Assembly (NCBI GenBank): GCA_948433435.1
Contig: CAOJDX010000002.1
Span: 25,432 to 89,431 of the forward strand
Direction of reading: 5' to 3'
Length of the DNA: 64,000 nt
DNA from: an uncultured Clostridia bacterium
Lineage (GTDB): Bacteria > Bacillota_I > Bacilli_A > RF39 > UBA660
Shown here: in pieces, positions 1 through 64,000 of the stretch
Numbering within the stretch: position 1 is the stretch's first letter
Layout: each line of letters begins with the position of its first letter
Notes under the pieces: model-generated
Database searches by the model: none
What the model was told of the DNA's origin: nothing
What the model saw: only the letters and a program-made list of their open reading frames with translations
Made by a program: the position numbers and the translations under genes

Positions 1-1662
1 ATTATTTATCGTATTTTTATCCTCTTTTGTTAAATGTAATTTGTAACATTTAGCAAAAAGAAAATATATACTTTTTAAATAGTCTGGATTGATATAATCA
101 GAGTCCTTATTTTCTAACATTTTTTGATAATTCTTTATATATTTGTCTACAATATAAATCATAATATGCTCATTAGTATTTGTTTTTTCATTTCTATATC
201 TAGCATTTACTATTTTTGGCATCTTTTCGACAATTCGTTTGAGATATTGAAAATAATCTTCTGTTTCTAAAAAATAATCTACTAAATTAAATAAATAATC
301 ATTTTGTTTAATATTTTTATTTTGTTTATAACTTCTTATAACAGAATCAAATAAAGTTTGAATCTCTTTCAATATTTTGCGAATTTCTATTTCTTCTTTT
401 GGAGTATTCGACAAACGAAATTTTAAAGCATCTTGAATGTAGTAAATACCATTAATCGCTTTCTCATCTTCGTTTTCATACATAATTTCATTTGTAATTT
501 TTCTGCTGTAAGATAATATTTCATTAGAAATAACACTATGTTTTATACAATGAGCAAGTGCATATAAAATGTCATTATTCTCATAACCAAAAGGTTCTTT
601 TCCTTCTAGAATAAGTCTTTTAATTAACTCTTGGGTATCATCTATTGTGATTTCATCAGCAAATTCAACATTCGCTTTTCTTTTTTTATTTTTTTGTTCC
701 TTCTGAGATAAATTGCAATAATAGCGATATTTGCCTATTAAGTATTTCATATTAGTTTCAGTCTCTTTAAGTTCTAGAGAAATTTGTTGTTCAATTTGCT
801 CCTTAGTATAATTTTGACTTAAACGACTAACAATTTCTTCTCTTTTTCCCAAAAGATTTTGATATTTTTGTCTTTCTAATTCAAGATGTGAATAATAAAT
901 ATTTATTATACTAGACAAAGTGGCCACTTTGTCTTCAGCATTTATTAAATGCTGAAGATGTTGCTTTAATTCATTTTGAACATCAATAGGAAAATGATAA
1001 CTAACTGTATTTTTTTTATCTTCTTTTATCTTTTCCTTATATCCAATTAATTCTTTTATGACTTGTTTGTACTTGTTTATATTGATTTGAATTTCAGTTA
1101 GTGAATCGTATTGTTTCTTATTTCTTAGTTGAATTTTTTGATGAATTAATTGTTGAGAATAAGAGTTTAAGTAGCTTAATATTTCATTAATATCATCCAA
1201 TTTAATCTGTCTATCTTTGATGAAGTTTGGAATATTATCTTCGTCTTTTAGTATACTAGCTAATTCAACTACCTCTTGAGAAAAATTTTTCTTTTTTTGA
1301 GGTTGTTTTTGTCTTCTGTTATCTTCTTTTTCTTTCTTAGAATAGGTAGCAGGGTAAATTACTTTTACCCCTTTATTTGTCTTTGGTTTTTCTTTAACTT
1401 CCTTGACATATTGCGACCTTAAGTAGGTAATAATATTCTTAGTTTTTCTGATTTGACTTCTTAATTGAATCAAATGATTTTCATCAGTTTCCTGCCTTTT
1501 GTCCAAATTTAACTGTTCTTTTTCTGTATTAAACAGCTTAATCAAATAATTAATTGCTTCATTTTTATGATCAGTTTGTAATATAAATGATGTAAAGTTC
1601 AACTGAAATTCCTCTACCGTGTCATGTTTTTCATATTCAAAAAATAAATCTAATTCTTCCAT
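1..1662 (-). CDS. Replication initiation/membrane-attachment protein, DnaB/DnaD-like (partial; runs off window start)
   Basis: The minus-strand ORF starts at ATG 1660-1662 and is open to position 1, so it is missing from the track. It is Lys/Glu-rich and sits immediately upstream of the dnaI-like gene, as in the B. subtilis dnaB-dnaI operon. Confidence 0.4.
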   Translation of the reverse strand, partial: MEELDLFFEYEKHDTVEEFQLNFTSFILQTDHKNEAINYLIKLFNTEKEQLNLDKRQETDENHLIQLRSQIRKTKNIITYLRSQYVKEVKEKPKTNKGVKVIYPATYSKKEKEDNRRQKQPQKKKNFSQEVVELASILKDEDNIPNFIKDRQIKLDDINEILSYLNSYSQQLIHQKIQLRNKKQYDSLTEIQININKYKQVIKELIGYKEKIKEDKKNTVSYHFPIDVQNELKQHLQHLINAEDKVATLSSIINIYYSHLELERQKYQNLLGKREEIVSRLSQNYTKEQIEQQISLELKETETNMKYLIGKYRYYCNLSQKEQKNKKRKANVEFADEITIDDTQELIKRLILEGKEPFGYENNDILYALAHCIKHSVISNEILSYSRKITNEIMYENEDEKAINGIYYIQDALKFRLSNTPKEEIEIRKILKEIQTLFDSVIRSYKQNKNIKQNDYLFNLVDYFLETEDYFQYLKRIVEKMPKIVNARYRNEKTNTNEHIMIYIVDKYIKNYQKMLENKDSDYINPDYLKSIYFLFAKCYKLHLTKEDKNTINN

Positions 1663-1687
1663 AATTTCCCCCATTGTAGTCTGCTGA

Positions 1688-2587
1688 CTAGTTTCTTCTA
1701 CTTTTGGTTATTAATTGCATTTCAACAGAAAGTTGCTTGATTCTTTCAATTACTCTTCTGGATTTTACCTTTTCTGTACCACTAAAGGTATTAGAAAGAT
1801 GTTCTTCTAATTCTTTTAAGTTAAAATTCGAGGTAAAAAAAGTTGGTAATTCTTCTTCCATTCTATATTGTAAAATTGGAGAAAGGATCTCGTCCCTATT
1901 CCAACTACTACAATTTTCTGCCCCTATATCATCTATTAACAAAATTGGACTCTTCTTAACATAATCAAATTTTTCTTGATAATCATCCTTAAAAGAAGCT
2001 TTTAAACTTCTTAAAAATTCTGGATAATAGATAATTGTACTCTTAATATTTTTTTTCGATAACTCATTGAATAAAGCAGCGATTAGATAAGTTTTCCCTG
2101 AACCAAAAGAACCGGTCAAAAAAATTCCTTTTCCCTTTTCCTCTTTTTTATAAGTATCAATAAATTCTTTAAAGTATTTAATAATCGGAACTCTAGCTTT
2201 ATCATCTTTATATAGATCTTCAAATGAGGCTCTTTTTATTTCACTAGCTATGTCAAAGTAAGTAATATTTTTTGTAGAAGACAAATATTTTTGATATTTA
2301 CTACAAGCAATATAAGTAAAAATTATTCTTTTATCGACCATTTCTGGTGTTAGGACATACCCTTTAACTTGATGAGAGCATTCATTAAGGGAAGAACAGG
2401 TCCGACAACTTTTTCGTTCTATCACACAATCCATTAAGGAAGATGTATACTTCATTAATAGTGATTCTTCTATTTTCAAACTACTAACATAGTTCATAAA
2501 GTCTTGATCACTACAAGCATCCATATAAGATTTTTTAAGATTATAGGAGTGATTATTTTGTACAAATTTATCTAATTTATCTACCAT
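1688..2587 (-). CDS. dnaI: Primosomal helicase loader DnaI
   Basis: It has an N-terminal Cys-rich Zn module (CRTCSSLNECSHQ) and an AAA+ Walker A motif GSFGSGKTYL in the DnaC/DnaI family. The likely start is the second ATG (MVDKLDK), which is preceded by GGTGGTG. Confidence 0.8.
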   Translation of the reverse strand: MVDKLDKFVQNNHSYNLKKSYMDACSDQDFMNYVSSLKIEESLLMKYTSSLMDCVIERKSCRTCSSLNECSHQVKGYVLTPEMVDKRIIFTYIACSKYQKYLSSTKNITYFDIASEIKRASFEDLYKDDKARVPIIKYFKEFIDTYKKEEKGKGIFLTGSFGSGKTYLIAALFNELSKKNIKSTIIYYPEFLRSLKASFKDDYQEKFDYVKKSPILLIDDIGAENCSSWNRDEILSPILQYRMEEELPTFFTSNFNLKELEEHLSNTFSGTEKVKSRRVIERIKQLSVEMQLITKSRRN

Positions 2588-2640
2588 AATCACCACCAAA
2601 CTTAATTATATTCTAACTAATTTCGACAAAATTGTAAATA

Positions 2641-4725
2641 TTAATGTGGAAATATCTTATTTAAAGTAAAATTTAACTCTACTGTTCCTTCTTTTTGGGT
2701 AGAATAGAAATCTATATGATGGTTTTTTAATCTTATTAAAGTTTCTTTACTAGGATGTTTAAATTTATTATCTCTACCCGCTGAAATTAAAGCGATATCA
2801 GGATTTACTCTTTTTAAGAATTCATTACTAGAACTTGTTTTACTACCATGATGACCAAGTTTTAAAATGTTTACTTTTGGTAATTCATATTCATTCAGTA
2901 AGTACCTTTCACTTTTAAAATTTGCATCTCCCATAAATAACATTTTATAATGATTATAAGTGATATAAAAAACTATGCTGCTACTATTTTCATCACCTAA
3001 ATCATGATTTAAAGACATTAATTTAAAATTTCCTATTTCAAAGTAATCACCTTTTCTGCAAACTCCTGCTTTAAGTGATTTTTTTAAAATTTTCTTTTCT
3101 AAATTATTCACCTTACCCTCATTAATAAAAACTTGATCCACTTGATAATTATCCAACAAATTTATTACCTCTCCTAGATGATCAAAATCTCCGTGAGTAA
3201 GAAAAACGTAATTAATCTTTCGAATCCCTTTGCTTTTTAAATAAGGAATTGTTGTATTTAAAACAATGGAATTTTCTCTTTTTTTACGCCAACCATTTTC
3301 ATTGTAATTGATCTTTCCCCCTGTATCAATTAACACAGTCTTACCTTTACTATGAATAATAAAAGAATCACCTTGGCCTACATCAAGCATAGTTATAAAA
3401 TCATAATCTACTATCATATAAATAAAGAAATGAATAGTTAAAAGAAGGAGAAATAAAAGGAGCGAAAATTTTTTCTTAGATTGGAGGAAAAGGAAAATTA
3501 ATATTATGTATATAAAGTAAAACCTATTATCTACTTTTCCAAAGATTAATTTTAAGAAATCAAAACCATTTAAAATAAGTGAGCTTTTTTCTAAAATGTA
3601 GATTAAAATATCATATAAAAAACTAAGAAAAGGACAAATTAAAATGATTAAGGATAAAGGAAATAATAGAAAAGTAACAAATGGAACATAAACTAAATTA
3701 TAAATAATACCTAATAAGTTTATTTGATAAAAGTGATAAATGGTAACAGGAATACTAATACAAAAACTTATTAGTGAGGTTAATAGTAAGCTTACAAAAT
3801 AAGTTTTATTTTGTAAAAGATCACTACTAATGATTAAGGCAAAACTGATTAAAAAAGAATATTGGAAACCCACATCATATATAAAGTAAGGATTTATTAA
3901 TAAAGTAACAGCTAAAGTTAAGAGAAAAATATTTTTAGAAGTGATATGCAAGTAATAAATACGATTAATAGACAATAAGAGAAAAAAGAAAACTGCCCTA
4001 ATAACTGATGGAGATAAACCTACTAAAAATAAATAACAAATAAGAAAAAGAGAAACAATAAAGTATCTTTTATTTTCTTTTACTTGCAAAAAGAGAAGTA
4101 TTTTTAAAACAATAGAGGTAAGAACCCCTATGTGCATTCCACTAATTGCAAAGAGATGACTTATGCCATTACTTCTAAAAGATTCTAATACTTCTTTGGG
4201 AAATTCATTTTTATCCCCTAGTAAAATAAGTTTTAAATATTTACCATTTTTGAATGTTTCAAAGTATTTATTTATTATATTTTTCCAAAAATAAATTATG
4301 TTCTTATTAGTACTTACCTTTTTTAAAGATTCTATGTTGATACAATAAAATAATCTTTTTCTTTGAGCATATTCTTGATAATTAAAAGTAGTTATTGTAG
4401 TATTTTTTAAAATATGAGTAAATTGACCTTCTACTTCAATTACCTCACCTAAATGAAAATAAGTTGAATAGGTTATTTTTTCTTTTTGATTATTAAAATA
4501 ATAACTAGCTATTACTTTTTCATTATTTTTATCTTTTAGGGTGAATTGGAGTAAATCTCCTTCTATTTTGATATTTGTAATGATTCCAGTAAAATTTCTT
4601 GAATGAGAATGATAACTACTTGAAAAACAAGGTCTATTTAATCGGAAAATAGTAAGTAATATTACTACTATCAGTAAGATATAATAAGGATAATTATAAA
4701 GTAATATAGTCCTTAATTTTAGCAA
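2641..4725 (-). CDS. comEC: DNA internalization competence protein ComEC/Rec2
   Basis: It has a polytopic membrane core and a C-terminal metallo-beta-lactamase domain (HGDFDHLG, LGHHGS). Confidence 0.85.
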   Translation of the reverse strand: MLKLRTILLYNYPYYILLIVVILLTIFRLNRPCFSSSYHSHSRNFTGIITNIKIEGDLLQFTLKDKNNEKVIASYYFNNQKEKITYSTYFHLGEVIEVEGQFTHILKNTTITTFNYQEYAQRKRLFYCINIESLKKVSTNKNIIYFWKNIINKYFETFKNGKYLKLILLGDKNEFPKEVLESFRSNGISHLFAISGMHIGVLTSIVLKILLFLQVKENKRYFIVSLFLICYLFLVGLSPSVIRAVFFFLLLSINRIYYLHITSKNIFLLTLAVTLLINPYFIYDVGFQYSFLISFALIISSDLLQNKTYFVSLLLTSLISFCISIPVTIYHFYQINLLGIIYNLVYVPFVTFLLFPLSLIILICPFLSFLYDILIYILEKSSLILNGFDFLKLIFGKVDNRFYFIYIILIFLFLQSKKKFSLLLFLLLLTIHFFIYMIVDYDFITMLDVGQGDSFIIHSKGKTVLIDTGGKINYNENGWRKKRENSIVLNTTIPYLKSKGIRKINYVFLTHGDFDHLGEVINLLDNYQVDQVFINEGKVNNLEKKILKKSLKAGVCRKGDYFEIGNFKLMSLNHDLGDENSSSIVFYITYNHYKMLFMGDANFKSERYLLNEYELPKVNILKLGHHGSKTSSSNEFLKRVNPDIALISAGRDNKFKHPSKETLIRLKNHHIDFYSTQKEGTVELNFTLNKIFPH

Positions 4726-5398
4726 AGATGGACTCTCCTATCCCTGTAACATTTTTTAATTCTTCAATGTTTTGGAACTTTCCATGTTCTTCTCGGTAGC
4801 TAATAATGTTTTTGGCTTTTTCGGAGCCAATACCTGCTAATGTTTGTAGCTCTTCTAATGATGCTTCATTAATGGATACTAAATTGCTAAGATTATGATC
4901 TGTAGAGTCTAGTTGCTCATTATTTATACAAGCATTATTGGTAATACCTTCATAGCTATTTTGACAATTTGTTATAATTTGCTGTTCTTTTTCTTTTGTT
5001 TTACTAAAATTACTTACCTGTTCTCTACTATAAATAATGATCACCATTTCATCTGTAATCTTTTTACTAAGATTAATCACAGAGGTATCACCATTTTCAG
5101 TTAAACCTCCTGCAAGTGCTATTACATCACTTACTCTACTTCCCTCCTTTAATGAGTATAACCCTGGGTTTATAATTTCTCCTTTTATATCTACCTTATA
5201 ATCACTTTTCGTATTTTCTTCCTTACTTACCTTTTTTACGCTAGTTGTTTTTTTACTAGAAAGCAGTACTTTATTTTTTTGAGATGGAACTTTTTTCTTT
5301 TTATTTAGCTGATAAATAGAAAAACCTCCTGTCGAAAAGGTTAAAATTAAAAATAGAACTATGGCAATTTGTTTTCGATACCGATAAGTAATAGACAT
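4694..5398 (-). CDS. comEA: Competence protein ComEA (HhH DNA-binding)
   Basis: It has an N-terminal transmembrane segment and a C-terminal helix-hairpin-helix region (ASLEELQTLAGIGSEKAKNII...LKNVTGIGESIFAKIKDYI). It overlaps comEC. Confidence 0.75.
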   Translation of the reverse strand: MSITYRYRKQIAIVLFLILTFSTGGFSIYQLNKKKKVPSQKNKVLLSSKKTTSVKKVSKEENTKSDYKVDIKGEIINPGLYSLKEGSRVSDVIALAGGLTENGDTSVINLSKKITDEMVIIIYSREQVSNFSKTKEKEQQIITNCQNSYEGITNNACINNEQLDSTDHNLSNLVSINEASLEELQTLAGIGSEKAKNIISYREEHGKFQNIEELKNVTGIGESIFAKIKDYITL

Positions 5399-5462
5399 GT
5401 AATCACCTCCACTACTATGATTCGAGTCAACTAAAAAAAATCTAGAAAATTTCTAAATTTTT

Positions 5463-6608
5463 TTATTTTTTCTTGTTTACTATTTGAGATCTAATTCCTG
5501 TTTCCACACTAACTCTTTGAACGATTGTTAAGGCAGCAACTAAACAAATAGTGAAACTTCCACCATAGCTCATAAAAGGAAGTGGAACTCCTGTCATTGG
5601 CATCAATCCCATAATTCCTAGTAAATTAACAGCTATATGCAAAAATATATATGTACAAACTCCGTAACATATGGCACATCCTCTATTAGTAGGGCTTTTT
5701 CTTCCTATTAGTAAAACTCTATATAATATATAAATATAGACCAAAATAATTGCTATTCCAAAAACACATCCTAATTCTTCTATCATAACAGCAAAGATAA
5801 AATCAGTATAGGGTTCTGGCAAATACAAATATTTTTGGGTACTATTACCAAGGCCTTTTCCCCATAACCCTCCATTATTAATCGCTATATATCCATTACA
5901 AACTTGGTTTCCATCTTTTAACAAACGATCACATGGTCTTGTAAAATTAAATCTGGCTAATTGTCGCTCTAGAATTAGACTTTTTCCTGTTCCTAAAACA
6001 ACAACTCCCATCAGTAAAACCCCTCCCAATATTAAAATAATTAATTTTAACTTAATCATTTTAGGAATAGGTTGTGCGAAGAAGAGAACGGCAACAATTG
6101 CAGAATAAATAATGGTCGTTCCCAAATCAGGCTGCGCAAAAACTAATAATGCTATCAAACCGCAGACAAAAACGGGAAATAAGGAATACCAATAGGAATC
6201 TAATTTATCTCTTTTATCTTCATAGTAATTAGCCATCCAAACAATGGAAATCACTTTGGCAAATTCACTCGGTTGAATCGTAAAGGGACCTATAGCAAAC
6301 CAACTAATGGCATTATTTTTGGCTCTTCCTACAATTAGTAAGGCAAATAAGCTAGAAATCACAGCAATCATCAGGACGTTGGAGACTATGCCGTAAAATT
6401 TAGTATTAAACTGTATCAGAATAAAAAAAAGAATAAGTCCTGTTATTAGAAAGATACCTTGTTTAATAAAGTAATTATAAGGACTGGCAGCATAACGCAT
6501 ATAAGCTGTAACATTAGAGGAAGAAAAAACCATAATAAGTCCGATAATAAAAAGAATAATACTAAGAATTAATAATGACTTATCTATGTGTTTCCATACT
6601 TTTCCCAT
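5463..6608 (-). CDS. SEDS family peptidoglycan glycosyltransferase (FtsW/RodA)
   Basis: It has about 10 transmembrane helices and conserved FtsW/RodA/SpoVE blocks (e.g. GLMPMTGVPLPFMSYGGS). Confidence 0.8.
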   Translation of the reverse strand: MGKVWKHIDKSLLILSIILFIIGLIMVFSSSNVTAYMRYAASPYNYFIKQGIFLITGLILFFILIQFNTKFYGIVSNVLMIAVISSLFALLIVGRAKNNAISWFAIGPFTIQPSEFAKVISIVWMANYYEDKRDKLDSYWYSLFPVFVCGLIALLVFAQPDLGTTIIYSAIVAVLFFAQPIPKMIKLKLIILILGGVLLMGVVVLGTGKSLILERQLARFNFTRPCDRLLKDGNQVCNGYIAINNGGLWGKGLGNSTQKYLYLPEPYTDFIFAVMIEELGCVFGIAIILVYIYILYRVLLIGRKSPTNRGCAICYGVCTYIFLHIAVNLLGIMGLMPMTGVPLPFMSYGGSFTICLVAALTIVQRVSVETGIRSQIVNKKK

Positions 6609-6741
6609 ACATCTATGCCCTCCATATCATATTGATAATAACATAGTTTTTTCTATTTGAGTATGTTAAATTTCTAATTTACACTCACAATTTTCTATTA
6701 TTTGAATATCCTATAATAGAACAGGAAAAGGAGGAAATGTT

Positions 6742-6915
6742 ATGTATTATTATGGCAGTGGCAGTTGTGGTTGTTCAGGAATGAATAATCAAACTCCTTA
6801 TTACTATCCTATGTACAATTGTGGAAGCAATAACAATAATAGTTCTACTTATGCAATTATATTAGTATTATTTATCTTATTAGTAATCGTAATTGGTACA
6901 AGATGGGCAGCATAA
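6742..6915 (+). CDS. YjcZ-like small sporulation protein
   Basis: It encodes the 57-aa product MYYYGSGSCGCSG...AIILVLFILLVIVIGTRWAA, with a Gly/Cys/Tyr-rich N-terminus and a hydrophobic C-terminus. AAAGGAGG lies upstream. A competing 15-aa frame starts 5 nt upstream. Confidence 0.45.
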   Translation: MYYYGSGSCGCSGMNNQTPYYYPMYNCGSNNNNSSTYAIILVLFILLVIVIGTRWAA

Positions 6916-6917
6916 GA

Positions 6918-6942
6918 GCTTAATGCTCTTTTTTAATTGATT
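6918..6942 (+). terminator. Rho-independent terminator
   Basis: The hairpin agagc-ttaat-gctct is followed by a T-run. Confidence 0.5.
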
Positions 6943-7042
6943 AAAATCCCTCATTTTTCGATTTTTCATACTGTAATAGTCGACTTTTATTTACAAAAAA
7001 ATACTTCCTATGTTACAATACAAATGTTTAAGGAGTGATTCC

Positions 7043-7591
7043 ATGTTAAAGACAAAGGATATTTTAGACGAGAAAGATAAAAGATTACACCAAATATCTA
7101 AAGAAGTAGTTTTTCCCTTATCTGATGAGGATAAGAAGATAATCAATGATGCTATTGAATATTTAACGAATAGCCAAATTGATGAATTAGCTGAAAAATA
7201 TGACCTACGTCCAGGAATGGGAATGGCTGCTGTCCAACTTGGTGTTTTAAAGCGATATTTCGTAGTAGTTCATGAATATGAGCCTGGTAAATTTAATAAT
7301 TATGTTTTAATCAATCCCAAAATAGTCAGTAATTCTTTAGAAAAGATTTATGTTGATATGGGAGAAGGATGTTTAAGTGTTAATCGCGAAATTGAGGGTA
7401 TTGTTCCAAGATATGCTAGGGTAACATTGGAGGCATATGATATAAATGGAAATAAAATCACAGTCAGAGGTCGTGAAGAATTAGCAATTGCTTTCCAACA
7501 CGAAATGGATCATTTAGATGGAATTATTTTCACCGATAAAATTGACAAAAAAAATCCATACAAAGATATGGATAATATGAGAGCAATATAA
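7043..7591 (+). CDS. def: Peptide deformylase
   Basis: It has the GxGxAAxQ, EGCLS and HEMDHLDG metal-binding motifs. The start was chosen at ATG 7043, after AAGGAG. Confidence 0.9.
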   Translation: MLKTKDILDEKDKRLHQISKEVVFPLSDEDKKIINDAIEYLTNSQIDELAEKYDLRPGMGMAAVQLGVLKRYFVVVHEYEPGKFNNYVLINPKIVSNSLEKIYVDMGEGCLSVNREIEGIVPRYARVTLEAYDINGNKITVRGREELAIAFQHEMDHLDGIIFTDKIDKKNPYKDMDNMRAI

Positions 7592-7605
7592 GCTCTTTTT
7601 CTTTT

Positions 7606-10563
7606 TTATAAAACATCAACATGTTCATTTAATTGAACACTTACTAATTTAGAAACTCCTGATTCTTGCATTGTTATTCCATATAAGGTGTCTGCATATT
7701 CCATTGTCTTTTTTTTATGAGTAATAATTAAAAATTGAGTTTTATTTTTATAATGTGCTAAATACTTGCCAAAGGTTTCTACATTGGCTTCATCTAAAGC
7801 AGCTTCTACTTCGTCAAACAAGCAAAATGGTACATGTCTTATATTTAGAATTGCAAATAAGAGACTAATTGCAGTTAAGGTTTTTTCTCCACCTGAAAGA
7901 AGACTAATGGAAGACAATTTTTTTCCTGGGGGAGAGGCAATAATATCAATTCCTGTTGTTAAAATATGCTCAGGATCTGAAAGCATCAGTTTAGCATCCC
8001 CTCCTCCAAATAATTCTTTAAATACTTCAGAAAATTCTTTATTAACTGAAGTAAATGTTCGCATAAATTCTTGTTGGATAACATCGTCCATTTCATTCAT
8101 AATATCAAGAAGAGAATTCTCGGCAATTAATAGATCGTCTTTTTGACTACATAAAAATTCATATCTAGTATTTACACGTTCAAATTCTTCAATAGCATCT
8201 ATATTAACCATTCCTAATCTTTTTATGTTTGCCTTATAGGAATTTACTTTAGACCGAGCACTTTCACTATCAATATCTAGAGAATAATTTTCTCGAGCTT
8301 TTTCAAAAGTAAGAGCATATTCTTCATTTAAGGTTAATAGCATGGAATCTAATCTAACATCTAAACGATTAACTTTTACTTCTAACTCATTTTTTTCTTT
8401 TTCTAAAGTTCTAATTTCATTATTTTTTAATTTATATAGTGCTTCCTGCTCATCTATTTTCTTTTTTAATTCTTCTATTTGCTTAGTTAATATTTGAATA
8501 TCACTAATAGTTTTTTCTTTTAGATTGCTTTTTTCATAATATTGGTCTAATAAACTTTTTTCGCGATCAATAAAAGTATCATTAACAACCTCTTTCAAAG
8601 AGTTTAATTCTCTTTCAATATTTTCCAATTGAGTTTTTTCGTTATGAGTATCACTTTGTTTACCTGCCAATAATTCTTTTAACTTCGTTTGTTCTAAAGA
8701 AATGTTAAAGTATTCCTCCTCTACTTTATCAATTTCTTGATTTACCTTAGCAATTTCTTCTTGAATATTTCCTTTTTCGACTTCTTTATTAAAGATATTT
8801 TCTTTTAAAAAGTTAAGTTCTTGTTTTATGGTCATATTAGATTTACTATGACTTTTGCTATCTCCTCCAGTCATAGAACCACCAACATTAACGACATCCC
8901 CTTCTAAAGTTACAATTTTGTATCGTCTATTTATTTTCTTACTTAGTCTAGTAGCACTATCAATATCAGGGCTAACTAAAGTTAACCCTAATTGATTTTC
9001 TATAATATTTTTATAGATTTTCTCACAATGAACAATGTCGCTAAGAACACAGATAAAGTCTTCATCCTCTTGAATATTTATTAATAGCTGTTGATCCACT
9101 TTTCTAGCTTCTATAATATTTAAAGGAAAGAAGGTTGCTCTCCCTAGCCTTTCTTCTTTTAAATATTGAATGGCTTTTTTACTATCTGCTTCAGAATCAG
9201 TGATGATAAAATTGCGACAACTATTGAGACTAACTTCTAATGCTTTGGTAAATTTTTCATCAACTTCAACGATATTTCCTATAATATTGTGAATACCAGT
9301 TAATTTTTTTTCATTTAGAATTTTTTTAATTACATTAGGAAGATAAGATAGTCCCTCTAGTTCATGAGTCATAACAGTAGCTTTATTTTTTAAGCTGATA
9401 ATTTCTTGATCTATCTTAGAAAAATCAACTTGTAATAAATTTCTTTTTTGTTTTAAAGTATTTTTAGTAGAATTAATCTGATTCAATTCTTCTTCTTTTT
9501 GTTTTAAAGACTGATAAAGATCTTCTAACTTTTTTTCTAAACTACCAATACTTGCTTTTATTTTTGCCTGTTCTTCTAAAAGTCTTTTTAATTCGATTTT
9601 TTTTTCATCTTGACTAGAAGTATTTTTAGTCTTTTCTTTTAATAAAAGACGTTCACTATTCAATTTTTCTACTTCTTCTGTTATTTCTAATAATCGTTTA
9701 TTTTGAATATTCAACGTATTTTGTAAATGATCCAATTGATGATTATCTTCTAATATTTTCACATCACTATTACTAGAAGTATTACTAACTTCTAAGATTT
9801 TTTGTTCCAATCGTTCTTTTTTTTCTAGGAGAATTTTTTTCTCTTCTGAATCATTATAAATATCATAAGAAAGGAGTGCTATTTCTAGTTTTTCTAATTG
9901 TTCTTTATTTTCTAAATACTCTTTAGCTTTAATACTTTGTATTCGTAAAGGTTCAACTTGAAGTTCTAACTCGCCAATAATATCATTAATACGTGACAAA
10001 TTATCATGTGTTTTATCCAACTTTTTTAAAGCTTCTTCTTTTCTTTTTTTATATTTTAAAACTTCAGCTGCTTCTTCTATAATAAGACGTCTATCTTGAG
10101 AGGAATTAGAAAGAATCTTATCTACTTCTCCTTGACTAATAATGTTGAACGATTCTTTTCCTATTCCAGTATCTAATAATAAATTAATGATATCTTTTAA
10201 ACGACATTTCTGATGATTTATAAAATATTCATTTTCTCCACTTCTATAAGCCTTTCTTTTGATTGATACATCATTATATTCAAAATTCAGATAATGATCA
10301 CTATTATCAAAGACAAGTTCTACACTAGCAACATTCAAAGAATTTCTTGATTTACTTCCTGAAAAAATAACATCACTCATGGCCCCATCACCGCGAAGCG
10401 ATTTAACTGATTGTTCTCCAAGAACCCATCTAACAGCATCAACTACATTACTTTTCCCACTTCCATTTGGTCCGACAATACAAGTAATTTTATTATCTAA
10501 TTGAATATCCATTTTATCGGCAAAGCTCTTAAATCCTGTCGCTACTATTTGTTTCAAATACAT
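7606..10563 (-). CDS. smc: Chromosome segregation protein SMC (short form)
   Basis: It has an N-terminal FKSFADK...GPNGSGKSN Walker A, a hinge, and C-terminal LSGGEKTLTAISLLFAI...DEVEAALD signature and Walker B motifs. The start was chosen at MYLKQ, after AAGGATGA. Confidence 0.85.
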   Translation of the reverse strand: MYLKQIVATGFKSFADKMDIQLDNKITCIVGPNGSGKSNVVDAVRWVLGEQSVKSLRGDGAMSDVIFSGSKSRNSLNVASVELVFDNSDHYLNFEYNDVSIKRKAYRSGENEYFINHQKCRLKDIINLLLDTGIGKESFNIISQGEVDKILSNSSQDRRLIIEEAAEVLKYKKRKEEALKKLDKTHDNLSRINDIIGELELQVEPLRIQSIKAKEYLENKEQLEKLEIALLSYDIYNDSEEKKILLEKKERLEQKILEVSNTSSNSDVKILEDNHQLDHLQNTLNIQNKRLLEITEEVEKLNSERLLLKEKTKNTSSQDEKKIELKRLLEEQAKIKASIGSLEKKLEDLYQSLKQKEEELNQINSTKNTLKQKRNLLQVDFSKIDQEIISLKNKATVMTHELEGLSYLPNVIKKILNEKKLTGIHNIIGNIVEVDEKFTKALEVSLNSCRNFIITDSEADSKKAIQYLKEERLGRATFFPLNIIEARKVDQQLLINIQEDEDFICVLSDIVHCEKIYKNIIENQLGLTLVSPDIDSATRLSKKINRRYKIVTLEGDVVNVGGSMTGGDSKSHSKSNMTIKQELNFLKENIFNKEVEKGNIQEEIAKVNQEIDKVEEEYFNISLEQTKLKELLAGKQSDTHNEKTQLENIERELNSLKEVVNDTFIDREKSLLDQYYEKSNLKEKTISDIQILTKQIEELKKKIDEQEALYKLKNNEIRTLEKEKNELEVKVNRLDVRLDSMLLTLNEEYALTFEKARENYSLDIDSESARSKVNSYKANIKRLGMVNIDAIEEFERVNTRYEFLCSQKDDLLIAENSLLDIMNEMDDVIQQEFMRTFTSVNKEFSEVFKELFGGGDAKLMLSDPEHILTTGIDIIASPPGKKLSSISLLSGGEKTLTAISLLFAILNIRHVPFCLFDEVEAALDEANVETFGKYLAHYKNKTQFLIITHKKKTMEYADTLYGITMQESGVSKLVSVQLNEHVDVL

Positions 10564-10685
10564 ATCTATCATCCTTACTAACATTGTTAGTATACCATAT
10601 AATCATATAAATTAGAATAGATAAAAATGATCATAGAAGCAAAAAACTGATTATTTTTCTAATCAGTCTCTGTGATAATAAACAC

Positions 10686-11528
10686 TTAGCTCTCACTTAA
10701 AAGTTGGTCTAGTCTCACTAAGTTATAGCCCCGTTGCTTAATATAATTAATAGACATTTCTAACTCCTCTGTTTTATTATTCATTCTAATAATAGAACCT
10801 CCTTTCAAACTGTTTTTTATGGTTTGATAAGGAGAATTTTTGGCATTGATGCTGGGAATAACAGTATGCAATTCTAACTTTTTACATAAATTTAGTACTT
10901 TACTTTTTTTATAGTCTTGATAGCAAAAATTCCCCTTTGAACCTCTTAATTCATCTAAAATAGAAATAGCATTTTTAAAATAAGTTTCTTGATAATTACC
11001 GTTATAACTAAAAACTTCGACTTCGTACCCTCCCTCTAACATATTTAAAACAAAACTTTTATTGTTTTCAATAAATAAGCCATCGATAAAAAAAGTTGCC
11101 TTTATATTATGATCAGATAAAACTGTAAGTAAATCAATAATGTCATCATCCCTGTTGACGACAAAAACTAAGGATATGTCCATTGAGTCCTCTCTTCCAT
11201 GATTTACGTATTTATCATAATAATCATTAATCGAAATAGCTGGTTTAGATTCACTAAAAGTATAAAGACTTTCGTTATATTGGCCATAATTAAACATTTT
11301 ATTAAAACTTTTAGAAACATTTACCTCTAATCCTACAACACCAGGAGTAATTGTATCGTCAATGATTTCTGCATTAACACTACTAACCTCGTATTTACTT
11401 TTTTCACTTTTGATTGTCTTCATAATGGGATTATTACTCTTGACGATATCAACAGCTAACTTTGTATAATAGAAACTAAAACATAAAAGAGTAACAGAAC
11501 AAATAACTTTACAAATTTTTTTGTACAT
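10686..11528 (-). CDS. Polysaccharide deacetylase-like (NodB fold) membrane-anchored protein
   Basis: It has an N-terminal transmembrane segment and a C-terminal region resembling NodB homology (KATFFIDG...). Confidence 0.4.
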   Translation of the reverse strand: MYKKICKVICSVTLLCFSFYYTKLAVDIVKSNNPIMKTIKSEKSKYEVSSVNAEIIDDTITPGVVGLEVNVSKSFNKMFNYGQYNESLYTFSESKPAISINDYYDKYVNHGREDSMDISLVFVVNRDDDIIDLLTVLSDHNIKATFFIDGLFIENNKSFVLNMLEGGYEVEVFSYNGNYQETYFKNAISILDELRGSKGNFCYQDYKKSKVLNLCKKLELHTVIPSINAKNSPYQTIKNSLKGGSIIRMNNKTEELEMSINYIKQRGYNLVRLDQLLSES

Positions 11529-11767
11529 TTATATCACCACTTAAATATATGATATTTATAAAATAAAAAAGAACATTAAAGGGAGCGGATAAGAGTAAAA
11601 GGTAAGTGTATATGAATTAAATAATAAAATCCCTTTAAATGTTCGTATCTAAATTATCATATTTTTTTGAATAAGAAAAAGAGCTCTTTTTGAAATTCCA
11701 TTAAAAAAACACCTCAAAAAAAGATGATTTTCTCAAGGTAATTTTACTTTTTACAAGGTGTTTATTC

Positions 11768-12283
11768 TTAGAAATGGTTAATTCTCTTATTACCATGTTT
11801 TTTGGATGAATGCTTGATCACAATAAACATGACTCCTCCATAAATAAGATTACTAATTAATGAATGACTTATTTTATAAAATAGTTTATCAAAAGTAATT
11901 GGTACTAAATGATTAATCAAGATCATAGAGGCAAATATTGATTCGTAAAGAACAATAATTAAAGTTAAACAAAGAATTGTATGAAAGATAGTAATTTCAA
12001 AATTTTTATATATAAAAGCAATTATATAGGCTAATAGTAAAAAAATAAGGGCATCATATAGGAATAGATTGGTATAAAATAGATCGTAAACAAACCCTAG
12101 AATAAAGCTATAAAGATAGTATTTCTTATTATTTTTCATAAAAAGTGGATAGATAATAAATAACGTACATACTGTAAACATAGTTGTATATATAGATAGG
12201 TTATTTACTAAATAGGGCATATAATTGGTAAAAAGTCCATCTAATATTAAAGATATTCCTGTAATTAAAATTACTAAGCCCAT
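11768..12283 (-). CDS. mreD: Rod shape-determining protein MreD
   Basis: It is a small polytopic membrane protein immediately downstream of mreC. Confidence 0.5.
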   Translation of the reverse strand: MGLVILITGISLILDGLFTNYMPYLVNNLSIYTTMFTVCTLFIIYPLFMKNNKKYYLYSFILGFVYDLFYTNLFLYDALIFLLLAYIIAFIYKNFEITIFHTILCLTLIIVLYESIFASMILINHLVPITFDKLFYKISHSLISNLIYGGVMFIVIKHSSKKHGNKRINHF

Positions 12284-13080
12284 TATTTTTTCTCCTTAAG
12301 AACTGTAACATAATGAATGTTATTAAAATCTTGGGTTGTTTTAACATAAAGAGTTTTACTTAGATTATATTTATCACTAACAATTTTAGAAACTGTTCCT
12401 ATATAAATTCCTCTGGGAAATAGACCTCCAAAGCCACTGGTTAAAACGACATCATCTATTTTAACATTACTATCTTTATCTACCCCTGTAACTTTTACAG
12501 TATTTGTTTTTTTATCATATCCATTTAAGATGGCATAGGTATCTTTTTCTGCTACAGAAATCGATACAGATACTTTATAGTTTAAATCATCTGAAGTAAT
12601 TAATTTTATTTCGCTAGAATTATAGGTTACCTTAGTCGTTTTCCCAACCAAACCATCTTTAGTTACAACAGCCATATCATTTTTAATCCCATCATGACTT
12701 CCTTTATCAATTGTAATGGTATTAAACCAGTATCCTTTATTTCGTGATAAGACAGTTGCATTTACTATATCGTATTCTGTAAATGTTTTATTTAACTTTA
12801 AGGCATCTTTCAATTCTTGAATTTCCTTTTCTAAAGAACTATTAACATTTTTTTGAATTAAATAACTATCTGATTGATCAATATTTTTTTGATGATTTAA
12901 TTCAGTAAAAGGATACATGATTATTTTTTGAATAGAAATAGCTATATCTTTGAACCCCTTTTCTAAAAAAGTCATATGTCGATATGATACAAAAGAATAA
13001 AATAAAACAAAAATGATAATGATTATACTACTAATCACTATGACCATTTTTTTCTTCTTTTCTTTTTTCTGGTTATACAT
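12283..13080 (-). CDS. mreC: Rod shape-determining protein MreC
   Basis: It has an N-terminal transmembrane segment, a coiled coil and a C-terminal beta domain (VTSGFGGLFPRGIYIGTV). Confidence 0.8.
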   Translation of the reverse strand: MYNQKKEKKKKMVIVISSIIIIIFVLFYSFVSYRHMTFLEKGFKDIAISIQKIIMYPFTELNHQKNIDQSDSYLIQKNVNSSLEKEIQELKDALKLNKTFTEYDIVNATVLSRNKGYWFNTITIDKGSHDGIKNDMAVVTKDGLVGKTTKVTYNSSEIKLITSDDLNYKVSVSISVAEKDTYAILNGYDKKTNTVKVTGVDKDSNVKIDDVVLTSGFGGLFPRGIYIGTVSKIVSDKYNLSKTLYVKTTQDFNNIHYVTVLKEKK

Positions 13081-13136
13081 ATAATCAACTCTTTCTACTA
13101 GCTCTTATTATAGTATATTTTTGTTTAAAGAACAAC

Positions 13137-13820
13137 TTAAAGATTAAAAACATTATTGTTCTCATAGAAGCTATAGTAACTATTATCTCCTACTATAATA
13201 TGATCAATTACAGGGATGCCACTTACCTTTCCTATTTCAATTAATGATTTAGTAAAAATGACATCTTCTCTACTAGGTTTAGTATCTCCAGATGGATGAT
13301 TATGTATACATACAATTGAGGAAGCACTACTAATATAGGCTTCTTTAAATACTTCACGTGGATGAACGATACTTCTATTAATTGTTCCCATAAATAATAA
13401 TTTCCTTTCAATTAATTCTTGCTTATGATTAAAATACAAACAATAAAATTGTTCTTGCATTTTACCAATAAACAAATATTTACTACTTTCGTAAATTTCT
13501 TTGGCATTCATTAATTTTTCTTTGTGTTTTAAGGTGTTATAATAAATTCTTTTACCAAGTTCAATAGCACATATAATTTCTGTTGCTTTCACTAAGCCAA
13601 TTCCTTTAATATCCATTATTTGATTAATGCTAATATTTTTTAATTGATGAATTCCTCCTACCTGATTTAACAGATATAATGCTAAATCCATAGAACTAAG
13701 TTCTCTTGTTCCTGTTTTAATTAAAATAGCTAGTAATTCTTGATTGGTTAAATTGGTAACCCCTACTCGCAAAAATCTTTCTCTTGGTCTTTCTTCCTTT
13801 ATAATATCTCTAACAAGCAT
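13137..13820 (-). CDS. radC: RadC-like JAB domain protein
   Basis: It has an N-terminal HhH region and a JAMM motif HNHPSGDTKPSREDVIFT. Confidence 0.85.
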   Translation of the reverse strand: MLVRDIIKEERPRERFLRVGVTNLTNQELLAILIKTGTRELSSMDLALYLLNQVGGIHQLKNISINQIMDIKGIGLVKATEIICAIELGKRIYYNTLKHKEKLMNAKEIYESSKYLFIGKMQEQFYCLYFNHKQELIERKLLFMGTINRSIVHPREVFKEAYISSASSIVCIHNHPSGDTKPSREDVIFTKSLIEIGKVSGIPVIDHIIVGDNSYYSFYENNNVFNL

Positions 13821-13868
13821 AACTATACCTCCAATATTATTATTAGAGCTAGAGAATTAAATTAAAGA

Positions 13869-14321
13869 TTATTTTTTTAAAACCATTTCTTCATAACTAG
13901 ATAAAATTACAGAATTAATAGACTCTATTTCATCATTCGTTGCTGCTTTGTTTAATAATAAATCGAACTGTTCTAAATTTGTTAAAAATTCCTTGTTACT
14001 CACTTCTTCTTCTGATAAATATAGATTAAATCCTAATTTGTTATATAAATAGCTTATTTTTTTTAGATTATCTTTATTTTTACTAATACCAACGTAAACA
14101 TAATAGTTTTTGTTTTTTTTAATTACCAATTTATTATTAATATCTCTAGTATCGCTTTCTAAACTTGTCTTATTGGAATAAACTCCTAATTGTAATAAAT
14201 ATACGGTATTATCTTTTCTTATATTTAGGGCATAAACATCACTGATCTTAGTATAAAGCACTTTTCCGGAAAAACATCCTAGAATAATTACGATAATTAG
14301 TACGACTAAATTCTTCTTCAT
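13869..14321 (-). CDS. SPOR-domain-like lipoprotein
   Basis: It has a signal peptide with an LGCFSG lipobox-like motif, and the YLLQLGVYSNK...YYVYVG pattern resembles a SPOR domain. Confidence 0.35.
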   Translation of the reverse strand: MKKNLVVLIIVIILGCFSGKVLYTKISDVYALNIRKDNTVYLLQLGVYSNKTSLESDTRDINNKLVIKKNKNYYVYVGISKNKDNLKKISYLYNKLGFNLYLSEEEVSNKEFLTNLEQFDLLLNKAATNDEIESINSVILSSYEEMVLKK

Positions 14322-14412
14322 AGCATCACCATATTTATACTAACAAGAAGCATTTGAGTATTTTGTCGAAAAAAATAAAGAATATTCTTTTTTTAATATT
14401 CTTTACACTTTT

Positions 14413-15528
14413 TTATATTTTTCTTTTATTTAATTCTTTAAAATAGTAGTTACCATCATCACTTTCTGTAAATGTATAATAAAACATTTGAAGAGATTTA
14501 TTCTCATTATTAGTTACTTTAACAACAATAGTTAAATCATCCCCTTCTTGATAGGCTTTATCTAATTTATTAGAGTATCCTTTACAGCTGTTCTCGCCAT
14601 AAAATGATTGATGAATATAGGCAGATAACTTACTATCATATAAATATCTTTCTGAATTGCCAATAGCAAAAGTTTTTGCTTTATAGGTCTCCTCACCAAA
14701 CATTTTATTTGCTTGGTCTTTTATAGAATCTTCACTAATTACGGAGGTAATTGCCATTTCATCGTTAAAATTATTATTGCCACTAGTTAAAATACCAGCT
14801 CCACAATACCATAGGGCAACTTGATCATTTCGGTGTAGTGCATTGGGATAATTACTGCAATTTTTTTGTTCTAATTCATTATACTTTAATTGTCTATAGG
14901 CTAAGTAGTTTCTATTTTCATCTGATAAATCAGTTACTTTAACATTCTGACTTTCTCCATAGAAAAAATTAATTTGATTATCACAACCATCCAAGTTTAC
15001 ATAGTTATATAACTCTTGAACAACTAGACTATTTGTATTTACTGTTCTTTTTCTTTGCCACTCTTTGACAGGATCTACTTCTACCTTAGGAGTAAAATAA
15101 TTTTGATAAGTCATATACCCAGCAATCCCTCCTAATAATATGATTATTAGAATATATAAAGTGTTGTTTTTATTAGATTTAGGAGATTTTTGTTTTTCTT
15201 TTTTTGATTTAGAATTTTCTAGCTGAGTGGGTTGATTAGCAATATTGGAGGAACTAGTGGGTGGATTAATGATACCAACTGGTGGAATTACTTGTTGCTC
15301 TATAGGGACTGAAGGAGTTTGATTGGTATTGACAACATGAGTCATATTAGGCATCGGAGCAACTGAGGTAGCTGAAACATTTGATGTATTGGTTAAATTT
15401 TGATTGATTTCTTTATTGGTATTGATCATAGAACTTTCCAATACTTGGCCATTTTCTGTTGTTTGAGCAGGAATAATTACCCCTGGTATATTGTAAGTTG
15501 TTTTTTGTTTCTCATCTTTATTATCCAT
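14413..15528 (-). CDS. Hypothetical membrane-anchored protein with N-terminal low-complexity region
   Basis: It has an N/T/S/P-rich N-terminus, one transmembrane segment and a Cys-containing extracytoplasmic domain. Confidence 0.4.
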   Translation of the reverse strand: MDNKDEKQKTTYNIPGVIIPAQTTENGQVLESSMINTNKEINQNLTNTSNVSATSVAPMPNMTHVVNTNQTPSVPIEQQVIPPVGIINPPTSSSNIANQPTQLENSKSKKEKQKSPKSNKNNTLYILIIILLGGIAGYMTYQNYFTPKVEVDPVKEWQRKRTVNTNSLVVQELYNYVNLDGCDNQINFFYGESQNVKVTDLSDENRNYLAYRQLKYNELEQKNCSNYPNALHRNDQVALWYCGAGILTSGNNNFNDEMAITSVISEDSIKDQANKMFGEETYKAKTFAIGNSERYLYDSKLSAYIHQSFYGENSCKGYSNKLDKAYQEGDDLTIVVKVTNNENKSLQMFYYTFTESDDGNYYFKELNKRKI

Positions 15529-15596
15529 ATTTATCCTCTCCTATTCTATTTTTATTTATTATACCACAAAAAAAGCAAATCAAAACAAGATTTACT

Positions 15597-18131
15597 TTAT
15601 TTTATTTTTTCCTTCAACATTTCTAACTTTTCAAGCTCTTCTTTTAACTTATTTCTATCTAAATCTACGATGTTTTTAGGAGCTTTCTTTACATAGTTTT
15701 CATTATTTAAAAGATGTTGTCTTCTAGAAATTGACTGTTCAAGTTCTTTTATTTCTTCTTTTAATGTTTCTATATCAATTTCAACCTCTTTTATAAAGTA
15801 GCTTATAGAAAGATTAGTCGATTTATAGTTAATCTCTGTATAATCAATCGGAGCCTTATCAATTAAGTATTCTTCTTTAATTTTTAATTGATTTTTAAAT
15901 AATTCAAGATATTTAGACTCGATTATAACCAAATCATCTTTTTTAATATTATTTGTTGCTTTTAAATTACGAATTTCTACAATATCATGTAAAATTCCAT
16001 CTACTAAATTCGTTTCTTCTAAAAAGACCATATCGACATCATATGTTGGATATTGACTAATCATGATAGATTCTTCTTTAATTGGTAGCATTTGATATAT
16101 TTCTTCGGTAACATAAGGCATAAATGGATGTAATAGTTTTAAAATATTAGTTAGAACTGTTAAAAGTACTTTTTTGGTAGTTAAGTTCATATTAGCTTTT
16201 GAAAGTTCAATATACCAATCACAAAATTCTTCCCAAATAAATTGATAAAGGTTATTTCCAACATGATGAAATTCATATTTATCCATATTATTTATTGTTT
16301 TTTTGATTACTTGCTCCATTTTAGTAAGAATCCATTTATCTTCAATTGATAAATCAGATAACACTAGTTCCTTTTCTTGTAGATCTTCGATATTGAGTAA
16401 AACAAAACGAGAAGCATTCCATAATTTATTAACGAAATTCCATGTGGATTTTACTTTTTCTTCATCATATCTTAAATCCATTCCAGGAGAAGAATTCGTA
16501 GTTAGAAAAAAGCGTAAACTGTCAGCTCCATATGTATCAATAACATCCATTGGGTCTACTCCGTTGCCAAGGCTTTTACTCATTTTTCTTCCTATCTTAT
16601 CTCGAATTAAACCATGAATAATGCAATCTTTAAAAGGTCTTTTATTGGTAAATTCTAATCCCTGGAAAGTCATTCTATTTACCCAAAACGGAATAATATC
16701 ATATCCTGTTACGAGAACATTATTAGGGTAAAATCTTTGTAATAGATCATTATCATTTGGCCAACCTAATGTGGAAAATGGCCATAGAGCAGAACTAAAC
16801 CAAGTGTCTAGAACGTCGGGATCTCGCTCCCAACCGTCACCAGTTGGTTCTTCTTCTCCAACATATACCTCTTCTCCACGGTACCAAGCGGGAATTTGAT
16901 GACCCCACCATAATTGACGAGAAATACACCAGTCATATGTAATTTCCATCCAATGGTTCATTACCTTTTCGTATCTTTCAGGTACGAAATGAACTTTGGT
17001 CTTTTCATTTTTTTGATTTTCTAATACCCGATCGGCAAGAGGTCGCATTTTAACAAACCATTGCTTGGATAGATAAGGTTCTATTACAGCATCACTTCTT
17101 TCAGAATGTCCTACTGTATGAGTCATTTCTTCAATTCTAATTAAAAGTTCCTTTTGTTGTAATTCCTCTAAAAGTTTTTTTCTACATTCATAACGATCCA
17201 TTCCAACATAGTGACAAGCATTTTCATTCATTGTAGCATTTGGATGCATGATTACTACTCTTGGAAGATTGTGTCTTACTCCAACTTCATAATCATTAGG
17301 GTCATGAGCGGGAGTTATTTTTACAACACCTGTTCCAAATTCAGGATCAGCATGAATATCACCAACAATAGGAATTTTTTTACCAACGATTGGAAGAATA
17401 ACATTTTTTCCAATTAAATGTTTATATCTTTTGTCAGTAGGATTAACAGCAACGGCGGTATCTCCAAATAATGTTTCTGGTCGAGTCGTTGCAATATCTA
17501 AAAATTCGTCACTATCTTCAAGGTAATATTTTAAGTGATAAAAGGCTCCCTTATCTTCTTTATAAATAACTTCCTCATTAGAAAGAGCAGTCATTTGTAC
17601 AGGATCCCAATTAATAATTCTTTCTCCGCGATAAATTAGTCCTTTTTTATATAGAGTAACAAAAACATGATTAACTGCTTTACTTAAGCCTTCATCTAAC
17701 GTAAATCTCTCCTTTGAATAATCGAGACTTAAACCTAGCTTAGCCCATTGGTTATGAATTGTTTCGGCATATTCTCCTTTCCAACTCCAAGCAGCCTTTA
17801 GCCATTCTTCCCGGCTCATATCACGAGGATTAATCCCCTTGTCTCTTAACCTTTTATCTACCTTGGCTTGTGTAGCAATTCCTGCATGATCCATCCCTGG
17901 AAGCCAAAGTGCATCATAGCCTTGCATTCTTTTATAACGAATGATAATATCTTGAATTGTTGTATCCCAAGCGTGTCCTAGGTGAAGTTTTCCTGTTACA
18001 TTTGGTGGTGGAATTACAATACAAAAAGGTTCTTTTGATTGATCAACATTTGCCTTAAAATATTCCTTTTCCTTCCAAATATTATATTTATTTTTTTCTA
18101 CTTCTATGTGATTATATTTTTTCTCTAACAT
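15597..18131 (-). CDS. valS: Valine--tRNA ligase
   Basis: It has the class I HIGH motif ([14 protein letters not shown]) and KMSKS, plus an editing domain and a C-terminal coiled coil. Confidence 0.95.
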
Positions 18132-18630
18132 ACTTTTTTTCCTTTACCTTTTGTTTAAAATGATTCAAACTATGTACTAAGTGTGCATTATAAATCTTAT
18201 CATTAAGTATAGCTATCGCCTCATCTAAAGGCATTATTTTAGGCTCAAACTTTTCCCCTAACCTTTTTATAGGAGCTATTGTTTTTTGCCACTCATTCTC
18301 CAAATTAATTGCACAGCAATAATAATCACGAATCACTTTTAAATATACTTTTTTTAATTTATTATTTTTTCTTTCTAATTCTAAATAATAATTGATTACT
18401 TGTAAAAATTGTTCCACTTGATCTTCCAAAGCAGAAATACCTGTTATTTGGCAAACTTGATGGAAAAATTCATTATCCGATTTTGTTTCAATTGTAGGTA
18501 AATGGAGTTCACCCTGTCTTTGATATATTAATATTTCATTATTTCCATTGTAAAAAAGCATATTCTTTTTTACTTTAGATCTGGTAGCTAAATTTTGGTA
18601 TTCTTTACCAGATAAAATTATTGTTTCCAT
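18112..18630 (-). CDS. Hypothetical protein between the T-box leader and valS
   Basis: It is a 172-aa ORF with AAGGAG 8 nt upstream of its ATG, and it overlaps the valS start by 20 nt. Confidence 0.5.
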
Positions 18631-18654
18631 ACATTTCTCCTTCTTTTCTTCAAA

Positions 18655-18885
18655 AGTAAAAAACTATCCATCCTATAAGGACGAATAGTTTCGTGGTACC
18701 ACCTTAATTAATAGATTAGAAAATCTACCTCAAGTTTGATAACGGAATTCTCCGGATATATATCGGCTCCGTTGCAACATTCAATATTTATTTATAACTA
18801 TTTTCACCAATCATAGTCTCTCTTTAATAAATCAAATATTTACTCCTCAACTTCATCGCTTGTGTTCTTATTATAAAATATTACT
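18655..18885 (-). ncRNA. T-box riboswitch leader (Val specifier GUU)
   Basis: The minus strand carries an AGAGAG bulge, a distal loop, aGUUA in the specifier position, the F-box CCGUUA, the T-box AATTAAGGTGGTACCACG and a terminator hairpin (aaactattcgtcc...ggatggatagttt) followed by a T-run. Confidence 0.7.
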
Positions 18886-18989
18886 ATTTTTTTTTCAATA
18901 TATTTTTGTGATAAATTTATTTTATTTAAAAAGGAATATTTTTTATTGTTCTTTCGATAAGTAAGACAAATACCTTAATATTTTATAAC

Positions 18990-19853
18990 CTACTTTTCGT
19001 TTTCTGTAGGATTAATATGAATATTAATATATTTGGCACGAGAATCGTACTTCTTTAATTCTTCTTCAATTTTTTCTATAATATCATGAGCTTTTTTTAG
19101 AGAAAGTGTTCCAGCCATACTAACTTCCCCAGTTATTTGAAAATATGGTCCATTTTTCATTACTACTAATTTATCAATTTTGTCAATTTGTTTTTCCCTT
19201 GCAATAATTTTAGACATTTCCTCAAATATAAGATCTTCTTGTTCTCCTAATATAGAACTGATATTTTCCTTTATAATTGAAACACCTGTTTTTATAATTA
19301 GGAGTCCTACGATAATCGTTGCAACTAAATTAGAGTATTTCAAAAAATGGTAAGTTTCAGAAAATTGCATCAAAATGCAAGATAGCAATACAAATATAGA
19401 ACTAATAACATCAGCACTACTTTCTTTCCCACTAGCAACTAGAATAGTGTTATTGTGTTTCTTACCAGTTCTTAATAAATATGTAGAAAGAAGAAACTTA
19501 ACCACTATAGTAAAGATACTAACTAAGATGACAATTTTACTGGGAATCACTACTTCTTCTTTAAAAGAAGCTATTATAATTTCAAAACCTAATAACAAAA
19601 CTACTACTCCAATAATTAGACATGTTAAATATTCCATCTTTCCATGACCAAAAGGATGTTCTTTGTCAGCAGGTTTTAACGAGTAGTGATTTCCAAAAAT
19701 GGAAACAGCATCAGTTGCTAAATCACTAAAGGAATGTATGCCATCTGCTATTAAAGCACTCGATTTTCCAAAAAGACCTGTTACTACTTTTATAATAGAT
19801 AAAAATAAGTTAGCTAAAAAGCTTTTTAACAATGCTTTTGTTGTAATACACAT
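18990..19853 (-). CDS. Cation diffusion facilitator (CDF) family transporter
   Basis: It has six transmembrane segments with ADGIHSFSD, the HPFGHGK motif and a C-terminal cytoplasmic domain. Confidence 0.85.
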   Translation of the reverse strand: MCITTKALLKSFLANLFLSIIKVVTGLFGKSSALIADGIHSFSDLATDAVSIFGNHYSLKPADKEHPFGHGKMEYLTCLIIGVVVLLLGFEIIIASFKEEVVIPSKIVILVSIFTIVVKFLLSTYLLRTGKKHNNTILVASGKESSADVISSIFVLLSCILMQFSETYHFLKYSNLVATIIVGLLIIKTGVSIIKENISSILGEQEDLIFEEMSKIIAREKQIDKIDKLVVMKNGPYFQITGEVSMAGTLSLKKAHDIIEKIEEELKKYDSRAKYINIHINPTENEK

Positions 19854-19988
19854 AAAATCAACCTTTCATTTTATTATATGAAAAAGAAGTACCAATTTTA
19901 CTAATACATACTTTTTCTATTATACCTAATAAAATTTATTTTTCAATAATGACTATATTTATGCTAAAATGTCTAAAGAGGTGAAAAT

Positions 19989-20552
19989 ATGAATGAGCAA
20001 GATAACTCAATCTTTAAAAATATAGAAAATATCCATAATTTTAATCTCGAAAGAGATGATTATTTAGGTTTTATTATTGATTCGGATACTACCTTTCTGC
20101 TTCCTCAAAATAACCATGGGGAGGGGTACATTCATCATAATGATTCACTAAATCTTACACTTACTAAATTATATAAAAAAGAAAGAGATCAGTATTTTAA
20201 CGAATTTAAAACTAAAATTCAACAACTAATTCCTGATAATATTTGTTTTTTAGATAGTCCTGAGCTTCTATATTCTTTTTTTCTGACTAGTCTTTCCAAA
20301 ATTGTCTTTTTAAATTCTAGTTTAGGTTTATTTACATCAGGTCTTCTTTTTATACCAGAACAAAAGAAAAATTTATCAATCTATCAACAAGAAAATTTAG
20401 AACTTCTTTTGAATATGATTCCTAAAAATAATGAGGATTATGAAATTGTTACAATGACTTCTATTAAGGAGTTAAACAAAGATATATGTCAGTATTATGA
20501 ATATACTATTTTAGAATATCAAAACCTAGAAAAAAATGCTAAAGTTATATAA
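19989..20552 (+). CDS. Hypothetical protein
   Basis: It is a 187-aa ORF with GAGGTG upstream. Confidence 0.4.
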   Translation: MNEQDNSIFKNIENIHNFNLERDDYLGFIIDSDTTFLLPQNNHGEGYIHHNDSLNLTLTKLYKKERDQYFNEFKTKIQQLIPDNICFLDSPELLYSFFLTSLSKIVFLNSSLGLFTSGLLFIPEQKKNLSIYQQENLELLLNMIPKNNEDYEIVTMTSIKELNKDICQYYEYTILEYQNLEKNAKVI

Positions 20553-20556
20553 AGTA

Positions 20557-21024
20557 TTATTTTCTTTTAAAGCCAGAAAAATCCACTATCTCGGTTTTTC
20601 TTTTTTTGTAACAATATTTTGGAAAGATGTCACATATTTTTATAATCTGTTCAGGAGTATAGCTATTCAAATAATGTCCTAATGATAGACGATGAATAGA
20701 GTTTACCCTACTTACCTTCAATACCTCTGGAGATAAAGATAATTCCTCTTTAGAAAGTAATTCTCTTACTCTATTAGGAAAGGCAAGACCTTCAAATACT
20801 AAATATTCAGGTAAATGATATTTTTGTAATTCACTCTTTATCTCTTCTTCTATTTTACTTAACTTTGCCTCTAAAATTTCATTTTTTTGATCACAATAAG
20901 TAGTTAATTTTTGTTTTTGTTGATATAAATGAAAAATATCTAAATATAATGCTTCCAAAAAGCTTCTTTCTTCATATAAATCAAAAATATCTTTGATATG
21001 AACAGCATAATAATTTTTATTCAT
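20557..21024 (-). CDS. Hypothetical protein
   Basis: This ORF lies downstream of the pentapeptide-repeat gene and is probably co-transcribed with it. The start was chosen at MNKNYY. Confidence 0.35.
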   Translation of the reverse strand: MNKNYYAVHIKDIFDLYEERSFLEALYLDIFHLYQQKQKLTTYCDQKNEILEAKLSKIEEEIKSELQKYHLPEYLVFEGLAFPNRVRELLSKEELSLSPEVLKVSRVNSIHRLSLGHYLNSYTPEQIIKICDIFPKYCYKKRKTEIVDFSGFKRK

Positions 21025-21025
21025 C

Positions 21026-21607
21026 TTAAACCACCTTAATCCCCAATGCCTTAACAATCGACAGTACTTGTTCTGTAGAACAACTGGCTCCTACTAAATC
21101 TTCTAATTTCATTCTAGCGTCCAAAAGACTGCAAGTACTTAAGTTGATATTTTTTAAGGACGTTTGAACATTTTCAAACCTTTTCATGCTGCAAGAGATT
21201 ATTTCTGTTTTCGTAAATTGACATTTATAAAACTTGACATCATCTAGCTTACAACATTTTATAAGGGTATCTTTTATATTACAATTGGCAATACTAGAAA
21301 AGTCCAAATTACAATCAAGAAAATTACTATTCTTTATAACAGATAATTCGTTTGTTGTTAAACCATTTAATTTACAATTGATAAAATCTGTATTTAAAAT
21401 ACTATCTATATTAAGATTAATAAATATACAATTCTTAAATTCACTATTACTAATAATAAGTTCTGACAATGAACAATCAATAAACTGAACATTGGTAAAA
21501 GAACAATGGTCTATATTGATATTAGATAGTTGATTATTAGTAAGCACAATATCCTTTATTTCTAAATTTTTAATATCTTCATCTTCTTGAAAAAACATAA
21601 TTACCAA
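21026..21607 (-). CDS. Pentapeptide-repeat protein
   Basis: It carries repeated A(D/N)LxX-like quintets (CNLDFSSIANCNIKDTLIKCCKLDDVKFYKCQF). Confidence 0.55.
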   Translation of the reverse strand: MVIMFFQEDEDIKNLEIKDIVLTNNQLSNINIDHCSFTNVQFIDCSLSELIISNSEFKNCIFINLNIDSILNTDFINCKLNGLTTNELSVIKNSNFLDCNLDFSSIANCNIKDTLIKCCKLDDVKFYKCQFTKTEIISCSMKRFENVQTSLKNINLSTCSLLDARMKLEDLVGASCSTEQVLSIVKALGIKVV

Positions 21608-21718
21608 CCTTCATATTTTTTTATTTCTTCTTCATTATATATGATAATGATTTTTTTTCATAGTATTTGCTTAACTTTTTTATTATTTCTTGATAAAATT
21701 TTTATGGGAGGATAAAAA

Positions 21719-22729
21719 ATGAATATTATAGAAAGAATAAAACAACGAGCTAGAAAGGAAATTAAAAAAATTGTCTTACCTGAGGCACAGGATATTAGAA
21801 TTTTAAGAGCAGCTGAATTGATTCAAAAAGAAGAATTCGCTCAACCAATCTTAATTGGAAAAGTAAAAGAAGTTATTGAATTAGCCGAAAAGAATCATAT
21901 TAATTTGGAAAACATTGAGATTATTGACCCTAAAGAATTTAAAGATCTTGAACTTCTTATTGAGCGATTTTATGAATTGAGAAAAAATAAAGGCATCAGT
22001 ATGGAAGAAGCTAAAAAAATTATGACTACTGATTATATTTATTTTGGCAATATGTTAGTTAAAGAAGATTATGCTGATGGTTTAGTATGTGGCTCAATTT
22101 GTACCTCTAGTGACAGTCTAAGACCAGCTCTACAAATTATTAAAACTGCTGACCACGTCAAAGTTGCCTCTTCTTTCTTTTTAATTGAATTGGAGAATAA
22201 AATTTTAGGAAAAAATGGCTGCTTTATTTATTCTGATTGTGGTATGATTCAAAATCCTACAAGTGAAGAGTTGGTAGAAATTGCGGCAGCTTCTGCTCAA
22301 ACTTTCCAGCTTTTATTGGAAGATGAAGCTACTATTGCCCTTTTGTCTCATTCTACTATGGGTTCATCAAATTGTTTAAATCAAGAAAAGGTTGCAACTG
22401 CTGTTTCGATGGCAAAAATGAAATATCCTCATCTAAATCTAGATGGAGAAATGCAATTTGATGCAGCAATTATTCCTGAAGTTGCTAAAATGAAGGCCCC
22501 AAATAGTAAAGTAGCAGGTCATGCTAATTGTTTAATATTCCCTAATTTAGATGCTGGCAATATTGGTTATAAAATTACTCAAAGATTAGCTAATGCTAAT
22601 TCCTATGGTCCGATGACTCAGGGATTAAAAAAGCCTATCAACGATTTATCTAGAGGATGCTCTGTTGAGGATATCGTTGGTGTAGTTGCTATTACTGCTT
22701 TACAAGCTCAAAAGAAAAATATTGAATAA
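21719..22729 (+). CDS. pta: Phosphate acetyltransferase
   Basis: Its length and sequence blocks (IVLPEAQD, SDCG, PNLDAGNIGYK) match the Pta/EutD family. Confidence 0.9.
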   Translation: MNIIERIKQRARKEIKKIVLPEAQDIRILRAAELIQKEEFAQPILIGKVKEVIELAEKNHINLENIEIIDPKEFKDLELLIERFYELRKNKGISMEEAKKIMTTDYIYFGNMLVKEDYADGLVCGSICTSSDSLRPALQIIKTADHVKVASSFFLIELENKILGKNGCFIYSDCGMIQNPTSEELVEIAAASAQTFQLLLEDEATIALLSHSTMGSSNCLNQEKVATAVSMAKMKYPHLNLDGEMQFDAAIIPEVAKMKAPNSKVAGHANCLIFPNLDAGNIGYKITQRLANANSYGPMTQGLKKPINDLSRGCSVEDIVGVVAITALQAQKKNIE

Positions 22730-22843
22730 CTATTCAAAGTTTCACCATACTATAAGTAAAATGTTTTATCATTTTTAGCACTCTGTATTGACAACTGCTA
22801 AAAATAGTGGTATAACATATTTATGAAAGGAAAGGTGATATAT

Positions 22844-23224
22844 ATGTTACCAAGAAGATTTTATCTTGATGATGTAATTGATTCTTTAATGGAAAGTGAA
22901 AAAAGTGGAATGAAATGTGATATTTATGAAAAGAATAACACTTATTTTGTAGAATTAGATTTACCAGGTTACCAAAAAGAAGATATCAAAATTGAGTGTA
23001 ATAAGGGAAATTTAATTATATCATGTGAAAAACAACACGAAGAACATGATGAGGCAAAAAAATATATTCGTCGTGAAAGAAGTTATGGAAAATATTCTAG
23101 AAGTTTATATCTAGGTGATATTGATCAAAATAATATTGATGCAGCATTTCATAATGGAACTTTAACTATCACTATTCCAAAAATTGATGAAGAAAAAAAT
23201 AAAAAATATATAGATATTAAATAA
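22844..23224 (+). CDS. Hsp20/alpha-crystallin small heat-shock protein
   Basis: It has an alpha-crystallin domain (YFVELDLPGYQKEDIKIE...GTLTITIPK). The start was chosen at MLPRR, after AAAGGTGA. A terminator hairpin follows at 23228-23262. Confidence 0.85.
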   Translation: MLPRRFYLDDVIDSLMESEKSGMKCDIYEKNNTYFVELDLPGYQKEDIKIECNKGNLIISCEKQHEEHDEAKKYIRRERSYGKYSRSLYLGDIDQNNIDAAFHNGTLTITIPKIDEEKNKKYIDIK

Positions 23225-23333
23225 GATATCATGATGAAAATCATGGTATTTTTTTATTATCATCCCCTTTCTATTGTTGTGATCCTTAGTAATATAAGGT
23301 ATAATATAATTACTATAAAAAGGAGATTATTTT

Positions 23334-26300
23334 ATGTTAGTTAGGTTTAAAAAAGTGATTAATAATTTACTAAAATTTCATACTACTCAACCCTTTGCTA
23401 ACATAATTAGAGAAAACTATCAATCCATTATTCAGAATTTAGATACCTCTAAAAATTTTCAGAAAAGGCCTATTTATCAATGTGTGTATGATTATCTTAT
23501 CCAGTATGATTATCTTTTGATCGAAAAAGAATTGATTGACTTTATCAATTCCTATCAAGAAAAAAAGAATTATCATTTTCAGTATCAAGAAATCAATCAG
23601 ATTAAAAAAGTTAGTAGACAACTATTAACTAAGCAATTAATGTTGTTAGTAAATGAACAATATCTCTGCTTAATGGAAGAAACAAAAATTAGAAATGCCA
23701 TAAAAAAATTGAAGCAAAATCGGGATATTTCTCTTAATAGATATTATTTGGTAACAGAAAACACCTCTAATCAATCTATTTTTCTTTTAAATCAAGAAAT
23801 CGAGAAGTTAAATAACGAAAAAGTTTTTAGGACCTTTGATCTTACATTACAAAGTCATGGAAAAGAACTTTCTCCAATTTTAGCAGAAGTTAAGAAAACG
23901 GAAATCTTAAAGATTTATTTGTTAAATAATATTATTCATAGCTTTCAAGAAATAAGTGATTTTAAATTACATCATTTTTATCAAAAAAATATTGATCTTG
24001 AAAAATTACTAAATAAAGATCATATCTATTCTTTAATGACAGAAGAAAGTAAACAGTATTATAGAAAAAAAATATTAAAGAAAAGAAGACCCTTTGTATA
24101 CTTAGAAAACCATTTAAAGGAAAAAAAACATATTGGTTTTTTTCTATTTCAACATTCACATTATTTATTTTCTTTAGATTACAAAAATCGTGATATTCCT
24201 AATACTAGTAAGACTATGATAAATCTTTCACAGTTTTTTTCTAATAAAGAGCAGATCGATCTATTTTTTAAAGAATTAGAGAAAAATATTGCTCCTAATA
24301 TTTATTTTAATATCATCAATGAAAATCTTACTTTGGAAGAAGAGCTTGTTAATTATCTAGAAAAAAAATGTCGCATATTGAATAAAAGTCAAGAAGTGGT
24401 TCAAGTTTACCAGAAGAATCAAAAAATAGTATATTCTAAAAATATAAAGTATGTCCTTTCCCTTTATGCCGTTTCCAAAATAGAAATAGATAAAATTAAA
24501 TATTTACTTGGAATTATGGATCATCCTCTTAATCTAAGTATAATGGACAGGAAGAGAAAAGAACTTAATGGTACTGCTCTACTTTTATTACAAGTTTTTA
24601 ACGAAAATGAATGTAGTTTATTTAACAGACTTTATCAAAAAGAGCAAATGTTATTAGGGCAAAACGAGTTTTATCGATTAAAAGAATATACAACATTAAA
24701 CAGAACTTTTTTGCACGATCAGTGTTTAAAAAGGAAGTTTTTAAAAGCAAAATATATAAAAAATATTATCTTTCATAGTAATCATTCCCCTACTTTTAAT
24801 CATTATTTAAAAAACTATCAAAAATTTTTAAAGAAAAATATATATAACTTAAAAAATAGTTCTTGGCAACAAAAAATACTAATTTTATCACAATTCAAAA
24901 AAGAATTCATTTATTTTTTCTTTTTACTCACTATAATTATTTTTCCTTCTTGGTTCTTATTTAGTGTACAATTTATCTGTCTTCTTGTTTGGCATCATTC
25001 CAATCATTTTTTATCTTCCTTTTTGAAAGCATTTAATGAATATACAAATATACCTACTTATCTTTCTCTACTTATTACTAAAAGGTATTATTCAAAACAG
25101 TACTTTTTCAATATAGGAATCGGAATTCTTCTTTTATTACAAAATAATCTTGTTGGTTTTATCTTTATTTTATCTCTTCCTCTACTATTTTTTATGAATA
25201 AAGTTAAGGAAAGTAAAAACGAGAAAATTGATCAACTTGCAAAAGAAAATCTCTCTAAAAAACAAAATTATGCTATTCCTAATATGGCTATTTTATCTAA
25301 TCAAAATATTTCTTTGTATATCGATAAAGAAGAAAATTCTACCTGTATCTATCATCATTTTAAAGTAAGTACTATAAATTATAAAAAAGATATTTCCTTA
25401 ATTGATTTAGATCTTTGTAAAGAACTTGAAGTGATCGATTCGACAATTTCTTTTGATAACAATAGAGTAAAAATAACAAAAACATATCAAGATATTCAGG
25501 CTATCATCGAACCTGTCATTTCTCCCTTACATGATGTAGAAATTAAAAAAATCACATTGCAAAACAATAGTAAAAAAAGAAAGAAGATTTTATGCAAAAT
25601 ATACTTTCCCTATGAAATAGATGAAAAGTTATTAGATGATTCTTGTTTAACTATAAAAAAAGAAAAGCATAATCTTTATGTTACAGCATATTTTTTAGGT
25701 GGTAACAGTGATTACTCGATTCTTAATACTTTGACTAATACTCAAAAGATAGCTGCTTACCAGCAAAAAGAAATTTATTTCATTACAACTTTTTCAAAAA
25801 AATTAGAGAAAAAGGAAGTTCTACATCTTTATCATAGTCCTTTTAAATTTTCTTCATTTTATGCTTTAATCAAAAAGGAGGAAAATTCTATTCATCATCT
25901 TCTTTTAAGTTATCTTTGGCAAATTAATAAATTTAAACTTAATGAGGCTAGGGAAAAACTACTTACATATAATTATTTGTCAACAAAGGAATTACAAAAA
26001 TTCGGAATTACAGAAAACATTCCTATTATCTTATTAGATTTAAAAAACAGTTCTCAAAAAACTCTCATTAAAGAAATTATTTTATTTTTTAAATATTGTA
26101 AATTGAATCACTTTATAGTTCATTTAATTATTCTTAATGGTGTTGATCAGCAATATATTGAAGAGCTTGTGTATCATATTAACCAGGAAAATAGTAGTTT
26201 GACAAAAATTCCTGGAAGTATTTATCAGATTAATGAGCAAGAATTAACTCCTGATGAAATCATTTTATTCTATACTTTATCATACTTAACGATTGATGCT

Positions 26301-28115
26301 TCTAATTATTCTTCTTTAAAAAATTATGTACAAATGATGAGCGATAAAATATCCATAGCTGAACATTCCCCTATTAAAATTAAAAAAAGTTTGCCTATTT
26401 CTTTTGTGGAGGAGATGAATAATTTTAAAGATCAAACTAATATCTATGATGCTAAAAATAAAGAATATTTAATTTTTAATCAAACCAACGAGAATGTTTT
26501 TTCACATATCTTTACCTCTCCCACTTCTTTAAAAACAGTTACCAATCTTAGAGCAAAAAGTTATACCTATTTAGATTCTCAAATTAGGTTATCCTCTAGA
26601 GAAGAGATATTAGTCAACCATTCTAAAATTTCATTTGCTGTTGTCAAATACGGGCTAGGATATACTTCTTATTTAGCCAAAACAAAAAAATTGGAAATAA
26701 CAATGACAGAATTTATCTCTTACTTTGAAAAGATAAAATTTTATCAATTAAAGATTAAAAATATCAGCAACGATGATTTAAAACTATCTCTACAATATAT
26801 TATTCATCCTATTCTGTCAGAAAATATTCTAAATAGTGAGCGATATATTTTATGTAAATATGACTATAAGAAAAATTTAATTACTCTGCAAAACAAACTA
26901 AATTCATATTTTTTAGAAAACACCTGTTTCATTACTTGTACAGAAAAAATTGCCAAAGTTCAATTACATGACCCTGTACAAAAAACAATAGAAATCAAAA
27001 AAAATATTTTTAAAGATTCTTCCTGTGAATTTGCCTTTACTTTAGGAATAACAAATTCCAGTCATTTAGATTATTTAAAGGAAAAATATTCCACTATTTC
27101 TACTATTAATACTGCCCTTGCTATCAGTATCAATTATTTTAAAACCATTTTAAATACTGTAACAGTTCAAACTAATGATGAAAAATTCAACCAAATGATG
27201 AATCACTTTTTATTATATAAAACAGTTACTGAAAAAGTGTTTCAACAAGATGATTTTGTTAGTTTAAAACATTGTTGTACTATTATAAATATTTTACCTA
27301 ATGTTGTAAAAGATGTAATTATTAATTGTGCTAAAAAGCCTCTAAAAGGTGAAGAAATATTTGATTTAATTCATGCTGTTTATGTTTATATTATTAAAAC
27401 TGAACAAAAAGAAATTTTAACGGAATTGATTAATGAACATATTATTCTTTATTATATATTAGAGAAAAATCTTCAACGTTTTATTGATGAAGAGCACAAC
27501 CCATATCATGTATATGAAACAATAAAATTCTTTATTGAAATTATCAAAATTTATGACAAAAAAATTGACACCACTTCTTACTTGCAAAAATTAACTATAT
27601 TTAAAAGAAAAATTGAAGAAAAAGTGCCTACTAATTTAATAGATGAGACTTACAAAATATTAATAGATGCAAAACATGAAGACGAAAAAATATATTGTTC
27701 TAAATATATGCCAAAAGATTTTTTTAAGCAAGAATTTCTTTTTCTGCAGTTATTGTTAAAACAAAAAAGTTATGATTTACTGTATTATCATTACCAAAAT
27801 ATGATTCTCCCCAATCAACAAAATAGGAATTTACTTAATCAATATGCTGGAAATTTTTATCAAATGGGTTTAGAAGAAATATTAGGTTTTCAAAAAAAAG
27901 GAATAAAATTATATATATCTCCACATCTTCCATCCTCTATTAAGGATTATCAAATTACCTATCGTTACTTAAATACACTTTATCACATTAATATCATTCT
28001 TCAGCATAAAGAAAATAAAATTATGATAGACAACTACAAGATAACTACTGATTACATAGAATTAAAAAATGATCATAAAACTCATGAAGTGCTTATTTAC
28101 AAGAAAAGAAAATAG
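23334..28115 (+). CDS. Giant hypothetical protein (1593 aa) with a central transmembrane cluster
   Basis: It is an uninterrupted 4.8-kb ORF in an AT-rich genome with a good RBS. Hydrophobic helices lie at about aa 520-620. No confidently recognisable catalytic motif was found. A terminator hairpin follows at 28108-28135. Confidence 0.6.
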   Translation: MLVRFKKVINNLLKFHTTQPFANIIRENYQSIIQNLDTSKNFQKRPIYQCVYDYLIQYDYLLIEKELIDFINSYQEKKNYHFQYQEINQIKKVSRQLLTKQLMLLVNEQYLCLMEETKIRNAIKKLKQNRDISLNRYYLVTENTSNQSIFLLNQEIEKLNNEKVFRTFDLTLQSHGKELSPILAEVKKTEILKIYLLNNIIHSFQEISDFKLHHFYQKNIDLEKLLNKDHIYSLMTEESKQYYRKKILKKRRPFVYLENHLKEKKHIGFFLFQHSHYLFSLDYKNRDIPNTSKTMINLSQFFSNKEQIDLFFKELEKNIAPNIYFNIINENLTLEEELVNYLEKKCRILNKSQEVVQVYQKNQKIVYSKNIKYVLSLYAVSKIEIDKIKYLLGIMDHPLNLSIMDRKRKELNGTALLLLQVFNENECSLFNRLYQKEQMLLGQNEFYRLKEYTTLNRTFLHDQCLKRKFLKAKYIKNIIFHSNHSPTFNHYLKNYQKFLKKNIYNLKNSSWQQKILILSQFKKEFIYFFFLLTIIIFPSWFLFSVQFICLLVWHHSNHFLSSFLKAFNEYTNIPTYLSLLITKRYYSKQYFFNIGIGILLLLQNNLVGFIFILSLPLLFFMNKVKESKNEKIDQLAKENLSKKQNYAIPNMAILSNQNISLYIDKEENSTCIYHHFKVSTINYKKDISLIDLDLCKELEVIDSTISFDNNRVKITKTYQDIQAIIEPVISPLHDVEIKKITLQNNSKKRKKILCKIYFPYEIDEKLLDDSCLTIKKEKHNLYVTAYFLGGNSDYSILNTLTNTQKIAAYQQKEIYFITTFSKKLEKKEVLHLYHSPFKFSSFYALIKKEENSIHHLLLSYLWQINKFKLNEAREKLLTYNYLSTKELQKFGITENIPIILLDLKNSSQKTLIKEIILFFKYCKLNHFIVHLIILNGVDQQYIEELVYHINQENSSLTKIPGSIYQINEQELTPDEIILFYTLSYLTIDASNYSSLKNYVQMMSDKISIAEHSPIKIKKSLPISFVEEMNNFKDQTNIYDAKNKEYLIFNQTNENVFSHIFTSPTSLKTVTNLRAKSYTYLDSQIRLSSREEILVNHSKISFAVVKYGLGYTSYLAKTKKLEITMTEFISYFEKIKFYQLKIKNISNDDLKLSLQYIIHPILSENILNSERYILCKYDYKKNLITLQNKLNSYFLENTCFITCTEKIAKVQLHDPVQKTIEIKKNIFKDSSCEFAFTLGITNSSHLDYLKEKYSTISTINTALAISINYFKTILNTVTVQTNDEKFNQMMNHFLLYKTVTEKVFQQDDFVSLKHCCTIINILPNVVKDVIINCAKKPLKGEEIFDLIHAVYVYIIKTEQKEILTELINEHIILYYILEKNLQRFIDEEHNPYHVYETIKFFIEIIKIYDKKIDTTSYLQKLTIFKRKIEEKVPTNLIDETYKILIDAKHEDEKIYCSKYMPKDFFKQEFLFLQLLLKQKSYDLLYYHYQNMILPNQQNRNLLNQYAGNFYQMGLEEILGFQKKGIKLYISPHLPSSIKDYQITYRYLNTLYHINIILQHKENKIMIDNYKITTDYIELKNDHKTHEVLIYKKRK

Positions 28116-28586
28116 GTTTTCTCCTATTTTTTTATTGTCTTAATAAAATAATATTATTAAAATCAGTACAATACTAACAAGATAAATAATTCCCAATTTT
28201 TTATATAATGGAATAAAGTATTCTTTTTCTTCCTCTTCAAAAAAATAATCTACTATTTTATTCATTACTACTCACCTTTTTTCTAATATATGTTACTCCA
28301 TAAAAAAAGCACTCATTAGTGCATATATATAAAACAGTAAATGTTCTTTTAATTCCCATACTTATTCATTAATATACTGCAATAATACTACTCTTTTTAT
28401 TCGATATTTCAAATAAACCATATCATAGTATTTAAGTAATTTATGACTTTGGACTAAAAAGCCTAAAAAATAGACTCTTATTATATTTCTAAGGTCTAAA
28501 AAGTATCTTTTAGGGACAACTTCAAGCTTTTATTCAAAATAAGTGGTATAATTTATTCATAATCATGAAGGAGAAGTAGTAGCCTA

Positions 28587-29240
28587 ATGAAAATTGTAGT
28601 AATTGAAAATAATCATAATTTTAATAAATTAATATGTAAATATCTTAATCAAATTTTAATTGATAGAAATCTAGAATGGGATATTGTACCATTTTTTAAT
28701 TATAATGATGAATTAAAAAATATTATTCATGACAATGAAATTAAAATATACATTATCGATATTAAATTAGGAGGATCTTATTCTGGATATGATATTTGTA
28801 GAGAAATAAGGGAATCAGCTTATGATTGGGATAGTATCTTAATTATATCATCCATTCATAATCAAAAGGAAAATTTTATTACCTTAAGACTAGCCATTTT
28901 TACTTATTTATCAAAATATTATAACTTCGAGAATAATTTAAAGGATACAATTGTTCATGCTGTTAATATATTAGAACAGAGAAAGTTTCTAAGAATCAAT
29001 AAAAGTTGTCGAATTTCTATTAATGATATTTGTTATATCTTAAAAGAAAGAAACAGTAAATACTGTTATATTAAAACTTTAGATGATCATTTTAGGATCA
29101 GGAAATCATTAAAAAGTTTAGAAGCTGATTTAAAATTAAGAAAAGTAAAGGGTTATCTTTTAGTTAATGATAGAAATATCAAATCAACACATAGAGATAA
29201 AATTATTTTTGAAAATAAAATAAAAATTAAGATAGATTAG
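28587..29240 (+). CDS. LytTR-family response regulator (orphan)
   Basis: It has an N-terminal receiver-like domain (IIDIKL) and a C-terminal LytTR DNA-binding domain. No histidine kinase gene is adjacent. Confidence 0.7.
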   Translation: MKIVVIENNHNFNKLICKYLNQILIDRNLEWDIVPFFNYNDELKNIIHDNEIKIYIIDIKLGGSYSGYDICREIRESAYDWDSILIISSIHNQKENFITLRLAIFTYLSKYYNFENNLKDTIVHAVNILEQRKFLRINKSCRISINDICYILKERNSKYCYIKTLDDHFRIRKSLKSLEADLKLRKVKGYLLVNDRNIKSTHRDKIIFENKIKIKID

Positions 29241-29301
29241 TTTTGATATCACAATTCTAATTATTTTTTATGGTTGATAAATTCTGTAGGTGAATAAATT
29301 T

Positions 29302-29330
29302 AAAAATAGTTGATAAAGGTCAACTATTTT
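29302..29330. terminator. Bidirectional terminator between the LytTR gene and the cotJC 3' fragment
   Basis: It is a perfect 11-12-bp stem (aaaaatagttga-taaagg-tcaactattttt) with A/T runs on both sides. Confidence 0.6.
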
Positions 29331-29339
29331 TAAAATGGA

Positions 29340-29693
29340 CTAATTATTTTTAATTTTTTCTTGATAATACTTAAATAATTCTTTAAATCTATTATAGTGA
29401 ACAATTTCTCTTTGCCTAAGCCATAATAATGGACCTATTACATCAGCATCTTCTGCTAAATCAATTAAGTTTTCATAAACTGCTCTAGCTTTTTGTTCTG
29501 CTGCCATATTCTCAGAAATGTCAGCTAGTGGATCGCCAGTAGTAGCAAAATATGTTGTTGTAAAAGGTACTCCATTGGCATCTGTTGGGAATAAAGCTCT
29601 ACTATGTTCCGCATAATGAGGATCAAGTCCAGCTTCCTTTATTTCTTCTATTGTAGCATCCTTCATTAATTGATAAACCATAGTTGAAATCAT
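29340..29693 (-). pseudogene. cotJC: cotJC 3' fragment (Mn-catalase-family spore coat protein, C-terminal part), split by prophage insertion
   Basis: The translation (QYCKN)ELAHVEMISTMVYQLMKDATIEEIKEAGL... continues exactly where the 60904..61110 fragment stops (...LLTDIGTEEL). There is no RBS or start of its own. Confidence 0.8.
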
Positions 29694-29729
29694 TTCTACA
29701 TGAGCTAATTCATTTTTACAATACTGTTA

Positions 29730-31898
29730 TCAGTCAAAGGGCAATAAAATAATATCAATAGTGAAATTTTCTTTTAAATAGCGGCCTCCATGGTCTTTTT
29801 TATATATAATTTTCTTAATTATTGTAGATAATAATTCGTTTTTTTCTTCGGCTGTCATTTCTGGAGTATAACTACTTAAAACATCTTCTAATATAGGTAT
29901 AGCCTTTTTCTTGCTAGTAAATTCATGAGCTATATTATTTATGTTAGGCAACTCTTGTTTTTGATTTAATAATGCTTCTAACTGATTATTTAAAACATCT
30001 ATTCTTTTTTTAAAAAGTTCTTTAGTATATGCTCCAGCTTCTACTAATTCACAGGCTTTCTCAATTTGTGCGTTTACTTTGTCAATTTCATTGTCTATTA
30101 CCTGTATAACTTCTTTGTTATTATTTATTTCTTTTTGTACTGCTTCTTTGTAATTATCAATATATAATTTATAATCTTCTTTTATTGATCTTAATGTTTG
30201 TAATATTTTACTTTCCACTAATTCTAAATCGCTTGAAACACACTTACATCTAGGGCGACTACACATAAGAGTATCGGCGTGCGCTGGCGTTATACTTTCT
30301 TCTAATGTAGTTACTGCTTTATCAAACTCTGTAGTTTCTATATTCAATAATTTCTTTAGATCTTCCCATTTATTAGCGTATGGCATGGTAAATTTATCGT
30401 CATTACTAGCAAACCAATGATCTACGCAGCATTTAGATACCTTTAAGGATCTAGCTATATCGTTTAGACTATAGTCTCCTTTATGTTCTCGAAGTAATAA
30501 TCTTAACTTAGTCTTATTAACTTCGTAAACTCGTTTTACTGTAGGTTTTGTGTCTTTTCTTATATAGTATGGTCGTCTCGTCATATTATTACCGCAATAC
30601 CCACAAACAACTAAACCAACAAGAGGGTTTTTTAATTCTTTCTCGTCTGGAACAGTTTTAACTCGATTACTTAAAAATTTTTCTTGTATTCTACTACGAT
30701 ATTCTTCATTTAAAATACTATTTTTGTAATGTTTACCTTTTACGAATAAATAATCATTATTATTAGGGTTTTTTCTTACAATTTTACCATTTACTAAAGT
30801 TGTAACAGTTTTTCGTCTGTCCCAAGTTAAATAGCCGTATATAGTTGGACTTTGTAATATATTTCGTATCATATTGGCCGTCCACTCTTTAGCTTTTCTA
30901 GGAGTGATTTTAAGGTAGTTAAAATAGTGTGCTATGTTTGTTGGTCTCATATCGTCAATAATTATTTTAATTGTTTCTCCAGGGTTAAAAATATCGTTAG
31001 GTATATGTATATGATCTATTTTTATATGATAAGCAGCTGATATACTCTCTAATGTATCATTTTCTTGTAATGTATAATCAACACTTTTACTATCTACCGT
31101 AAGTTTTATATCATAACCAATTTTTAAATCTAAATTATGAGTAATTATTACTTTTTTATGAGTACCAAAAGTTTTAGCTATTGTAGATACCGTATCATTT
31201 TCTTTTACTATGTAAGTAGTATTAAGACCGTCCAAAAATAAATCAGCCATAAGTCTAACTACTTTAGCCTCCGACTCATTTTCAACTAACATAAAACCTT
31301 TTTCGTTAGGTATTTTTATTTTATTAGATCCATAAGGAAGCACAGAGCCCACATAATTACCTTCTTTAACGCTTCTTACACGCCCACGAGATAATATTCT
31401 TTTGGTATATTTTAAGTATTTTCTTGACTGATATAAGCCGTCTTCAAAATAGGAAAGATCATCTTCATTGTCAAGATCATAAATTTTCATAGGAGTTACT
31501 ATTTTTGTACCAGTATACTTAAATGTTTGAGCTATGATACCCTGGTCTATAGTGTTACCACGTGCTAGACGTTCTATTTCAATACATATAACGCCTTTTT
31601 TATCGTCGTTTTCTATTATAGATAATACTTCTTGCATTACTGGACGATTTTCGATAGTGTCTCCAGACGCAACCTCTCTATAGATATTATGCTCTGGTAT
31701 AGGTTTACCGAAAATACTTATAATAAAGTCCTGTAAGTCTTTTTCATGACGTTGTAATGTTTTTTCTATAGACTCGTCTTTAAAATAGTCCATATCTTTA
31801 CGTGATTTTCTTAAGTATATTATTAACATATCTAGTATTTCATCTATAGATAGATTACTAGGTATATGTAAAATTCTTAAAAATGTATCTAAATTCAT
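29730..31898 (-). CDS. Large serine recombinase (SpoIVCA/SprA-like integrase)
   Basis: It has an N-terminal resolvase catalytic domain (YLRKSRKD...IERLARG) and long recombinase and zinc-ribbon/coiled-coil domains. Its stop codon lies inside the attL arm. Confidence 0.9.
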   Translation of the reverse strand: MNLDTFLRILHIPSNLSIDEILDMLIIYLRKSRKDMDYFKDESIEKTLQRHEKDLQDFIISIFGKPIPEHNIYREVASGDTIENRPVMQEVLSIIENDDKKGVICIEIERLARGNTIDQGIIAQTFKYTGTKIVTPMKIYDLDNEDDLSYFEDGLYQSRKYLKYTKRILSRGRVRSVKEGNYVGSVLPYGSNKIKIPNEKGFMLVENESEAKVVRLMADLFLDGLNTTYIVKENDTVSTIAKTFGTHKKVIITHNLDLKIGYDIKLTVDSKSVDYTLQENDTLESISAAYHIKIDHIHIPNDIFNPGETIKIIIDDMRPTNIAHYFNYLKITPRKAKEWTANMIRNILQSPTIYGYLTWDRRKTVTTLVNGKIVRKNPNNNDYLFVKGKHYKNSILNEEYRSRIQEKFLSNRVKTVPDEKELKNPLVGLVVCGYCGNNMTRRPYYIRKDTKPTVKRVYEVNKTKLRLLLREHKGDYSLNDIARSLKVSKCCVDHWFASNDDKFTMPYANKWEDLKKLLNIETTEFDKAVTTLEESITPAHADTLMCSRPRCKCVSSDLELVESKILQTLRSIKEDYKLYIDNYKEAVQKEINNNKEVIQVIDNEIDKVNAQIEKACELVEAGAYTKELFKKRIDVLNNQLEALLNQKQELPNINNIAHEFTSKKKAIPILEDVLSSYTPEMTAEEKNELLSTIIKKIIYKKDHGGRYLKENFTIDIILLPFD

Positions 31899-32063
31899 AT
31901 TATAGCACTTTCTTTCTTTTAAATTTTATGCTATAATCGTATAGAAAAACCTATACAATTATAGTTTCTTATATAACCTATTAGTTTCTATTTTTGTTCT
32001 GAGTGTGATAGCTTTTGTGGTTTTTCATTTTGACACTTTATGTTCGCGCATAACGTGTCTTTT

Positions 32064-32543
32064 TTATTTACTTATAAAACATATAAGTTTATTATGATCT
32101 AAGCAATTTAATGTAATTACTTCGTTACTATTTCTTTTTATTTCTCCAACAATAATATTATTATCTATTAAATTGTTATTATTTATTATAAAAGATGTTC
32201 CATTTTCTAAAGTATTGTTTAATTTAATATCAAATGTCTTTAAATAACCGTTTTGACATATTATCGCAATAGTATAAAATTCATTATCAAAATCATATAT
32301 CAAACCGTAATCATAACTTTCGCATAAATTATAATATTTATTATCAATTTTATTACTTATTCTTATGTATTTATTATTTTCATTATCATAAGCCATAAAG
32401 TAGAAATTGTTATTTTTTTCGTCTATTTCAATAGAGACAAATTTACCTTTAAAGCAATTAAAATCATTGTTGTTTTTGCTAACTTTAATTAGTTGCATAT
32501 CAACTTTTTTTATTGTATTTTTTTTCTTAAATAATCCAAACAT
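32064..32543 (-). CDS. Hypothetical prophage accessory (moron) protein
   Basis: It is an Asn-rich ORF in the cargo position between the integrase and the repressor. Confidence 0.4.
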   Translation of the reverse strand: MFGLFKKKNTIKKVDMQLIKVSKNNNDFNCFKGKFVSIEIDEKNNNFYFMAYDNENNKYIRISNKIDNKYYNLCESYDYGLIYDFDNEFYTIAIICQNGYLKTFDIKLNNTLENGTSFIINNNNLIDNNIIVGEIKRNSNEVITLNCLDHNKLICFISK

Positions 32544-32620
32544 ACATTAACCTCTTTCTCTTTGTTAATTGGTAAATATTACCATTTACCTTATAATATC
32601 GCCCTAAGGAGGGGGTATTT

Positions 32621-32719
32621 ATGAAATATAAGTCAAAGTTCGATCTATTATATGAGCTACTTCTTAAAAAACATATAAACGTAGATCTTCTTATTGAACT
32701 TCTAAAGTATTTCAAATAG
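32621..32719 (+). CDS. Small ORF (32 aa) with strong SD
   Basis: It has AAGGAGGGGG 6 nt upstream and TTATAATAT as a -10 element. It encodes MKYKSKFDLLYELLLKKHINVDLLIELLKYFK. Confidence 0.25.
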   Translation: MKYKSKFDLLYELLLKKHINVDLLIELLKYFK

Positions 32720-32730
32720 GAATACTTTTT

Positions 32731-33096
32731 TTATTCCTTTTTATCAATAATAAATTCTTTATTTTTTTCTATAAACTTTAATAATTTATTAAAACTTTCT
32801 TCTGAGAGATCTTCGCCGTCGAAAAAATCATTTTCCATTAAAGCGTCTTTGAGTTTTTCTTTGATATTTTCCGCAGCTTTTCTTTCTTGCCACCCTAATA
32901 GATAGTTTGCGTCAACATCAAGTGCACCACATAAGGAGCATAATGTATCAGCGTCTGGCTTACTTGTTCCTTTTTCCCAGTTTGAAATAGCTGTATTTCC
33001 GAATTTCATTTCGTCATCACTTATTAACTCGGCTAATTGCTCTTGCGTTATTCCTTTTTTTATTCTAGCATTTCTAATATTTTCCCCTAATGACAT
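32731..33096 (-). CDS. XRE-family HTH repressor (cI-like)
   Basis: It has an N-terminal HTH (IRNARIKKGITQEQLAELI) and is divergent from a cro-like gene. Confidence 0.8.
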   Translation of the reverse strand: MSLGENIRNARIKKGITQEQLAELISDDEMKFGNTAISNWEKGTSKPDADTLCSLCGALDVDANYLLGWQERKAAENIKEKLKDALMENDFFDGEDLSEESFNKLLKFIEKNKEFIIDKKE

Positions 33097-33158
33097 TTAA
33101 AACCACCTCTCTTTAATTAGAATTATAACATTTAAAAAATGTCAAGTAAATACAAAAA

Positions 33159-33245
33159 TTCAAGAAACTTGAAATTTTATCATAAAAACATATTGACTTT
33201 ATTCAAGAACTATGGAATAATGAAAATAACTTCAAGATACTTGGA
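33159..33245. promoter_or_regulatory. Lysogeny switch region: three TTCAAG-N3-CTTG(A/G)A operator-like palindromes and the cro promoter
   Basis: O1 is ttcaagaaacttgaa at 33159-33173. O2 is ttcaagaactatgg at 33203-33216 and overlaps the promoter spacer. O3 is ttcaagatacttgga at 33231-33245. The promoter is TTGACT (33194-33199), a 16-nt spacer and AATAAT. Confidence 0.5.
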
Positions 33246-33267
33246 GTCAAAAATAAGGAGGTGTACT

Positions 33268-33498
33268 ATGAAAGTCTATGAAAGATTAAATAAATACATT
33301 AAAGAAAATGGTATTAAACAGTCTTATATTTCTGAAAAGTCCAAGATACCTGAAAATACTTTAAGTATGATTTTAAACGGAAAATTAAGATTAGACGCAG
33401 ATAAACTGCAAGACATTATAACAGCATTAAATATTGATCCTAATATTATTATTTATGCGCCTAATAATTCAACATCTGAAATATCAAACACTAACTAA
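33268..33498 (+). CDS. XRE-family HTH protein (Cro-like)
   Basis: It has an HTH (KENGIKQSYISEKSKIPENTLSMILNGK) and GGAGGTG upstream of ATG 33268. Confidence 0.7.
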   Translation: MKVYERLNKYIKENGIKQSYISEKSKIPENTLSMILNGKLRLDADKLQDIITALNIDPNIIIYAPNNSTSEISNTN

Positions 33499-33522
33499 CA
33501 TAAAATTTAATGAGGTGTTGAA

Positions 33523-33765
33523 ATGGAAAATACAGAAAGCTATCACACAATTAAGGAGCTAACACTAGGAAAAACGCAAGTTAGGGTTTGTATAGAGTCT
33601 ATTCCAACAGAAGATCAAATAAAAAGACGTTTAACTAAAATTTATGATGTCGTTAATGATATAGCTCGTAAAGCAGAAAGACGAGGCGTTGATACTTCTA
33701 AATGGTTTTATACTCCTAAACAAATTCGTCAGTTAAAGGAAAGCTCAGAAAATAGATTTATCTAA
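33523..33765 (+). CDS. Hypothetical phage early protein
   Basis: It is an 80-aa ORF following the cro-like gene. Confidence 0.4.
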   Translation: MENTESYHTIKELTLGKTQVRVCIESIPTEDQIKRRLTKIYDVVNDIARKAERRGVDTSKWFYTPKQIRQLKESSENRFI

Positions 33766-34155
33766 CTTTCCCTAGTAGGACAAGCTCTAAAAAAGAAAAG
33801 GAGAAACTATCATAAGAAAAAAACGTAAACTTAAAACTTGGGTAAGAGTTACCCTAACAATATTATTAACCATTATTATTGGTTTAATACTAGGTCTAAT
33901 AATCAAGAAAGGAGTCGACGACTTTGAGGAATTAGCGAGACAATGCGATCAAGACCGTGGCTATACTTGCTCTTATTATGATATAAGACAATATTCCTTA
34001 GGTAAGTAAAAAATATGTATGGAAGATCTAATAAAAAAAGATTTATAAGTTGGATCAGAACTCATAAATCAAAATGTAAACTTTCTTATAATTTACTCTC
34101 TAATTGTACCATATTTAGGGGGTAAAGTCAAAATATGGACGATTGGAGGTAAAAC

Positions 34156-34830
34156 ATGAAAGATAGTTATATAATGCACTGCGACTATAGTAGTCATTTT
34201 GAATTATTAACAGACGAAGAATTAGGTCGGCTAATACGCGACGTAAACAACTATGTTAAAAATGGTGTTTTACCCCAATACTCCGAGAGAGATCGCGTTT
34301 TAAATATGGCCTTTAGCTTCATGAAAACTAATATTGATATTGAAACCGAAAAATACATCAAGAAATGTGAAAAAAACAAAGAAAATGGGCGACGTGGTGG
34401 AAGACCGAGAAACCCAGAAAAAGCGAACGGTTTTGACGAAAACCCAGAAGAAGCCAAAAAAGCCGATACTGATACTGATACTACAACTGATACTGATACT
34501 ACAACTGATACTGATACTACAACTGATACTGATACTGAAACAACTAATAAAGGTGTGTGTAAAAAAAGCGCGCACGCGAAAGAAATCACTTGTCATTTAG
34601 GAAGTGAATACAAAGAAGAGTCTTGTTTCTACTGTATGAAAAAGAATTTATGTAAGAATAAAGACTCGCCTAGTTTTAAATTTTCCCACCCTCACGAAAC
34701 ATTTAGCGAGTGGAATAAAAAACTAGAACAAAGAAAAGAAGAAGTCATAAAAGAATTAGAGTCTATGGGTAAAAACCCAGATATAGAGCTTATTGATTAT
34801 GACTGGTTAAATGAAGACTTAGACACGTAA
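34156..34830 (+). CDS. Phage replisome-organizer-like protein with (TDTDTT)n repeat and C-terminal Cys cluster
   Basis: It has an N-terminal Lin1244/DnaD-like region, an acidic tandem repeat and a CxxxxxxxxCxxC cluster. Confidence 0.35.
   Translation: MKDSYIMHCDYSSHFELLTDEELGRLIRDVNNYVKNGVLPQYSERDRVLNMAFSFMKTNIDIETEKYIKKCEKNKENGRRGGRPRNPEKANGFDENPEEAKKADTDTDTTTDTDTTTDTDTTTDTDTETTNKGVCKKSAHAKEITCHLGSEYKEESCFYCMKKNLCKNKDSPSFKFSHPHETFSEWNKKLEQRKEEVIKELESMGKNPDIELIDYDWLNEDLDT
34455..34545 (+). repeat. 18-bp tandem repeat (gatactgatactacaact) x ~4 built on 6-bp GATACT subunits
   Basis: The repeat is directly visible in the sequence. It encodes TDTDTT units. Confidence 0.8.
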
Positions 34831-34846
34831 AGGAGGAAATTATATT

Positions 34847-35101
34847 ATGAGAATAACAAGTGTTAAAGTTAAAAAAATAGAAGAAAAAAATTCACGCTTA
34901 GTAGGAGTAGCTACTGCGGTAATTGATAAAGTATTTATCATTGAAGATATTAAGATTATTAAAGGCGACGAGAAATTGTTTCTAGCTATGCCTAGTCAAA
35001 AAATGCCTGACGGATCATACAAAGATATAGCACACCCACTTAACGCAGACTGTAGAAAGTTATTTGAAGACGCTATCTTAACAGAATATGATAATTGCTA
35101 A
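34847..35101 (+). CDS. SpoVG-family protein (phage-encoded)
   Basis: MRITSVKVKKIEE...KVFIIEDIKIIKGDEKLFLAMPSQKMPDGSYKDIAHPLNADCRKLFEDAIL aligns along its length with SpoVG (MEVTDVRL...[36 protein letters not shown]). Confidence 0.7.
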   Translation: MRITSVKVKKIEEKNSRLVGVATAVIDKVFIIEDIKIIKGDEKLFLAMPSQKMPDGSYKDIAHPLNADCRKLFEDAILTEYDNC

Positions 35102-35636
35102 TGAAATATGGAAATCTATCGAGTACGATCCTCGTTACCAGGTATCGAACTACGGAAGATTTAGAAAGAAAAACCCTAAAAATGGTTATAGATATTTAAA
35201 GCCATTTCGTAAAGGTAATCTATTCCAGGTAAAAATAAAAGATAAAGATATGAATTGTGCTAGATTAGTAGCTAATGCCTTTATAAAACAATTAGCTAAA
35301 GAAGATCGTGTTTATCACAAAAACAAAAATGAAAGTGATAACTATTATCGTAATTTAGAAATTGTAACATTAAAAGAACTAGGAAAACGTACAGGTCATA
35401 TATCTAAGTCGCAGCGTGTAGTTGAAGTAAAAGACGACGAAATAATAAGAGACTGGCCTTCTGCTCGCAAAGCTGCTAAAGACTTGTATATTTCATATCA
35501 AACAGTTATGGACTATTGTAATAATAAAGTAAAAAAGCCTATGTTTAATCTTATGTGGGAAGACGATTACTTCGATATGGTTTTCGAGCCATTTGTTTGG
35601 GAGAACAAACGGAGGAAATATGAAGTTAAAAATTAA
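35088..35636 (+). CDS. NUMOD4/HNH-like homing endonuclease family protein
   Basis: It has an N-terminal IWKSIEYDPRYQVSNYGRFR (NUMOD4-like) motif. Confidence 0.5.
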   Translation: MIIANEIWKSIEYDPRYQVSNYGRFRKKNPKNGYRYLKPFRKGNLFQVKIKDKDMNCARLVANAFIKQLAKEDRVYHKNKNESDNYYRNLEIVTLKELGKRTGHISKSQRVVEVKDDEIIRDWPSARKAAKDLYISYQTVMDYCNNKVKKPMFNLMWEDDYFDMVFEPFVWENKRRKYEVKN

Positions 35637-35982
35637 AAAATACATCAGACAGTTTATAGATTATACATTAACAGAAGAATTTAAGTCAATAGTTATCATA
35701 TTTTTAGTAGCTGTTACTATCTTAGCTGTATGTTGGGGCGCAATAATGACAGCTCTTACACAGGACCTTACTAATGTAGCTATAGAGAGAGGCGAAAAAA
35801 TCACAGAGTTAGAGCAACGCGTCGACTATTTTAGTGGCGAGGCTGCTAGATACAAAATGATTAGTGAAGAATATTACGAGTTATTTACTACTTGTCAAGA
35901 TACTGAAAGTTGGTACGAAAAATTTTACTACGACAATGTAGATCCATATACAGGAGAAATTGAGGGCGAATATTATGAGTAG
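35593..35982 (+). CDS. Hypothetical membrane protein
   Basis: The ORF has one transmembrane segment. Confidence 0.35.
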   Translation: MFGRTNGGNMKLKIKKYIRQFIDYTLTEEFKSIVIIFLVAVTILAVCWGAIMTALTQDLTNVAIERGEKITELEQRVDYFSGEAARYKMISEEYYELFTTCQDTESWYEKFYYDNVDPYTGEIEGEYYE

Positions 35983-36319
35983 TAATATTATATGTCTGTT
36001 ACTCGGTATAATATTCGGATCAATAATCACTTACATAGCTTATCATGATGTATTAAAAAGTAAAGACGATTTAATAGACGATTATAGAAAAGGTATTAAG
36101 ATCCACAATAACCGTGAACTTAAACTAATATTTATAAATCAGTCTACTAAAGATTATGTAAAAAAACAACAAAATATTATTAAAAGTAACTATGGTAAAA
36201 ATGAAAAGCCTACTACTGACGATACTATCGCAGCTGGTTACTATAGTGCTCTTAAAGATGTCGAAAAAACTATCACTCAATTTGAAAAGAACTCGGAGGA
36301 ACTTGTAACAAAGGAGTGA
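35960..36319 (+). CDS. Hypothetical membrane protein
   Basis: The ORF has an N-terminal transmembrane segment. Confidence 0.35.
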   Translation: MRANIMSSNIICLLLGIIFGSIITYIAYHDVLKSKDDLIDDYRKGIKIHNNRELKLIFINQSTKDYVKKQQNIIKSNYGKNEKPTTDDTIAAGYYSALKDVEKTITQFEKNSEELVTKE

Positions 36320-36323
36320 TCTT

Positions 36324-36965
36324 ATGTCTAAATCTAAGCCTAGATATTTTAGAGTAAAATTCGGACGTAAAACAGTTAGGCCGTTTAAAAAGCCAGATAT
36401 TGATAATATGATCGTAAATTGTAAAAAACGTATGGCCGAAGCTGAAACGAAAGAAGATCAAGAACAATATTACTTATGGTATCGAAACTATATGATTTTA
36501 CATCTAGGTAGAAACTTAGCCTTTCGTATAGAGGATCTATTACAATTAAAAACAGACAATTTTAAAAATGGTGGTATATATACGAGAGAGTTTAAGACTG
36601 GAAAAGAGCAGACATTCGAATTACACCCTTCTCTAGCTAAAGACGTTGAAGAATACGTAAATAAATTCGAGTTAGTCGAAGGAGAGTATTTATTCAAGAG
36701 TCGTAAAGGTGTTAATAAACCTATTACACGTCAAAGAGCATGGCAGATTATAAAACAATTAGCTAATGAAGTTAAAGTCAATTATGTTGTAGGCTGCCAC
36801 TCTTTACGTAAATACTTTGCTCGTACTTATTACGAACAGACAGGAGATCTTATCGGCCTATCAGAGATGTTAAACCACTCTAGCCCTAGAGTAACGCTTA
36901 TATACATCTGCTGGGAGACTGACGATAAGGAAGAAAAAAGAAAAGGCTTCTATTTAGGAGGTTAA
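36324..36965 (+). CDS. Tyrosine recombinase, catalytic-domain-only (phage integrase family)
   Basis: It has the catalytic residues R (GRNLAFRIEDL), K (FKTGKEQ), HxLR (GCHSLRKYFA) and Y (NHSSPRVTLIYI). It has no N-terminal core-binding domain. Confidence 0.7.
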   Translation: MSKSKPRYFRVKFGRKTVRPFKKPDIDNMIVNCKKRMAEAETKEDQEQYYLWYRNYMILHLGRNLAFRIEDLLQLKTDNFKNGGIYTREFKTGKEQTFELHPSLAKDVEEYVNKFELVEGEYLFKSRKGVNKPITRQRAWQIIKQLANEVKVNYVVGCHSLRKYFARTYYEQTGDLIGLSEMLNHSSPRVTLIYICWETDDKEEKRKGFYLGG

Positions 36966-36967
36966 TC

Positions 36968-37534
36968 ATGAATAAACAAGAGCAGCTTAGCATTATAGAT
37001 AATTCTACAACTTATGAAGTAGACAAGACACAAAATAAGGATCATGTAGCTACTCCTCGTTGGGTAGTAGAAAATATATACGATTTAATTGATATTAAAA
37101 GCTTTAAAATGATATGGTTTCCTTTTAATAACTACGATAGTCATTTTAAATTAAAAGCTGACGAATTAAACCTACAGTATAAAGCTACACATATCTTTGA
37201 TAACTTAGGTAATGATTTCTTTACTACATTACCACCTAAAGACTGTGATCTGTTAATTAGTAACCCACCTTTCTCACAACAAAACGAAATTATAAAAAGA
37301 AGTTTTGAGTTAGTGGAGCTAGGTTTAATTAAGTCTTTCTGTTTATTACTTCCTTTATCTACTTTAGAGACTCCTAAAAGAGCCGAGATATACGAAAAGT
37401 ATATTGATAAATTAAACATACTTATCTTTAAGAAGAGAATTAAGTTTTTAGGTAAAGCTACAAGCTTTAATACTGCTTGCTGCTGGGTATGTTATAACAT
37501 TGACTCACTTAAACAAAAAATAATATGGATCTAA
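36968..37534 (+). CDS. N6-adenine DNA methyltransferase (small, NPPF motif)
   Basis: It carries the DLLISNPPF motif IV. Confidence 0.55.
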   Translation: MNKQEQLSIIDNSTTYEVDKTQNKDHVATPRWVVENIYDLIDIKSFKMIWFPFNNYDSHFKLKADELNLQYKATHIFDNLGNDFFTTLPPKDCDLLISNPPFSQQNEIIKRSFELVELGLIKSFCLLLPLSTLETPKRAEIYEKYIDKLNILIFKKRIKFLGKATSFNTACCWVCYNIDSLKQKIIWI

Positions 37535-37866
37535 GGAGGTTAACTATGTTTGAAAATATTAAAAATTATAACGATTTAAAAACATTATTTAATACTAATG
37601 ATAAAACATTTAATACTTACAGTTATTTAAAATGTTGTTCTAGGTATGGCGAAGGTGGACGTTTAATCATTACTCCAAGTAAAGAAGCTAGCAAAGATAT
37701 ATTTATTAGATTTCAACAAGAAAATAAAGTCGGATCATTTATCAGAAATGGAAATACTTTTAAGATTTCTATAGGAGCTGAGGAAATACTTATTTATGAT
37801 ATTGAGTATTTACAGACACATCATTTAGACGGTATTAGATTTAAAAGTATAAATTTTATGGAGTGA
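37525..37866 (+). CDS. Hypothetical phage protein
   Basis: ORF in a co-directional early/middle gene array. Confidence 0.35.
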   Translation: MDLRRLTMFENIKNYNDLKTLFNTNDKTFNTYSYLKCCSRYGEGGRLIITPSKEASKDIFIRFQQENKVGSFIRNGNTFKISIGAEEILIYDIEYLQTHHLDGIRFKSINFME

Positions 37867-37870
37867 TATT

Positions 37871-38266
37871 ATGGAAGAAAAAATAAAAGCGAAACCATTT
37901 AATTTAGATAACTTAAATAGATACTTACAAGAAATAGACGGAGATGTCTTAAATGTCGGCTATGATTTATCAGAAAATAAAGATCACGCAGCTTTAACAA
38001 TAGCTCGTCATGAAAAAGGTGTAATAAGAGTTCTATCTACTATCTATGATAGAGAGGCTAAACTAATGTATAACCTATTAAAAGGTGCTAGCCCTTCTAT
38101 AGAAGATGTCGTTTATATGTTAGAAAAATATTACTCTTTACAAGATATAGCTATTATTAGCGGTAAATTAAGAAAGACCGTTTTATCTAAAGCTGGTAGT
38201 CAATTAACAGTAGCATATTTAGAAAACGGATCATTATTAAGGAGTGCTAGCAACTATGAAAACTAA
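37871..38266 (+). CDS. Hypothetical phage protein
   Basis: ORF in a co-directional array. Confidence 0.35.
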   Translation: MEEKIKAKPFNLDNLNRYLQEIDGDVLNVGYDLSENKDHAALTIARHEKGVIRVLSTIYDREAKLMYNLLKGASPSIEDVVYMLEKYYSLQDIAIISGKLRKTVLSKAGSQLTVAYLENGSLLRSASNYEN

Positions 38267-38675
38267 AATTAAACATCATTGTAAGTTTAATAATAAATTA
38301 TTATTGCTTACCCCACTAGAGCACCATATAGCACATGATATAGAAGCAACAGCACTTACTCCACACTTTCATAGCGTTAATATTGCTATATTACGAACAA
38401 TAAAAACCTGTAAAAAAGACTTTTGCTTTATTGAAGCATGGCGTATTAAAAGATTATTAAAATATTATAAGAAAGCTATTGAAGAAGAACAACTAAAAAT
38501 ATTTTTATATAATAAAAAATTACAAGTACAATGTGGCCGTGCTAATGGTAAAACTTTCTATACTACTAATATGTGGTTAAATGTAGAATATCGCCTACTA
38601 AAGAAACAACATAAATATATTAAAGCGTTAAAAATTAAAAGGTTAATAAAAAAATACAATAAAGGAAAATTATAG
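38244..38675 (+). CDS. Hypothetical phage protein (basic)
   Basis: ORF in a co-directional array. Confidence 0.35.
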   Translation: MLATMKTKIKHHCKFNNKLLLLTPLEHHIAHDIEATALTPHFHSVNIAILRTIKTCKKDFCFIEAWRIKRLLKYYKKAIEEEQLKIFLYNKKLQVQCGRANGKTFYTTNMWLNVEYRLLKKQHKYIKALKIKRLIKKYNKGKL

Positions 38676-38686
38676 GAGGTATCATT

Positions 38687-38926
38687 ATGGAAGAAGAAAT
38701 AAAAAAAGAAATTAAAGATTTACGAACAAAGATAGATAACTTTGAAAGAAAATATCTATTTGCCGGTAATTATAAACTTGTAGTAGCTATATTAGATAAA
38801 TTAGGAATTGATAATTTAGAAATTTCATACGAAGATCTTAATCAAAAATATAATGATGTTAAATATATTGTTGAGTATAGTGAGGACTTTAAAACAGTAA
38901 CAGTTAGAAGGTATGAAAATGATTAA
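38687..38926 (+). CDS. Hypothetical phage protein
   Basis: ORF with GGAGG upstream. Confidence 0.35.
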   Translation: MEEEIKKEIKDLRTKIDNFERKYLFAGNYKLVVAILDKLGIDNLEISYEDLNQKYNDVKYIVEYSEDFKTVTVRRYEND

Positions 38927-39176
38927 ATTAACTGATATTCAAAAGGAGAATATTGTAGATCATATAATGAATAGTCAAATAAGATGTAAAAGATGTTCTA
39001 AATATGACGGAGATAGAAGCGATAAAGCTGATAAAGAAGATGTTAAGTACCATTGTACTGTAGATACATACGACGGTAGATGTTGGTATTACTGTTTTTC
39101 AGAAATATATAACTATATTGAAAGTAATAACTTATGGGAAGTTATGATAAAAAAACATAGAATTAAGAATTTTTAA
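38913..39176 (+). CDS. Hypothetical Cys-rich phage protein
   Basis: ORF with a CKRCSKYDGD...HC pattern. Confidence 0.3.
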   Translation: MKMIKLTDIQKENIVDHIMNSQIRCKRCSKYDGDRSDKADKEDVKYHCTVDTYDGRCWYYCFSEIYNYIESNNLWEVMIKKHRIKNF

Positions 39177-39357
39177 AAAATCACTAGCAATTTTACATAA
39201 TGAAAAGTTGTAAATTCGATAAAAACTAACACCTTCCTATTATAGGGAAAATGCTTATAAATTCTCGAAAAATTACCCTAGTAGATAGTGGCTCGTGAAT
39301 TTAACAGAATTATGTCATTATGTAAAATTCGTAATAGTAAGAAATGAGGTGTCGATT

Positions 39358-39642
39358 ATGACAGATAGCGACTTCGATATTGTCGATTATAGAGAGTATG
39401 GTACATTTAATGGTAAACCTACTTTACCTAGTTATAACCGAGAAGAACGAAGAAAATATATAAGAGATCATAAAAATAAAAATGGTTGTAAACTTTGTCC
39501 TAATTGTAAAAATAAAACAATGTTTATAACTGACGATAATAATAAAGAATTTTGTGAGTTGTGTGGTAAATTATACCCAACTATAATGTTTAAAAATGAA
39601 AATGGAGATTACGTTCCTTTAGGAGTTGGAAAAATATGTTGA
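39358..39642 (+). CDS. Hypothetical zinc-ribbon phage protein
   Basis: It has CKLCPNC...CELCG pairs. The start was chosen at ATG after GAGGTG. Confidence 0.35.
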   Translation: MTDSDFDIVDYREYGTFNGKPTLPSYNREERRKYIRDHKNKNGCKLCPNCKNKTMFITDDNNKEFCELCGKLYPTIMFKNENGDYVPLGVGKIC

Positions 39643-39917
39643 CTTTACCAATTAAGAAAAAATGGTTTGATATGATCCTTAGCGGAGAGAAAAAAGAAGA
39701 GTATCGAGAAATAAAACCTTACTACGATAGTCGTTTTAAATATATCGGCCCAGAATATATGTATAAAATCATTTTTCGAAATGGTTACAGCAAGAATAGT
39801 CCAGCTATTAAATGCAGCTGTATTATTTACAAAAAGTGTGGTAACCCAGACTGGGGAGCTATTCCAGATAAAGAATATTATGTTTTAAAAATATTAAGTA
39901 TGGAGGTAATTAAATGA
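39636..39917 (+). CDS. ASCH/PUA-like domain protein
   Basis: LPIKKKWFDMILSGEKKEEYREIKPYY resembles ASCH. Confidence 0.35.
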   Translation: MLTLPIKKKWFDMILSGEKKEEYREIKPYYDSRFKYIGPEYMYKIIFRNGYSKNSPAIKCSCIIYKKCGNPDWGAIPDKEYYVLKILSMEVIK

Positions 39918-40291
39918 AAAAAATAAATTATATAAGTATTGAAATCAGATCAGACGGAAAAAATGACATATTTACTACTGATTATGACTTGATGTTTGAA
40001 ACAGACGAACAAGTTTGTATAAAGCATGGCGAAAAATTAGAAATACTAACTTTAAAAAAAAGATACATTAAAAATTCACTCTCAATTAGAAGACATACAC
40101 ATTTATTTTAGAGACTGGGACTTTTTAAAGTATAAAGCTATTCATTGTAGCACTTATACTACAAAAGATCTTACAGAAGTATTGGAAGAAATGAAAAAGA
40201 AAATAACTAAGTTTATTCATAAAGAGTATGACTGGTTATTTGGGAAAGATATAGAAGACAGAATAAACTCTATAACTTTGGAGACTAGACA

Positions 40292-40492
40292 ATGAATTTG
40301 GTAGAAACAAAAAGATATTATAATGCTTTATCAGAAATAAGAGTGAAATGTCCGTGTAGTCATACATTGTTTTTCCCTTCTTATGGTCCAGATATACAGA
40401 TTTGTTCTCATTGCGGACATAAAGTCTATAGAAATGACAAAGTAAAATTTATGGATCTATTAAATAAACAGTTAAAAGTTAGGAGGTGCTAA
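40292..40492 (+). CDS. Hypothetical zinc-ribbon protein
   Basis: It has CPCSH...CSHCGH. Confidence 0.3.
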   Translation: MNLVETKRYYNALSEIRVKCPCSHTLFFPSYGPDIQICSHCGHKVYRNDKVKFMDLLNKQLKVRRC

Positions 40493-40695
40493 AAATGGAA
40501 GAACAAAAGAAAGAATTACATTGTTCCGAGTGTGGTGTTAAAATTGAAGGCGAATATTACAAGTGTTTAGATAATTGCCTACAAGTAAATTTTTTTGATA
40601 CAGAGGAAGAAAATTGTTTTTGCTCTACGGAGTGTTTTGATAAATATATGTCTTTGGAGCAGCTAAATATTGAAGACGACGAAGACGAAATTTAA
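40486..40695 (+). CDS. Hypothetical zinc-ribbon protein
   Basis: It has CSECG...C...C. Confidence 0.3.
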   Translation: MLKMEEQKKELHCSECGVKIEGEYYKCLDNCLQVNFFDTEEENCFCSTECFDKYMSLEQLNIEDDEDEI

Positions 40696-40873
40696 AGATA
40701 AATGCGACGAGTGCGGAAAATTTGATTTTCTTAGAGGCGTTAATAATAAGTGCCTTTGTGAAAATTGCATAAAGCAATATAACTTACCTGTTGAAGAAAA
40801 ACAATTAAGCATTTTTGATATGGAGGTATTAGAAAATGGACAACAACGCAGAAATAGTGAAATTAGTAAATGA
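40670..40873 (+). CDS. Hypothetical zinc-ribbon protein
   Basis: It has CDECG...CLCENC. Confidence 0.3.
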   Translation: MKTTKTKFKDKCDECGKFDFLRGVNNKCLCENCIKQYNLPVEEKQLSIFDMEVLENGQQRRNSEISK

Positions 40874-41177
40874 ACTTTATGACAATATTCGTGAAGCTAT
40901 TACACCAATAGTAGAAGCTATAAAAAAACTTGCTGACTCTTTATCTACTGCTTTCTTAGAAGCGTGGAAAGAGGTAAAATATGATATAAACTATTTTGAT
41001 ATAAATATATCGCGTAAAAGATTTACTAAGCTTCTCATTTCTATTGGTTATCAGAGAAACGACGCTAATAAAATAGCATGGAAATATCACGAAGAAAAAG
41101 GAAAGTATACTTTACTCGACTTTTTAATAGAAAATCGAAAAAAGGAGGATCTAAAAAATGATATGGTTAGGAATTAG
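40836..41177 (+). CDS. Hypothetical phage protein
   Basis: ORF. Confidence 0.3.
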   Translation: MDNNAEIVKLVNELYDNIREAITPIVEAIKKLADSLSTAFLEAWKEVKYDINYFDINISRKRFTKLLISIGYQRNDANKIAWKYHEEKGKYTLLDFLIENRKKEDLKNDMVRN

Positions 41178-41285
41178 TATTATAATTTCTTCTCTATTGC
41201 TAGACGCTGGTATGTATGTAGCTGTAGAAAGATATTTTGAGTTAAAACATAGTAAAAAATAATTGTAGAAAAGGAGGACTTAAAA

Positions 41286-41834
41286 ATGGCTGATACTATG
41301 GAAGCAGCCAACACAGAAAAATCACAAGTCGATTTTAAGGAAATAACAAGTTACATTTTCGAGGAATTATCTAAACGAAATTTATTACGCAAAGGAACAT
41401 CTACGTATCAAAACACAGAGTCGCTTTTATACAAGTACAATGATTTAAAAAAATCTATCGAAGATCGCGAAGACGAAATCGAAGAAATTAAGACTTCTGG
41501 ACTACGCGCAAAATCTAAAAGTATTTTAAAAATGCCAGAAGGAAGTCATAGCGATCATGATACGATCGAAGAAGAAATAATCGAAGGTCTTATCGGAGAC
41601 ATCAAAAAAACGCAGCTTGTAATTAACCGTATAGACCGCATAATTAAAAAATTTAACTCTGATAAATACATAGATATTATCAAGTTAAAATATTTCGAAA
41701 ATAAAACGCAACAAGAAATAGCCGAAACACTTGATAAAGATACATCTACAATATGGCGAAATAACAAGAGACTTATTAACGAAATTAAGGTTTATTTATT
41801 CCCTAACGACGTTGTGAAAGAATTAACCTCTTGA
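41286..41834 (+). CDS. ArpU/RinA-like phage late transcriptional regulator (sigma-70 region-4-like)
   Basis: It has a C-terminal KLKYFENKTQQEIAETLDKDTSTIWRNNKRL helix-turn-helix. It sits directly upstream of the packaging module. Confidence 0.55.
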   Translation: MADTMEAANTEKSQVDFKEITSYIFEELSKRNLLRKGTSTYQNTESLLYKYNDLKKSIEDREDEIEEIKTSGLRAKSKSILKMPEGSHSDHDTIEEEIIEGLIGDIKKTQLVINRIDRIIKKFNSDKYIDIIKLKYFENKTQQEIAETLDKDTSTIWRNNKRLINEIKVYLFPNDVVKELTS

Positions 41835-41867
41835 CAAAATGCAATAACCCACGCAATACCCACGCCA

Positions 41868-41957
41868 TTGACATAGCAATTTTTATACTTTATAATGTGT
41901 ATAATATGAAATAATTGGAAATGCGAAAACACGTCTTTTTACAGGCGTGTTTTTTTC
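41868..41957 (+). promoter_or_regulatory. Late-operon promoter (TTGACA-N17-TATAAT) immediately followed by a hairpin plus T-run
   Basis: TTGACA lies at 41868-41873 and TATAAT at 41891-41896. The hairpin aaacacg-tctttttacagg-cgtgttttttt lies at 41927-41957. Upstream there are repeated CAATAACCCACGC/CAATACCCACGC motifs. Confidence 0.5.
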
Positions 41958-41976
41958 GCGTGTTGCGAGGTGGTAT

Positions 41977-42307
41977 TATGGCTAGAGATTTCGCTAAAGC
42001 TTTCTATCAGTCTACCGCGTGGCGCAAGACAAGAGCCTATATCTTTAACAAAGAGCATGGTATCTGTCAGCGTTGTCATGGTGCTAATGGACCAGGCGAA
42101 ATAGTACACCATAAAATCTACCTTACTCCTTCCAATATTCATAACCCAGCTATCACACTGGGAGAGGACAACCTAGAGCTATTGTGTAGAGTATGCCATG
42201 CTTTAGAGCATGAGTCAGAACTGCCAACAGATAAGAGCCTTATGTTCGACGAGGAAGGTAACCTAGTAGAGAGGAGTGTTGACAATGACTATCACAGTCT
42301 ATACTAA
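41977..42307 (+). CDS. HNH endonuclease (packaging-associated)
   Basis: It has CQRCHG...HHKIYL...N...CRVCHALEH. It lies adjacent to terS/terL. The start was chosen at ATG 41977, after GAGGTGG. Confidence 0.8.
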
Positions 42308-42563
42308 CTATTTGATTATGTCTTATGATGTAGTGTTCCATGGTACTACTACAGAGCTAGCTAAAGCTCTGGACGAAGGACCTGTACTACTAAGCATTAA
42401 AGGCGGTGGCGAAGTGTTAATAAATTCTGTCAACGCTGCTTTAATCGAAATAAAAGACTCCCCCCTAACTTAAAAAATATTTGCTTCACAGTGAACCGCA
42501 CTTGTGTCCTTTCTTGAACCGCTTCGGTCGTGTGAGGGGGGTGTAGTCAAAGGTGGTGGAAAA

Positions 42564-42950
42564 ATGGAAAATGAGGACGTTAATTCTAAAGAATTAAAAG
42601 AAGTACCAGACTATAACAAAGAGTTAAAAAAACTTAATAAAATCTTTAAAAATATCTCAAAAGATAAAAAAGATTTGGTACAAAAGTTAATAAAAAGTGC
42701 TGCTTTTATGACAGTAGAATTGACTAAGCTAGAGAACTACATCAGTATACATGGTGTTTCTGAAACATACCAAAACGGAGAAAATCAGTACGGAACGAAA
42801 ACAAGTACAGAAGCCAGTGTATATAACACCATGATTAAAAATTATACGTCGATCATAAAGCAATTATGCGAACTATTGCCAGAAGGTTTACCAAACACAA
42901 AGGAAGGTAACGCCTTAATGAACTTTGCTACTAAACCTAAAGGGCGATAG
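42564..42950 (+). CDS. Terminase small subunit (P27-like)
   Basis: It lies upstream of terL. Its size and helical character fit a P27-like small subunit. The start was chosen at ATG 42564, after AAGGTGGTGG. Confidence 0.65.
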   Translation: MENEDVNSKELKEVPDYNKELKKLNKIFKNISKDKKDLVQKLIKSAAFMTVELTKLENYISIHGVSETYQNGENQYGTKTSTEASVYNTMIKNYTSIIKQLCELLPEGLPNTKEGNALMNFATKPKGR

Positions 42951-42953
42951 CTA

Positions 42954-44600
42954 ATGAATTATATTCGAGAGTATAATTCAAAAATACAGTCTGGCGAAAT
43001 TAAAACAAGTCGCAGAGTTAAAGCTGTTTATGCTCGATTAGTTAAAGAAATGGACGACGAAAACTCGTCTTTTTATTTTGACGAAGACGCAGCTATGAGA
43101 CCTATAGAGTTTACCGAGACTTTTTGTAAACAGTCTCAGGGAGAACTTGGAGCAGATCTAAAGTTAGAACTATTCCAAAAAGCTTATATACAAGCTTTAT
43201 TCGGTTTCTTAGAAAAAGAGTCAGGGTATCGAAGATTTAACGAGACCATGTTCTTAGTCGGTCGTAAAAATGGTAAGACTACACTTTTATCTTCCATAGC
43301 GCTTTATATGTTAATTGCTGACTATGAAGGCGCAGCAGAAATATACTCAGTAGCGACAAAGAAAGATCAAGCTAAGAAATGTTTAACAGAAGCTGTAAAC
43401 ATGGTTAAGCAGAGCCCAGAGTTAAGAGCTGTTTTAAAGAAACGAAGAAACGATCTATACTTTAGTGCCACTTCTTCTATCTTTGAGGCGTTAGCTTCTG
43501 ACTCTAACACGTTGGACGGTCTTAATAGCCACGCGGTTATTATAGACGAGCTACACGCAATTAAAGACCGTAATTTATACGAAGTTATGAAACAGTCTAT
43601 GTCAGCACGTCGTCAACCATTACTTGTAATGATTACTACTGCTGGTACGGTACGCGAGTGTATCTTTGACGATAAGTACGATTATGCTTGTAGAATCGCT
43701 GACGGCGAAATAACAGACGATCACTTTTTACCTATTCTTTACGAACTAGATAATCGTAACGAGTGGACTGATCCGTCATGTTGGGTAAAAGCTAACCCAG
43801 GTTTAGGTACAATTAAGAGTTATAACACTTTAGCTCGTTTCGTTGAAACCGCTAAAAATGACTCGAAAGAATTACCAGGAGTTTTATGTAAAGATTTCAA
43901 TATTCGTGAAAACGATAGCAACACTTGGCTTACTTTTACAGAAATAAATAATACTGAAACTTTTGACATTGAAGACTTAAAAGATACTTACGCTATCGGT
44001 GGTTGTGATTTATCAGCAACAACAGACCTTACGTGTTCTTCCCTACTTATCAGAAAACCTAACGACGAGAAAATATATGTTATACAACATTATTTCTTAC
44101 CACAGGCGAAAATTGATAAGTTAGACGAGAAAAATACACAAGAAGCGCCATACAAGATATGGCGTGATCGAGGGTTACTCACAGTCTGCGAAGGAAACCG
44201 TGTCAATTATTCACAGGTTACGGAGTGGTTTGTAGAAATGCAGCAAAAGTATAGTATTGATCCTATTTATGTTGGTTATGATAGAGCCTTAGCTGGTTAT
44301 TGGGTAGACGAAATGACATCAAACGGCTTTCAAATGGAGTCTGTCGCACAAGGACCATTTACTTGGTCGCAGCCAATGCGTGAAATGGGAGCAGCTTTAG
44401 CGGATCATAAAGTAAATTACAATAATAACCCTATTCTTAAGTGGTGTTTATCTAATACAGCTGTTAAGAAAAGCGGTTTAAATAATATACAACCTATAAA
44501 AATAAATGAACGTCGTAGAATTGACGGAGCCGTTTCTTTATTAAATGCTTGGGTTTTATACGTTAAGCATTATGAAGACTTTATGTATAATGTGGGGTGA
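42954..44600 (+). CDS. Terminase large subunit
   Basis: It is 548 aa with an ATPase Walker A-like motif (VGRKNGKTT), Walker B (VIIDELHA) and a C-terminal nuclease fold. Confidence 0.9.
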   Translation: MNYIREYNSKIQSGEIKTSRRVKAVYARLVKEMDDENSSFYFDEDAAMRPIEFTETFCKQSQGELGADLKLELFQKAYIQALFGFLEKESGYRRFNETMFLVGRKNGKTTLLSSIALYMLIADYEGAAEIYSVATKKDQAKKCLTEAVNMVKQSPELRAVLKKRRNDLYFSATSSIFEALASDSNTLDGLNSHAVIIDELHAIKDRNLYEVMKQSMSARRQPLLVMITTAGTVRECIFDDKYDYACRIADGEITDDHFLPILYELDNRNEWTDPSCWVKANPGLGTIKSYNTLARFVETAKNDSKELPGVLCKDFNIRENDSNTWLTFTEINNTETFDIEDLKDTYAIGGCDLSATTDLTCSSLLIRKPNDEKIYVIQHYFLPQAKIDKLDEKNTQEAPYKIWRDRGLLTVCEGNRVNYSQVTEWFVEMQQKYSIDPIYVGYDRALAGYWVDEMTSNGFQMESVAQGPFTWSQPMREMGAALADHKVNYNNNPILKWCLSNTAVKKSGLNNIQPIKINERRRIDGAVSLLNAWVLYVKHYEDFMYNVG

Positions 44601-44604
44601 TCTA

Positions 44605-45897
44605 ATGAAACAAAGAGGCTTATTTAAAACTATATTCGGTGGAACTCCTAAAACTACTATGTCTGACGCTACTAGTTACAATATTTATAGTTTGTTAAAT
44701 TCTTTTCAAACTACTTTTTATAATAATACTGGTAACGCATGGGACATGGACGTTGTTAGAAGTGCCGTTGACGCGTATTGTAGAAACTTTGCTAAATTAA
44801 AAGCAAAACATACACGCGCTGGTAAAACTGGTAAATCAAAAATAGAAAGATTATTAAATTATAGACCAAACTCACAAATGGAAGCGTATAGCTTCTATTA
44901 TAAAGTGGCTGCTAATTTAAAACTTACTAATAACGCATTTATTTACCCAGAGTTTTCTCCTAGTGGAGAATTATTGAATTTTTGGCCGTTAATGTCCGAT
45001 AAAATCGGACTGTTAGAGAAAAAAGGACAATTATATTTAAAATTTATGTTTAAAACTGGAAAGATTAAAGTTGTTCCTTATGAGAGTGTTATTCACATGA
45101 GAGGACATTTCTTTAATCATGATATTTTCGGTAGTAAAAATACCGCTTTACTTCCAGCTTTAGAAACAGCAGGAGCTATTAACAATGGTGTTTCTAACTT
45201 CGCTAAAATGATAAATAGTATTAGAGGTATCTTATCAGCTAAAGTAACGTCTAAAGACGAAGACTTAGCGAAAGCAAGAGATAAATTCGTAGAGAATAAC
45301 TTTAAAATATCTTCTAATGGTAGTGGAATAATTGTTACTGATAATAAAATGGACTACACTTCTATTAACGAGAAGTCTACACCTATCTCAAAGGAACATT
45401 TAGCGTATGTTAAAAATGCTATATATGATTATTTCGGAGTTAATGAAGCTATCGTACAAAATAAATTTGACGAAAACCAATGGAACGCTTTTTATGAGGG
45501 AGCTATTGAGCCTGTATCAATACAGATGTCTCAATGTTTTACTAATATCTTATTTACGGAAAATGAGCGTAATTATGGTAACGAGATTACGTTCGAAGCT
45601 AATAGACTACAATATGCTTCTAATACTACAAAGATAAGTATTGTAGAAAAATTAGCGCCTTTAGGAGTCTTAAGGAAAAATGCTATATTAGAAATTTTTA
45701 ATATGGCGCCGCTTCCAGACGAGGAAGGCGAAAAAGTTATACAGTCTTTAAATTGGATCAACGCAGATAAAGCAGACGAGTACCAAACTAAAGATAAAGA
45801 GGCTACTCCTCCACCTAAAGAGGACGAAGTAGATCCACCAGACGAAACAGACGAAGAAACTGACGACGAAGGAGGTGTTGAAAATGGCGACGAATAA
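44605..45897 (+). CDS. Portal protein
   Basis: It lies downstream of terL, is about 430 aa and has an acidic C-terminal tail (EVDPPDETDEETDDEGG). Confidence 0.8.
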   Translation: MKQRGLFKTIFGGTPKTTMSDATSYNIYSLLNSFQTTFYNNTGNAWDMDVVRSAVDAYCRNFAKLKAKHTRAGKTGKSKIERLLNYRPNSQMEAYSFYYKVAANLKLTNNAFIYPEFSPSGELLNFWPLMSDKIGLLEKKGQLYLKFMFKTGKIKVVPYESVIHMRGHFFNHDIFGSKNTALLPALETAGAINNGVSNFAKMINSIRGILSAKVTSKDEDLAKARDKFVENNFKISSNGSGIIVTDNKMDYTSINEKSTPISKEHLAYVKNAIYDYFGVNEAIVQNKFDENQWNAFYEGAIEPVSIQMSQCFTNILFTENERNYGNEITFEANRLQYASNTTKISIVEKLAPLGVLRKNAILEIFNMAPLPDEEGEKVIQSLNWINADKADEYQTKDKEATPPPKEDEVDPPDETDEETDDEGGVENGDE

Positions 45898-46034
45898 TAA
45901 TCAAAGTCAGGAGACTAAAGATATTAAAGTTGTAAAACTTAATAATTTTATTAGCTATGAACTTTTAAAGAAAATGAAAGAAAAAGAGCCTAATACTAAG
46001 TTTATCTTGCCTAATGGAAAGGAGGCTGTCCTAA

Positions 46035-46652
46035 ATGACAAAAAATAATTTAATAAATAAGACAGGTCGTGAATTTAGAGCGTTTTGTTCTTTTGAACTA
46101 AAGGAGCAACGAAGCGACGACGGCGAAAGTCAAGATTACGTACACGGCGTTCCAGTAGTATTTAATACTCCTACTTGTCTTTATGAATATGAAGGCGTTA
46201 AATTCTACGAACAGATAGACCGACACGCATTTGATAGCTGTGATATGTCAGATGTTATATTTAATTATAATCATGGTGGACGTGTTGCCGCTCGCCTTAG
46301 AAATAACACCTTAAAATTAACTATAAATGATGTCGGTATGGAAATGGACGCATTTTTAGGGGGTACACAATTTGGTAGAGACCTTTTAGAAGATATAAGA
46401 GGTGGCTATATAGATAAAATGAGTTTTGCTTTTGTAGTAGCAGCTGACGGCGACGAGTACGATCCGTTAACTCATACAAGAACAATAACTAAAATTAAGA
46501 AGCTATACGACGTATCAGCCGTTGATATACCAGCTTACGATACAACAAGTATCTCAGCTAGAGATCTCTTTTCGGAGGAGTACGAAAAAGAGATAAGAGC
46601 TTTGGAGGAAGCCAAACTACGTGAGATATGTATAGCAAAAAGTAAAATCTAA
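46035..46652 (+). CDS. HK97-family prohead protease
   Basis: It is in the conserved position and has a length and motifs typical of the Caudovirales prohead protease. Confidence 0.8.
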   Translation: MTKNNLINKTGREFRAFCSFELKEQRSDDGESQDYVHGVPVVFNTPTCLYEYEGVKFYEQIDRHAFDSCDMSDVIFNYNHGGRVAARLRNNTLKLTINDVGMEMDAFLGGTQFGRDLLEDIRGGYIDKMSFAFVVAADGDEYDPLTHTRTITKIKKLYDVSAVDIPAYDTTSISARDLFSEEYEKEIRALEEAKLREICIAKSKI

Positions 46653-46678
46653 AATTGTTCGAATAAGGAGGAATAAAC

Positions 46679-47830
46679 ATGAACGAAAAAAGATTAAAAG
46701 AAATTGAAGCTAGAAAGGCTGAAATTAAATCACTTTTAGAAAACCCAAAAGAAGAAATTGATTTAAAATCAATTAACGCGGAATTAGATAGTTTAAATAC
46801 TGAAAAGGAAGCTATCGAAGAAAGAGCAGCTATCGCTCGCAGCTTAGAAACAGGAGAAGAAACTCCAGATCATGAAGAAAAAGCGCCTAGTGTTGAAGAC
46901 ACAAAAGAAGAAAGAAACGAGGTTAAGAATATGAATAAAGAATATCGTAGTGCTTACTTAAAGAACTTAAGAGGCCTAGAATTAACAGACGCTGAAAAAA
47001 GAGCCTTTACTGTTAGTGGAGCTGGCGCTGTTATTCCAGTTGAAACTGCTGACGAAATTATGAAGAAGATTAAAGATCAAGCTCCACTATTAAGCGAAAT
47101 CACATTACTTAACGTAAAAGGAAATGTTAAGTTTGCTGTTGAAGGTGTTAAAACTGACGCTGCAGGTCATACAGAAAATGCTACTATCTCAGCTGATAAC
47201 GATACACTTGTAACAGTATCATTAAACGGTTACGAAATCACTAAGAAAATTCAAGTATCTGATAGTGTTATGACTATGAGTAACGACGCTTTCGAAGGTT
47301 GGTTAACTTCTATGATCGCTGAAATGTTAGCAGATAAAATTTGTTACTTAATCATTAAAGGTAGTGGTACTAATGAAGCTACTGGAATTGATAAAGCTAA
47401 CACTTGGGGAGCTGGTAACTCTGTTACAGTCGGTAAGACTGCTAGCTTAACAGAAGCTAACGTACAAGCTTTAATCGGTATGTTAAAGGCTGGTTACGGT
47501 AAAAACGCTAAATTTTTAATGAATAATGAAACTTTATTTAATGATTTCATGCCATTACAAAATCTAGCTAAAAACTCTATCGTTACAGAAAAAGACGGTA
47601 CTTACTATGTATATGGTAAAGAAGTTATGCTTTCTGACGACGTAGCAGCACATGAGGCTTATCTTGGTAACTTTAAAAAGTATGTTGGTAACCTAGCAGA
47701 AGAAGTTACTATCGTAAGTGGTTTTGATATTGACACTAACTCTTATAAATATCTTGGAAAAGCTATCTTTGACGGTAAATGTGCTATTGGAGAAGCTTTT
47801 GTAAAATTAGTAAAAGCTACTACTGCCTAA
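46679..47830 (+). CDS. Major capsid protein (HK97 fold) with N-terminal coiled-coil delta/scaffold region
   Basis: It is 383 aa with a coiled-coil N-terminus and lies after the protease. Confidence 0.85.
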   Translation: MNEKRLKEIEARKAEIKSLLENPKEEIDLKSINAELDSLNTEKEAIEERAAIARSLETGEETPDHEEKAPSVEDTKEERNEVKNMNKEYRSAYLKNLRGLELTDAEKRAFTVSGAGAVIPVETADEIMKKIKDQAPLLSEITLLNVKGNVKFAVEGVKTDAAGHTENATISADNDTLVTVSLNGYEITKKIQVSDSVMTMSNDAFEGWLTSMIAEMLADKICYLIIKGSGTNEATGIDKANTWGAGNSVTVGKTASLTEANVQALIGMLKAGYGKNAKFLMNNETLFNDFMPLQNLAKNSIVTEKDGTYYVYGKEVMLSDDVAAHEAYLGNFKKYVGNLAEEVTIVSGFDIDTNSYKYLGKAIFDGKCAIGEAFVKLVKATTA

Positions 47831-47861
47831 CTAATAAAAAATAATATAAAGGAGTGATATT

Positions 47862-48185
47862 ATGGCTGAAAAGCAACAAATTAGTAAGGAGTTTTTAGCA
47901 GAAGCTAAAGGCTGCCTAAGAATTACTACTGACGATCAAGTAATAAATACTGAAATCGTATCTCTTATTAAAGCTTGTCAAAGAGATTTAATAAGAAACG
48001 GTATTACTCCTAGTTTAGCTAATGGTTTGGAGGACAGTCTAATAAAAATGGCTGTCCTTACTTATCTTAAAGCTGAGTTTGGGTTAGATAATAAAAACCG
48101 TGATAAGTTTAGAGCTTCTTACGAACAGTTAAGAGCTGATCTTTCTTTAACGGACGATTACATTACCGAAAAGAAGGTGTCGTAA
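47862..48185 (+). CDS. Head-tail connector (gp6-like)
   Basis: It is assigned by size and position. Confidence 0.6.
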   Translation: MAEKQQISKEFLAEAKGCLRITTDDQVINTEIVSLIKACQRDLIRNGITPSLANGLEDSLIKMAVLTYLKAEFGLDNKNRDKFRASYEQLRADLSLTDDYITEKKVS

Positions 48186-48186
48186 T

Positions 48187-48498
48187 ATGTGGAGTGATGT
48201 TTTATATTTATTAGAAGAAATAGAAACTTTCGATAAACTTAATCGCCCCCACACTTCTTTTAAAGAGAAAAAAGTTTATGCTAACAAAATATCAGTAAAA
48301 AGATCTGAATATTATCAGGCGCAAGCCGCAGGTTTTAAACCAGAAAAATGTTTTGAAATAAAGACTATAGAATTTGACGAAGATAGATATACTCACGCTA
48401 AATACAACGACGTAACATATAAGATATTACGATCTTACGAAGTAGATAGCGAGACTACAGAAATTACTTTGACAGGACTTTCTAATAAACATGAGTAA
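48187..48498 (+). CDS. Head closure / head-tail adaptor
   Basis: It is assigned by size and position. Confidence 0.45.
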   Translation: MWSDVLYLLEEIETFDKLNRPHTSFKEKKVYANKISVKRSEYYQAQAAGFKPEKCFEIKTIEFDEDRYTHAKYNDVTYKILRSYEVDSETTEITLTGLSNKHE

Positions 48499-49015
48499 TA
48501 ATGATATTAAGTTTATAGATACATCTAAAGAAGTTAAAAGCACTATGGTAAAGCTTTCGAAGTCTGCTCTACGTGCTTCTGCTAAAGTGGCTGGTAAAGC
48601 TATTAGAGAAAATACACAAAAATATACTGGTAAGCTTTCTAAACAAGTTGGCTACTGGCCGAGAATAAACCGAGATACAGGACAACCAGAATTACAGATC
48701 GGCTATTATTCTAAAGGACAAGCTAAGAAAAAAGGGAAATCTCCGTCTCATGCTAACCCAGCATGGAGCGAGTTTGGAGTCAACCCCCATGTAATAAGCA
48801 TAAAAAAAGCTAATACTTTGAGTAATGGTAAAATCAATTTTGGTAAATCTGTTAGCCACCCTGGCCTTAGAGGTCAAAGTATATTGCGAAATAGTGTTTT
48901 CAATAATATAGACGCAATTAAGGACGCACAAAAAGAATTTTTATCAGCATTAAATAAAACGATAGAAGCCGCTGGAGGTAAAGTCGTAGAAAGTGAGGAG
49001 ATAGAAGATGCCTAA
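48491..49015 (+). CDS. HK97 gp10-like neck protein
   Basis: It is assigned by position. Confidence 0.4.
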   Translation: MSNNDIKFIDTSKEVKSTMVKLSKSALRASAKVAGKAIRENTQKYTGKLSKQVGYWPRINRDTGQPELQIGYYSKGQAKKKGKSPSHANPAWSEFGVNPHVISIKKANTLSNGKINFGKSVSHPGLRGQSILRNSVFNNIDAIKDAQKEFLSALNKTIEAAGGKVVESEEIEDA

Positions 49016-49370
49016 TTCAAAAGAAGTTTTTATAGCTATTCAAGAATATGTTAATTCTAAAGACGTTATAAAACTTTATTATGAAGAAGCTAGCAAAAAA
49101 GCTACTTTCCCCTATGGTGTAATAACTGATCCTGTTGAGACAAGTTTAAGATATGGTAATTTAGTGTATTTTGATATAAATATATGGTCCAAAGAGCCTA
49201 CTACAGGCGACGACTTGGAAGATATAGTCAGAAAGCTAATTAACTTATTAGATAGTAAACTATTTTCTAAACAAAGAGCTGTAGTATATTTCGAGACACA
49301 GAAGCCAGTATCTGATCCAGAATTTGAACTCATAAAAAAACAAGTAACATTTAGTATTAAAGTATTTTAA
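49008..49370 (+). CDS. Tail completion protein
   Basis: It is assigned by position. Confidence 0.4.
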   Translation: MPNSKEVFIAIQEYVNSKDVIKLYYEEASKKATFPYGVITDPVETSLRYGNLVYFDINIWSKEPTTGDDLEDIVRKLINLLDSKLFSKQRAVVYFETQKPVSDPEFELIKKQVTFSIKVF

Positions 49371-49384
49371 AGGAGGGAAAACTA

Positions 49385-49951
49385 ATGTTAAGAGTATTTA
49401 CTGAAAATGACGTCAAGAAAATTCAAATAGACGAAGGTATTGTCGTTTTTAACTTAGGCGAAACAGACGAGATGATCGTAGGACCTACTCGTGGTGGTGC
49501 TGAAATGACTATAACTCCAGAAATTAGAGACATTGAGTTTGACGGTCGCCGTGGTAAAACTGCTGGTATGCAAGTTATCGACGGAGAGGACGCAACTATT
49601 AAGGTTGTTTCTCTATGTTGTAGTCAAGAACTATTACAAAAAGGGTTACCTAACTCTGTAATAGATCCTACTACTAAAGTAATTACACAAGGAAACTTCG
49701 GTGTAATTAGTAAGGAAAAATATCTTAAAACTATCGACATCATTACACAAATGTTAGACGGTACTTATAAGATATTAACATTTAATTACGGTTTACATGA
49801 AGGAGCATTTACTTATAAAGCAGCTCCTAAGGCTGAAAACGAACATAATCTTGAAATTATACCTCATTATACTATTGACGATAGTAGTAAGCTATATGCT
49901 ATTAAAGATAGTGAAACTTGTCCTATTACAGTAGGTCAACCTGGAGAATAA
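49385..49951 (+). CDS. Major tail protein
   Basis: It is 188 aa and lies immediately before the chaperone and tape-measure genes. Confidence 0.6.
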   Translation: MLRVFTENDVKKIQIDEGIVVFNLGETDEMIVGPTRGGAEMTITPEIRDIEFDGRRGKTAGMQVIDGEDATIKVVSLCCSQELLQKGLPNSVIDPTTKVITQGNFGVISKEKYLKTIDIITQMLDGTYKILTFNYGLHEGAFTYKAAPKAENEHNLEIIPHYTIDDSSKLYAIKDSETCPITVGQPGE

Positions 49952-50025
49952 AAATAAAATTTATTCTCCTTTTTGTTTTCTATTTGAGCGATAACAAAAG
50001 GGAGAATAATAGAAAGAAGGAAATT

Positions 50026-50409
50026 ATGAAAACAGAATATTTACTAATGTTAAGTGAAATCATAGATAAAATGGAGATCACAGAAGAATTAAAATCTTTA
50101 GAAGTAAACACAGGCGACGAAAAGAAAGATCAAGAAGAGTTAGGAAAACAGCTTATAGCTCTTCTTATTACACGTATTTATAAGTGTAAAAAAGAAGTTT
50201 ATAAGTTTATTGCTACTTATAAAGGGTATTACCCAGAAGAATTAGAATTTGATAGCGAAGATACAGAAGAAATCAAGAAAGATAAAACTAATAAATATGA
50301 TCTTGCTTGTAAGGAAGCTATAAAGAAAGCTAAAAATGAAGATGTAATCGCTATTTTAAAAGAAGTATCTAAACTTCCTGGTTTATCGGATTTTTTATCT
50401 ATAGCGTAA
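50026..50409 (+). CDS. Tail assembly chaperone (G-like)
   Basis: It is acidic, lies upstream of the tape-measure gene and ends at a slippery site. Confidence 0.6.
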   Translation: MKTEYLLMLSEIIDKMEITEELKSLEVNTGDEKKDQEELGKQLIALLITRIYKCKKEVYKFIATYKGYYPEELEFDSEDTEEIKKDKTNKYDLACKEAIKKAKNEDVIAILKEVSKLPGLSDFLSIA

Positions 50410-50681
50410 GTATCGGTACTGCGGAGGTCTTACGAATATTATATAAGCATTATGGCGGCTTAGACTGGTTTGAGGGTAAGCCGTCTTTTTTATTAGGTAA
50501 ATGTTTAGATAATGCTATAAAAAAAGAAACTGAGCTGCCTAAACTAATTAACGAAATAGTTAAGAAAATATCTAATAAAAAGTCTTTTGTTCCTCAATTA
50601 GAACAAAAGTCTAAAAAGAAAATGCGAAGCGCAGAAGAAATTATGAAAGATTACGGTTTAGGAGGTGTTAAACTTGGCTAG
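50026..50681 (+). CDS. Tail assembly chaperone -1 frameshift fusion (GT-like)
   Basis: The slippery heptamer T_TTT_TTA lies at 50391-50397. The -1 frame is open for a further 94 codons and ends at TAG 50679-50681. Confidence 0.5.
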
Positions 50682-52827
50682 TATATTTAGTTTATATGGA
50701 TCTATATTTATTGATAATGAAAAAGCTAATAAAGCTTTAGACGGTACTACTAAAAAAGGAGAAAGTTTCGCTTCTAAACTAGGAGGCGTTTTTTCTAAAG
50801 TAGGAAAAGGAGCTCTTGTTTTAGGAGGTACTCTTGCTACTGCTGCTACTGCTATTGGTGGTTTAGCGATCAATTCTCAAAAGAATATGGATCAAGCTAT
50901 GAACTCATTTATAGCACAAACAGGAATTGCTAAAAATGAGTCTGCGGAGTGGAAAAAAGCTCTTGAAGATATATACAAAGGTAATTATGGCGAAAGTTTC
51001 GAAGATATAGCCAACTCTATGGCTTTAGCTTCACAAGAATTATACGAGTTTGATCCTTCACAAATAAAGGCCGTAACAGAGAACGCCTTAGCTCTGCGTG
51101 ATACTTTTGGAGTTGAAGTTAATGAGTCTATTCGAGCCTCAAAAGCTTTGATTACTCAATTTGGAATATCAGCAGACGAAGCTTATAACTTAATGGCTCA
51201 GGGAGCACAGAACGGCCTAGATTTCTCAGGAGAGTTAGTAGATAATATTAACGAATATTCCGTACAATTTGGGAAGTTAGGTTTATCGGCGGAAGATATG
51301 TTTAATATCTTTCAAAGTGGCGCAGACGCTGGAGCTTGGAACTTAGACAAAATCGGCGACGCCGTTAAAGAATTTTCTATTAGAGCCATAGACGGATCTA
51401 ATACGACTATTGAAGGTTTTACAAAGTTAGGTCTTAATTCTGACGAAATGGCTAAAAAATTCGCTGCTGGAGGAGATACTGCTAAAAAGGCCTTTTATGA
51501 AACTATTGACGCTATTAAAGCTATGGACGATCCAGTACAACAGTCTATTGTAGGTGTAGATTTATTCGGTACTATGTGGGAAGATCTAGGACCAGAGGTC
51601 GTTACACAGCTAGGATCTATACGAGATATGTACGACGGAACAGCCGACTCTATGAATAAAATTAAAGAGGTAAAATACGACGATATAGGTAGTATGTTCG
51701 AAGGTTTGAAGCGTAATGTAGAAATGCTCTTACTTCCTTTAGGAAATGCCTTAATGCCTCTTATTGTTTCTATCATGAATTTAGTCTTAAATAATATGCC
51801 TTTGATCGAGGGTTTGATTAACCAATTAACCCCAGTCATTACTCAATTATTTACGGCTCTTATTCCACCGATACAGACTTTTATAGAGACAGCTTTACCA
51901 ATGTTCGCGACACTTGCGGAGCAGCTTTTACCTATATTTATAAATTTACTTACGACTTTATTACCTCCTATTATGGAAATCGTACAAGCACTGCTTCCAG
52001 TTTTTGTAGAATTGATACAAATGTTACTTCCACCTATACTACAGATCGTAGAAATGATCTTACCTTTATTACTTAGTCTGATACAACCACTTTTACCTTT
52101 ATTACAGCCTATCTTATCTTTATTACAACCATTTATTGATTTACTGATGTTAATTTTACAACCATTGACTCAATTACTTAACGTAATTTTGCCGCCTTTA
52201 ATGTCATTACTGAATATTATTATTCAAACTATTATACCTATGCTTTCGGCTCAATTTACGTATGTCGCTAATATTATAGGTAGCGTCTTCGGAAATGCTT
52301 TAAGTTATATCACTTCACAAGTTCAAGTTGTTAAAAATATTTTTATGAGTATAATCGACTTTGTCAAAAATGTGTTTACTGGAAATTGGCGAGGTGCCTG
52401 GGAAAATGTCAAAAATATTTTTAGTAATATTATTTCTGGTATTGCGAACGTCTTTAAATTTCCTATTAACCTTATCATTGACGGTATGAACGCATTTATA
52501 AAAGGTCTTAATAAATTAAAGATCCCAGACTGGGTACCTGGTGTTGGTGGAAAAGGTTTAAATATACCTTTACTTAAAAAGCTTCGTGTTGGTATGGAAT
52601 ATGTACCTTATGACGATATGCCAGCTTTACTACATAAAGGCGAACGTGTTTTAACCGCCGACGAAGCTAAAGAATATCAAGAAATAACATCAGCTGTTAC
52701 TAATAATGAAACTACTAATAATTGGAATATAACAATTAACTCAACAGAGCCTTTATCTCCAGCAGAAACAGCTCGACAAACGCGTAAAGCTATTCAAGAG
52801 TTAAATCTAGTACATGGAAAGGCGTGA
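50665..52827 (+). CDS. Tail tape measure protein
   Basis: It is 720 aa with helical and hydrophobic repeat blocks. The likely start is TTG 50674, after AGGAGG. Confidence 0.85.
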   Translation: MLNLASIFSLYGSIFIDNEKANKALDGTTKKGESFASKLGGVFSKVGKGALVLGGTLATAATAIGGLAINSQKNMDQAMNSFIAQTGIAKNESAEWKKALEDIYKGNYGESFEDIANSMALASQELYEFDPSQIKAVTENALALRDTFGVEVNESIRASKALITQFGISADEAYNLMAQGAQNGLDFSGELVDNINEYSVQFGKLGLSAEDMFNIFQSGADAGAWNLDKIGDAVKEFSIRAIDGSNTTIEGFTKLGLNSDEMAKKFAAGGDTAKKAFYETIDAIKAMDDPVQQSIVGVDLFGTMWEDLGPEVVTQLGSIRDMYDGTADSMNKIKEVKYDDIGSMFEGLKRNVEMLLLPLGNALMPLIVSIMNLVLNNMPLIEGLINQLTPVITQLFTALIPPIQTFIETALPMFATLAEQLLPIFINLLTTLLPPIMEIVQALLPVFVELIQMLLPPILQIVEMILPLLLSLIQPLLPLLQPILSLLQPFIDLLMLILQPLTQLLNVILPPLMSLLNIIIQTIIPMLSAQFTYVANIIGSVFGNALSYITSQVQVVKNIFMSIIDFVKNVFTGNWRGAWENVKNIFSNIISGIANVFKFPINLIIDGMNAFIKGLNKLKIPDWVPGVGGKGLNIPLLKKLRVGMEYVPYDDMPALLHKGERVLTADEAKEYQEITSAVTNNETTNNWNITINSTEPLSPAETARQTRKAIQELNLVHGKA

Positions 52828-53695
52828 TTATATGGAAAGAACTTTAATATATAAAAACCATAAAGGCGATATGATTACTTTTACATATAAACCGCCTTTT
52901 CTTCTAGGTATCTGCGACGGTTTTCACGAAGTTGTTGGAACTGTTAATACTATTAGCTCAGCCTATGGCGTTGGTACAAAATGGAACGGTACAAGTATTG
53001 GAGAGCGAGAGCTTACAATAAAAGGAACTATTACAGAAAACGTACAAGAAAATAGACTATTATTATTCGATATGTTTCCTAGAAATAGCGAAGGTACTCT
53101 TTACTATTATGAAGGTAATATCGAAAGAAAGATAACTTGTGTTGTTGAAAAAGTAATAATACCAGAAAAAGGAACATATACAAGAGATTTTTCTATTTCT
53201 CTTGTTTGTCCTAACCCTCGCTTTTCAGCTTTAGCTGCTACTGTATTATCTATGGCTACATGGACGCCAGCGTTTAAGTTTGCGTTGAAGATCCCACAAA
53301 GTACAGGTATTAAGTTTGGAACTAAAAATACTACTTCTATGGGAACAACGCAAAATACTACTGAAATTGATTACGGTATGACAATAACTTTTAAAGCAAA
53401 TGATACAGTCGTTAACCCATATTTATTTAATGTAAATACTAGAGAAATGATACATATAGAAAAAACTTTGTCTGTGGGCGATAAAATAGTTATTACTACT
53501 CATATAGATAATAAAAACGTAATCTTTATAAACGCTTTAACTGGCGAAGAAGAAAACATCAATTATTTAATGACGTATGGTAGTAAATATTTACAGATAC
53601 CTAGCGGAACTAATACATTTAGATCTGGTGCTGATAGTGGCGAGGACAACCTAGAAACTACTATCGAATTTTTACCAGAATATGAGGCGGTATAA
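52814..53695 (+). CDS. Distal tail protein (Dit)
   Basis: It is assigned by position and size. Confidence 0.65.
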   Translation: MERRDYMERTLIYKNHKGDMITFTYKPPFLLGICDGFHEVVGTVNTISSAYGVGTKWNGTSIGERELTIKGTITENVQENRLLLFDMFPRNSEGTLYYYEGNIERKITCVVEKVIIPEKGTYTRDFSISLVCPNPRFSALAATVLSMATWTPAFKFALKIPQSTGIKFGTKNTTSMGTTQNTTEIDYGMTITFKANDTVVNPYLFNVNTREMIHIEKTLSVGDKIVITTHIDNKNVIFINALTGEEENINYLMTYGSKYLQIPSGTNTFRSGADSGEDNLETTIEFLPEYEAV

Positions 53696-54747
53696 TGAAA
53701 GCTATATTTTTAAATGTGTATGATCGCGATTTAAACTTTTTAGGAGTTATTGATAGTTATAGCTCTTTACGTTGGCGTCGTAAATACTTTGAAGCTGGCG
53801 AGTTTGAGTTAAATATAAACCCTACAGCTAATAACTATAGACTCTTAAAGGCTGATAACATTATTGTTAGAGGTGATTTAACAGAAAATGACGAGTTTGG
53901 TATTATTGACTCTTGGAAGTTTAAAGAAGATAAGGAAAAAGTTACTATTACTGTATATGGTAGGTTTGGTTTATTCTTATTAAATAGAAGGATCATAAAA
54001 AATCGTATCAATTATAGAGGAACGTATATCGGAGGTTTTAGGAAATTACTTACTTCCATGCGTCCATTTAAGAAACTAGATATTACAGATAGTGATATTG
54101 TTAGTGGTAAAGTTGATTTTCAATGCACTTATAAAAATGTATATACATATCATGAGAAGTTATCTAAAGCGTCTAATATTGGTGGTAAGATCGTTTTAGA
54201 CTTAGAGAATAAGCGTTATAAATATGTTAATTATGTTGGAAAAGATAGAACAGAAGATCAAAAAGTAAATACTAGGTATGAATTTAGCGAAGATAAATCA
54301 AACTTAGATACTACAGAACACACTTATAGCAGAAAAAACATGATTACTGATGTATTAGTCGGTGGAGCTGGCGAAGATACAAACAGAATTATGAGGACTG
54401 TTACTAATGTTACAGCAGATACTCACGACTTCGATATTAGAGAGGCTTTTGTAGACGCTAAAAACGAAAGTAACAAAGATCTATCAGCAGCTGAATATAA
54501 CGCTATCTTGGACGATTTAGGAAAAGAAAAGTTAACAGATCCTACAGAAACTTTCGAAGCTACAGTACACTCTACCGATTATAGAAAATATTGGGACTTG
54601 GGCGATATTGTAAATATCAAAAAAGAAAGTTGGAGTATGACTAAGAAACAACGAATTACCGAAGTTGAAGAAGTTATCGAAAAAGGTAAACATGATGTAA
54701 TACCTACTTATGGTAACCCTATAGCAGAAACTTTTAATAATGATTAA
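53695..54747 (+). CDS. Tail-associated lysin / baseplate hub (Tal-like)
   Basis: It is assigned by position and size. Confidence 0.55.
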   Translation: MKAIFLNVYDRDLNFLGVIDSYSSLRWRRKYFEAGEFELNINPTANNYRLLKADNIIVRGDLTENDEFGIIDSWKFKEDKEKVTITVYGRFGLFLLNRRIIKNRINYRGTYIGGFRKLLTSMRPFKKLDITDSDIVSGKVDFQCTYKNVYTYHEKLSKASNIGGKIVLDLENKRYKYVNYVGKDRTEDQKVNTRYEFSEDKSNLDTTEHTYSRKNMITDVLVGGAGEDTNRIMRTVTNVTADTHDFDIREAFVDAKNESNKDLSAAEYNAILDDLGKEKLTDPTETFEATVHSTDYRKYWDLGDIVNIKKESWSMTKKQRITEVEEVIEKGKHDVIPTYGNPIAETFNND

Positions 54748-54764
54748 GGAGGGAAATAAGAGTT

Positions 54765-55682
54765 ATGGAAAAGTTTAGTTTTTTTAACGATATAGACGAC
54801 GATAGAGTCTATTTCGCGGAAGATTTCGCTAGACATCTGGCGAAGTATTTTACTAATGGTATCTTTAATAATGAGTTACAAGTTATAGCTAATAATGATA
54901 TGACAATAACTATTAAAGAAGGCGACGCCAATATTGAAGGTTACCGTTATACTAATACTGGAGATCTAACTAAAACAATAGATACAGCAGACGGAGCATT
55001 AAAACGTATTGATAATGTTGTTATAAGATTAGATTTAACGAACAGGTTAATATCAGCTCAAATAATCAAAGGAACATTTAGCGACAAGCCGTCTGCTCCT
55101 TCTTTAGTTAGATCCTCAACAACGTATGATATTAAACTAGCTGAGATATATGTTGATAATGGAGTTACTTCTATTACTCAGTCAGCTATTAAAGACACAA
55201 GATTTGATAAAAATGTTTGTGGTAATGTTGTGTCTACTGTAGAGACAATAGATACTACAGATGTATATAATCAGTTATATACAAAGTTTGAGGAAATCAT
55301 ACAGCAAGAAACAATAGAGTTTACAGACTGGTTTAATAGAATTAAAAATCAATTAGACACAGACGCCGCAGGTCATTTGGCCGCAGAAATAAATAAAATA
55401 GTCGATAGTGGCCTTAAAAGTTATACAAAGACACTGACTGTAGATAACTGGTCGCTAAACAACGAGACTAATTTATATGAATATGATATAATAGATAGTG
55501 ATGTTACATCTAGCACGTTAGTAAATGTTAATTTAGATTTAGTAAATCAAGTTAAACTTAATGACGGTATGGTTAACTCCTACAATGGAGGTTTTAAGAT
55601 AATTACTTCTGAAAAGCCTCTCGAAAATATAGATACCACTATCACATATCAAGTATCTAATTTAAGTTTGGAGGGGATCTAA
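54765..55682 (+). CDS. Tail fibre/baseplate protein
   Basis: It is assigned by position. Confidence 0.4.
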   Translation: MEKFSFFNDIDDDRVYFAEDFARHLAKYFTNGIFNNELQVIANNDMTITIKEGDANIEGYRYTNTGDLTKTIDTADGALKRIDNVVIRLDLTNRLISAQIIKGTFSDKPSAPSLVRSSTTYDIKLAEIYVDNGVTSITQSAIKDTRFDKNVCGNVVSTVETIDTTDVYNQLYTKFEEIIQQETIEFTDWFNRIKNQLDTDAAGHLAAEINKIVDSGLKSYTKTLTVDNWSLNNETNLYEYDIIDSDVTSSTLVNVNLDLVNQVKLNDGMVNSYNGGFKIITSEKPLENIDTTITYQVSNLSLEGI

Positions 55683-55683
55683 T

Positions 55684-56805
55684 ATGTTGGGTGTAATCAA
55701 TGTTCGAGATAAAAGATCGAACAATTTAAGTAAGGTTTACGGAGTAAGACGTTCCCTAGCTTCTTCTTCGTCAGCCTGGGAAAGAATTGAGGACGCTGTA
55801 GGTTTAGTAGCTAACGCACAAGTGGGAACAACTGCTGTAAGAAATGATTTCGATAGTATTTACCCATGGAGCGATATAATTACTTGTAATTATAATAATT
55901 CTACTAAAAAAGTAACCGCTTACTATGGCGACGCTAATTTCTCATTTACTGGAGGTACTAACATACAAGTTATGACTATTATTCCAGAGTTTTATTACAG
56001 ACGTTATATTTCCGACGGTTACGAATATATCTTTATTTCTAAAGACAATTTAAGTGGCTTTATTAAGAGTAAAGAATTTATGATCGGACGTTATACAATG
56101 TCTGGTACTTCTTCTGGAGTATATAGTCGTAGCGGACAAGCTCCATTTACTAACCACACTATCGCAGAGTTTAGGCAATATGCTAAAAACTTGGGCCCTG
56201 GCTGGAGTCAATTAGACTGGCATTATTTCTTAATACAGCTACTTTATTTAGTAGAATATGCAGACTATAATATTCAGTCTAAAATTGGACCAGGACATAC
56301 TAACGCTAATAATACAGCACCTAAAAATAGCGGTGGCTGTAATGCTTTAGGTATGAAATCTGGTTGTATGGTTAAAAATGATACGAACTCTGTTGTTTAT
56401 AGAGGTATCGAAGATTTATACGGTAATGTATGGCAATTTTTCGACGGTCTTAATATAAATAACTATCAAGCTTATATCAATTATAACCCTAGTACCTACG
56501 CTTCTGATGTGTTCGACGGAGATTATCATAAGTTAGGCTATGTTAATAGTTCTACAAGTAGTAGTTATATAACCTCTTTAGGTTATGATCCTAAAAACCC
56601 TTTAGTAGGTCTTCCTACTGATGTAAACGGTAGTAGTAATACTTATATGTGTGATTATTATTGGACTCAAAGCGGAGAACGAATAGCTCTTGTCGGCGGT
56701 GCTTGGAATAACGCATTTCATGCGGGGTTGTGGTGTTGGATCTTTTACGAGGCGTCTTCTGCTTATGGCGTGGGCGTCGGAGCTCGACTTCTTAAAACCA
56801 GTTAG
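55684..56805 (+). CDS. DGR target: receptor-binding tail fibre with C-terminal variable region
   Basis: Its last ~35 codons are the VR (ALVGGAWNNAFHAGLWCWIFYEASSAYGVGVGARLL). This region is homologous to the downstream TR, as expected for a C-type-lectin-fold DGR target. Confidence 0.7.
   Translation: MLGVINVRDKRSNNLSKVYGVRRSLASSSSAWERIEDAVGLVANAQVGTTAVRNDFDSIYPWSDIITCNYNNSTKKVTAYYGDANFSFTGGTNIQVMTIIPEFYYRRYISDGYEYIFISKDNLSGFIKSKEFMIGRYTMSGTSSGVYSRSGQAPFTNHTIAEFRQYAKNLGPGWSQLDWHYFLIQLLYLVEYADYNIQSKIGPGHTNANNTAPKNSGGCNALGMKSGCMVKNDTNSVVYRGIEDLYGNVWQFFDGLNINNYQAYINYNPSTYASDVFDGDYHKLGYVNSSTSSSYITSLGYDPKNPLVGLPTDVNGSSNTYMCDYYWTQSGERIALVGGAWNNAFHAGLWCWIFYEASSAYGVGVGARLLKTS
56687..56795 (+). repeat. 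DGR variable region (VR)
   Basis: It is the 3' end of the tail-fibre ORF. From ttgtgg to cgacttctta it is identical to the TR except where the TR has A. Confidence 0.7.
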
Positions 56806-56933
56806 CGGGGGTTTGGGGGCGGCCAGCCTCCCATAAATAAAAAATTAAATTACCGACTGAAAGTCGGCGACGCTCCATTTTAAAATTTGGGGAAATGGTG
56901 TGTGCGCTTCGGTCGTTCTTGTCCTTTTGAGAG

Positions 56934-57363
56934 CTCTTGTCGGCGGTAGGTGGAACAATGCTCTTAATTGTGGCTTGTGGTATTGGAATTACAACAACGC
57001 GTCTGCTGATTACAGTATCAACGTCGGAGCTCGACCACTTATATTAAGATTAGGGATTTGATGTGTATGCTTCGGTTTGTGATTACTGCTCTTGTCGGCG
57101 GTAATTGGTACGAGCACACTCGCGCTGGCTTGTGGTGTGTTACGCTTAACAACCTAGCGTCTAACGTGAACTCTACGATCGGAGCTCGACCACTTGTATT
57201 AAAAATAGGGATCTGGTGTGTATGTTTCGTTGTTTATGACCGTCTACTCTTGTCGGCGGTTGTTATGTCGACCACCTTATGTGTGGCTTGTGGTATTGGA
57301 ATTGTAATCAAGCGTCTTCTATCGCATGGACTAACGACGGAGCTCGACCACTTGTATTAAAAA
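56934..57363 (+). repeat. Three tandem VR/TR-like cassettes (R2 56934-57046, R3 57089-57201, R4 57247-57360), period ~157 bp
   Basis: Each cassette starts with ctcttgtcggcggt and ends with cggagctcgaccactt(a/g)tattaa. Each is an in-frame alternative ALVGG...GLWxW...GARPL module. Confidence 0.75.
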
Positions 57364-57404
57364 TATGGGATCTGGTGTGTGTGCTTTGATGTTGACGCTT
57401 GCTG

Positions 57405-57512
57405 CTCTTGTCGGCGGTAATTGGACTAACAATACTAGATGTGGCTTGTGGTATTGGAACTTTAACGAGGCGTCTTCTGCTTATAACGTGAACGTCGGAG
57501 CTCGACTACTTA
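57405..57512 (+). repeat. DGR template repeat (TR)
   Basis: It is the last cassette, about 125 bp upstream of the RT gene. All nine 3'-region mismatches to the VR are TR adenines. Confidence 0.7.
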
Positions 57513-57637
57513 TCATTAAATTCCTTACACATCATTTTCCTTAGCGCTTGCTAAAAATTAGTCGTTCTGGGTGGGTTTAGTAGGTTTATTCTCGAAAAAC
57601 TCGCAGGCAAATATAAAAATTATAAGGACCAGGAAAT

Positions 57638-58702
57638 ATGAAAAGAACAGGTAACATTTATCAAAAAATCATAGAATTAAGCAATATTGAAGCAGCTATT
57701 TATAAAGCTAGCAAAGGTAAAGGAAATCGTAAGAGTGTTGAAAAAATACTCGACTCTCCTACATATTACGCTTTACAGATACAAAAAGCATTACAAAATA
57801 AAACGTACAGGCCTAGTCCATACGTTGAAATGAAAATACACGACGGAGCTAATAAGAAGGAACGTATTATTTATAAACCACACTTCTACCCAGATCAGAT
57901 AGTACACTGGGCGTTAATGCTTCAATTAGAGCCTTTACTTATGAAAGGTATGTATGAGTTTTGCTGCGCTAGTGTTAAAGACCGCGGTATTATGCGTGGT
58001 ATGAGACATATTAAAAAGATCTTAGTACAAGATCGTAAGTATACTAAATATTGTTTAAAGCTTGATATTAAGAAGTTTTACCCTAGTATTGATAAGCAGA
58101 TACTGAAAAATAAATTTCGTAGGATCTTAAAAGACAAAGATACTCTTAATCTTATAGACCTTATTATTGATAGTGGTATCGAAGGTATACCTATCGGAAA
58201 TTTCACGAGTCAATGGTTTGCGAATTTTTATTTACAGGATCTCGATCATTTTATAAAAGAACACTTAAAAGTAAAATATTACGTGCGTTATATGGACGAT
58301 ATGGTATTATTTTCTAACAACAAAAAAGAATTACGAAAAATCAAAATAGAAATCGACAATTTTCTAAGTAAAGAAAAGCTAACGATAAAAGAAAATTGGC
58401 AGCTTTTCAAAACTGAGTCTAGGCCTCTTGATTTCTTAGGTTATCGCTTCTATCGTGGGTATACTACTCTTAGAAGAAGTAATTTCTTAAGAATTAAGAG
58501 GCGTGCGAAGAAAATGAGTAAGAAAGATCACATAACTTTCCACGACGCCGCAGCTATGATTAGTTATAGCGGCTGGCTAAAACATTGTAACTCTTATAAT
58601 TATCAACAGAAGTACATAAAACCGTATGTAAATTATAAATTGTGTAAGGAGGTTATAAGAAATGAAAGTAAAAAAGACAGAAAGCACAATAAGACCACTT
58701 AA
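57638..58702 (+). CDS. DGR reverse transcriptase
   Basis: It has the RT motifs including YVRYMDDMVLF (YxDD) and the DGR-specific IPIGNFTSQWFANFYL (I/LGxxxSQ), which closely resembles the bRT of Bordetella phage BPP-1. Confidence 0.9.
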   Translation: MKRTGNIYQKIIELSNIEAAIYKASKGKGNRKSVEKILDSPTYYALQIQKALQNKTYRPSPYVEMKIHDGANKKERIIYKPHFYPDQIVHWALMLQLEPLLMKGMYEFCCASVKDRGIMRGMRHIKKILVQDRKYTKYCLKLDIKKFYPSIDKQILKNKFRRILKDKDTLNLIDLIIDSGIEGIPIGNFTSQWFANFYLQDLDHFIKEHLKVKYYVRYMDDMVLFSNNKKELRKIKIEIDNFLSKEKLTIKENWQLFKTESRPLDFLGYRFYRGYTTLRRSNFLRIKRRAKKMSKKDHITFHDAAAMISYSGWLKHCNSYNYQQKYIKPYVNYKLCKEVIRNESKKDRKHNKTT

Positions 58703-59186
58703 CTTTAAAATTGGCGATCACAAAGGCAACCTTATAGAGGTTGTTTTTTTTGACGACATAGAAGAAGTTATAAGGACATCAGAAGACGGAACAGAACAAA
58801 CGGTATATCTTTATTATGAGTACACTATCAAAATAGTTAATAGAAGTGATTTAGAGTCTTATATAAACGAAAACTATGAGACATGGCTACAAATGGCTAA
58901 AGATAACTTTATCGCTTCTAAATCAGCAGAAATAAGAGCAATAAGAGACAAATTACTCGCTGATAGCGACAAACACGTCCTTATTGATAGATTAGGTATT
59001 GAAATACCAGAAACAATTAACGCCGCCACTATGTTAACTGTTATCAAAGATCTATTTAGTTCTCTTGGTAATATCTTAAATGGAGACTGGTCTACTTATA
59101 GACAGGCTTTAAGAGATATTACTAAACAGCCTAACTTCCCATTTGACGTAGATTTTCCTACAATACCTGGAGAAAATAAAGAATAA
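58662..59186 (+). CDS. Hypothetical phage protein
   Basis: It is an ORF downstream of the RT. It is not Avd-like. Confidence 0.4.
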   Translation: MKVKKTESTIRPLNFKIGDHKGNLIEVVFFDDIEEVIRTSEDGTEQTVYLYYEYTIKIVNRSDLESYINENYETWLQMAKDNFIASKSAEIRAIRDKLLADSDKHVLIDRLGIEIPETINAATMLTVIKDLFSSLGNILNGDWSTYRQALRDITKQPNFPFDVDFPTIPGENKE

Positions 59187-59488
59187 TGGAAAGCTCGACT
59201 ATGATTTCAATAGGCTTAATTTTTACTATCATAGGTGGAATAATTGGTTATGCTACCTTTTATATGAATAGTAAGAAAAACACAAAACAAGAGACTAAAG
59301 AGGAAGTGGCTATGTCAACTAAGCTAGAGACTAAACTTGATATGATAAGTAGAAATATTGACGAAATAAGGCTCGATAATAAAGACTTTAGTAAGTCAAT
59401 ACAACAGTTGGCCGAACGTGTATCAGCTGTAGAACAGTCGGCAAAATCAGCACATCACAGAATAGATCAATTAGAAGAAAGAAAGTGA
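59186..59488 (+). CDS. Lysis-associated membrane protein (N-terminal TM plus coiled coil, XhlA-like)
   Basis: Its single transmembrane segment and position in the lysis cassette support this call. Confidence 0.4.
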   Translation: MESSTMISIGLIFTIIGGIIGYATFYMNSKKNTKQETKEEVAMSTKLETKLDMISRNIDEIRLDNKDFSKSIQQLAERVSAVEQSAKSAHHRIDQLEERK

Positions 59489-59742
59489 GGTGTCAGATAA
59501 TGACTTTAGAAGCTATTATAATGTTGGTTACTATGGTAGTAACCTTTTTTTGTGGTTTAATCGCGAAAAAAGTAAGTTGGTTTAATACTAACTTAATACC
59601 TATACAAAATATCATGATCGGCGTTATTGTGGCCGTTATAGAGTGGATCATTACTAAAGATTTTAGTACAGCTATAGCCGTTAGTGGTTTAATAGCTGGT
59701 GGTATCTATGATATAGGACATAATTTACAAAAAATGAAATAA
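59485..59742 (+). CDS. Holin
   Basis: It is 85 aa with 2-3 transmembrane segments and lies immediately upstream of the endolysin. Confidence 0.7.
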   Translation: MRCQIMTLEAIIMLVTMVVTFFCGLIAKKVSWFNTNLIPIQNIMIGVIVAVIEWIITKDFSTAIAVSGLIAGGIYDIGHNLQKMK

Positions 59743-59754
59743 GGAGGTCTCGCT

Positions 59755-60810
59755 ATGGAGAAAGTATTTGGTATTGATATTAGTACATATCAAAGAGGAA
59801 TAAATCTAGCAGCTGCTAAAAATGAAGGTGTTAGGTTTGCTATCTTAAGAGCTGGTTTTACTGGCTATGGTAACGGAGTCAGCAAGTCAAAAGATAATCA
59901 ATTCGAAAATCATTATAGAAATGCTAAAGCTAATGGTATTGGTGTTGGTGCTTATTGGTATAGTTGTGCTACTACTTATGAGAACGGCAGAGCTGAGGCT
60001 GAATATATGTATAATAATTGTTTGAAAGGTAAACAATTCGAGTACCCTATAGCTATAGATGTAGAAGATAGTCATTATCAAGCTAAAGCTGGTAAGGCTG
60101 CTGTAACAGCTGCTATTAAAGGTTTCTGCGAGTTTTTAGAAGCTAAAGGCTACTATGTTTCTATTTACGCTAATAGTAACTGGTTTAATAATTATATTGA
60201 TACATCACAATTAGCTAAATATGATAAATGGGTAGCTAACTGGAGCTCTAACAGACCAAGTAACCCAGCAGGTGGTCTATGGCAATTCGGCGGAGAAACT
60301 AACCGTATTAGAACAAATAAAGTAGCTGGTATGACTGTAGATCAAAACTACGCTTACTATGATTACCCAGCCATTATGAGACAAAAAGGCTTAAATGGTT
60401 TTAGTGCTGACGGAAGCGTACAACCACAAGAGCCTACACAACCAAGTAACCCAGCTCCACAACCTAGTACATCAAATAGCGACTCTGTTTATACAGTAGT
60501 AGCTGGAGATACTTTAAGTGGTATTGCTTCTAGGTATGGTACTACATATCAAAAGTTGGCCGCATACAATAATATTAGTAACCCTAATCTTATTCATGTA
60601 GGACAACAAATTAAAATACCTGGTGCTGGTAAGGACACTAATGTCGTTACCAACAATAGTAGAACATATACTGTTAAGAGTGGAGATACTTTAAGTGGTA
60701 TCGCTTCTAAGTATGGTACTACATGGCAAAAGATCTATAACGATAATAAATCTGTTATAGGATCTAACCCTAACTTAATTAAACCAGGGCAGGTATTAAC
60801 AATTAACTAA
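59755..60810 (+). CDS. Endolysin: GH25 muramidase with two C-terminal LysM domains
   Basis: It has an N-terminal GH25 fold (FGIDISTYQ...) and two LysM repeats ([14 protein letters not shown]..., [14 protein letters not shown]...). Confidence 0.9.
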
Positions 60811-60812
60811 AA

Positions 60813-60858
60813 AAGGAGGTCTCCGACTAAAATGTCGGTTACCTCTCTTTTTTTTTGC
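60813..60858 (+). terminator. Rho-independent terminator after the lysin
   Basis: The hairpin gaggtctccgac-taaaat-gtcggttacctc is followed by T9. Confidence 0.6.
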
Positions 60859-60903
60859 TCTTTTTTCTCCTTATTTTATCTATGGCTTTTATTTATGATA
60901 ATC

Positions 60904-61110
60904 TTATTGTGTCAATTCTTCTGTGCCAATATCCGTAAGTAGGGCTCTTCCCTGATTATCAGGCATAGTATAGCGTTGATTTAGATAACGAAGTGCCGCA
61001 GCAAGTTCTCCATTAGCACCACCATACTGTGTCACTAATATTTTAGCCATTTTTAAGTTTTTCTTTTTAATATTAACTGGATATTGTAATCTCTTTTCAT
61101 ATGCCCACAT
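60904..61110 (-). pseudogene. cotJC: cotJC 5' fragment (N-terminal 65 aa, premature stop in prophage end)
   Basis: MWAYEKRLQYPVNIKK...GGANGELAAALRYLNQRYTMPDNQGRALLTDIGTEEL matches the CotJC N-terminus and then runs into TQ* inside the phage arm. Confidence 0.8.
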
Positions 61111-61508
61111 TATTTACTACCTCCCTCAAATGGCCAAGCATCTACTTCCCATAAAAATGGGCTAGCATCTAATGAATCGCTATTAACAGTAATTGGTCCA
61201 TATTTTGTTTCGTATTCATCAATAAGTGAATTGGTTTTTCTACGATAATCGTTAAAAAGAGTTAACACAGATTCATCATTTGGATGTAGATCTAAATATA
61301 AATTAAGTTCATGACTAGCAAAACTAACTGCACTTAATTCTAATAATAATTTGCTTTGTTCATCTTTAGCTCTTAAAATAACTGGTTGATAATTCTTATA
61401 TTGGTCATAAAGTTCTGGAAATAAATTTCCTTTCATATATCCTTCTTCTGGTGAATATAAACTGACTGCCCTATTCCCACTTTGATCGTTCAAATTATAA
61501 TTATACAT
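61110..61508 (-). CDS. CotJA/CotJB-like spore coat-associated protein (apparent fusion)
   Basis: Its C-terminal ELNLYLDLHPNDESVLTLFNDYRRK matches CotJB. Its N-terminal GYMKGNLFPELYDQY resembles CotJA. It lies immediately upstream of cotJC. Confidence 0.55.
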   Translation of the reverse strand: MYNYNLNDQSGNRAVSLYSPEEGYMKGNLFPELYDQYKNYQPVILRAKDEQSKLLLELSAVSFASHELNLYLDLHPNDESVLTLFNDYRRKTNSLIDEYETKYGPITVNSDSLDASPFLWEVDAWPFEGGSK

Positions 61509-61559
61509 ATATCCTCCTTCTAAAGTAATATATGTCTTGATAAGTGATTGGGTTGGGCT

Positions 61560-62510
61560 TTAGTATACTAGACTAATTACATAAAATAAATAAATCACTA
61601 GAAATAAAATTCCTTCTTTTCTAGTCATTTTTTTCTTCTCCCCTATTAATGGATAAATAGAGAAGATAATAGTTGAAAACAATAAAAGCAGCATATCTTT
61701 ATTGTATGAAGAAGCATATTGAATAGGATTAATAAAGGCGGCAAGGCCTATAATTAAAAGTATATTAAAAATATTTGATCCTATTATATTCCCAATTGCC
61801 ATTTCTATTTCTCCCCTTCTGGTAGCAGAAACAGAGGTAATTAGTTCAGGTAGACTAGTACTAAAGGCCACTAAAGTTAAACTAATGATTTTTTCACTAA
61901 TTCCTAAATAAGAGGCAATTAAACTAACATTATCAACTACTAAATCTCCACCTATTTTTAAAGAAATAATTCCTATGATAATACCACTGATAGAAAAAAG
62001 AATATTTTTTCTTTTAGAATCTCTTTCTATCTTAGTGTCATTATTTTTATGAATTGCCATATATAAATTATATATTATAAATAAAAAGGCAAAACTAAGA
62101 AGAAGTATCCCCTCACTTCTAGTAATCATATTCATTTTCCCTTCTACACAATTGATTCCTAGAAATGAAAGTAAGAAAGTGGTAAATATCATAAATATGT
62201 TTTCATATTTAATGGTTTCTTTGGTAAAAATTAAAGGTTTGATTATGGCACATAGTCCAAGAATTAATAATAAGTTAGTGATGTTACTGCCTACAATATT
62301 TCCTATGGCAATATCGGAGTGATTTTCTATAGCGGCCTTAGTACTAACAACAAGTTCGGGTAGACTAGTCCCGATTGCTACAATGGTCATCCCAATAACT
62401 ATTGTAGGAATATTTAATCGTTTTGCTATATCACTTGATCCATCTACTAAAAAATCAGATCCCTTCACAAGAAGAAAAAAACCAAATAATACTAAAATGA
62501 AACAAATCAT
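61560..62510 (-). CDS. Ca2+/cation antiporter (CaCA, YrbG-like)
   Basis: It has two alpha-repeats (GTSLPELVVS, STSLPELITS) and about 10 transmembrane segments. Confidence 0.8.
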   Translation of the reverse strand: MICFILVLFGFFLLVKGSDFLVDGSSDIAKRLNIPTIVIGMTIVAIGTSLPELVVSTKAAIENHSDIAIGNIVGSNITNLLLILGLCAIIKPLIFTKETIKYENIFMIFTTFLLSFLGINCVEGKMNMITRSEGILLLSFAFLFIIYNLYMAIHKNNDTKIERDSKRKNILFSISGIIIGIISLKIGGDLVVDNVSLIASYLGISEKIISLTLVAFSTSLPELITSVSATRRGEIEMAIGNIIGSNIFNILLIIGLAAFINPIQYASSYNKDMLLLLFSTIIFSIYPLIGEKKKMTRKEGILFLVIYLFYVISLVY

Positions 62511-62589
62511 AAATCACCTCATATAAAATAAAAATTTATCTGCTTTTACTGCAAATAAATTTTCTATTTAATTAAATGTATATAATCTG

Positions 62590-64000
62590 TTATTTATTAC
62601 TACTTTCAAATTTAAAATCAGTAATATATGGCATATCTACTCCATTTTCATGAATATATTTCTTATTCATATCTAGCATTTTATTACACCAATCAATTAA
62701 TGGTTTAGAGGTAGCTTTATACCTATCTAACTGATTTAGGGCATCTATTACTAAATGGAATCTATCAATTTCATTTTGAACTCTTATATCAAAAGTTGTT
62801 GTAATTGTTCCCTCTTCTTGATAGCCATGAACGTGTAAGTTGTGATTATGTCTTTTATAAGTAAGTTCTTTTATTAATCCTGGGTACCCATGAAAATTAA
62901 AAATAATTGGCTTGTTTTTTGTAAATAGCAAATCATATTCTTCATCACTCATTCCGTGAGGATGATCTTCTTTGGAACGAATTTTCATTAAATCAACAAC
63001 ATTAATAAATCTAATCTTAATATTTTTAATGGATGTTTTCAAAATTTGAACTGCAGCAATAGCCTCTAATGTTGGCGTTTCCCCACAACTAGCAATAACA
63101 ATTTCTGGATCTTTTGCATCACTAACAAAATCCCAAATACCAATTCCTTGAGCACAGTGTTTTTTTGCCTGTTCCTTATTAAGCCACTGAGGTCTTGGAT
63201 GTTTACTGGCAATGATTACGTTAATGTAGTTTTTCGTTTTTATACAATGATCAAAGCAAGAAAGTAAACAATTACTATCAGGTGGTAAGTATATTCTGAT
63301 GATATCTGCTTTTTTAGTTACTAAATGGTTCATAAAGCCAGGATCTTGATGGGTGTAGCCATTATGATCTTGTTGAAAAACATGAGATACCAACAAATAG
63401 TTTAGAGATGCTATCTCTTTTCTCCATGCTATACTTTTGCATGTTTTTAACCACTTAGCGTGTTGACTAGCCATTGAATCAATAATTCTGATGAAGGCTT
63501 CGTAACTGTGCATAAAGCCATAACGTCCTGTCAACAAATATCCCTCTAACATGCCCTCACATACATGTTCAGAAAGATAAGCATCCATAACTCTTCCATC
63601 ATTACTTAAAAATTCGTCCGTTTTATAGGTTTTAAAATTCCATGTTCTATTGGTAACTTCAAAAGTATGATTAAAGCGATTAGAAAGAGCTTCATCTGGA
63701 CCAAATAGTCTAAAATTTTTATGATCTTTATTTAATGTAAATAAGTCCCTGATATATTTACCAAGAATCATAGTGTCTTGACTTTCAATTAGACCAGGAG
63801 CTTCAATATCTAAAGCATAATTTTCCCACATAGGAGTTATAATTTCTTTTAAAAGCAATCCTCCATTAGCATAGTTACTAGCTCCCATACATTTACTTGG
63901 TGTTGGAATAAAACTTTTGAATTCATTTTTTAATTTTCCATTGTTATTAAAAAGCTCTTCTGGTCGATAACTTTTTAGCCAGTTTTCTAATAAAGTTAAA
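62590..64000 (-). CDS. Xylulose-5-P/fructose-6-P phosphoketolase (5'-partial; continues past window end)
   Basis: The C-terminal blocks are typical of XFP (GYPGLIKELTYKRHN, HGY, EGTITTTFD). The frame is open to position 64000. Confidence 0.8.
   Translation of the reverse strand, partial: LTLLENWLKSYRPEELFNNNGKLKNEFKSFIPTPSKCMGASNYANGGLLLKEIITPMWENYALDIEAPGLIESQDTMILGKYIRDLFTLNKDHKNFRLFGPDEALSNRFNHTFEVTNRTWNFKTYKTDEFLSNDGRVMDAYLSEHVCEGMLEGYLLTGRYGFMHSYEAFIRIIDSMASQHAKWLKTCKSIAWRKEIASLNYLLVSHVFQQDHNGYTHQDPGFMNHLVTKKADIIRIYLPPDSNCLLSCFDHCIKTKNYINVIIASKHPRPQWLNKEQAKKHCAQGIGIWDFVSDAKDPEIVIASCGETPTLEAIAAVQILKTSIKNIKIRFINVVDLMKIRSKEDHPHGMSDEEYDLLFTKNKPIIFNFHGYPGLIKELTYKRHNHNLHVHGYQEEGTITTTFDIRVQNEIDRFHLVIDALNQLDRYKATSKPLIDWCNKMLDMNKKYIHENGVDMPYITDFKFESSNK

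Follow-up and report, generated by a model that had tools for sequence, protein, structure and literature searches.

Which sequence does a diversity-generating retroelement (DGR) copy when several candidate templates lie beside its reverse transcriptase (RT)? The question was raised by a prophage in the window, the whole 64,000-nucleotide stretch of DNA analysed here, in which a tail gene, a series of repeats of its 3' end, and an RT gene follow one another. The element is very probably a prophage-borne DGR that rewrites the last ~100 nt of a distal tail (receptor-binding) gene and uses multiple template cassettes. The preliminary description had proposed that a DGR diversifies the distal tail fibre of a prophage lying inside a sporulation gene, which was supported, the gene being cotJC; its interpretation was incomplete rather than wrong, as one template repeat (TR) was assumed and the four-cassette array, the unusual part of the locus, was overlooked. 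The evidence was drawn from assemblies, mostly metagenomic, and the relatives are labelled by L-numbers (loci) and P-numbers (proteins). Blastn of positions 55684-58702 against 50,697 GenBank phage records gave no match, and an exact-pattern scan for the 3' flank and hairpin of the variable region (VR) retrieved only three metagenome contigs and one viral contig; the close relatives were thus gathered by exact-protein look-ups.

The genes of the locus and its surroundings were as follows.

52814-53695, Dit gene, upstream of the target
53695-54747, Sipho_Gp37 gene, upstream of the target
55684..56805, plus strand, target, the prophage's final tail gene, 373 aa (ORF; PHROG 5302 'tail protein', E 4e-65)
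56686..56788, plus strand, VR: 15-nt 5' block GCTCTTGTCGGCGGT, 75-nt variable part (56701-56775), and 13-nt IMH-like block GTCGGAGCTCGAC (56776-56788)
57638..58702, plus strand, DGR-type RT, 354 aa, with IGNFTSQWFANFYL and YMDD (PHROG 1423; Pfam RVT_1, E 2e-17)
58662..59186, plus strand, tail-fibre assembly/chaperone-like gene (Pfam Phage_tail_APC, E 1e-10; PHROG 4912)

The presence of the RT was confirmed by these motifs and the Pfam match, and its IGNFTSQ corresponds to the DGR motif [I/L/V]GxxxSQ. The best PDB match was the RT of a Bordetella phage (bRT, 8ub7, E 3.6e-34), ahead of group II intron RTs (2e-11) and chains deposited as 'retron-type RT' (2e-9), and the placement of the RT nearest to the DGR RT comes from these PDB matches. 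No NCBIfam model was passed by the RT, with group II, retron, and Drt matches far below the cut-offs. The downstream chaperone-like gene overlaps the 3' end of the RT gene by 41 nt and has the same position in relatives; it is regarded as genomic context.

The target is predicted to be a receptor-binding protein with a diversified C-terminus. Its AlphaFold model (pLDDT 78.6, pTM 0.83) had a single significant PDB fold match, the Thermus aquaticus DGR variable protein TaqVP (5vf4; Foldseek probability 1.00, E 9e-5, ~380 aligned columns), at 17-18% identity and a TM of only 0.41-0.43, and the VR part of the model is of low confidence (pLDDT <50 at residues 340-348 and 359-373). The motifs GNVWxW and GGxWxxxxxxGLxx...GxGAR are common to both proteins, whereas the target is a siphophage tail protein. 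The ORF and the Foldseek match place the VR at the 3' terminus of a gene for a C-type-lectin-type variable protein, with 17 nt between its last base and the stop codon. The 90%-identity cluster of the target comprised 232 sequences, and in a set of 30 sequences taken from it and from a neighbouring one, most of the differences lay in the C-terminal VRs. That a DGR diversifies this target, as first proposed, was upheld by the RT being nearest to 8ub7, by the target model matching TaqVP only, and by the spacer being a member of the RT-18 family (see below).

The DGR cassette has no gene for an accessory protein of the Avd (or HRDC/MSL) kind, and no Avd homologue was found. The only ORFs between the VR and the RT were frames running through the cassettes, 16 small prophage ORFs gave no match to the Pfam Avd family (23S_rRNA_IVP), and the relatives have the same gene order, likewise without Avd. 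The prophage may still encode a divergent Avd at another place.

The VR had been reported to be repeated upstream of the RT. The repeat is present, but as four copies (c2-c5, with a period of 155-158 nt) between the target and the RT and not as one, giving five copies in the window when the VR is included.

56890..57044, plus strand, c2: box GGGAAATGGTGTGT (56890-56903), template 56933-57035, 3' flank CTTATAT
57053..57199, plus strand, c3: box GGGATTTGATGTGT (57053-57066), template 57088-57190
57208..57357, plus strand, c4: box GGGATCTGGTGTGT (57208-57221), template 57246-57348
57367..57515, plus strand, c5, nearest the RT: box GGGATCTGGTGTGT (57367-57380), template 57404-57506, 3' flank CTTATCA (57509-57515)

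Three parts make up each cassette: a 14-nt 5' box, a template of ~103 nt, and a CTTAT-type 3' flank. The templates have the invariant ends CTCTTGTCGGCGGT and CGGAGCTCGAC and the invariant 10-nt centre GGCTTGTGGT, and the cassettes are ~40% divergent from one another. The GC-rich block GTCGGAGCTCGAC terminates the homology of VR and copies, as had been noted; beyond it, the VR continues with TTCTTAAAACC and the cassette copies with YACTTRT. The frames of c2 and c3 are open, with 21 A and seven AAY codons in the variable 75 nt of c2 and 17 A and five AAY codons in c3; the box of c2 pairs at 12 of 12 positions with the spacer segment described below. The single invariant TR of a canonical DGR is thus replaced by four different cassettes in the window and by up to eight in relatives.

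Arrays of 2-8 cassettes were found in 20 of the 24 loci with RTs at least 75% identical, and almost always one TR where the RT was less than 75% identical, so that the relatives overall hold 1-8 cassettes. L172 and L173 end in four cassettes identical to those of the window, and the 5' half of c3 is present in recombinant cassettes of L163 and L174. All 128 distinct cassettes had a length divisible by 3 (93, 96, or 99 nt) and no in-frame stop, compared with 25 of 128 after shuffling, and both the reading frame and the boxes are evidently under selection.

Differences between the VR and its template had been expected at template adenines. This applied to the last 56 nt of the VR (columns 46-101), where seven A-to-N changes and no others separate it from c5, but not to model columns 16-101 as a whole, where the VR and its nearest copy mismatch at 14 adenines and at eight other positions. 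The eight non-A differences from c5 fall in columns 16-45, the first 30 variable nt, which fit no resident cassette; the best donor for them among all fetched loci was the TR of L107, with one non-A mismatch. In the window itself, c5 appears to be the only demonstrable donor, limited to the 3' 56 nt of the VR.

The relatives were more informative about template use. Among 27 unique multi-cassette loci, the VR of 15 corresponded to a cassette of the same locus or to a two-piece mosaic of such cassettes with at most one non-A mismatch, whereas none of the 27 was explained when C, G, or T took the place of A as the mutable base; the other 12 VRs were not fully explained by their own arrays. The donors in the explained loci were internal cassettes only (7), the last and an internal cassette (4), two internal cassettes (2), or the last cassette only (2), and internal cassettes therefore contributed in 13 of the 15. 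Single donors included u3 in L103 (12 A and 0 non-A differences), u2 in L106 (7 and 0), and u2 in L006 (11 and 0), and mosaics of u5 and u4 were found in L004 (8 and 0) and L163 (9 and 0). Donors differed among phages whose target genes and RTs are 98-100% identical, namely T7 in L001, T11 and T17 in L083, and T4 in L084; in a second such set, these were T2 in L103, T9 in L097, and T6 in L092.

Cassettes of the window type were among the donors. In L176/P0134, the VR follows c4 as far as a junction in columns 67-76 and c5 thereafter, with no non-A mismatch; c4-type VRs are carried by P0041 and P0129, and the c4-like cassette of L163 supplied the 3' part of that locus's VR. A cassette of L172 identical to c5 templated the whole L172 VR (11 A and two non-A differences). 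Among the 148 fetched proteins, regex searches detected no VR that came from c2 or c3. A-mutagenised copies of other cassettes also occur within the arrays (u4 in each of L005, L106, and L170). An initial count of 10 non-A differences and three gaps for L088 was due to spurious hmmalign gaps, which affected few units, and direct inspection revealed an A-only relation to u7. A polarity of the mosaics, with the 5' part coming from the cassette nearer the RT, was seen in six of six DNA-level cases, but L176 had the opposite order, and the rule was dropped.

Between c5 and the RT lies a segment with which the cassettes are predicted to pair.

57527..57540, plus strand, anti-box ACACATCATTTTCC, one partner for every cassette box
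57541..57626, plus strand, spacer RNA, with stem-loop TTAGC-GCTT-GCTAA (57541-57554) followed by AAAA
57571-57576 and 57599-57604, plus strand, spacer helix of GTGGGT with ACTCGC
57611-57617 or 57620-57626, plus strand, spacer 3' element ATATAAA or TTATAAG, pairing with the cassette flank CTTAT

The spacer gave a full-length match to Rfam RF03021 (RT-18, model positions 1-84) at 57542-57618, with a score of 58.7 bits where 41.3 is the gathering cut-off. In helix 1, formed by box and anti-box, 97.5% of the cells were paired and seven of the 12 pairs showed compensatory changes; internal boxes paired with the anti-box at a mean of 11.8 of 12 positions, compared with 7.9 for shuffled sequence. 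Helices 2, 3, and 4 were 84-97% paired, also with compensatory changes. The four-helix model as a whole was 93.3% paired, compared with 37-49% in slid controls, with compensatory changes in 20 of 30 pairs, and none of 500 shuffles reached the observed values. Flank and spacer paired at 5.9 of 7 positions for internal cassettes and 5.0 of 7 for the VR flank, a small difference in an AT-rich context that weighs against the multi-template reading. As the single-sequence folding energies of the spacer and of the VR hairpin were no better than those of shuffles, the support for these structures comes entirely from comparison across relatives. The pairing of the spacer RNA with the template flanks is supported by this covariation, and its role in cDNA priming is putative. 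GTCG (57561-57564) and AGTAGG (57580-57585) had been considered as partners of the template CGAC(TA); relatives with CGCC or CGTC keep both unchanged, and these candidates were therefore rejected for lack of covariation, whereas CTTAT:ATAAG covaries and was kept. The anti-box is probably analogous to the Sp strand of the avd:Sp 'cPRT Stop' duplex of BPP-1 (bioRxiv 10.1101/2023.10.23.563531).

Two hairpins separate the VR from the array.

56814..56833, plus strand, GC hairpin GGGGGC-GGCCA-GCCTCCC, cruciform-type element 3' of the VR (fold)
56853..56867, plus strand, hairpin CCGACT-GAA-AGTCGG between target and array (fold, z -2.56)

The former is the GC hairpin already noticed 3' of the VR. Its fold energy is unexceptional against shuffles (z 0.10), and it is kept in all relatives, with a compensatory change of a C:G to a T:A pair in L018 and L104. 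It is the counterpart of the GC hairpin needed for homing in BPP-1 (PMC3240598). The IMH-type block and the hairpin downstream fit a DGR, with a putative role in homing. The stem of the second hairpin varies in sequence among relatives while its complementarity is kept, and a terminator scan called it on the minus strand only; it may terminate the tail operon or mark the 5' limit of the DGR transcript. A promoter scan found nothing above shuffle expectation.

Starting from the anatomy, the A-only differences that separate VRs of relatives from internal cassettes, the selection on cassette frames and boxes, and the helix covariation, all observed here, we infer the following mechanism. The array and spacer would be co-transcribed, and any cassette could dock on the sole spacer through box:anti-box and flank:spacer-3' pairing, while the cassettes downstream of it form a loop. 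The docked cassette would be primed and reverse-transcribed with errors at A, and its cDNA would replace the VR from the GC block inwards. Since the central and terminal blocks are common to all cassettes, this replacement could be partial, and either partial replacement or template switching by the RT would yield mosaic VRs. Cassettes would also recombine mutually and occasionally be overwritten by mutagenised copies, and the template library would thereby evolve. In a more far-reaching reading, which is less likely than not, the array would be a heritable, self-updating library of receptor-binding scaffolds, any of which could be reverse-transcribed on the one spacer RNP, with jumps between scaffolds that differ at non-adenine positions as the coarse and A mutagenesis as the fine level of search and with mutagenised cDNA occasionally written back, turning successful variants into new templates. 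If true, this would be a two-tier diversification with memory, in which one DGR RNP is programmed by interchangeable template modules. The window VR is identical in three other assemblies, so that this particular copy is only putatively active.

A simpler reading is a one-TR DGR with c5 as the sole template and c2-c4 as inert relics of tandem duplication. The window VR is tied to c5 only, VRs from c2 or c3 are missing from the sampled proteins, and tandem duplication and unequal crossover are evident in the arrays (L163 u4, L174 u5, and L173). Relics should decay, yet all the cassette frames are open, the internal boxes are still fully complementary to the anti-box, and the VRs of 13 of the 15 resolvable relatives drew on internal cassettes, including c4-type ones in near-identical phages; this reading is quite improbable. 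Somewhat similarly, only the spacer-adjacent cassette might be copied, with recombination of the array rotating the donors, so that internal donors would be former last cassettes. Gain, loss, and fusion of cassettes are indeed frequent, and last cassettes can be overwritten (L175 u5 and L170 u4). We nevertheless consider rotation unlikely, as phages with 98-100% identical flanks and the same cassette order have VRs from different internal cassettes, and T1, the last cassette of the T9-T2-T10-T5-T6-T3-T1 family, was never a donor. Moreover, in L088 and L089, whose flanks are identical and whose arrays are 100% identical, the VRs both come from the penultimate cassette u7 and carry different A substitutions (three positions, all at adenines of u7). 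Internal boxes would also need no conservation under rotation.

Silent cassettes underlie antigenic variation at Neisseria pilE/pilS and Borrelia vlsE, where DNA recombination acts without an RT. The window shares with these systems one expressed locus, adjacent tandem unexpressed cassettes that preserve the frame, shared blocks, and mosaics. As a further rival reading, the array could be a store of silent copies for RecA-type gene conversion, with the RT playing no role in cassette choice: the identical end and middle blocks are good recombination substrates, the mosaic VRs look like segmental conversion, and L173 contains a DNA-level fusion of the VR with a cassette. Gene conversion is faithful, however, and the VRs differ from their donors almost only at cassette adenines, which requires the donor cassette itself to undergo mutagenic, error-prone reverse transcription; if conversion came first and mutagenesis second, the RT would still have to use this cassette as its template. 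This explanation is very improbable. We give hardly any credence to the array or the mosaic VRs being assembly artefacts of a repetitive, heterogeneous locus, although the relatives are mostly metagenome assemblies and assemblies are known to break at DGR loci (PMC8008677). The array families recur with consistent order in dozens of assemblies made independently in separate studies, the window array recurs in L172 and L173, and cassettes as divergent as these are not collapsible repeats. The blocks shared at mosaic junctions are short (10 nt for the invariant centre and 12 nt for GAGGCGTCTTCT at the L163 junction) and are expected to be shorter than assembler k-mers.

The multi-template reading extends known DGR features. 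The window shares with BPP-1 a phage tail receptor-binding target with the VR at the gene 3' end, a GC-rich block at the 3' end of VR and TR with a GC hairpin downstream of the VR, an RT of the same clade (8ub7), and A-specific differences between template and VR. In both, a helix joins a segment upstream of the template to the spacer, and beyond it come a short stem-loop and unpaired As. BPP-1 has one invariant TR, whereas the window has four different tandem templates (up to eight in relatives), each with its own upstream pairing strand. BPP-1 needs Avd for cDNA synthesis, whereas no avd lies between VR and TR in the window, and the window spacer (~130 nt) belongs to Rfam RT-18 and not RT-10. 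The primer strand precedes the stop strand in BPP-1, whereas the candidate partner of the flank in the window sits at the spacer's extreme 3' end; because of this different order, the analogy is partial.

DGRs having at least two TRs near one RT, e.g., in Stenotrophomonas sp., were counted in the MetaCSST surveys (PMC6642488 and PMC11661182), which give tallies only, and one of them excluded flagged cases with at least two TRs from further analysis. In the literature searched, we found no description of a tandem array serving one VR, of alternative or mosaic templates, of cis elements in each cassette, or of overwritten templates, nor of such a multi-template DGR variant as a whole, and the wider literature may differ. 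RT-18 was defined upstream of RT genes, as in the window, and was given no function, its authors speculating that further RT motifs act in DGRs (Weinberg et al. 2017, PMC5737381). The RT-18 RNA is placed here, on sequence grounds, as the spacer of a DGR, and two covariation-supported long-range helices to the template flanks are added to the Rfam model; this orphan motif would thereby gain a concrete role.

The cis elements for templating (the upstream stop-duplex strand and the 3' flank) appear to be modular, with many sets for one spacer and one RT. To our knowledge, DGR theory and engineering both assume one invariant TR, which confines diversity to the adenine positions of one scaffold. 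Tandem alternative templates that are used and mixed would multiply the reachable sequence space and make non-adenine positions changeable, and their rules are testable for multiplexed DGR tools. The array may help explain the large, variable 90%-identity clusters of tail proteins in these gut Firmicutes phages, and survey pipelines that flag or discard multi-TR loci would overlook such DGRs.

The prophage (~31 kb) splits cotJC, with a large serine recombinase gene adjoining one junction.

29340-29693, minus strand, CotJC/Mn_catalase fragment, profile positions 72-197 (profile match)
29730-31898, minus strand, large serine recombinase (Resolvase, Recombinase, and Zn_ribbon_recom domains)
60904-61110, minus strand, CotJC/Mn_catalase fragment, profile positions 1-68 (profile match)
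61110-61508, minus strand, CotJB

The location inside a sporulation gene, as originally described, was thus confirmed by the two parts of the Mn-catalase/CotJC gene. Prophage-like elements that interrupt sporulation genes include skin in sigK and SPbeta in spsM. The window element has the split sporulation gene and the large serine recombinase in common with these, whereas cotJC as the split gene and the DGR as cargo are specific to it.

A repeat of about 119 nt from the 3' end of the target gene recurred four more times, in tandem, between the target and the reverse transcriptase (RT) gene of the prophage diversity-generating retroelement (DGR). Three invariant blocks (CTCTTGTCGGCGGT, GGCTTGTGGT, and CGGAGCTCGAC) were common to all five copies, which diverged by 24–46% between the blocks. 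The variable 75 nt were A-rich in the four intergenic copies (cassettes c2 to c5, with c5 nearest the RT; 16–21 A and 3–7 AAY codons), while the variable repeat (VR) at the end of the target held 10 A and two AAY codons. All the elements named in the preliminary description were present in the window, including a repeat of the VR upstream of the RT, but this repeat was present four times and not once.

Features of the element (window positions)
55684–56805, +, target gene, 373 aa, final gene of a siphovirus tail module, with the VR at its 3' end
56933, 57088, 57246, and 57404, starts of the four cassettes, period 155–158 nt
Preceding each cassette, box GGGAYYTGRTGTGT
57527–57540, anti-box ACACATCATTTTCC, single, after the last cassette
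Directly 3' of the anti-box, stem-loop TTAGC-GCTT-GCTAA, then AAAA
57638–58702, +, RT gene, 354 aa, with IGNFTSQWFANFYL and YMDD and a Pfam RVT_1 match

The best match to the window VR was the RT-proximal c5. The two differed in the last 56 positions by seven A-to-N changes and no others, and in the first 30 variable positions by eight mismatches not at cassette adenines (non-A). No fitting donor for these 30 positions was found among c2 to c5, and the closest one in all fetched loci was the TR of a relative (L107) with one non-A mismatch. Within the window, c5 is the sole cassette with a link to the VR, and this link covers just the 3' part of the VR. The window VR was identical in three other assemblies.

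We fetched 160 loci encoding relatives of the RT, mostly from metagenome assemblies, and further loci through exact-protein look-ups, and counted their arrays using a repeat HMM where enough upstream sequence was available. Two to eight intergenic cassettes were found in 20 of the 24 loci with at least 75% identical RTs, and a single TR was found in 28 of the 33 loci with 60–75% identical RTs. The cassettes were diverse (88 types among 169 units). Template use was evaluated by dynamic programming, in which each VR was written as a single cassette from its own array or, at a penalty for switching, as a mosaic, and changes were free at cassette adenines only; in control runs, C, G, or T was free. 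With one non-A mismatch at most, the VR was explained by its own array in 15 of 27 unique multi-cassette loci, compared with none of the 27 when C, G, or T was free. The donors in the explained loci were internal cassettes only (seven loci), the last and an internal cassette (four), two internal cassettes (two), and the RT-proximal cassette alone (two).

VRs and their donors (L, relative locus; u, array unit; each with 0 non-A mismatches)
L103, donor u3 of 8, 12 adenine changes
L106, donor u2, 7 adenine changes
L006, donor u2, 11 adenine changes
L087/L171, donor u3, 12 adenine changes
L004, donors u5+u4, 8 adenine changes
L005, donors u5+u2, 7 adenine changes
L096, donors u9+u3, 7 adenine changes
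L163, donors u5+u4, 9 adenine changes

In six DNA-level mosaic VRs (L004, L005, L083, L096, L163, and L169), the 5' piece came from the RT-nearer cassette and the 3' piece from a cassette further upstream; this order was reversed in L176.

Phages that were 98.4–100% identical in the RT and in the target upstream of the VR had the same cassette order and VRs from different cassettes. In one such family, the VR came from cassette type T7 (last) in L001, T4 in L084, and T11+T17 in L083. In another, it came from T2 in L103, T9 in L097, and T6 in L092, and the last cassette (T1) was never the donor. L088 and L089 had identical flanks and a wholly identical 1.3-kb array, and their VRs differed at exactly three positions, each of which is an adenine in the penultimate cassette u7. 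Variation confined to template adenines, which had been proposed as a check on the DGR, was found in this pair, on an internal cassette.

Cassettes of the window were also used in its close relatives. The 90%-identity cluster of the target contained 232 sequences, and the VRs of sampled members were on different scaffolds. The array of L172 comprised c2 to c5 (c5 identical) with two extra cassettes before them, and its VR was derived from c5 (11 adenine changes and two non-A mismatches). The VR of L176 matched c4 up to a junction in columns 67–76 and c5 thereafter, with no non-A mismatches. VRs of the c4 type were also present in the fetched proteins P0129 and P0041; as the latter (522 aa) was only 62% identical, cassette types are common to otherwise divergent proteins. 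No c2- or c3-derived VR was found in the small sample of 148 proteins.

The cassettes were intergenic and had no common frame among themselves. All 128 distinct cassettes had an anchor-to-anchor length of 93, 96, or 99 nt and no stop in the VR frame, which was open in 25 of 128 after shuffling; frame +2 was open in five of 128. An open-frame pattern of this kind is expected only if the VR regularly brings the cassette sequence to expression.

Four helices were evaluated in a 31-sequence alignment: box with anti-box, the stem-loop, an internal spacer helix, and flank CTTAT with spacer ATAAG. Pairing was found in 93.3% of cells, compared with 37–49% with slid partners; 20 of the 30 helix pairs had compensatory changes (e.g., GATATGT:ACATATC, AGCGTGT:ACACGCT, TACGGGGTGC:GCACCCCGTA, and CTTATTTT:AAAATAAG versus CTTATAT:ATATAAG), and none of 500 shuffles matched the observed values. 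The spacer core belonged to Rfam RT-18, matching it over the full length (58.7 bits); this motif was known previously only as situated near RT genes (PMC5737381). Pairing of the box with the anti-box reached 11.8 of 12 positions for internal cassettes and 12.0 for last cassettes, whereas shuffled sequence gave 7.9 and the stretch 5' of the VR gave 7.3. Flank pairing discriminated less well, as internal cassettes reached 5.9 of 7 and the VR flank 5.0 of 7. From these pairings, we infer that any cassette could dock on the single spacer. In BPP-1, the spacer forms the 'cPRT Stop' duplex with RNA that lies 5' of the TR, and a short stem-loop and unpaired adenosines come next; the template:primer duplex consists of the spacer and the 3' flank of the TR (bioRxiv 10.1101/2023.10.23.563531). 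The RNA elements here are arranged in a linear order unlike that of BPP-1. The penultimate spacers of six loci (L004, L005, L089, L096, L097, and L103) held a partial anti-box immediately 5' of the box (e.g., ATACACATTAAGGGATTTGGTGTGT), which could fold locally into a hairpin and may reflect how the array grew.

The closest solved structure to the RT was the Bordetella phage DGR reverse transcriptase bRT (8ub7, E 3.6e-34). Matches to group II intron RTs (E 2e-11) and to chains deposited as 'retron-type RT' (E 2e-9) were weaker, and the RT fell short of every NCBIfam group II, retron, and Drt model. The 3' end of the RT ORF shared 41 nt with the downstream tail-fibre-assembly-like gene (58662–58702), and relatives were arranged alike.

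The element has the RT, adenine-biased TR/VR relation, target fold, GC block, and hairpin of a DGR, but not a single invariant TR. No Avd was found in a Pfam search of 16 small prophage ORFs. Cases of 'two TRs' or 'two or more TRs' appear in survey tallies of DGRs (PMC6642488, PMC11661182), and one of the two surveys dropped its flagged multi-TR cases from later analysis. In the literature searched, we found no account of templates arrayed in tandem, of templates used alternatively or as mosaics, or of cis elements belonging to each template. On these grounds, we class the element as a DGR, and probably a multi-template variant, without precedent found in that literature.

The templates are not strictly invariant, as indicated by cassette recombination, a VR fusion, and mutagenised cassettes. 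Cassettes recombine among themselves, as in L163 u4 and L174 u5, which are fusions bearing the 5' half of c3. In L173, a widespread relative, the VR was fused with the 3' flank of the array's first cassette (L173 3503–3661), the spacing to the next unit was 158 nt, and the IMH flank and GC hairpin were deleted; this variant, whose protein (P0122) ends in GARLLM and was on 24 contigs, can probably no longer be retargeted. Three cassettes were adenine-mutagenised copies of others (L005 u4, L106 u4, and the last of L170), L005 u4 differing from u2 by 10 adenine changes and no other, and none were explained as copies with C, G, or T free. Some array cassettes, RT-proximal ones among them, were A-poor and were adenine-mutagenised copies or mosaics of others (L175 4215, the last of its array; L005 5574; L106 5582; and L170 2690), which suggests that templates are occasionally overwritten. 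The last cassette of L175 looks overwritten, and the VR of L175 was still of the L163-u5 type (12 adenine changes and no non-A mismatches).

The AlphaFold model of the target (pLDDT 78.6, pTM 0.83) had one significant PDB fold match, TaqVP (5vf4; Foldseek probability 1.00, TM 0.41–0.43), the DGR variable protein of Thermus aquaticus, and the sequences matched weakly on the same motifs. Target homologues (C-terminal ~350 aa) bore varied N-terminal extensions (P0025–P0120) with matches to PF07963, PF18454, PF12571, and PF10651; some of the PF07963 proteins were named by JGI as prepilin-type N-terminal cleavage/methylation domain proteins.

Tail module and prophage ends (window positions)
50665–52827, tape measure
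52814–53695, Dit
53695–54747, Sipho_Gp37
Between the Sipho_Gp37 gene and the target, 305-aa structural protein
3' of the RT, tail-fibre-assembly-like gene, holin, and GH25-LysM endolysin
60904–61110, −, N-terminal 68 codons of cotJC (Mn_catalase profile positions 1–68)
29340–29693, −, rest of cotJC (Mn_catalase profile positions 72–197)
29730–31898, −, large serine recombinase, 722 aa, adjoining the split cotJC

The prophage (~29.7–60.9 kb, ~31 kb) interrupted the CotJC/Mn-catalase gene, whose fragments flank it, in line with the insertion into a sporulation gene described beforehand. The recombinase had a LysM-domain match at residues 229–259, which is unusual for a recombinase. Upstream of cotJC, a 132-aa ORF matched CotJB and, weakly, CotJA (region 60904–61508). 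A 1593-aa ORF (23334–28115) was located on the host side, just beyond the prophage.

Follow-up and report, generated by a model that had tools for sequence, protein, structure and literature searches.

How many templates can a diversity-generating retroelement (DGR) draw on when it rewrites its target? Current understanding of DGRs, and the engineering now based on them, takes one template to serve one or more targets, with changes limited to the adenines of the template. The locus described here lies in a 64,000-nucleotide stretch of DNA from an uncultured Clostridia bacterium, which was analyzed as a whole and is called the window below. An earlier note, made from the letters of the window, had paired a variable repeat (VR) with a single template repeat (TR) and read the adenine-specific differences between them as mutagenic retrohoming. 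It had also seen that the 5' part of the VR did not fit, and had offered a crossover near TTGTGG or older divergence as the reason. We find that the A-specific pattern is ordinary DGR biology and that the array architecture surrounding it is not.

The target gene closes a run of siphovirus tail genes, in the order tape measure, Dit-like protein, Sipho_Gp37, 305-aa ORF and target, and holin-like ORFs and a GH25-LysM endolysin follow. The fold assigned to the target is C-type-lectin/FGE-like, as in DGR variable proteins, with the VR at its C-terminal end, and the protein is likely a receptor-binding or tail-fibre protein. The features at this end of the locus are as follows.

55684-56805, forward strand: gene for the target (variable protein) of 373 aa, preceded by those for the tape measure, the Dit-like protein and Sipho_Gp37

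56686-56794, forward strand: VR, the last 36 codons of the target, with 12 A in 108 nt (template units: 21-24)

56778-56833, forward strand: IMH-like VR end CGGAGCTCGACTTCTTA, with a fixed T at position 105, followed by the conserved GC-rich hairpin GGGGGTTTGGGGGCGGCCAGCCTCCC

56852-56868, forward strand: hairpin CCGACTGAAAGTCGG, a likely transcription terminator for the target gene; relatives have a hairpin at the same place

The IMH-like 3' end and the hairpin downstream of it are putative directionality elements of the kind found at the VRs of DGRs. The GC-rich hairpin stands after the VR only and is absent from the template units. Among 20 related VRs, the 3' end reads CGACTTCTTA in 19 and CGACTTCTAA in the remaining one, with the GC-rich hairpin next in all of them; the units end in CCACTTA, CTACTTA or CTTATTA.

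The VR aligns without gaps to the RT-proximal repeat (57404-57512), and the coordinates given earlier for this pair agree with ours within 1 nt. From TTGTGG to CTTA (positions 43-108), the two differ at eight sites in six clusters (50, 56, 61, 82-83, 88-89 and 105); the earlier reading by eye had the six clusters right and counted nine mismatches. All eight fall on adenines of the TR, of which there are 14 in these 66 nt (hypergeometric P=5.2e-7), and a tabulation of the computed alignment by TR base gives no mismatch at C, G or T, so the claim of A-only differences from TTGTGG onwards is borne out. One of the eight has another meaning, however. Position 105 is T in each of the 20 related VRs, whether the template unit carries CCA, CTA or CTT there, and it is therefore a fixed difference between VR and TR within the IMH-like end and not a product of mutagenesis. 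The four examples quoted in the earlier note were all correctly read, but gacTAc versus gacTTc is this fixed difference and does not count as a mutation. With position 105 removed, informative substitutions are left at seven of the 13 TR adenines in positions 43-103. Upstream, in positions 16-42, 15 mismatches were found, seven at A and eight at C, G or T (P=0.23, without A bias), in keeping with the earlier observation that about 35 nt at the 5' end differ at non-A positions too.

The pairing of one VR with one TR captures the A-specific relation and misses the rest of the repeat. Five copies are present in the window, the VR and four tandem units that begin at 56933, 57088, 57246 and 57404, with a period of about 157 nt (155-159 nt).

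56933-57041, forward strand: template unit c1, preceded by a leader of 50 nt (56883-56932); 24 A; open in the VR frame (ALVGGRWNNALNCGLWYWNYNNASADYSINVGARPL)

57088-57196, forward strand: template unit c2; 21 A; open in the VR frame

57246-57354, forward strand: template unit c3; 21 A; open in the VR frame; also serves close relatives as a template

57404-57512, forward strand: template unit c4, RT-proximal, the TR of the earlier note; 24 A; open in the VR frame

Three conserved blocks of 9-20 nt are common to all four units, namely the 5' block CTCTTGTCGGCGG, the central block TGTGGCTTGTGGT and the 3' block CGGAGCTCGAC. The conserved 5' and 3' blocks occur in the window only at the five copies, and no further VRs or remote targets were found in it. 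Elsewhere the units have diverged, with a unit-to-unit identity of 60-78% and 24-43 of 108 positions differing among the four units of the window. The differences among c1-c4 are not concentrated at adenines, and many lie at non-adenine positions. That the units are themselves targets of mutagenesis was rejected, as 28 of the 58 differences between near-identical orthologous units involve A.

It could be argued that c4 is the only template, as in a canonical single-TR DGR, that c1-c3 are inert, decaying duplicates, and that the 5' divergence of the VR is drift. The window taken by itself favors this explanation, since c4 alone among its units has an A-specific relation to the VR, and VRs derived from c1 or c2 were not found among the relatives examined, which yielded only c3- and c4-type VRs. 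The state of the units speaks against it. The VR frame is open in 91 of 92 distinct units, compared with 51 and 3 for the other two frames, and the adenines of the units keep a TR-like placement at codon positions 1, 2 and 3 (0.31, 0.29 and 0.06). AAY codons average 3.8 in the units and 1.0 in the VRs, and internal units are nearly as rich in A as RT-proximal ones (16.4 versus 18.5). The open frame, the adenine placement and the A-richness together argue that the units are working templates and not decaying duplicates. The comparison with relatives, described below, adds that orthologous units are 98-100% conserved between loci while the VRs differ, that internal units are the templates in 17 of 21 loci, with c3 itself used in L162 and P0129, and that the 5' part of the window's VR fits a real template type and not a drifted c4. 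We consider a single active template very unlikely.

The machinery that would act on these units lies directly downstream.

57513-57637, forward strand: spacer of 125 nt that separates c4 from the RT gene, with RNA motif RT-18 (RF03021) at 57542-57618

57638-58702, forward strand: DGR reverse transcriptase, 354 aa, Pfam RVT_1 2.3e-17, with the motifs IGNFTSQ and YMDD

58662-59186, forward strand: 174-aa ORF overlapping the stop region of the RT gene, acidic (pI 4.82), Pfam Phage_tail_APC 1.4e-10

The RT carries the motifs of the DGR clade, IGxxxSQ in motif 4 (IGNFTSQ) and YxDD (YMDD). Among solved structures, its closest relative is the 328-aa 'Reverse transcriptase' deposited as 8ub7-8ube (8ub7_A, E 3.6e-34), which from its length and entry series we take to be the bRT of the Bordetella phage. 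Group II intron RTs match at 2e-11, and scores against the NCBIfam models for group II, retron and Drt enzymes were all far below the cut-offs. A DGR-type RT adjoining the repeats, together with the different VR alleles that near-identical phages carry, supports the earlier reading of the A-specific differences as mutagenic retrohoming.

The spacer scores 58.7 bits against the Rfam RT-18 model (gathering score 41.3). The motif occurs once per locus, always after the last unit, in 15 of 15 relatives; compensatory changes are visible in its hairpin, and its core motif is found once in the window. RT-n motifs, a series found next to RT genes, have been proposed as DGR spacer RNAs, and RT-10 is the spacer of BPP-1 (PMC5737381). 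A candidate priming duplex between the spacer (TAGTCGTTCTG) and the 3' block of the units is present in a single-sequence fold, but it was rejected because the stability of the fold does not exceed that of shuffled sequences (z=+1.4), and covariation for this pairing is absent from the alignment of the relatives.

No avd gene was found in the cassette: the only ORFs between the VR and the RT gene are frames running through the units, and the neighboring small ORFs lack an Avd-type Pfam match. Most DGRs have avd, but Avd-less ones are known (PMC5758913), and its absence does not exclude membership of the DGR family. The 174-aa ORF, which is conserved directly after the RT gene in L161, L163, L165, L167 and L168, is possibly an accessory factor or a tail-fibre chaperone. 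Compared by description only, it recalls the architecture E DGRs, which are Avd-less and encode the CH1 protein of 160-169 aa with a pI of about 4.7 (Wu et al. 2018, PMC5758913); these and the present locus share the lack of avd, HRDC and MSL and a small acidic ORF beside the RT gene. The ORF found here matches Phage_tail_APC, a Pfam family of tail assembly chaperones, and it may for this reason simply be a tail-fibre chaperone.

Are the internal units used? Scans with the RT yielded 160 related loci; the comparison rests on assemblies, most of them metagenomic, and a DNA search of a phage collection with the whole cassette gave no match. By the unit profile, relatives whose RT is at least 75% identical have a VR with 1-10 units, while more distant RT relatives show the usual VR with one TR. 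For each locus we determined the template path, that is, the unit or succession of units that leaves the fewest non-adenine mismatches to the VR, with the last six nucleotides left out and each switch between units penalized; L008, whose first copy aligns poorly, was left out of the final tally.

Across the 21 loci tallied, the best paths left 171 mismatches at template adenines and 34 elsewhere. When C, G or T was made the free base instead, only 16-23 of about 200 mismatches fell on it. The RT-proximal unit alone sufficed at four loci (L001, L010, L161 and the window). A single internal unit was the template at 11 loci, and at the remaining six the VR was a two-unit mosaic joined in a conserved block. 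Several paths left no non-A mismatch whatever, namely those of L087 (13 A), L103 (12 A), L106 (8 A), L004, L005, L096 and L165; other VRs retain some non-A mismatches to their best unit, seven in L102 and four in L003. L001, L083 and L084 have identical orthologous units and VRs derived from u8, from u6 and u5, and from u7, respectively. These paths show VRs that are A-mutagenized copies of single internal units or of unit pairs, with junctions in conserved blocks.

The window's own lineage, in which the N-terminus of the target is 95-100% identical, shows the same at closer range. L161 has six units, the last four of which correspond to c1-c4; its c3 and c4 are identical to those of the window (c4 and u6 of L161 match at 100%), and its c1 orthologue has one difference. 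The VR of L162 combines c3 (5') with c4 (3') and has seven changes, all at A, and that of L165 combines u4 (5') with u3, a c3-type unit (3'), and has ten changes, again all at A. P0129 has a c3-type VR. The 90%-identity protein cluster of the window's target has 232 members with diverse C-termini.

This adenine signature bears on whether the units might instead be silent cassettes that donate sequence by RecA-type gene conversion, as in pilE/pilS, independently of the RT. The arrangement invites the comparison: the units stand in tandem, lack promoters and each duplicate part of the 3' end of an expressed gene, and the mosaics break in conserved blocks. Transfer of the pilE/pilS type copies faithfully into the expressed gene, whereas the differences between donor and recipient here are adenine-specific (171 versus 34, with controls of 16-23), unlike those expected from gene conversion. 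In addition, a later DGR event from the last unit would overwrite a converted tract. The signature thus indicates that transfer at this locus proceeds via RNA and cDNA and not by DNA recombination, and we regard RT-independent conversion as exceedingly improbable.

A more serious rival allows for the RT and denies the use of internal units. Only the RT-proximal unit would ever be copied, DNA recombination (unequal crossing-over, deletion, duplication) would rotate cassettes through that slot, and matches to internal units would record earlier states of the array. Units are indeed added to arrays, lost from them and fused. Close relatives have 1 to 10 copies, and those nearest to the window have 1 to 6; hybrid units exist, with u3 of L165 joining a c2 5' half to a c3 3' part and u2 of L163 having acquired the 3' end of the last unit; and the RT-18 spacer stands after the last unit only. 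A unit that is internal now may, since arrays recombine, have held another position earlier. Against this, internal units are used at 17 of the 21 loci with the units downstream of them intact. For a unit to reach the spacer by deletion, the units that follow it must be lost, so their presence at these loci counts against rotation. L088 and L089 provide the clearest case: their seven units are 100% identical, and the three sites at which their VRs have diverged each correspond to an adenine in the internal unit u6. Mosaics also occur in both orders, as c3 followed by c4 in L162 and as u4 followed by u3 in L165. Rotation through the RT-proximal slot is the main rival to the use of internal units, but on these comparisons it is hard to reconcile with the 17 loci and with the L088/L089 pair, and we judge it unlikely.

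Since most of the loci come from short-read metagenome assemblies, and VRs are polymorphic within samples, arrays and mosaic VRs could also be artefacts of mixed phage populations in which repeats were collapsed or joined into chimeras. L163 and L164 have the same VR and different arrays, and P0006 resembles a fusion of VR and TR, as such artefacts might. However, the blocks shared by the units are, at 9-20 nt, below the usual assembly k-mers, and the identity between units is only 60-80%. Independent samples and collections contain the same units in the same order, and chimeras would not give A-only mismatches on either side of a junction. An artefactual origin therefore appears highly improbable.

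With the internal units as candidate templates, the 5' part of the window's VR can be accounted for. The VR divides into two segments.

56686-56727, forward strand: VR positions 1-42, of the template type found in L107 and L170, derived from none of the resident units

56728-56788, forward strand: VR positions 43-103, a copy of c4 with seven substitutions, every one at a c4 adenine

When positions 43-103 were compared with all units in all loci, c4 was best and the next best unit had seven non-A mismatches. Positions 1-42 match the L107/L170 template type, which in L170 is the RT-proximal unit of the array, with one non-A and one A mismatch. An origin of this part from c1, c2 or c3 was rejected, as each comparison gave at least 12 mismatches, mostly non-A, and without the L170 unit as a candidate seven non-A mismatches are left in the window's VR. 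The VR of the window is thus a mosaic, its 3' 61 nt coming from c4 and its 5' 42 nt from a template type now present only in relatives. The junction lies in the central block, and the 5' donor is no longer part of the window's array. The option of a 5' crossover near TTGTGG is accordingly preferred over that of older divergence, because positions 1-42 match the L107/L170 type and the mosaic VRs of relatives break in the same conserved block.

The locus is a prophage DGR. Taken together, the sequence comparisons make it probable that it rewrites the 36 codons at the C-terminal end of a tail-fibre-like protein, that four diverged TRs standing in tandem (c1-c4) provide its template, and that the units are used as alternatives, partial copies of them giving rise to mosaics. 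We propose that one unit would be reverse-transcribed with adenine-specific errors, that the cDNA would replace the VR leftwards from the fixed IMH-like 3' end, and that the 5' junction of the replacement would fall in one of the conserved blocks. The choice of unit would alter scaffold residues, and adenine mutagenesis would then vary the AAY codons. Mosaic VRs might arise from successive partial replacements or from template switches at the central and GCGTCTTCT blocks. In the window, the last event would have copied c4 into VR positions 43-103, and positions 1-42 would have been left from an earlier event that used the template type since lost.

We infer that internal units are reverse-transcribed within the intact array, and the same holds for the way in which they are primed. 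In the Bordetella model, the spacer must adjoin the TR for priming. As only the last unit adjoins the RT-18 spacer, that model does not account for cDNA made from an internal unit. A complex of the single RT-18 spacer with the RT might engage the shared 3' block of any unit. Alternatively, synthesis could begin on the last unit and switch template within the shared 3' block. One RT and one spacer RNA would then serve up to ten templates in a single transcript, by long-range positioning or by template jumping, and diversity would be generated in two tiers, with the choice and splicing of cassettes followed by adenine hypermutation. We lean towards this fuller scheme, if only slightly.

Much of the locus agrees with the DGR of phage BPP-1 (mtd VR, TR, Sp RNA, bRT and Avd). 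Both are phage-borne, with a VR at the 3' end of a gene for a tail-fibre or receptor-binding protein; in both, sequence passes from TR to VR and not back, with changes specific to adenines, and the VR, unlike the TR, possesses a hairpin along with its fixed 3' end. The BPP-1 RT, if the solved entry is indeed this enzyme, is also the closest solved relative of the window's RT. In BPP-1 marker-transfer work, the transferred tract reportedly has a variable 5' junction. The two systems differ in several respects. There is one TR in BPP-1, whereas the window has four diverged tandem units and relatives have up to ten; no avd lies between VR and TR or beside the RT gene here; the spacer is RT-18 and not RT-10; and VRs can be mosaics of two templates.

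The canonical architecture of one TR per RT is consequently not what is found, either in the window with its four units or among relatives with 1-10. More than one TR associated with one RT has been seen in genome surveys, but in those reports such loci were merely counted or set aside, and one survey discards multi-TR loci (PMC11661182). In the multi-TR DGR of Stenotrophomonas, several VRs, each in a gene of its own, are paired with the TRs. In the literature, our coverage of which is incomplete so that an earlier description is possible, we found no case of alternative TRs arrayed in tandem for a single VR, and no mosaic VRs.

Parallels in organization are offered by the silent-cassette systems, such as Neisseria pilE/pilS and Borrelia vlsE. 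These also keep a store of unexpressed, diverged partial copies beside the expressed copy, and their expressed alleles are likewise mosaics joined in conserved blocks. With them, and with segment choice and hypermutation in vertebrates, the locus shares two layers of diversity, a choice of segment and then point changes. It differs from all of these in that transfer carries the adenine signature of a DGR RT, and the analogy is one of function only.

An array of alternative templates has consequences for how DGRs are found and used. A DGR finder that assigns one TR to each VR, whether the nearest or the best, will misinterpret loci of this kind, either by reporting spurious non-A mismatches or by discarding them as multi-TR loci. 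For DGR-based directed evolution, the array points to a simple multiplexed design, and it raises a directly testable question, namely how a template that does not adjoin the spacer RNA is primed. If our proposal is correct, DGR priming would not need a spacer adjoining the template. The array would widen the reachable sequence space far beyond adenine sites, scaffold residues beyond the reach of adenine mutagenesis would become variable through the choice of cassette, and these phages would possess a retroelement counterpart of segment choice combined with hypermutation.

Each of the four tandem template units (c1 to c4, the last being proximal to the RT) is preceded by its own leader:

56883-56932, leader of the first unit
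57042-57087, leader of the second unit
57197-57245, leader of the third unit
57355-57403, leader of the fourth unit

This conserved stretch of about 48 nt (AAAAATAGGGATCTGGTGTGTATG...) lies 5' of every template unit and forms part of the duplicated period. It bears no likeness to the RT-18 spacer; possible roles for it are those of a promoter remnant, an RNA element and a processing site.

Two related loci carry hybrid template units:

L165 5057-5165, unit u3, with its 5' half from c2 and its 3' half from c3
L163 4899-5007, unit u2, next to the spacer, with a last-unit 3' end

A further locus from another sample, L164, has the same VR as L163, yet it contains additional units. Together with this longer array, the hybrid units provide evidence for contraction, in which recombination at conserved blocks shortens the arrays.

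The loci nearest to the window by the N-terminus of the target (100% identity across 328 aa) have one template only:

L167 1655-2001, single-template locus
L168 1312-1658, single-template locus

This template is adenine-poor and resembles a former VR, from which the present VR differs at three A sites only. It is apparently possible for an array to collapse to one unit, and VR-like sequence may overwrite a TR. The entire array could be missing from P0006, a 380-aa variant of the target (window 55684-56805) whose C-terminal end, ...GARLLIIKFLTHHFP, is the VR fused to the stretch 3' of the last template unit (counterpart, window 57507-57544); either a VR-by-TR deletion took out the whole array, or the sequence is misassembled.

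Among homologues of the target, the variable domain of about 370 aa is also found on other N-terminal modules, namely PF07963 (prepilin-type), PF18454, PF12571 and PF10651. Among their clusters at 90% identity, several comprise from hundreds to over 1,000 sequences each, as expected for hypervariable proteins.

Downstream, the RT gene end is overlapped over 41 nt by an ORF that is kept directly 3' of the RT in every close relative examined:

58662-59186, plus strand, 174-aa acidic ORF (pI 4.82)

Its Pfam match is Phage_tail_APC (1.4e-10), and in size and charge it resembles CH1, the small acidic accessory protein described for avd-less DGRs. The product could thus be a DGR accessory factor or, alternatively, a tail-fibre chaperone.

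Directly right of the endolysin lie ORFs in two stretches:

60904-61508, minus strand
61560-62510, minus strand

Judged by sequence alone, they include putative CotJC/CotJB-type spore-coat proteins, followed by an ORF that resembles a membrane transporter. Their presence suggests a prophage boundary near 60.8-60.9 kb of the window, in the genome of a spore-forming Firmicute.
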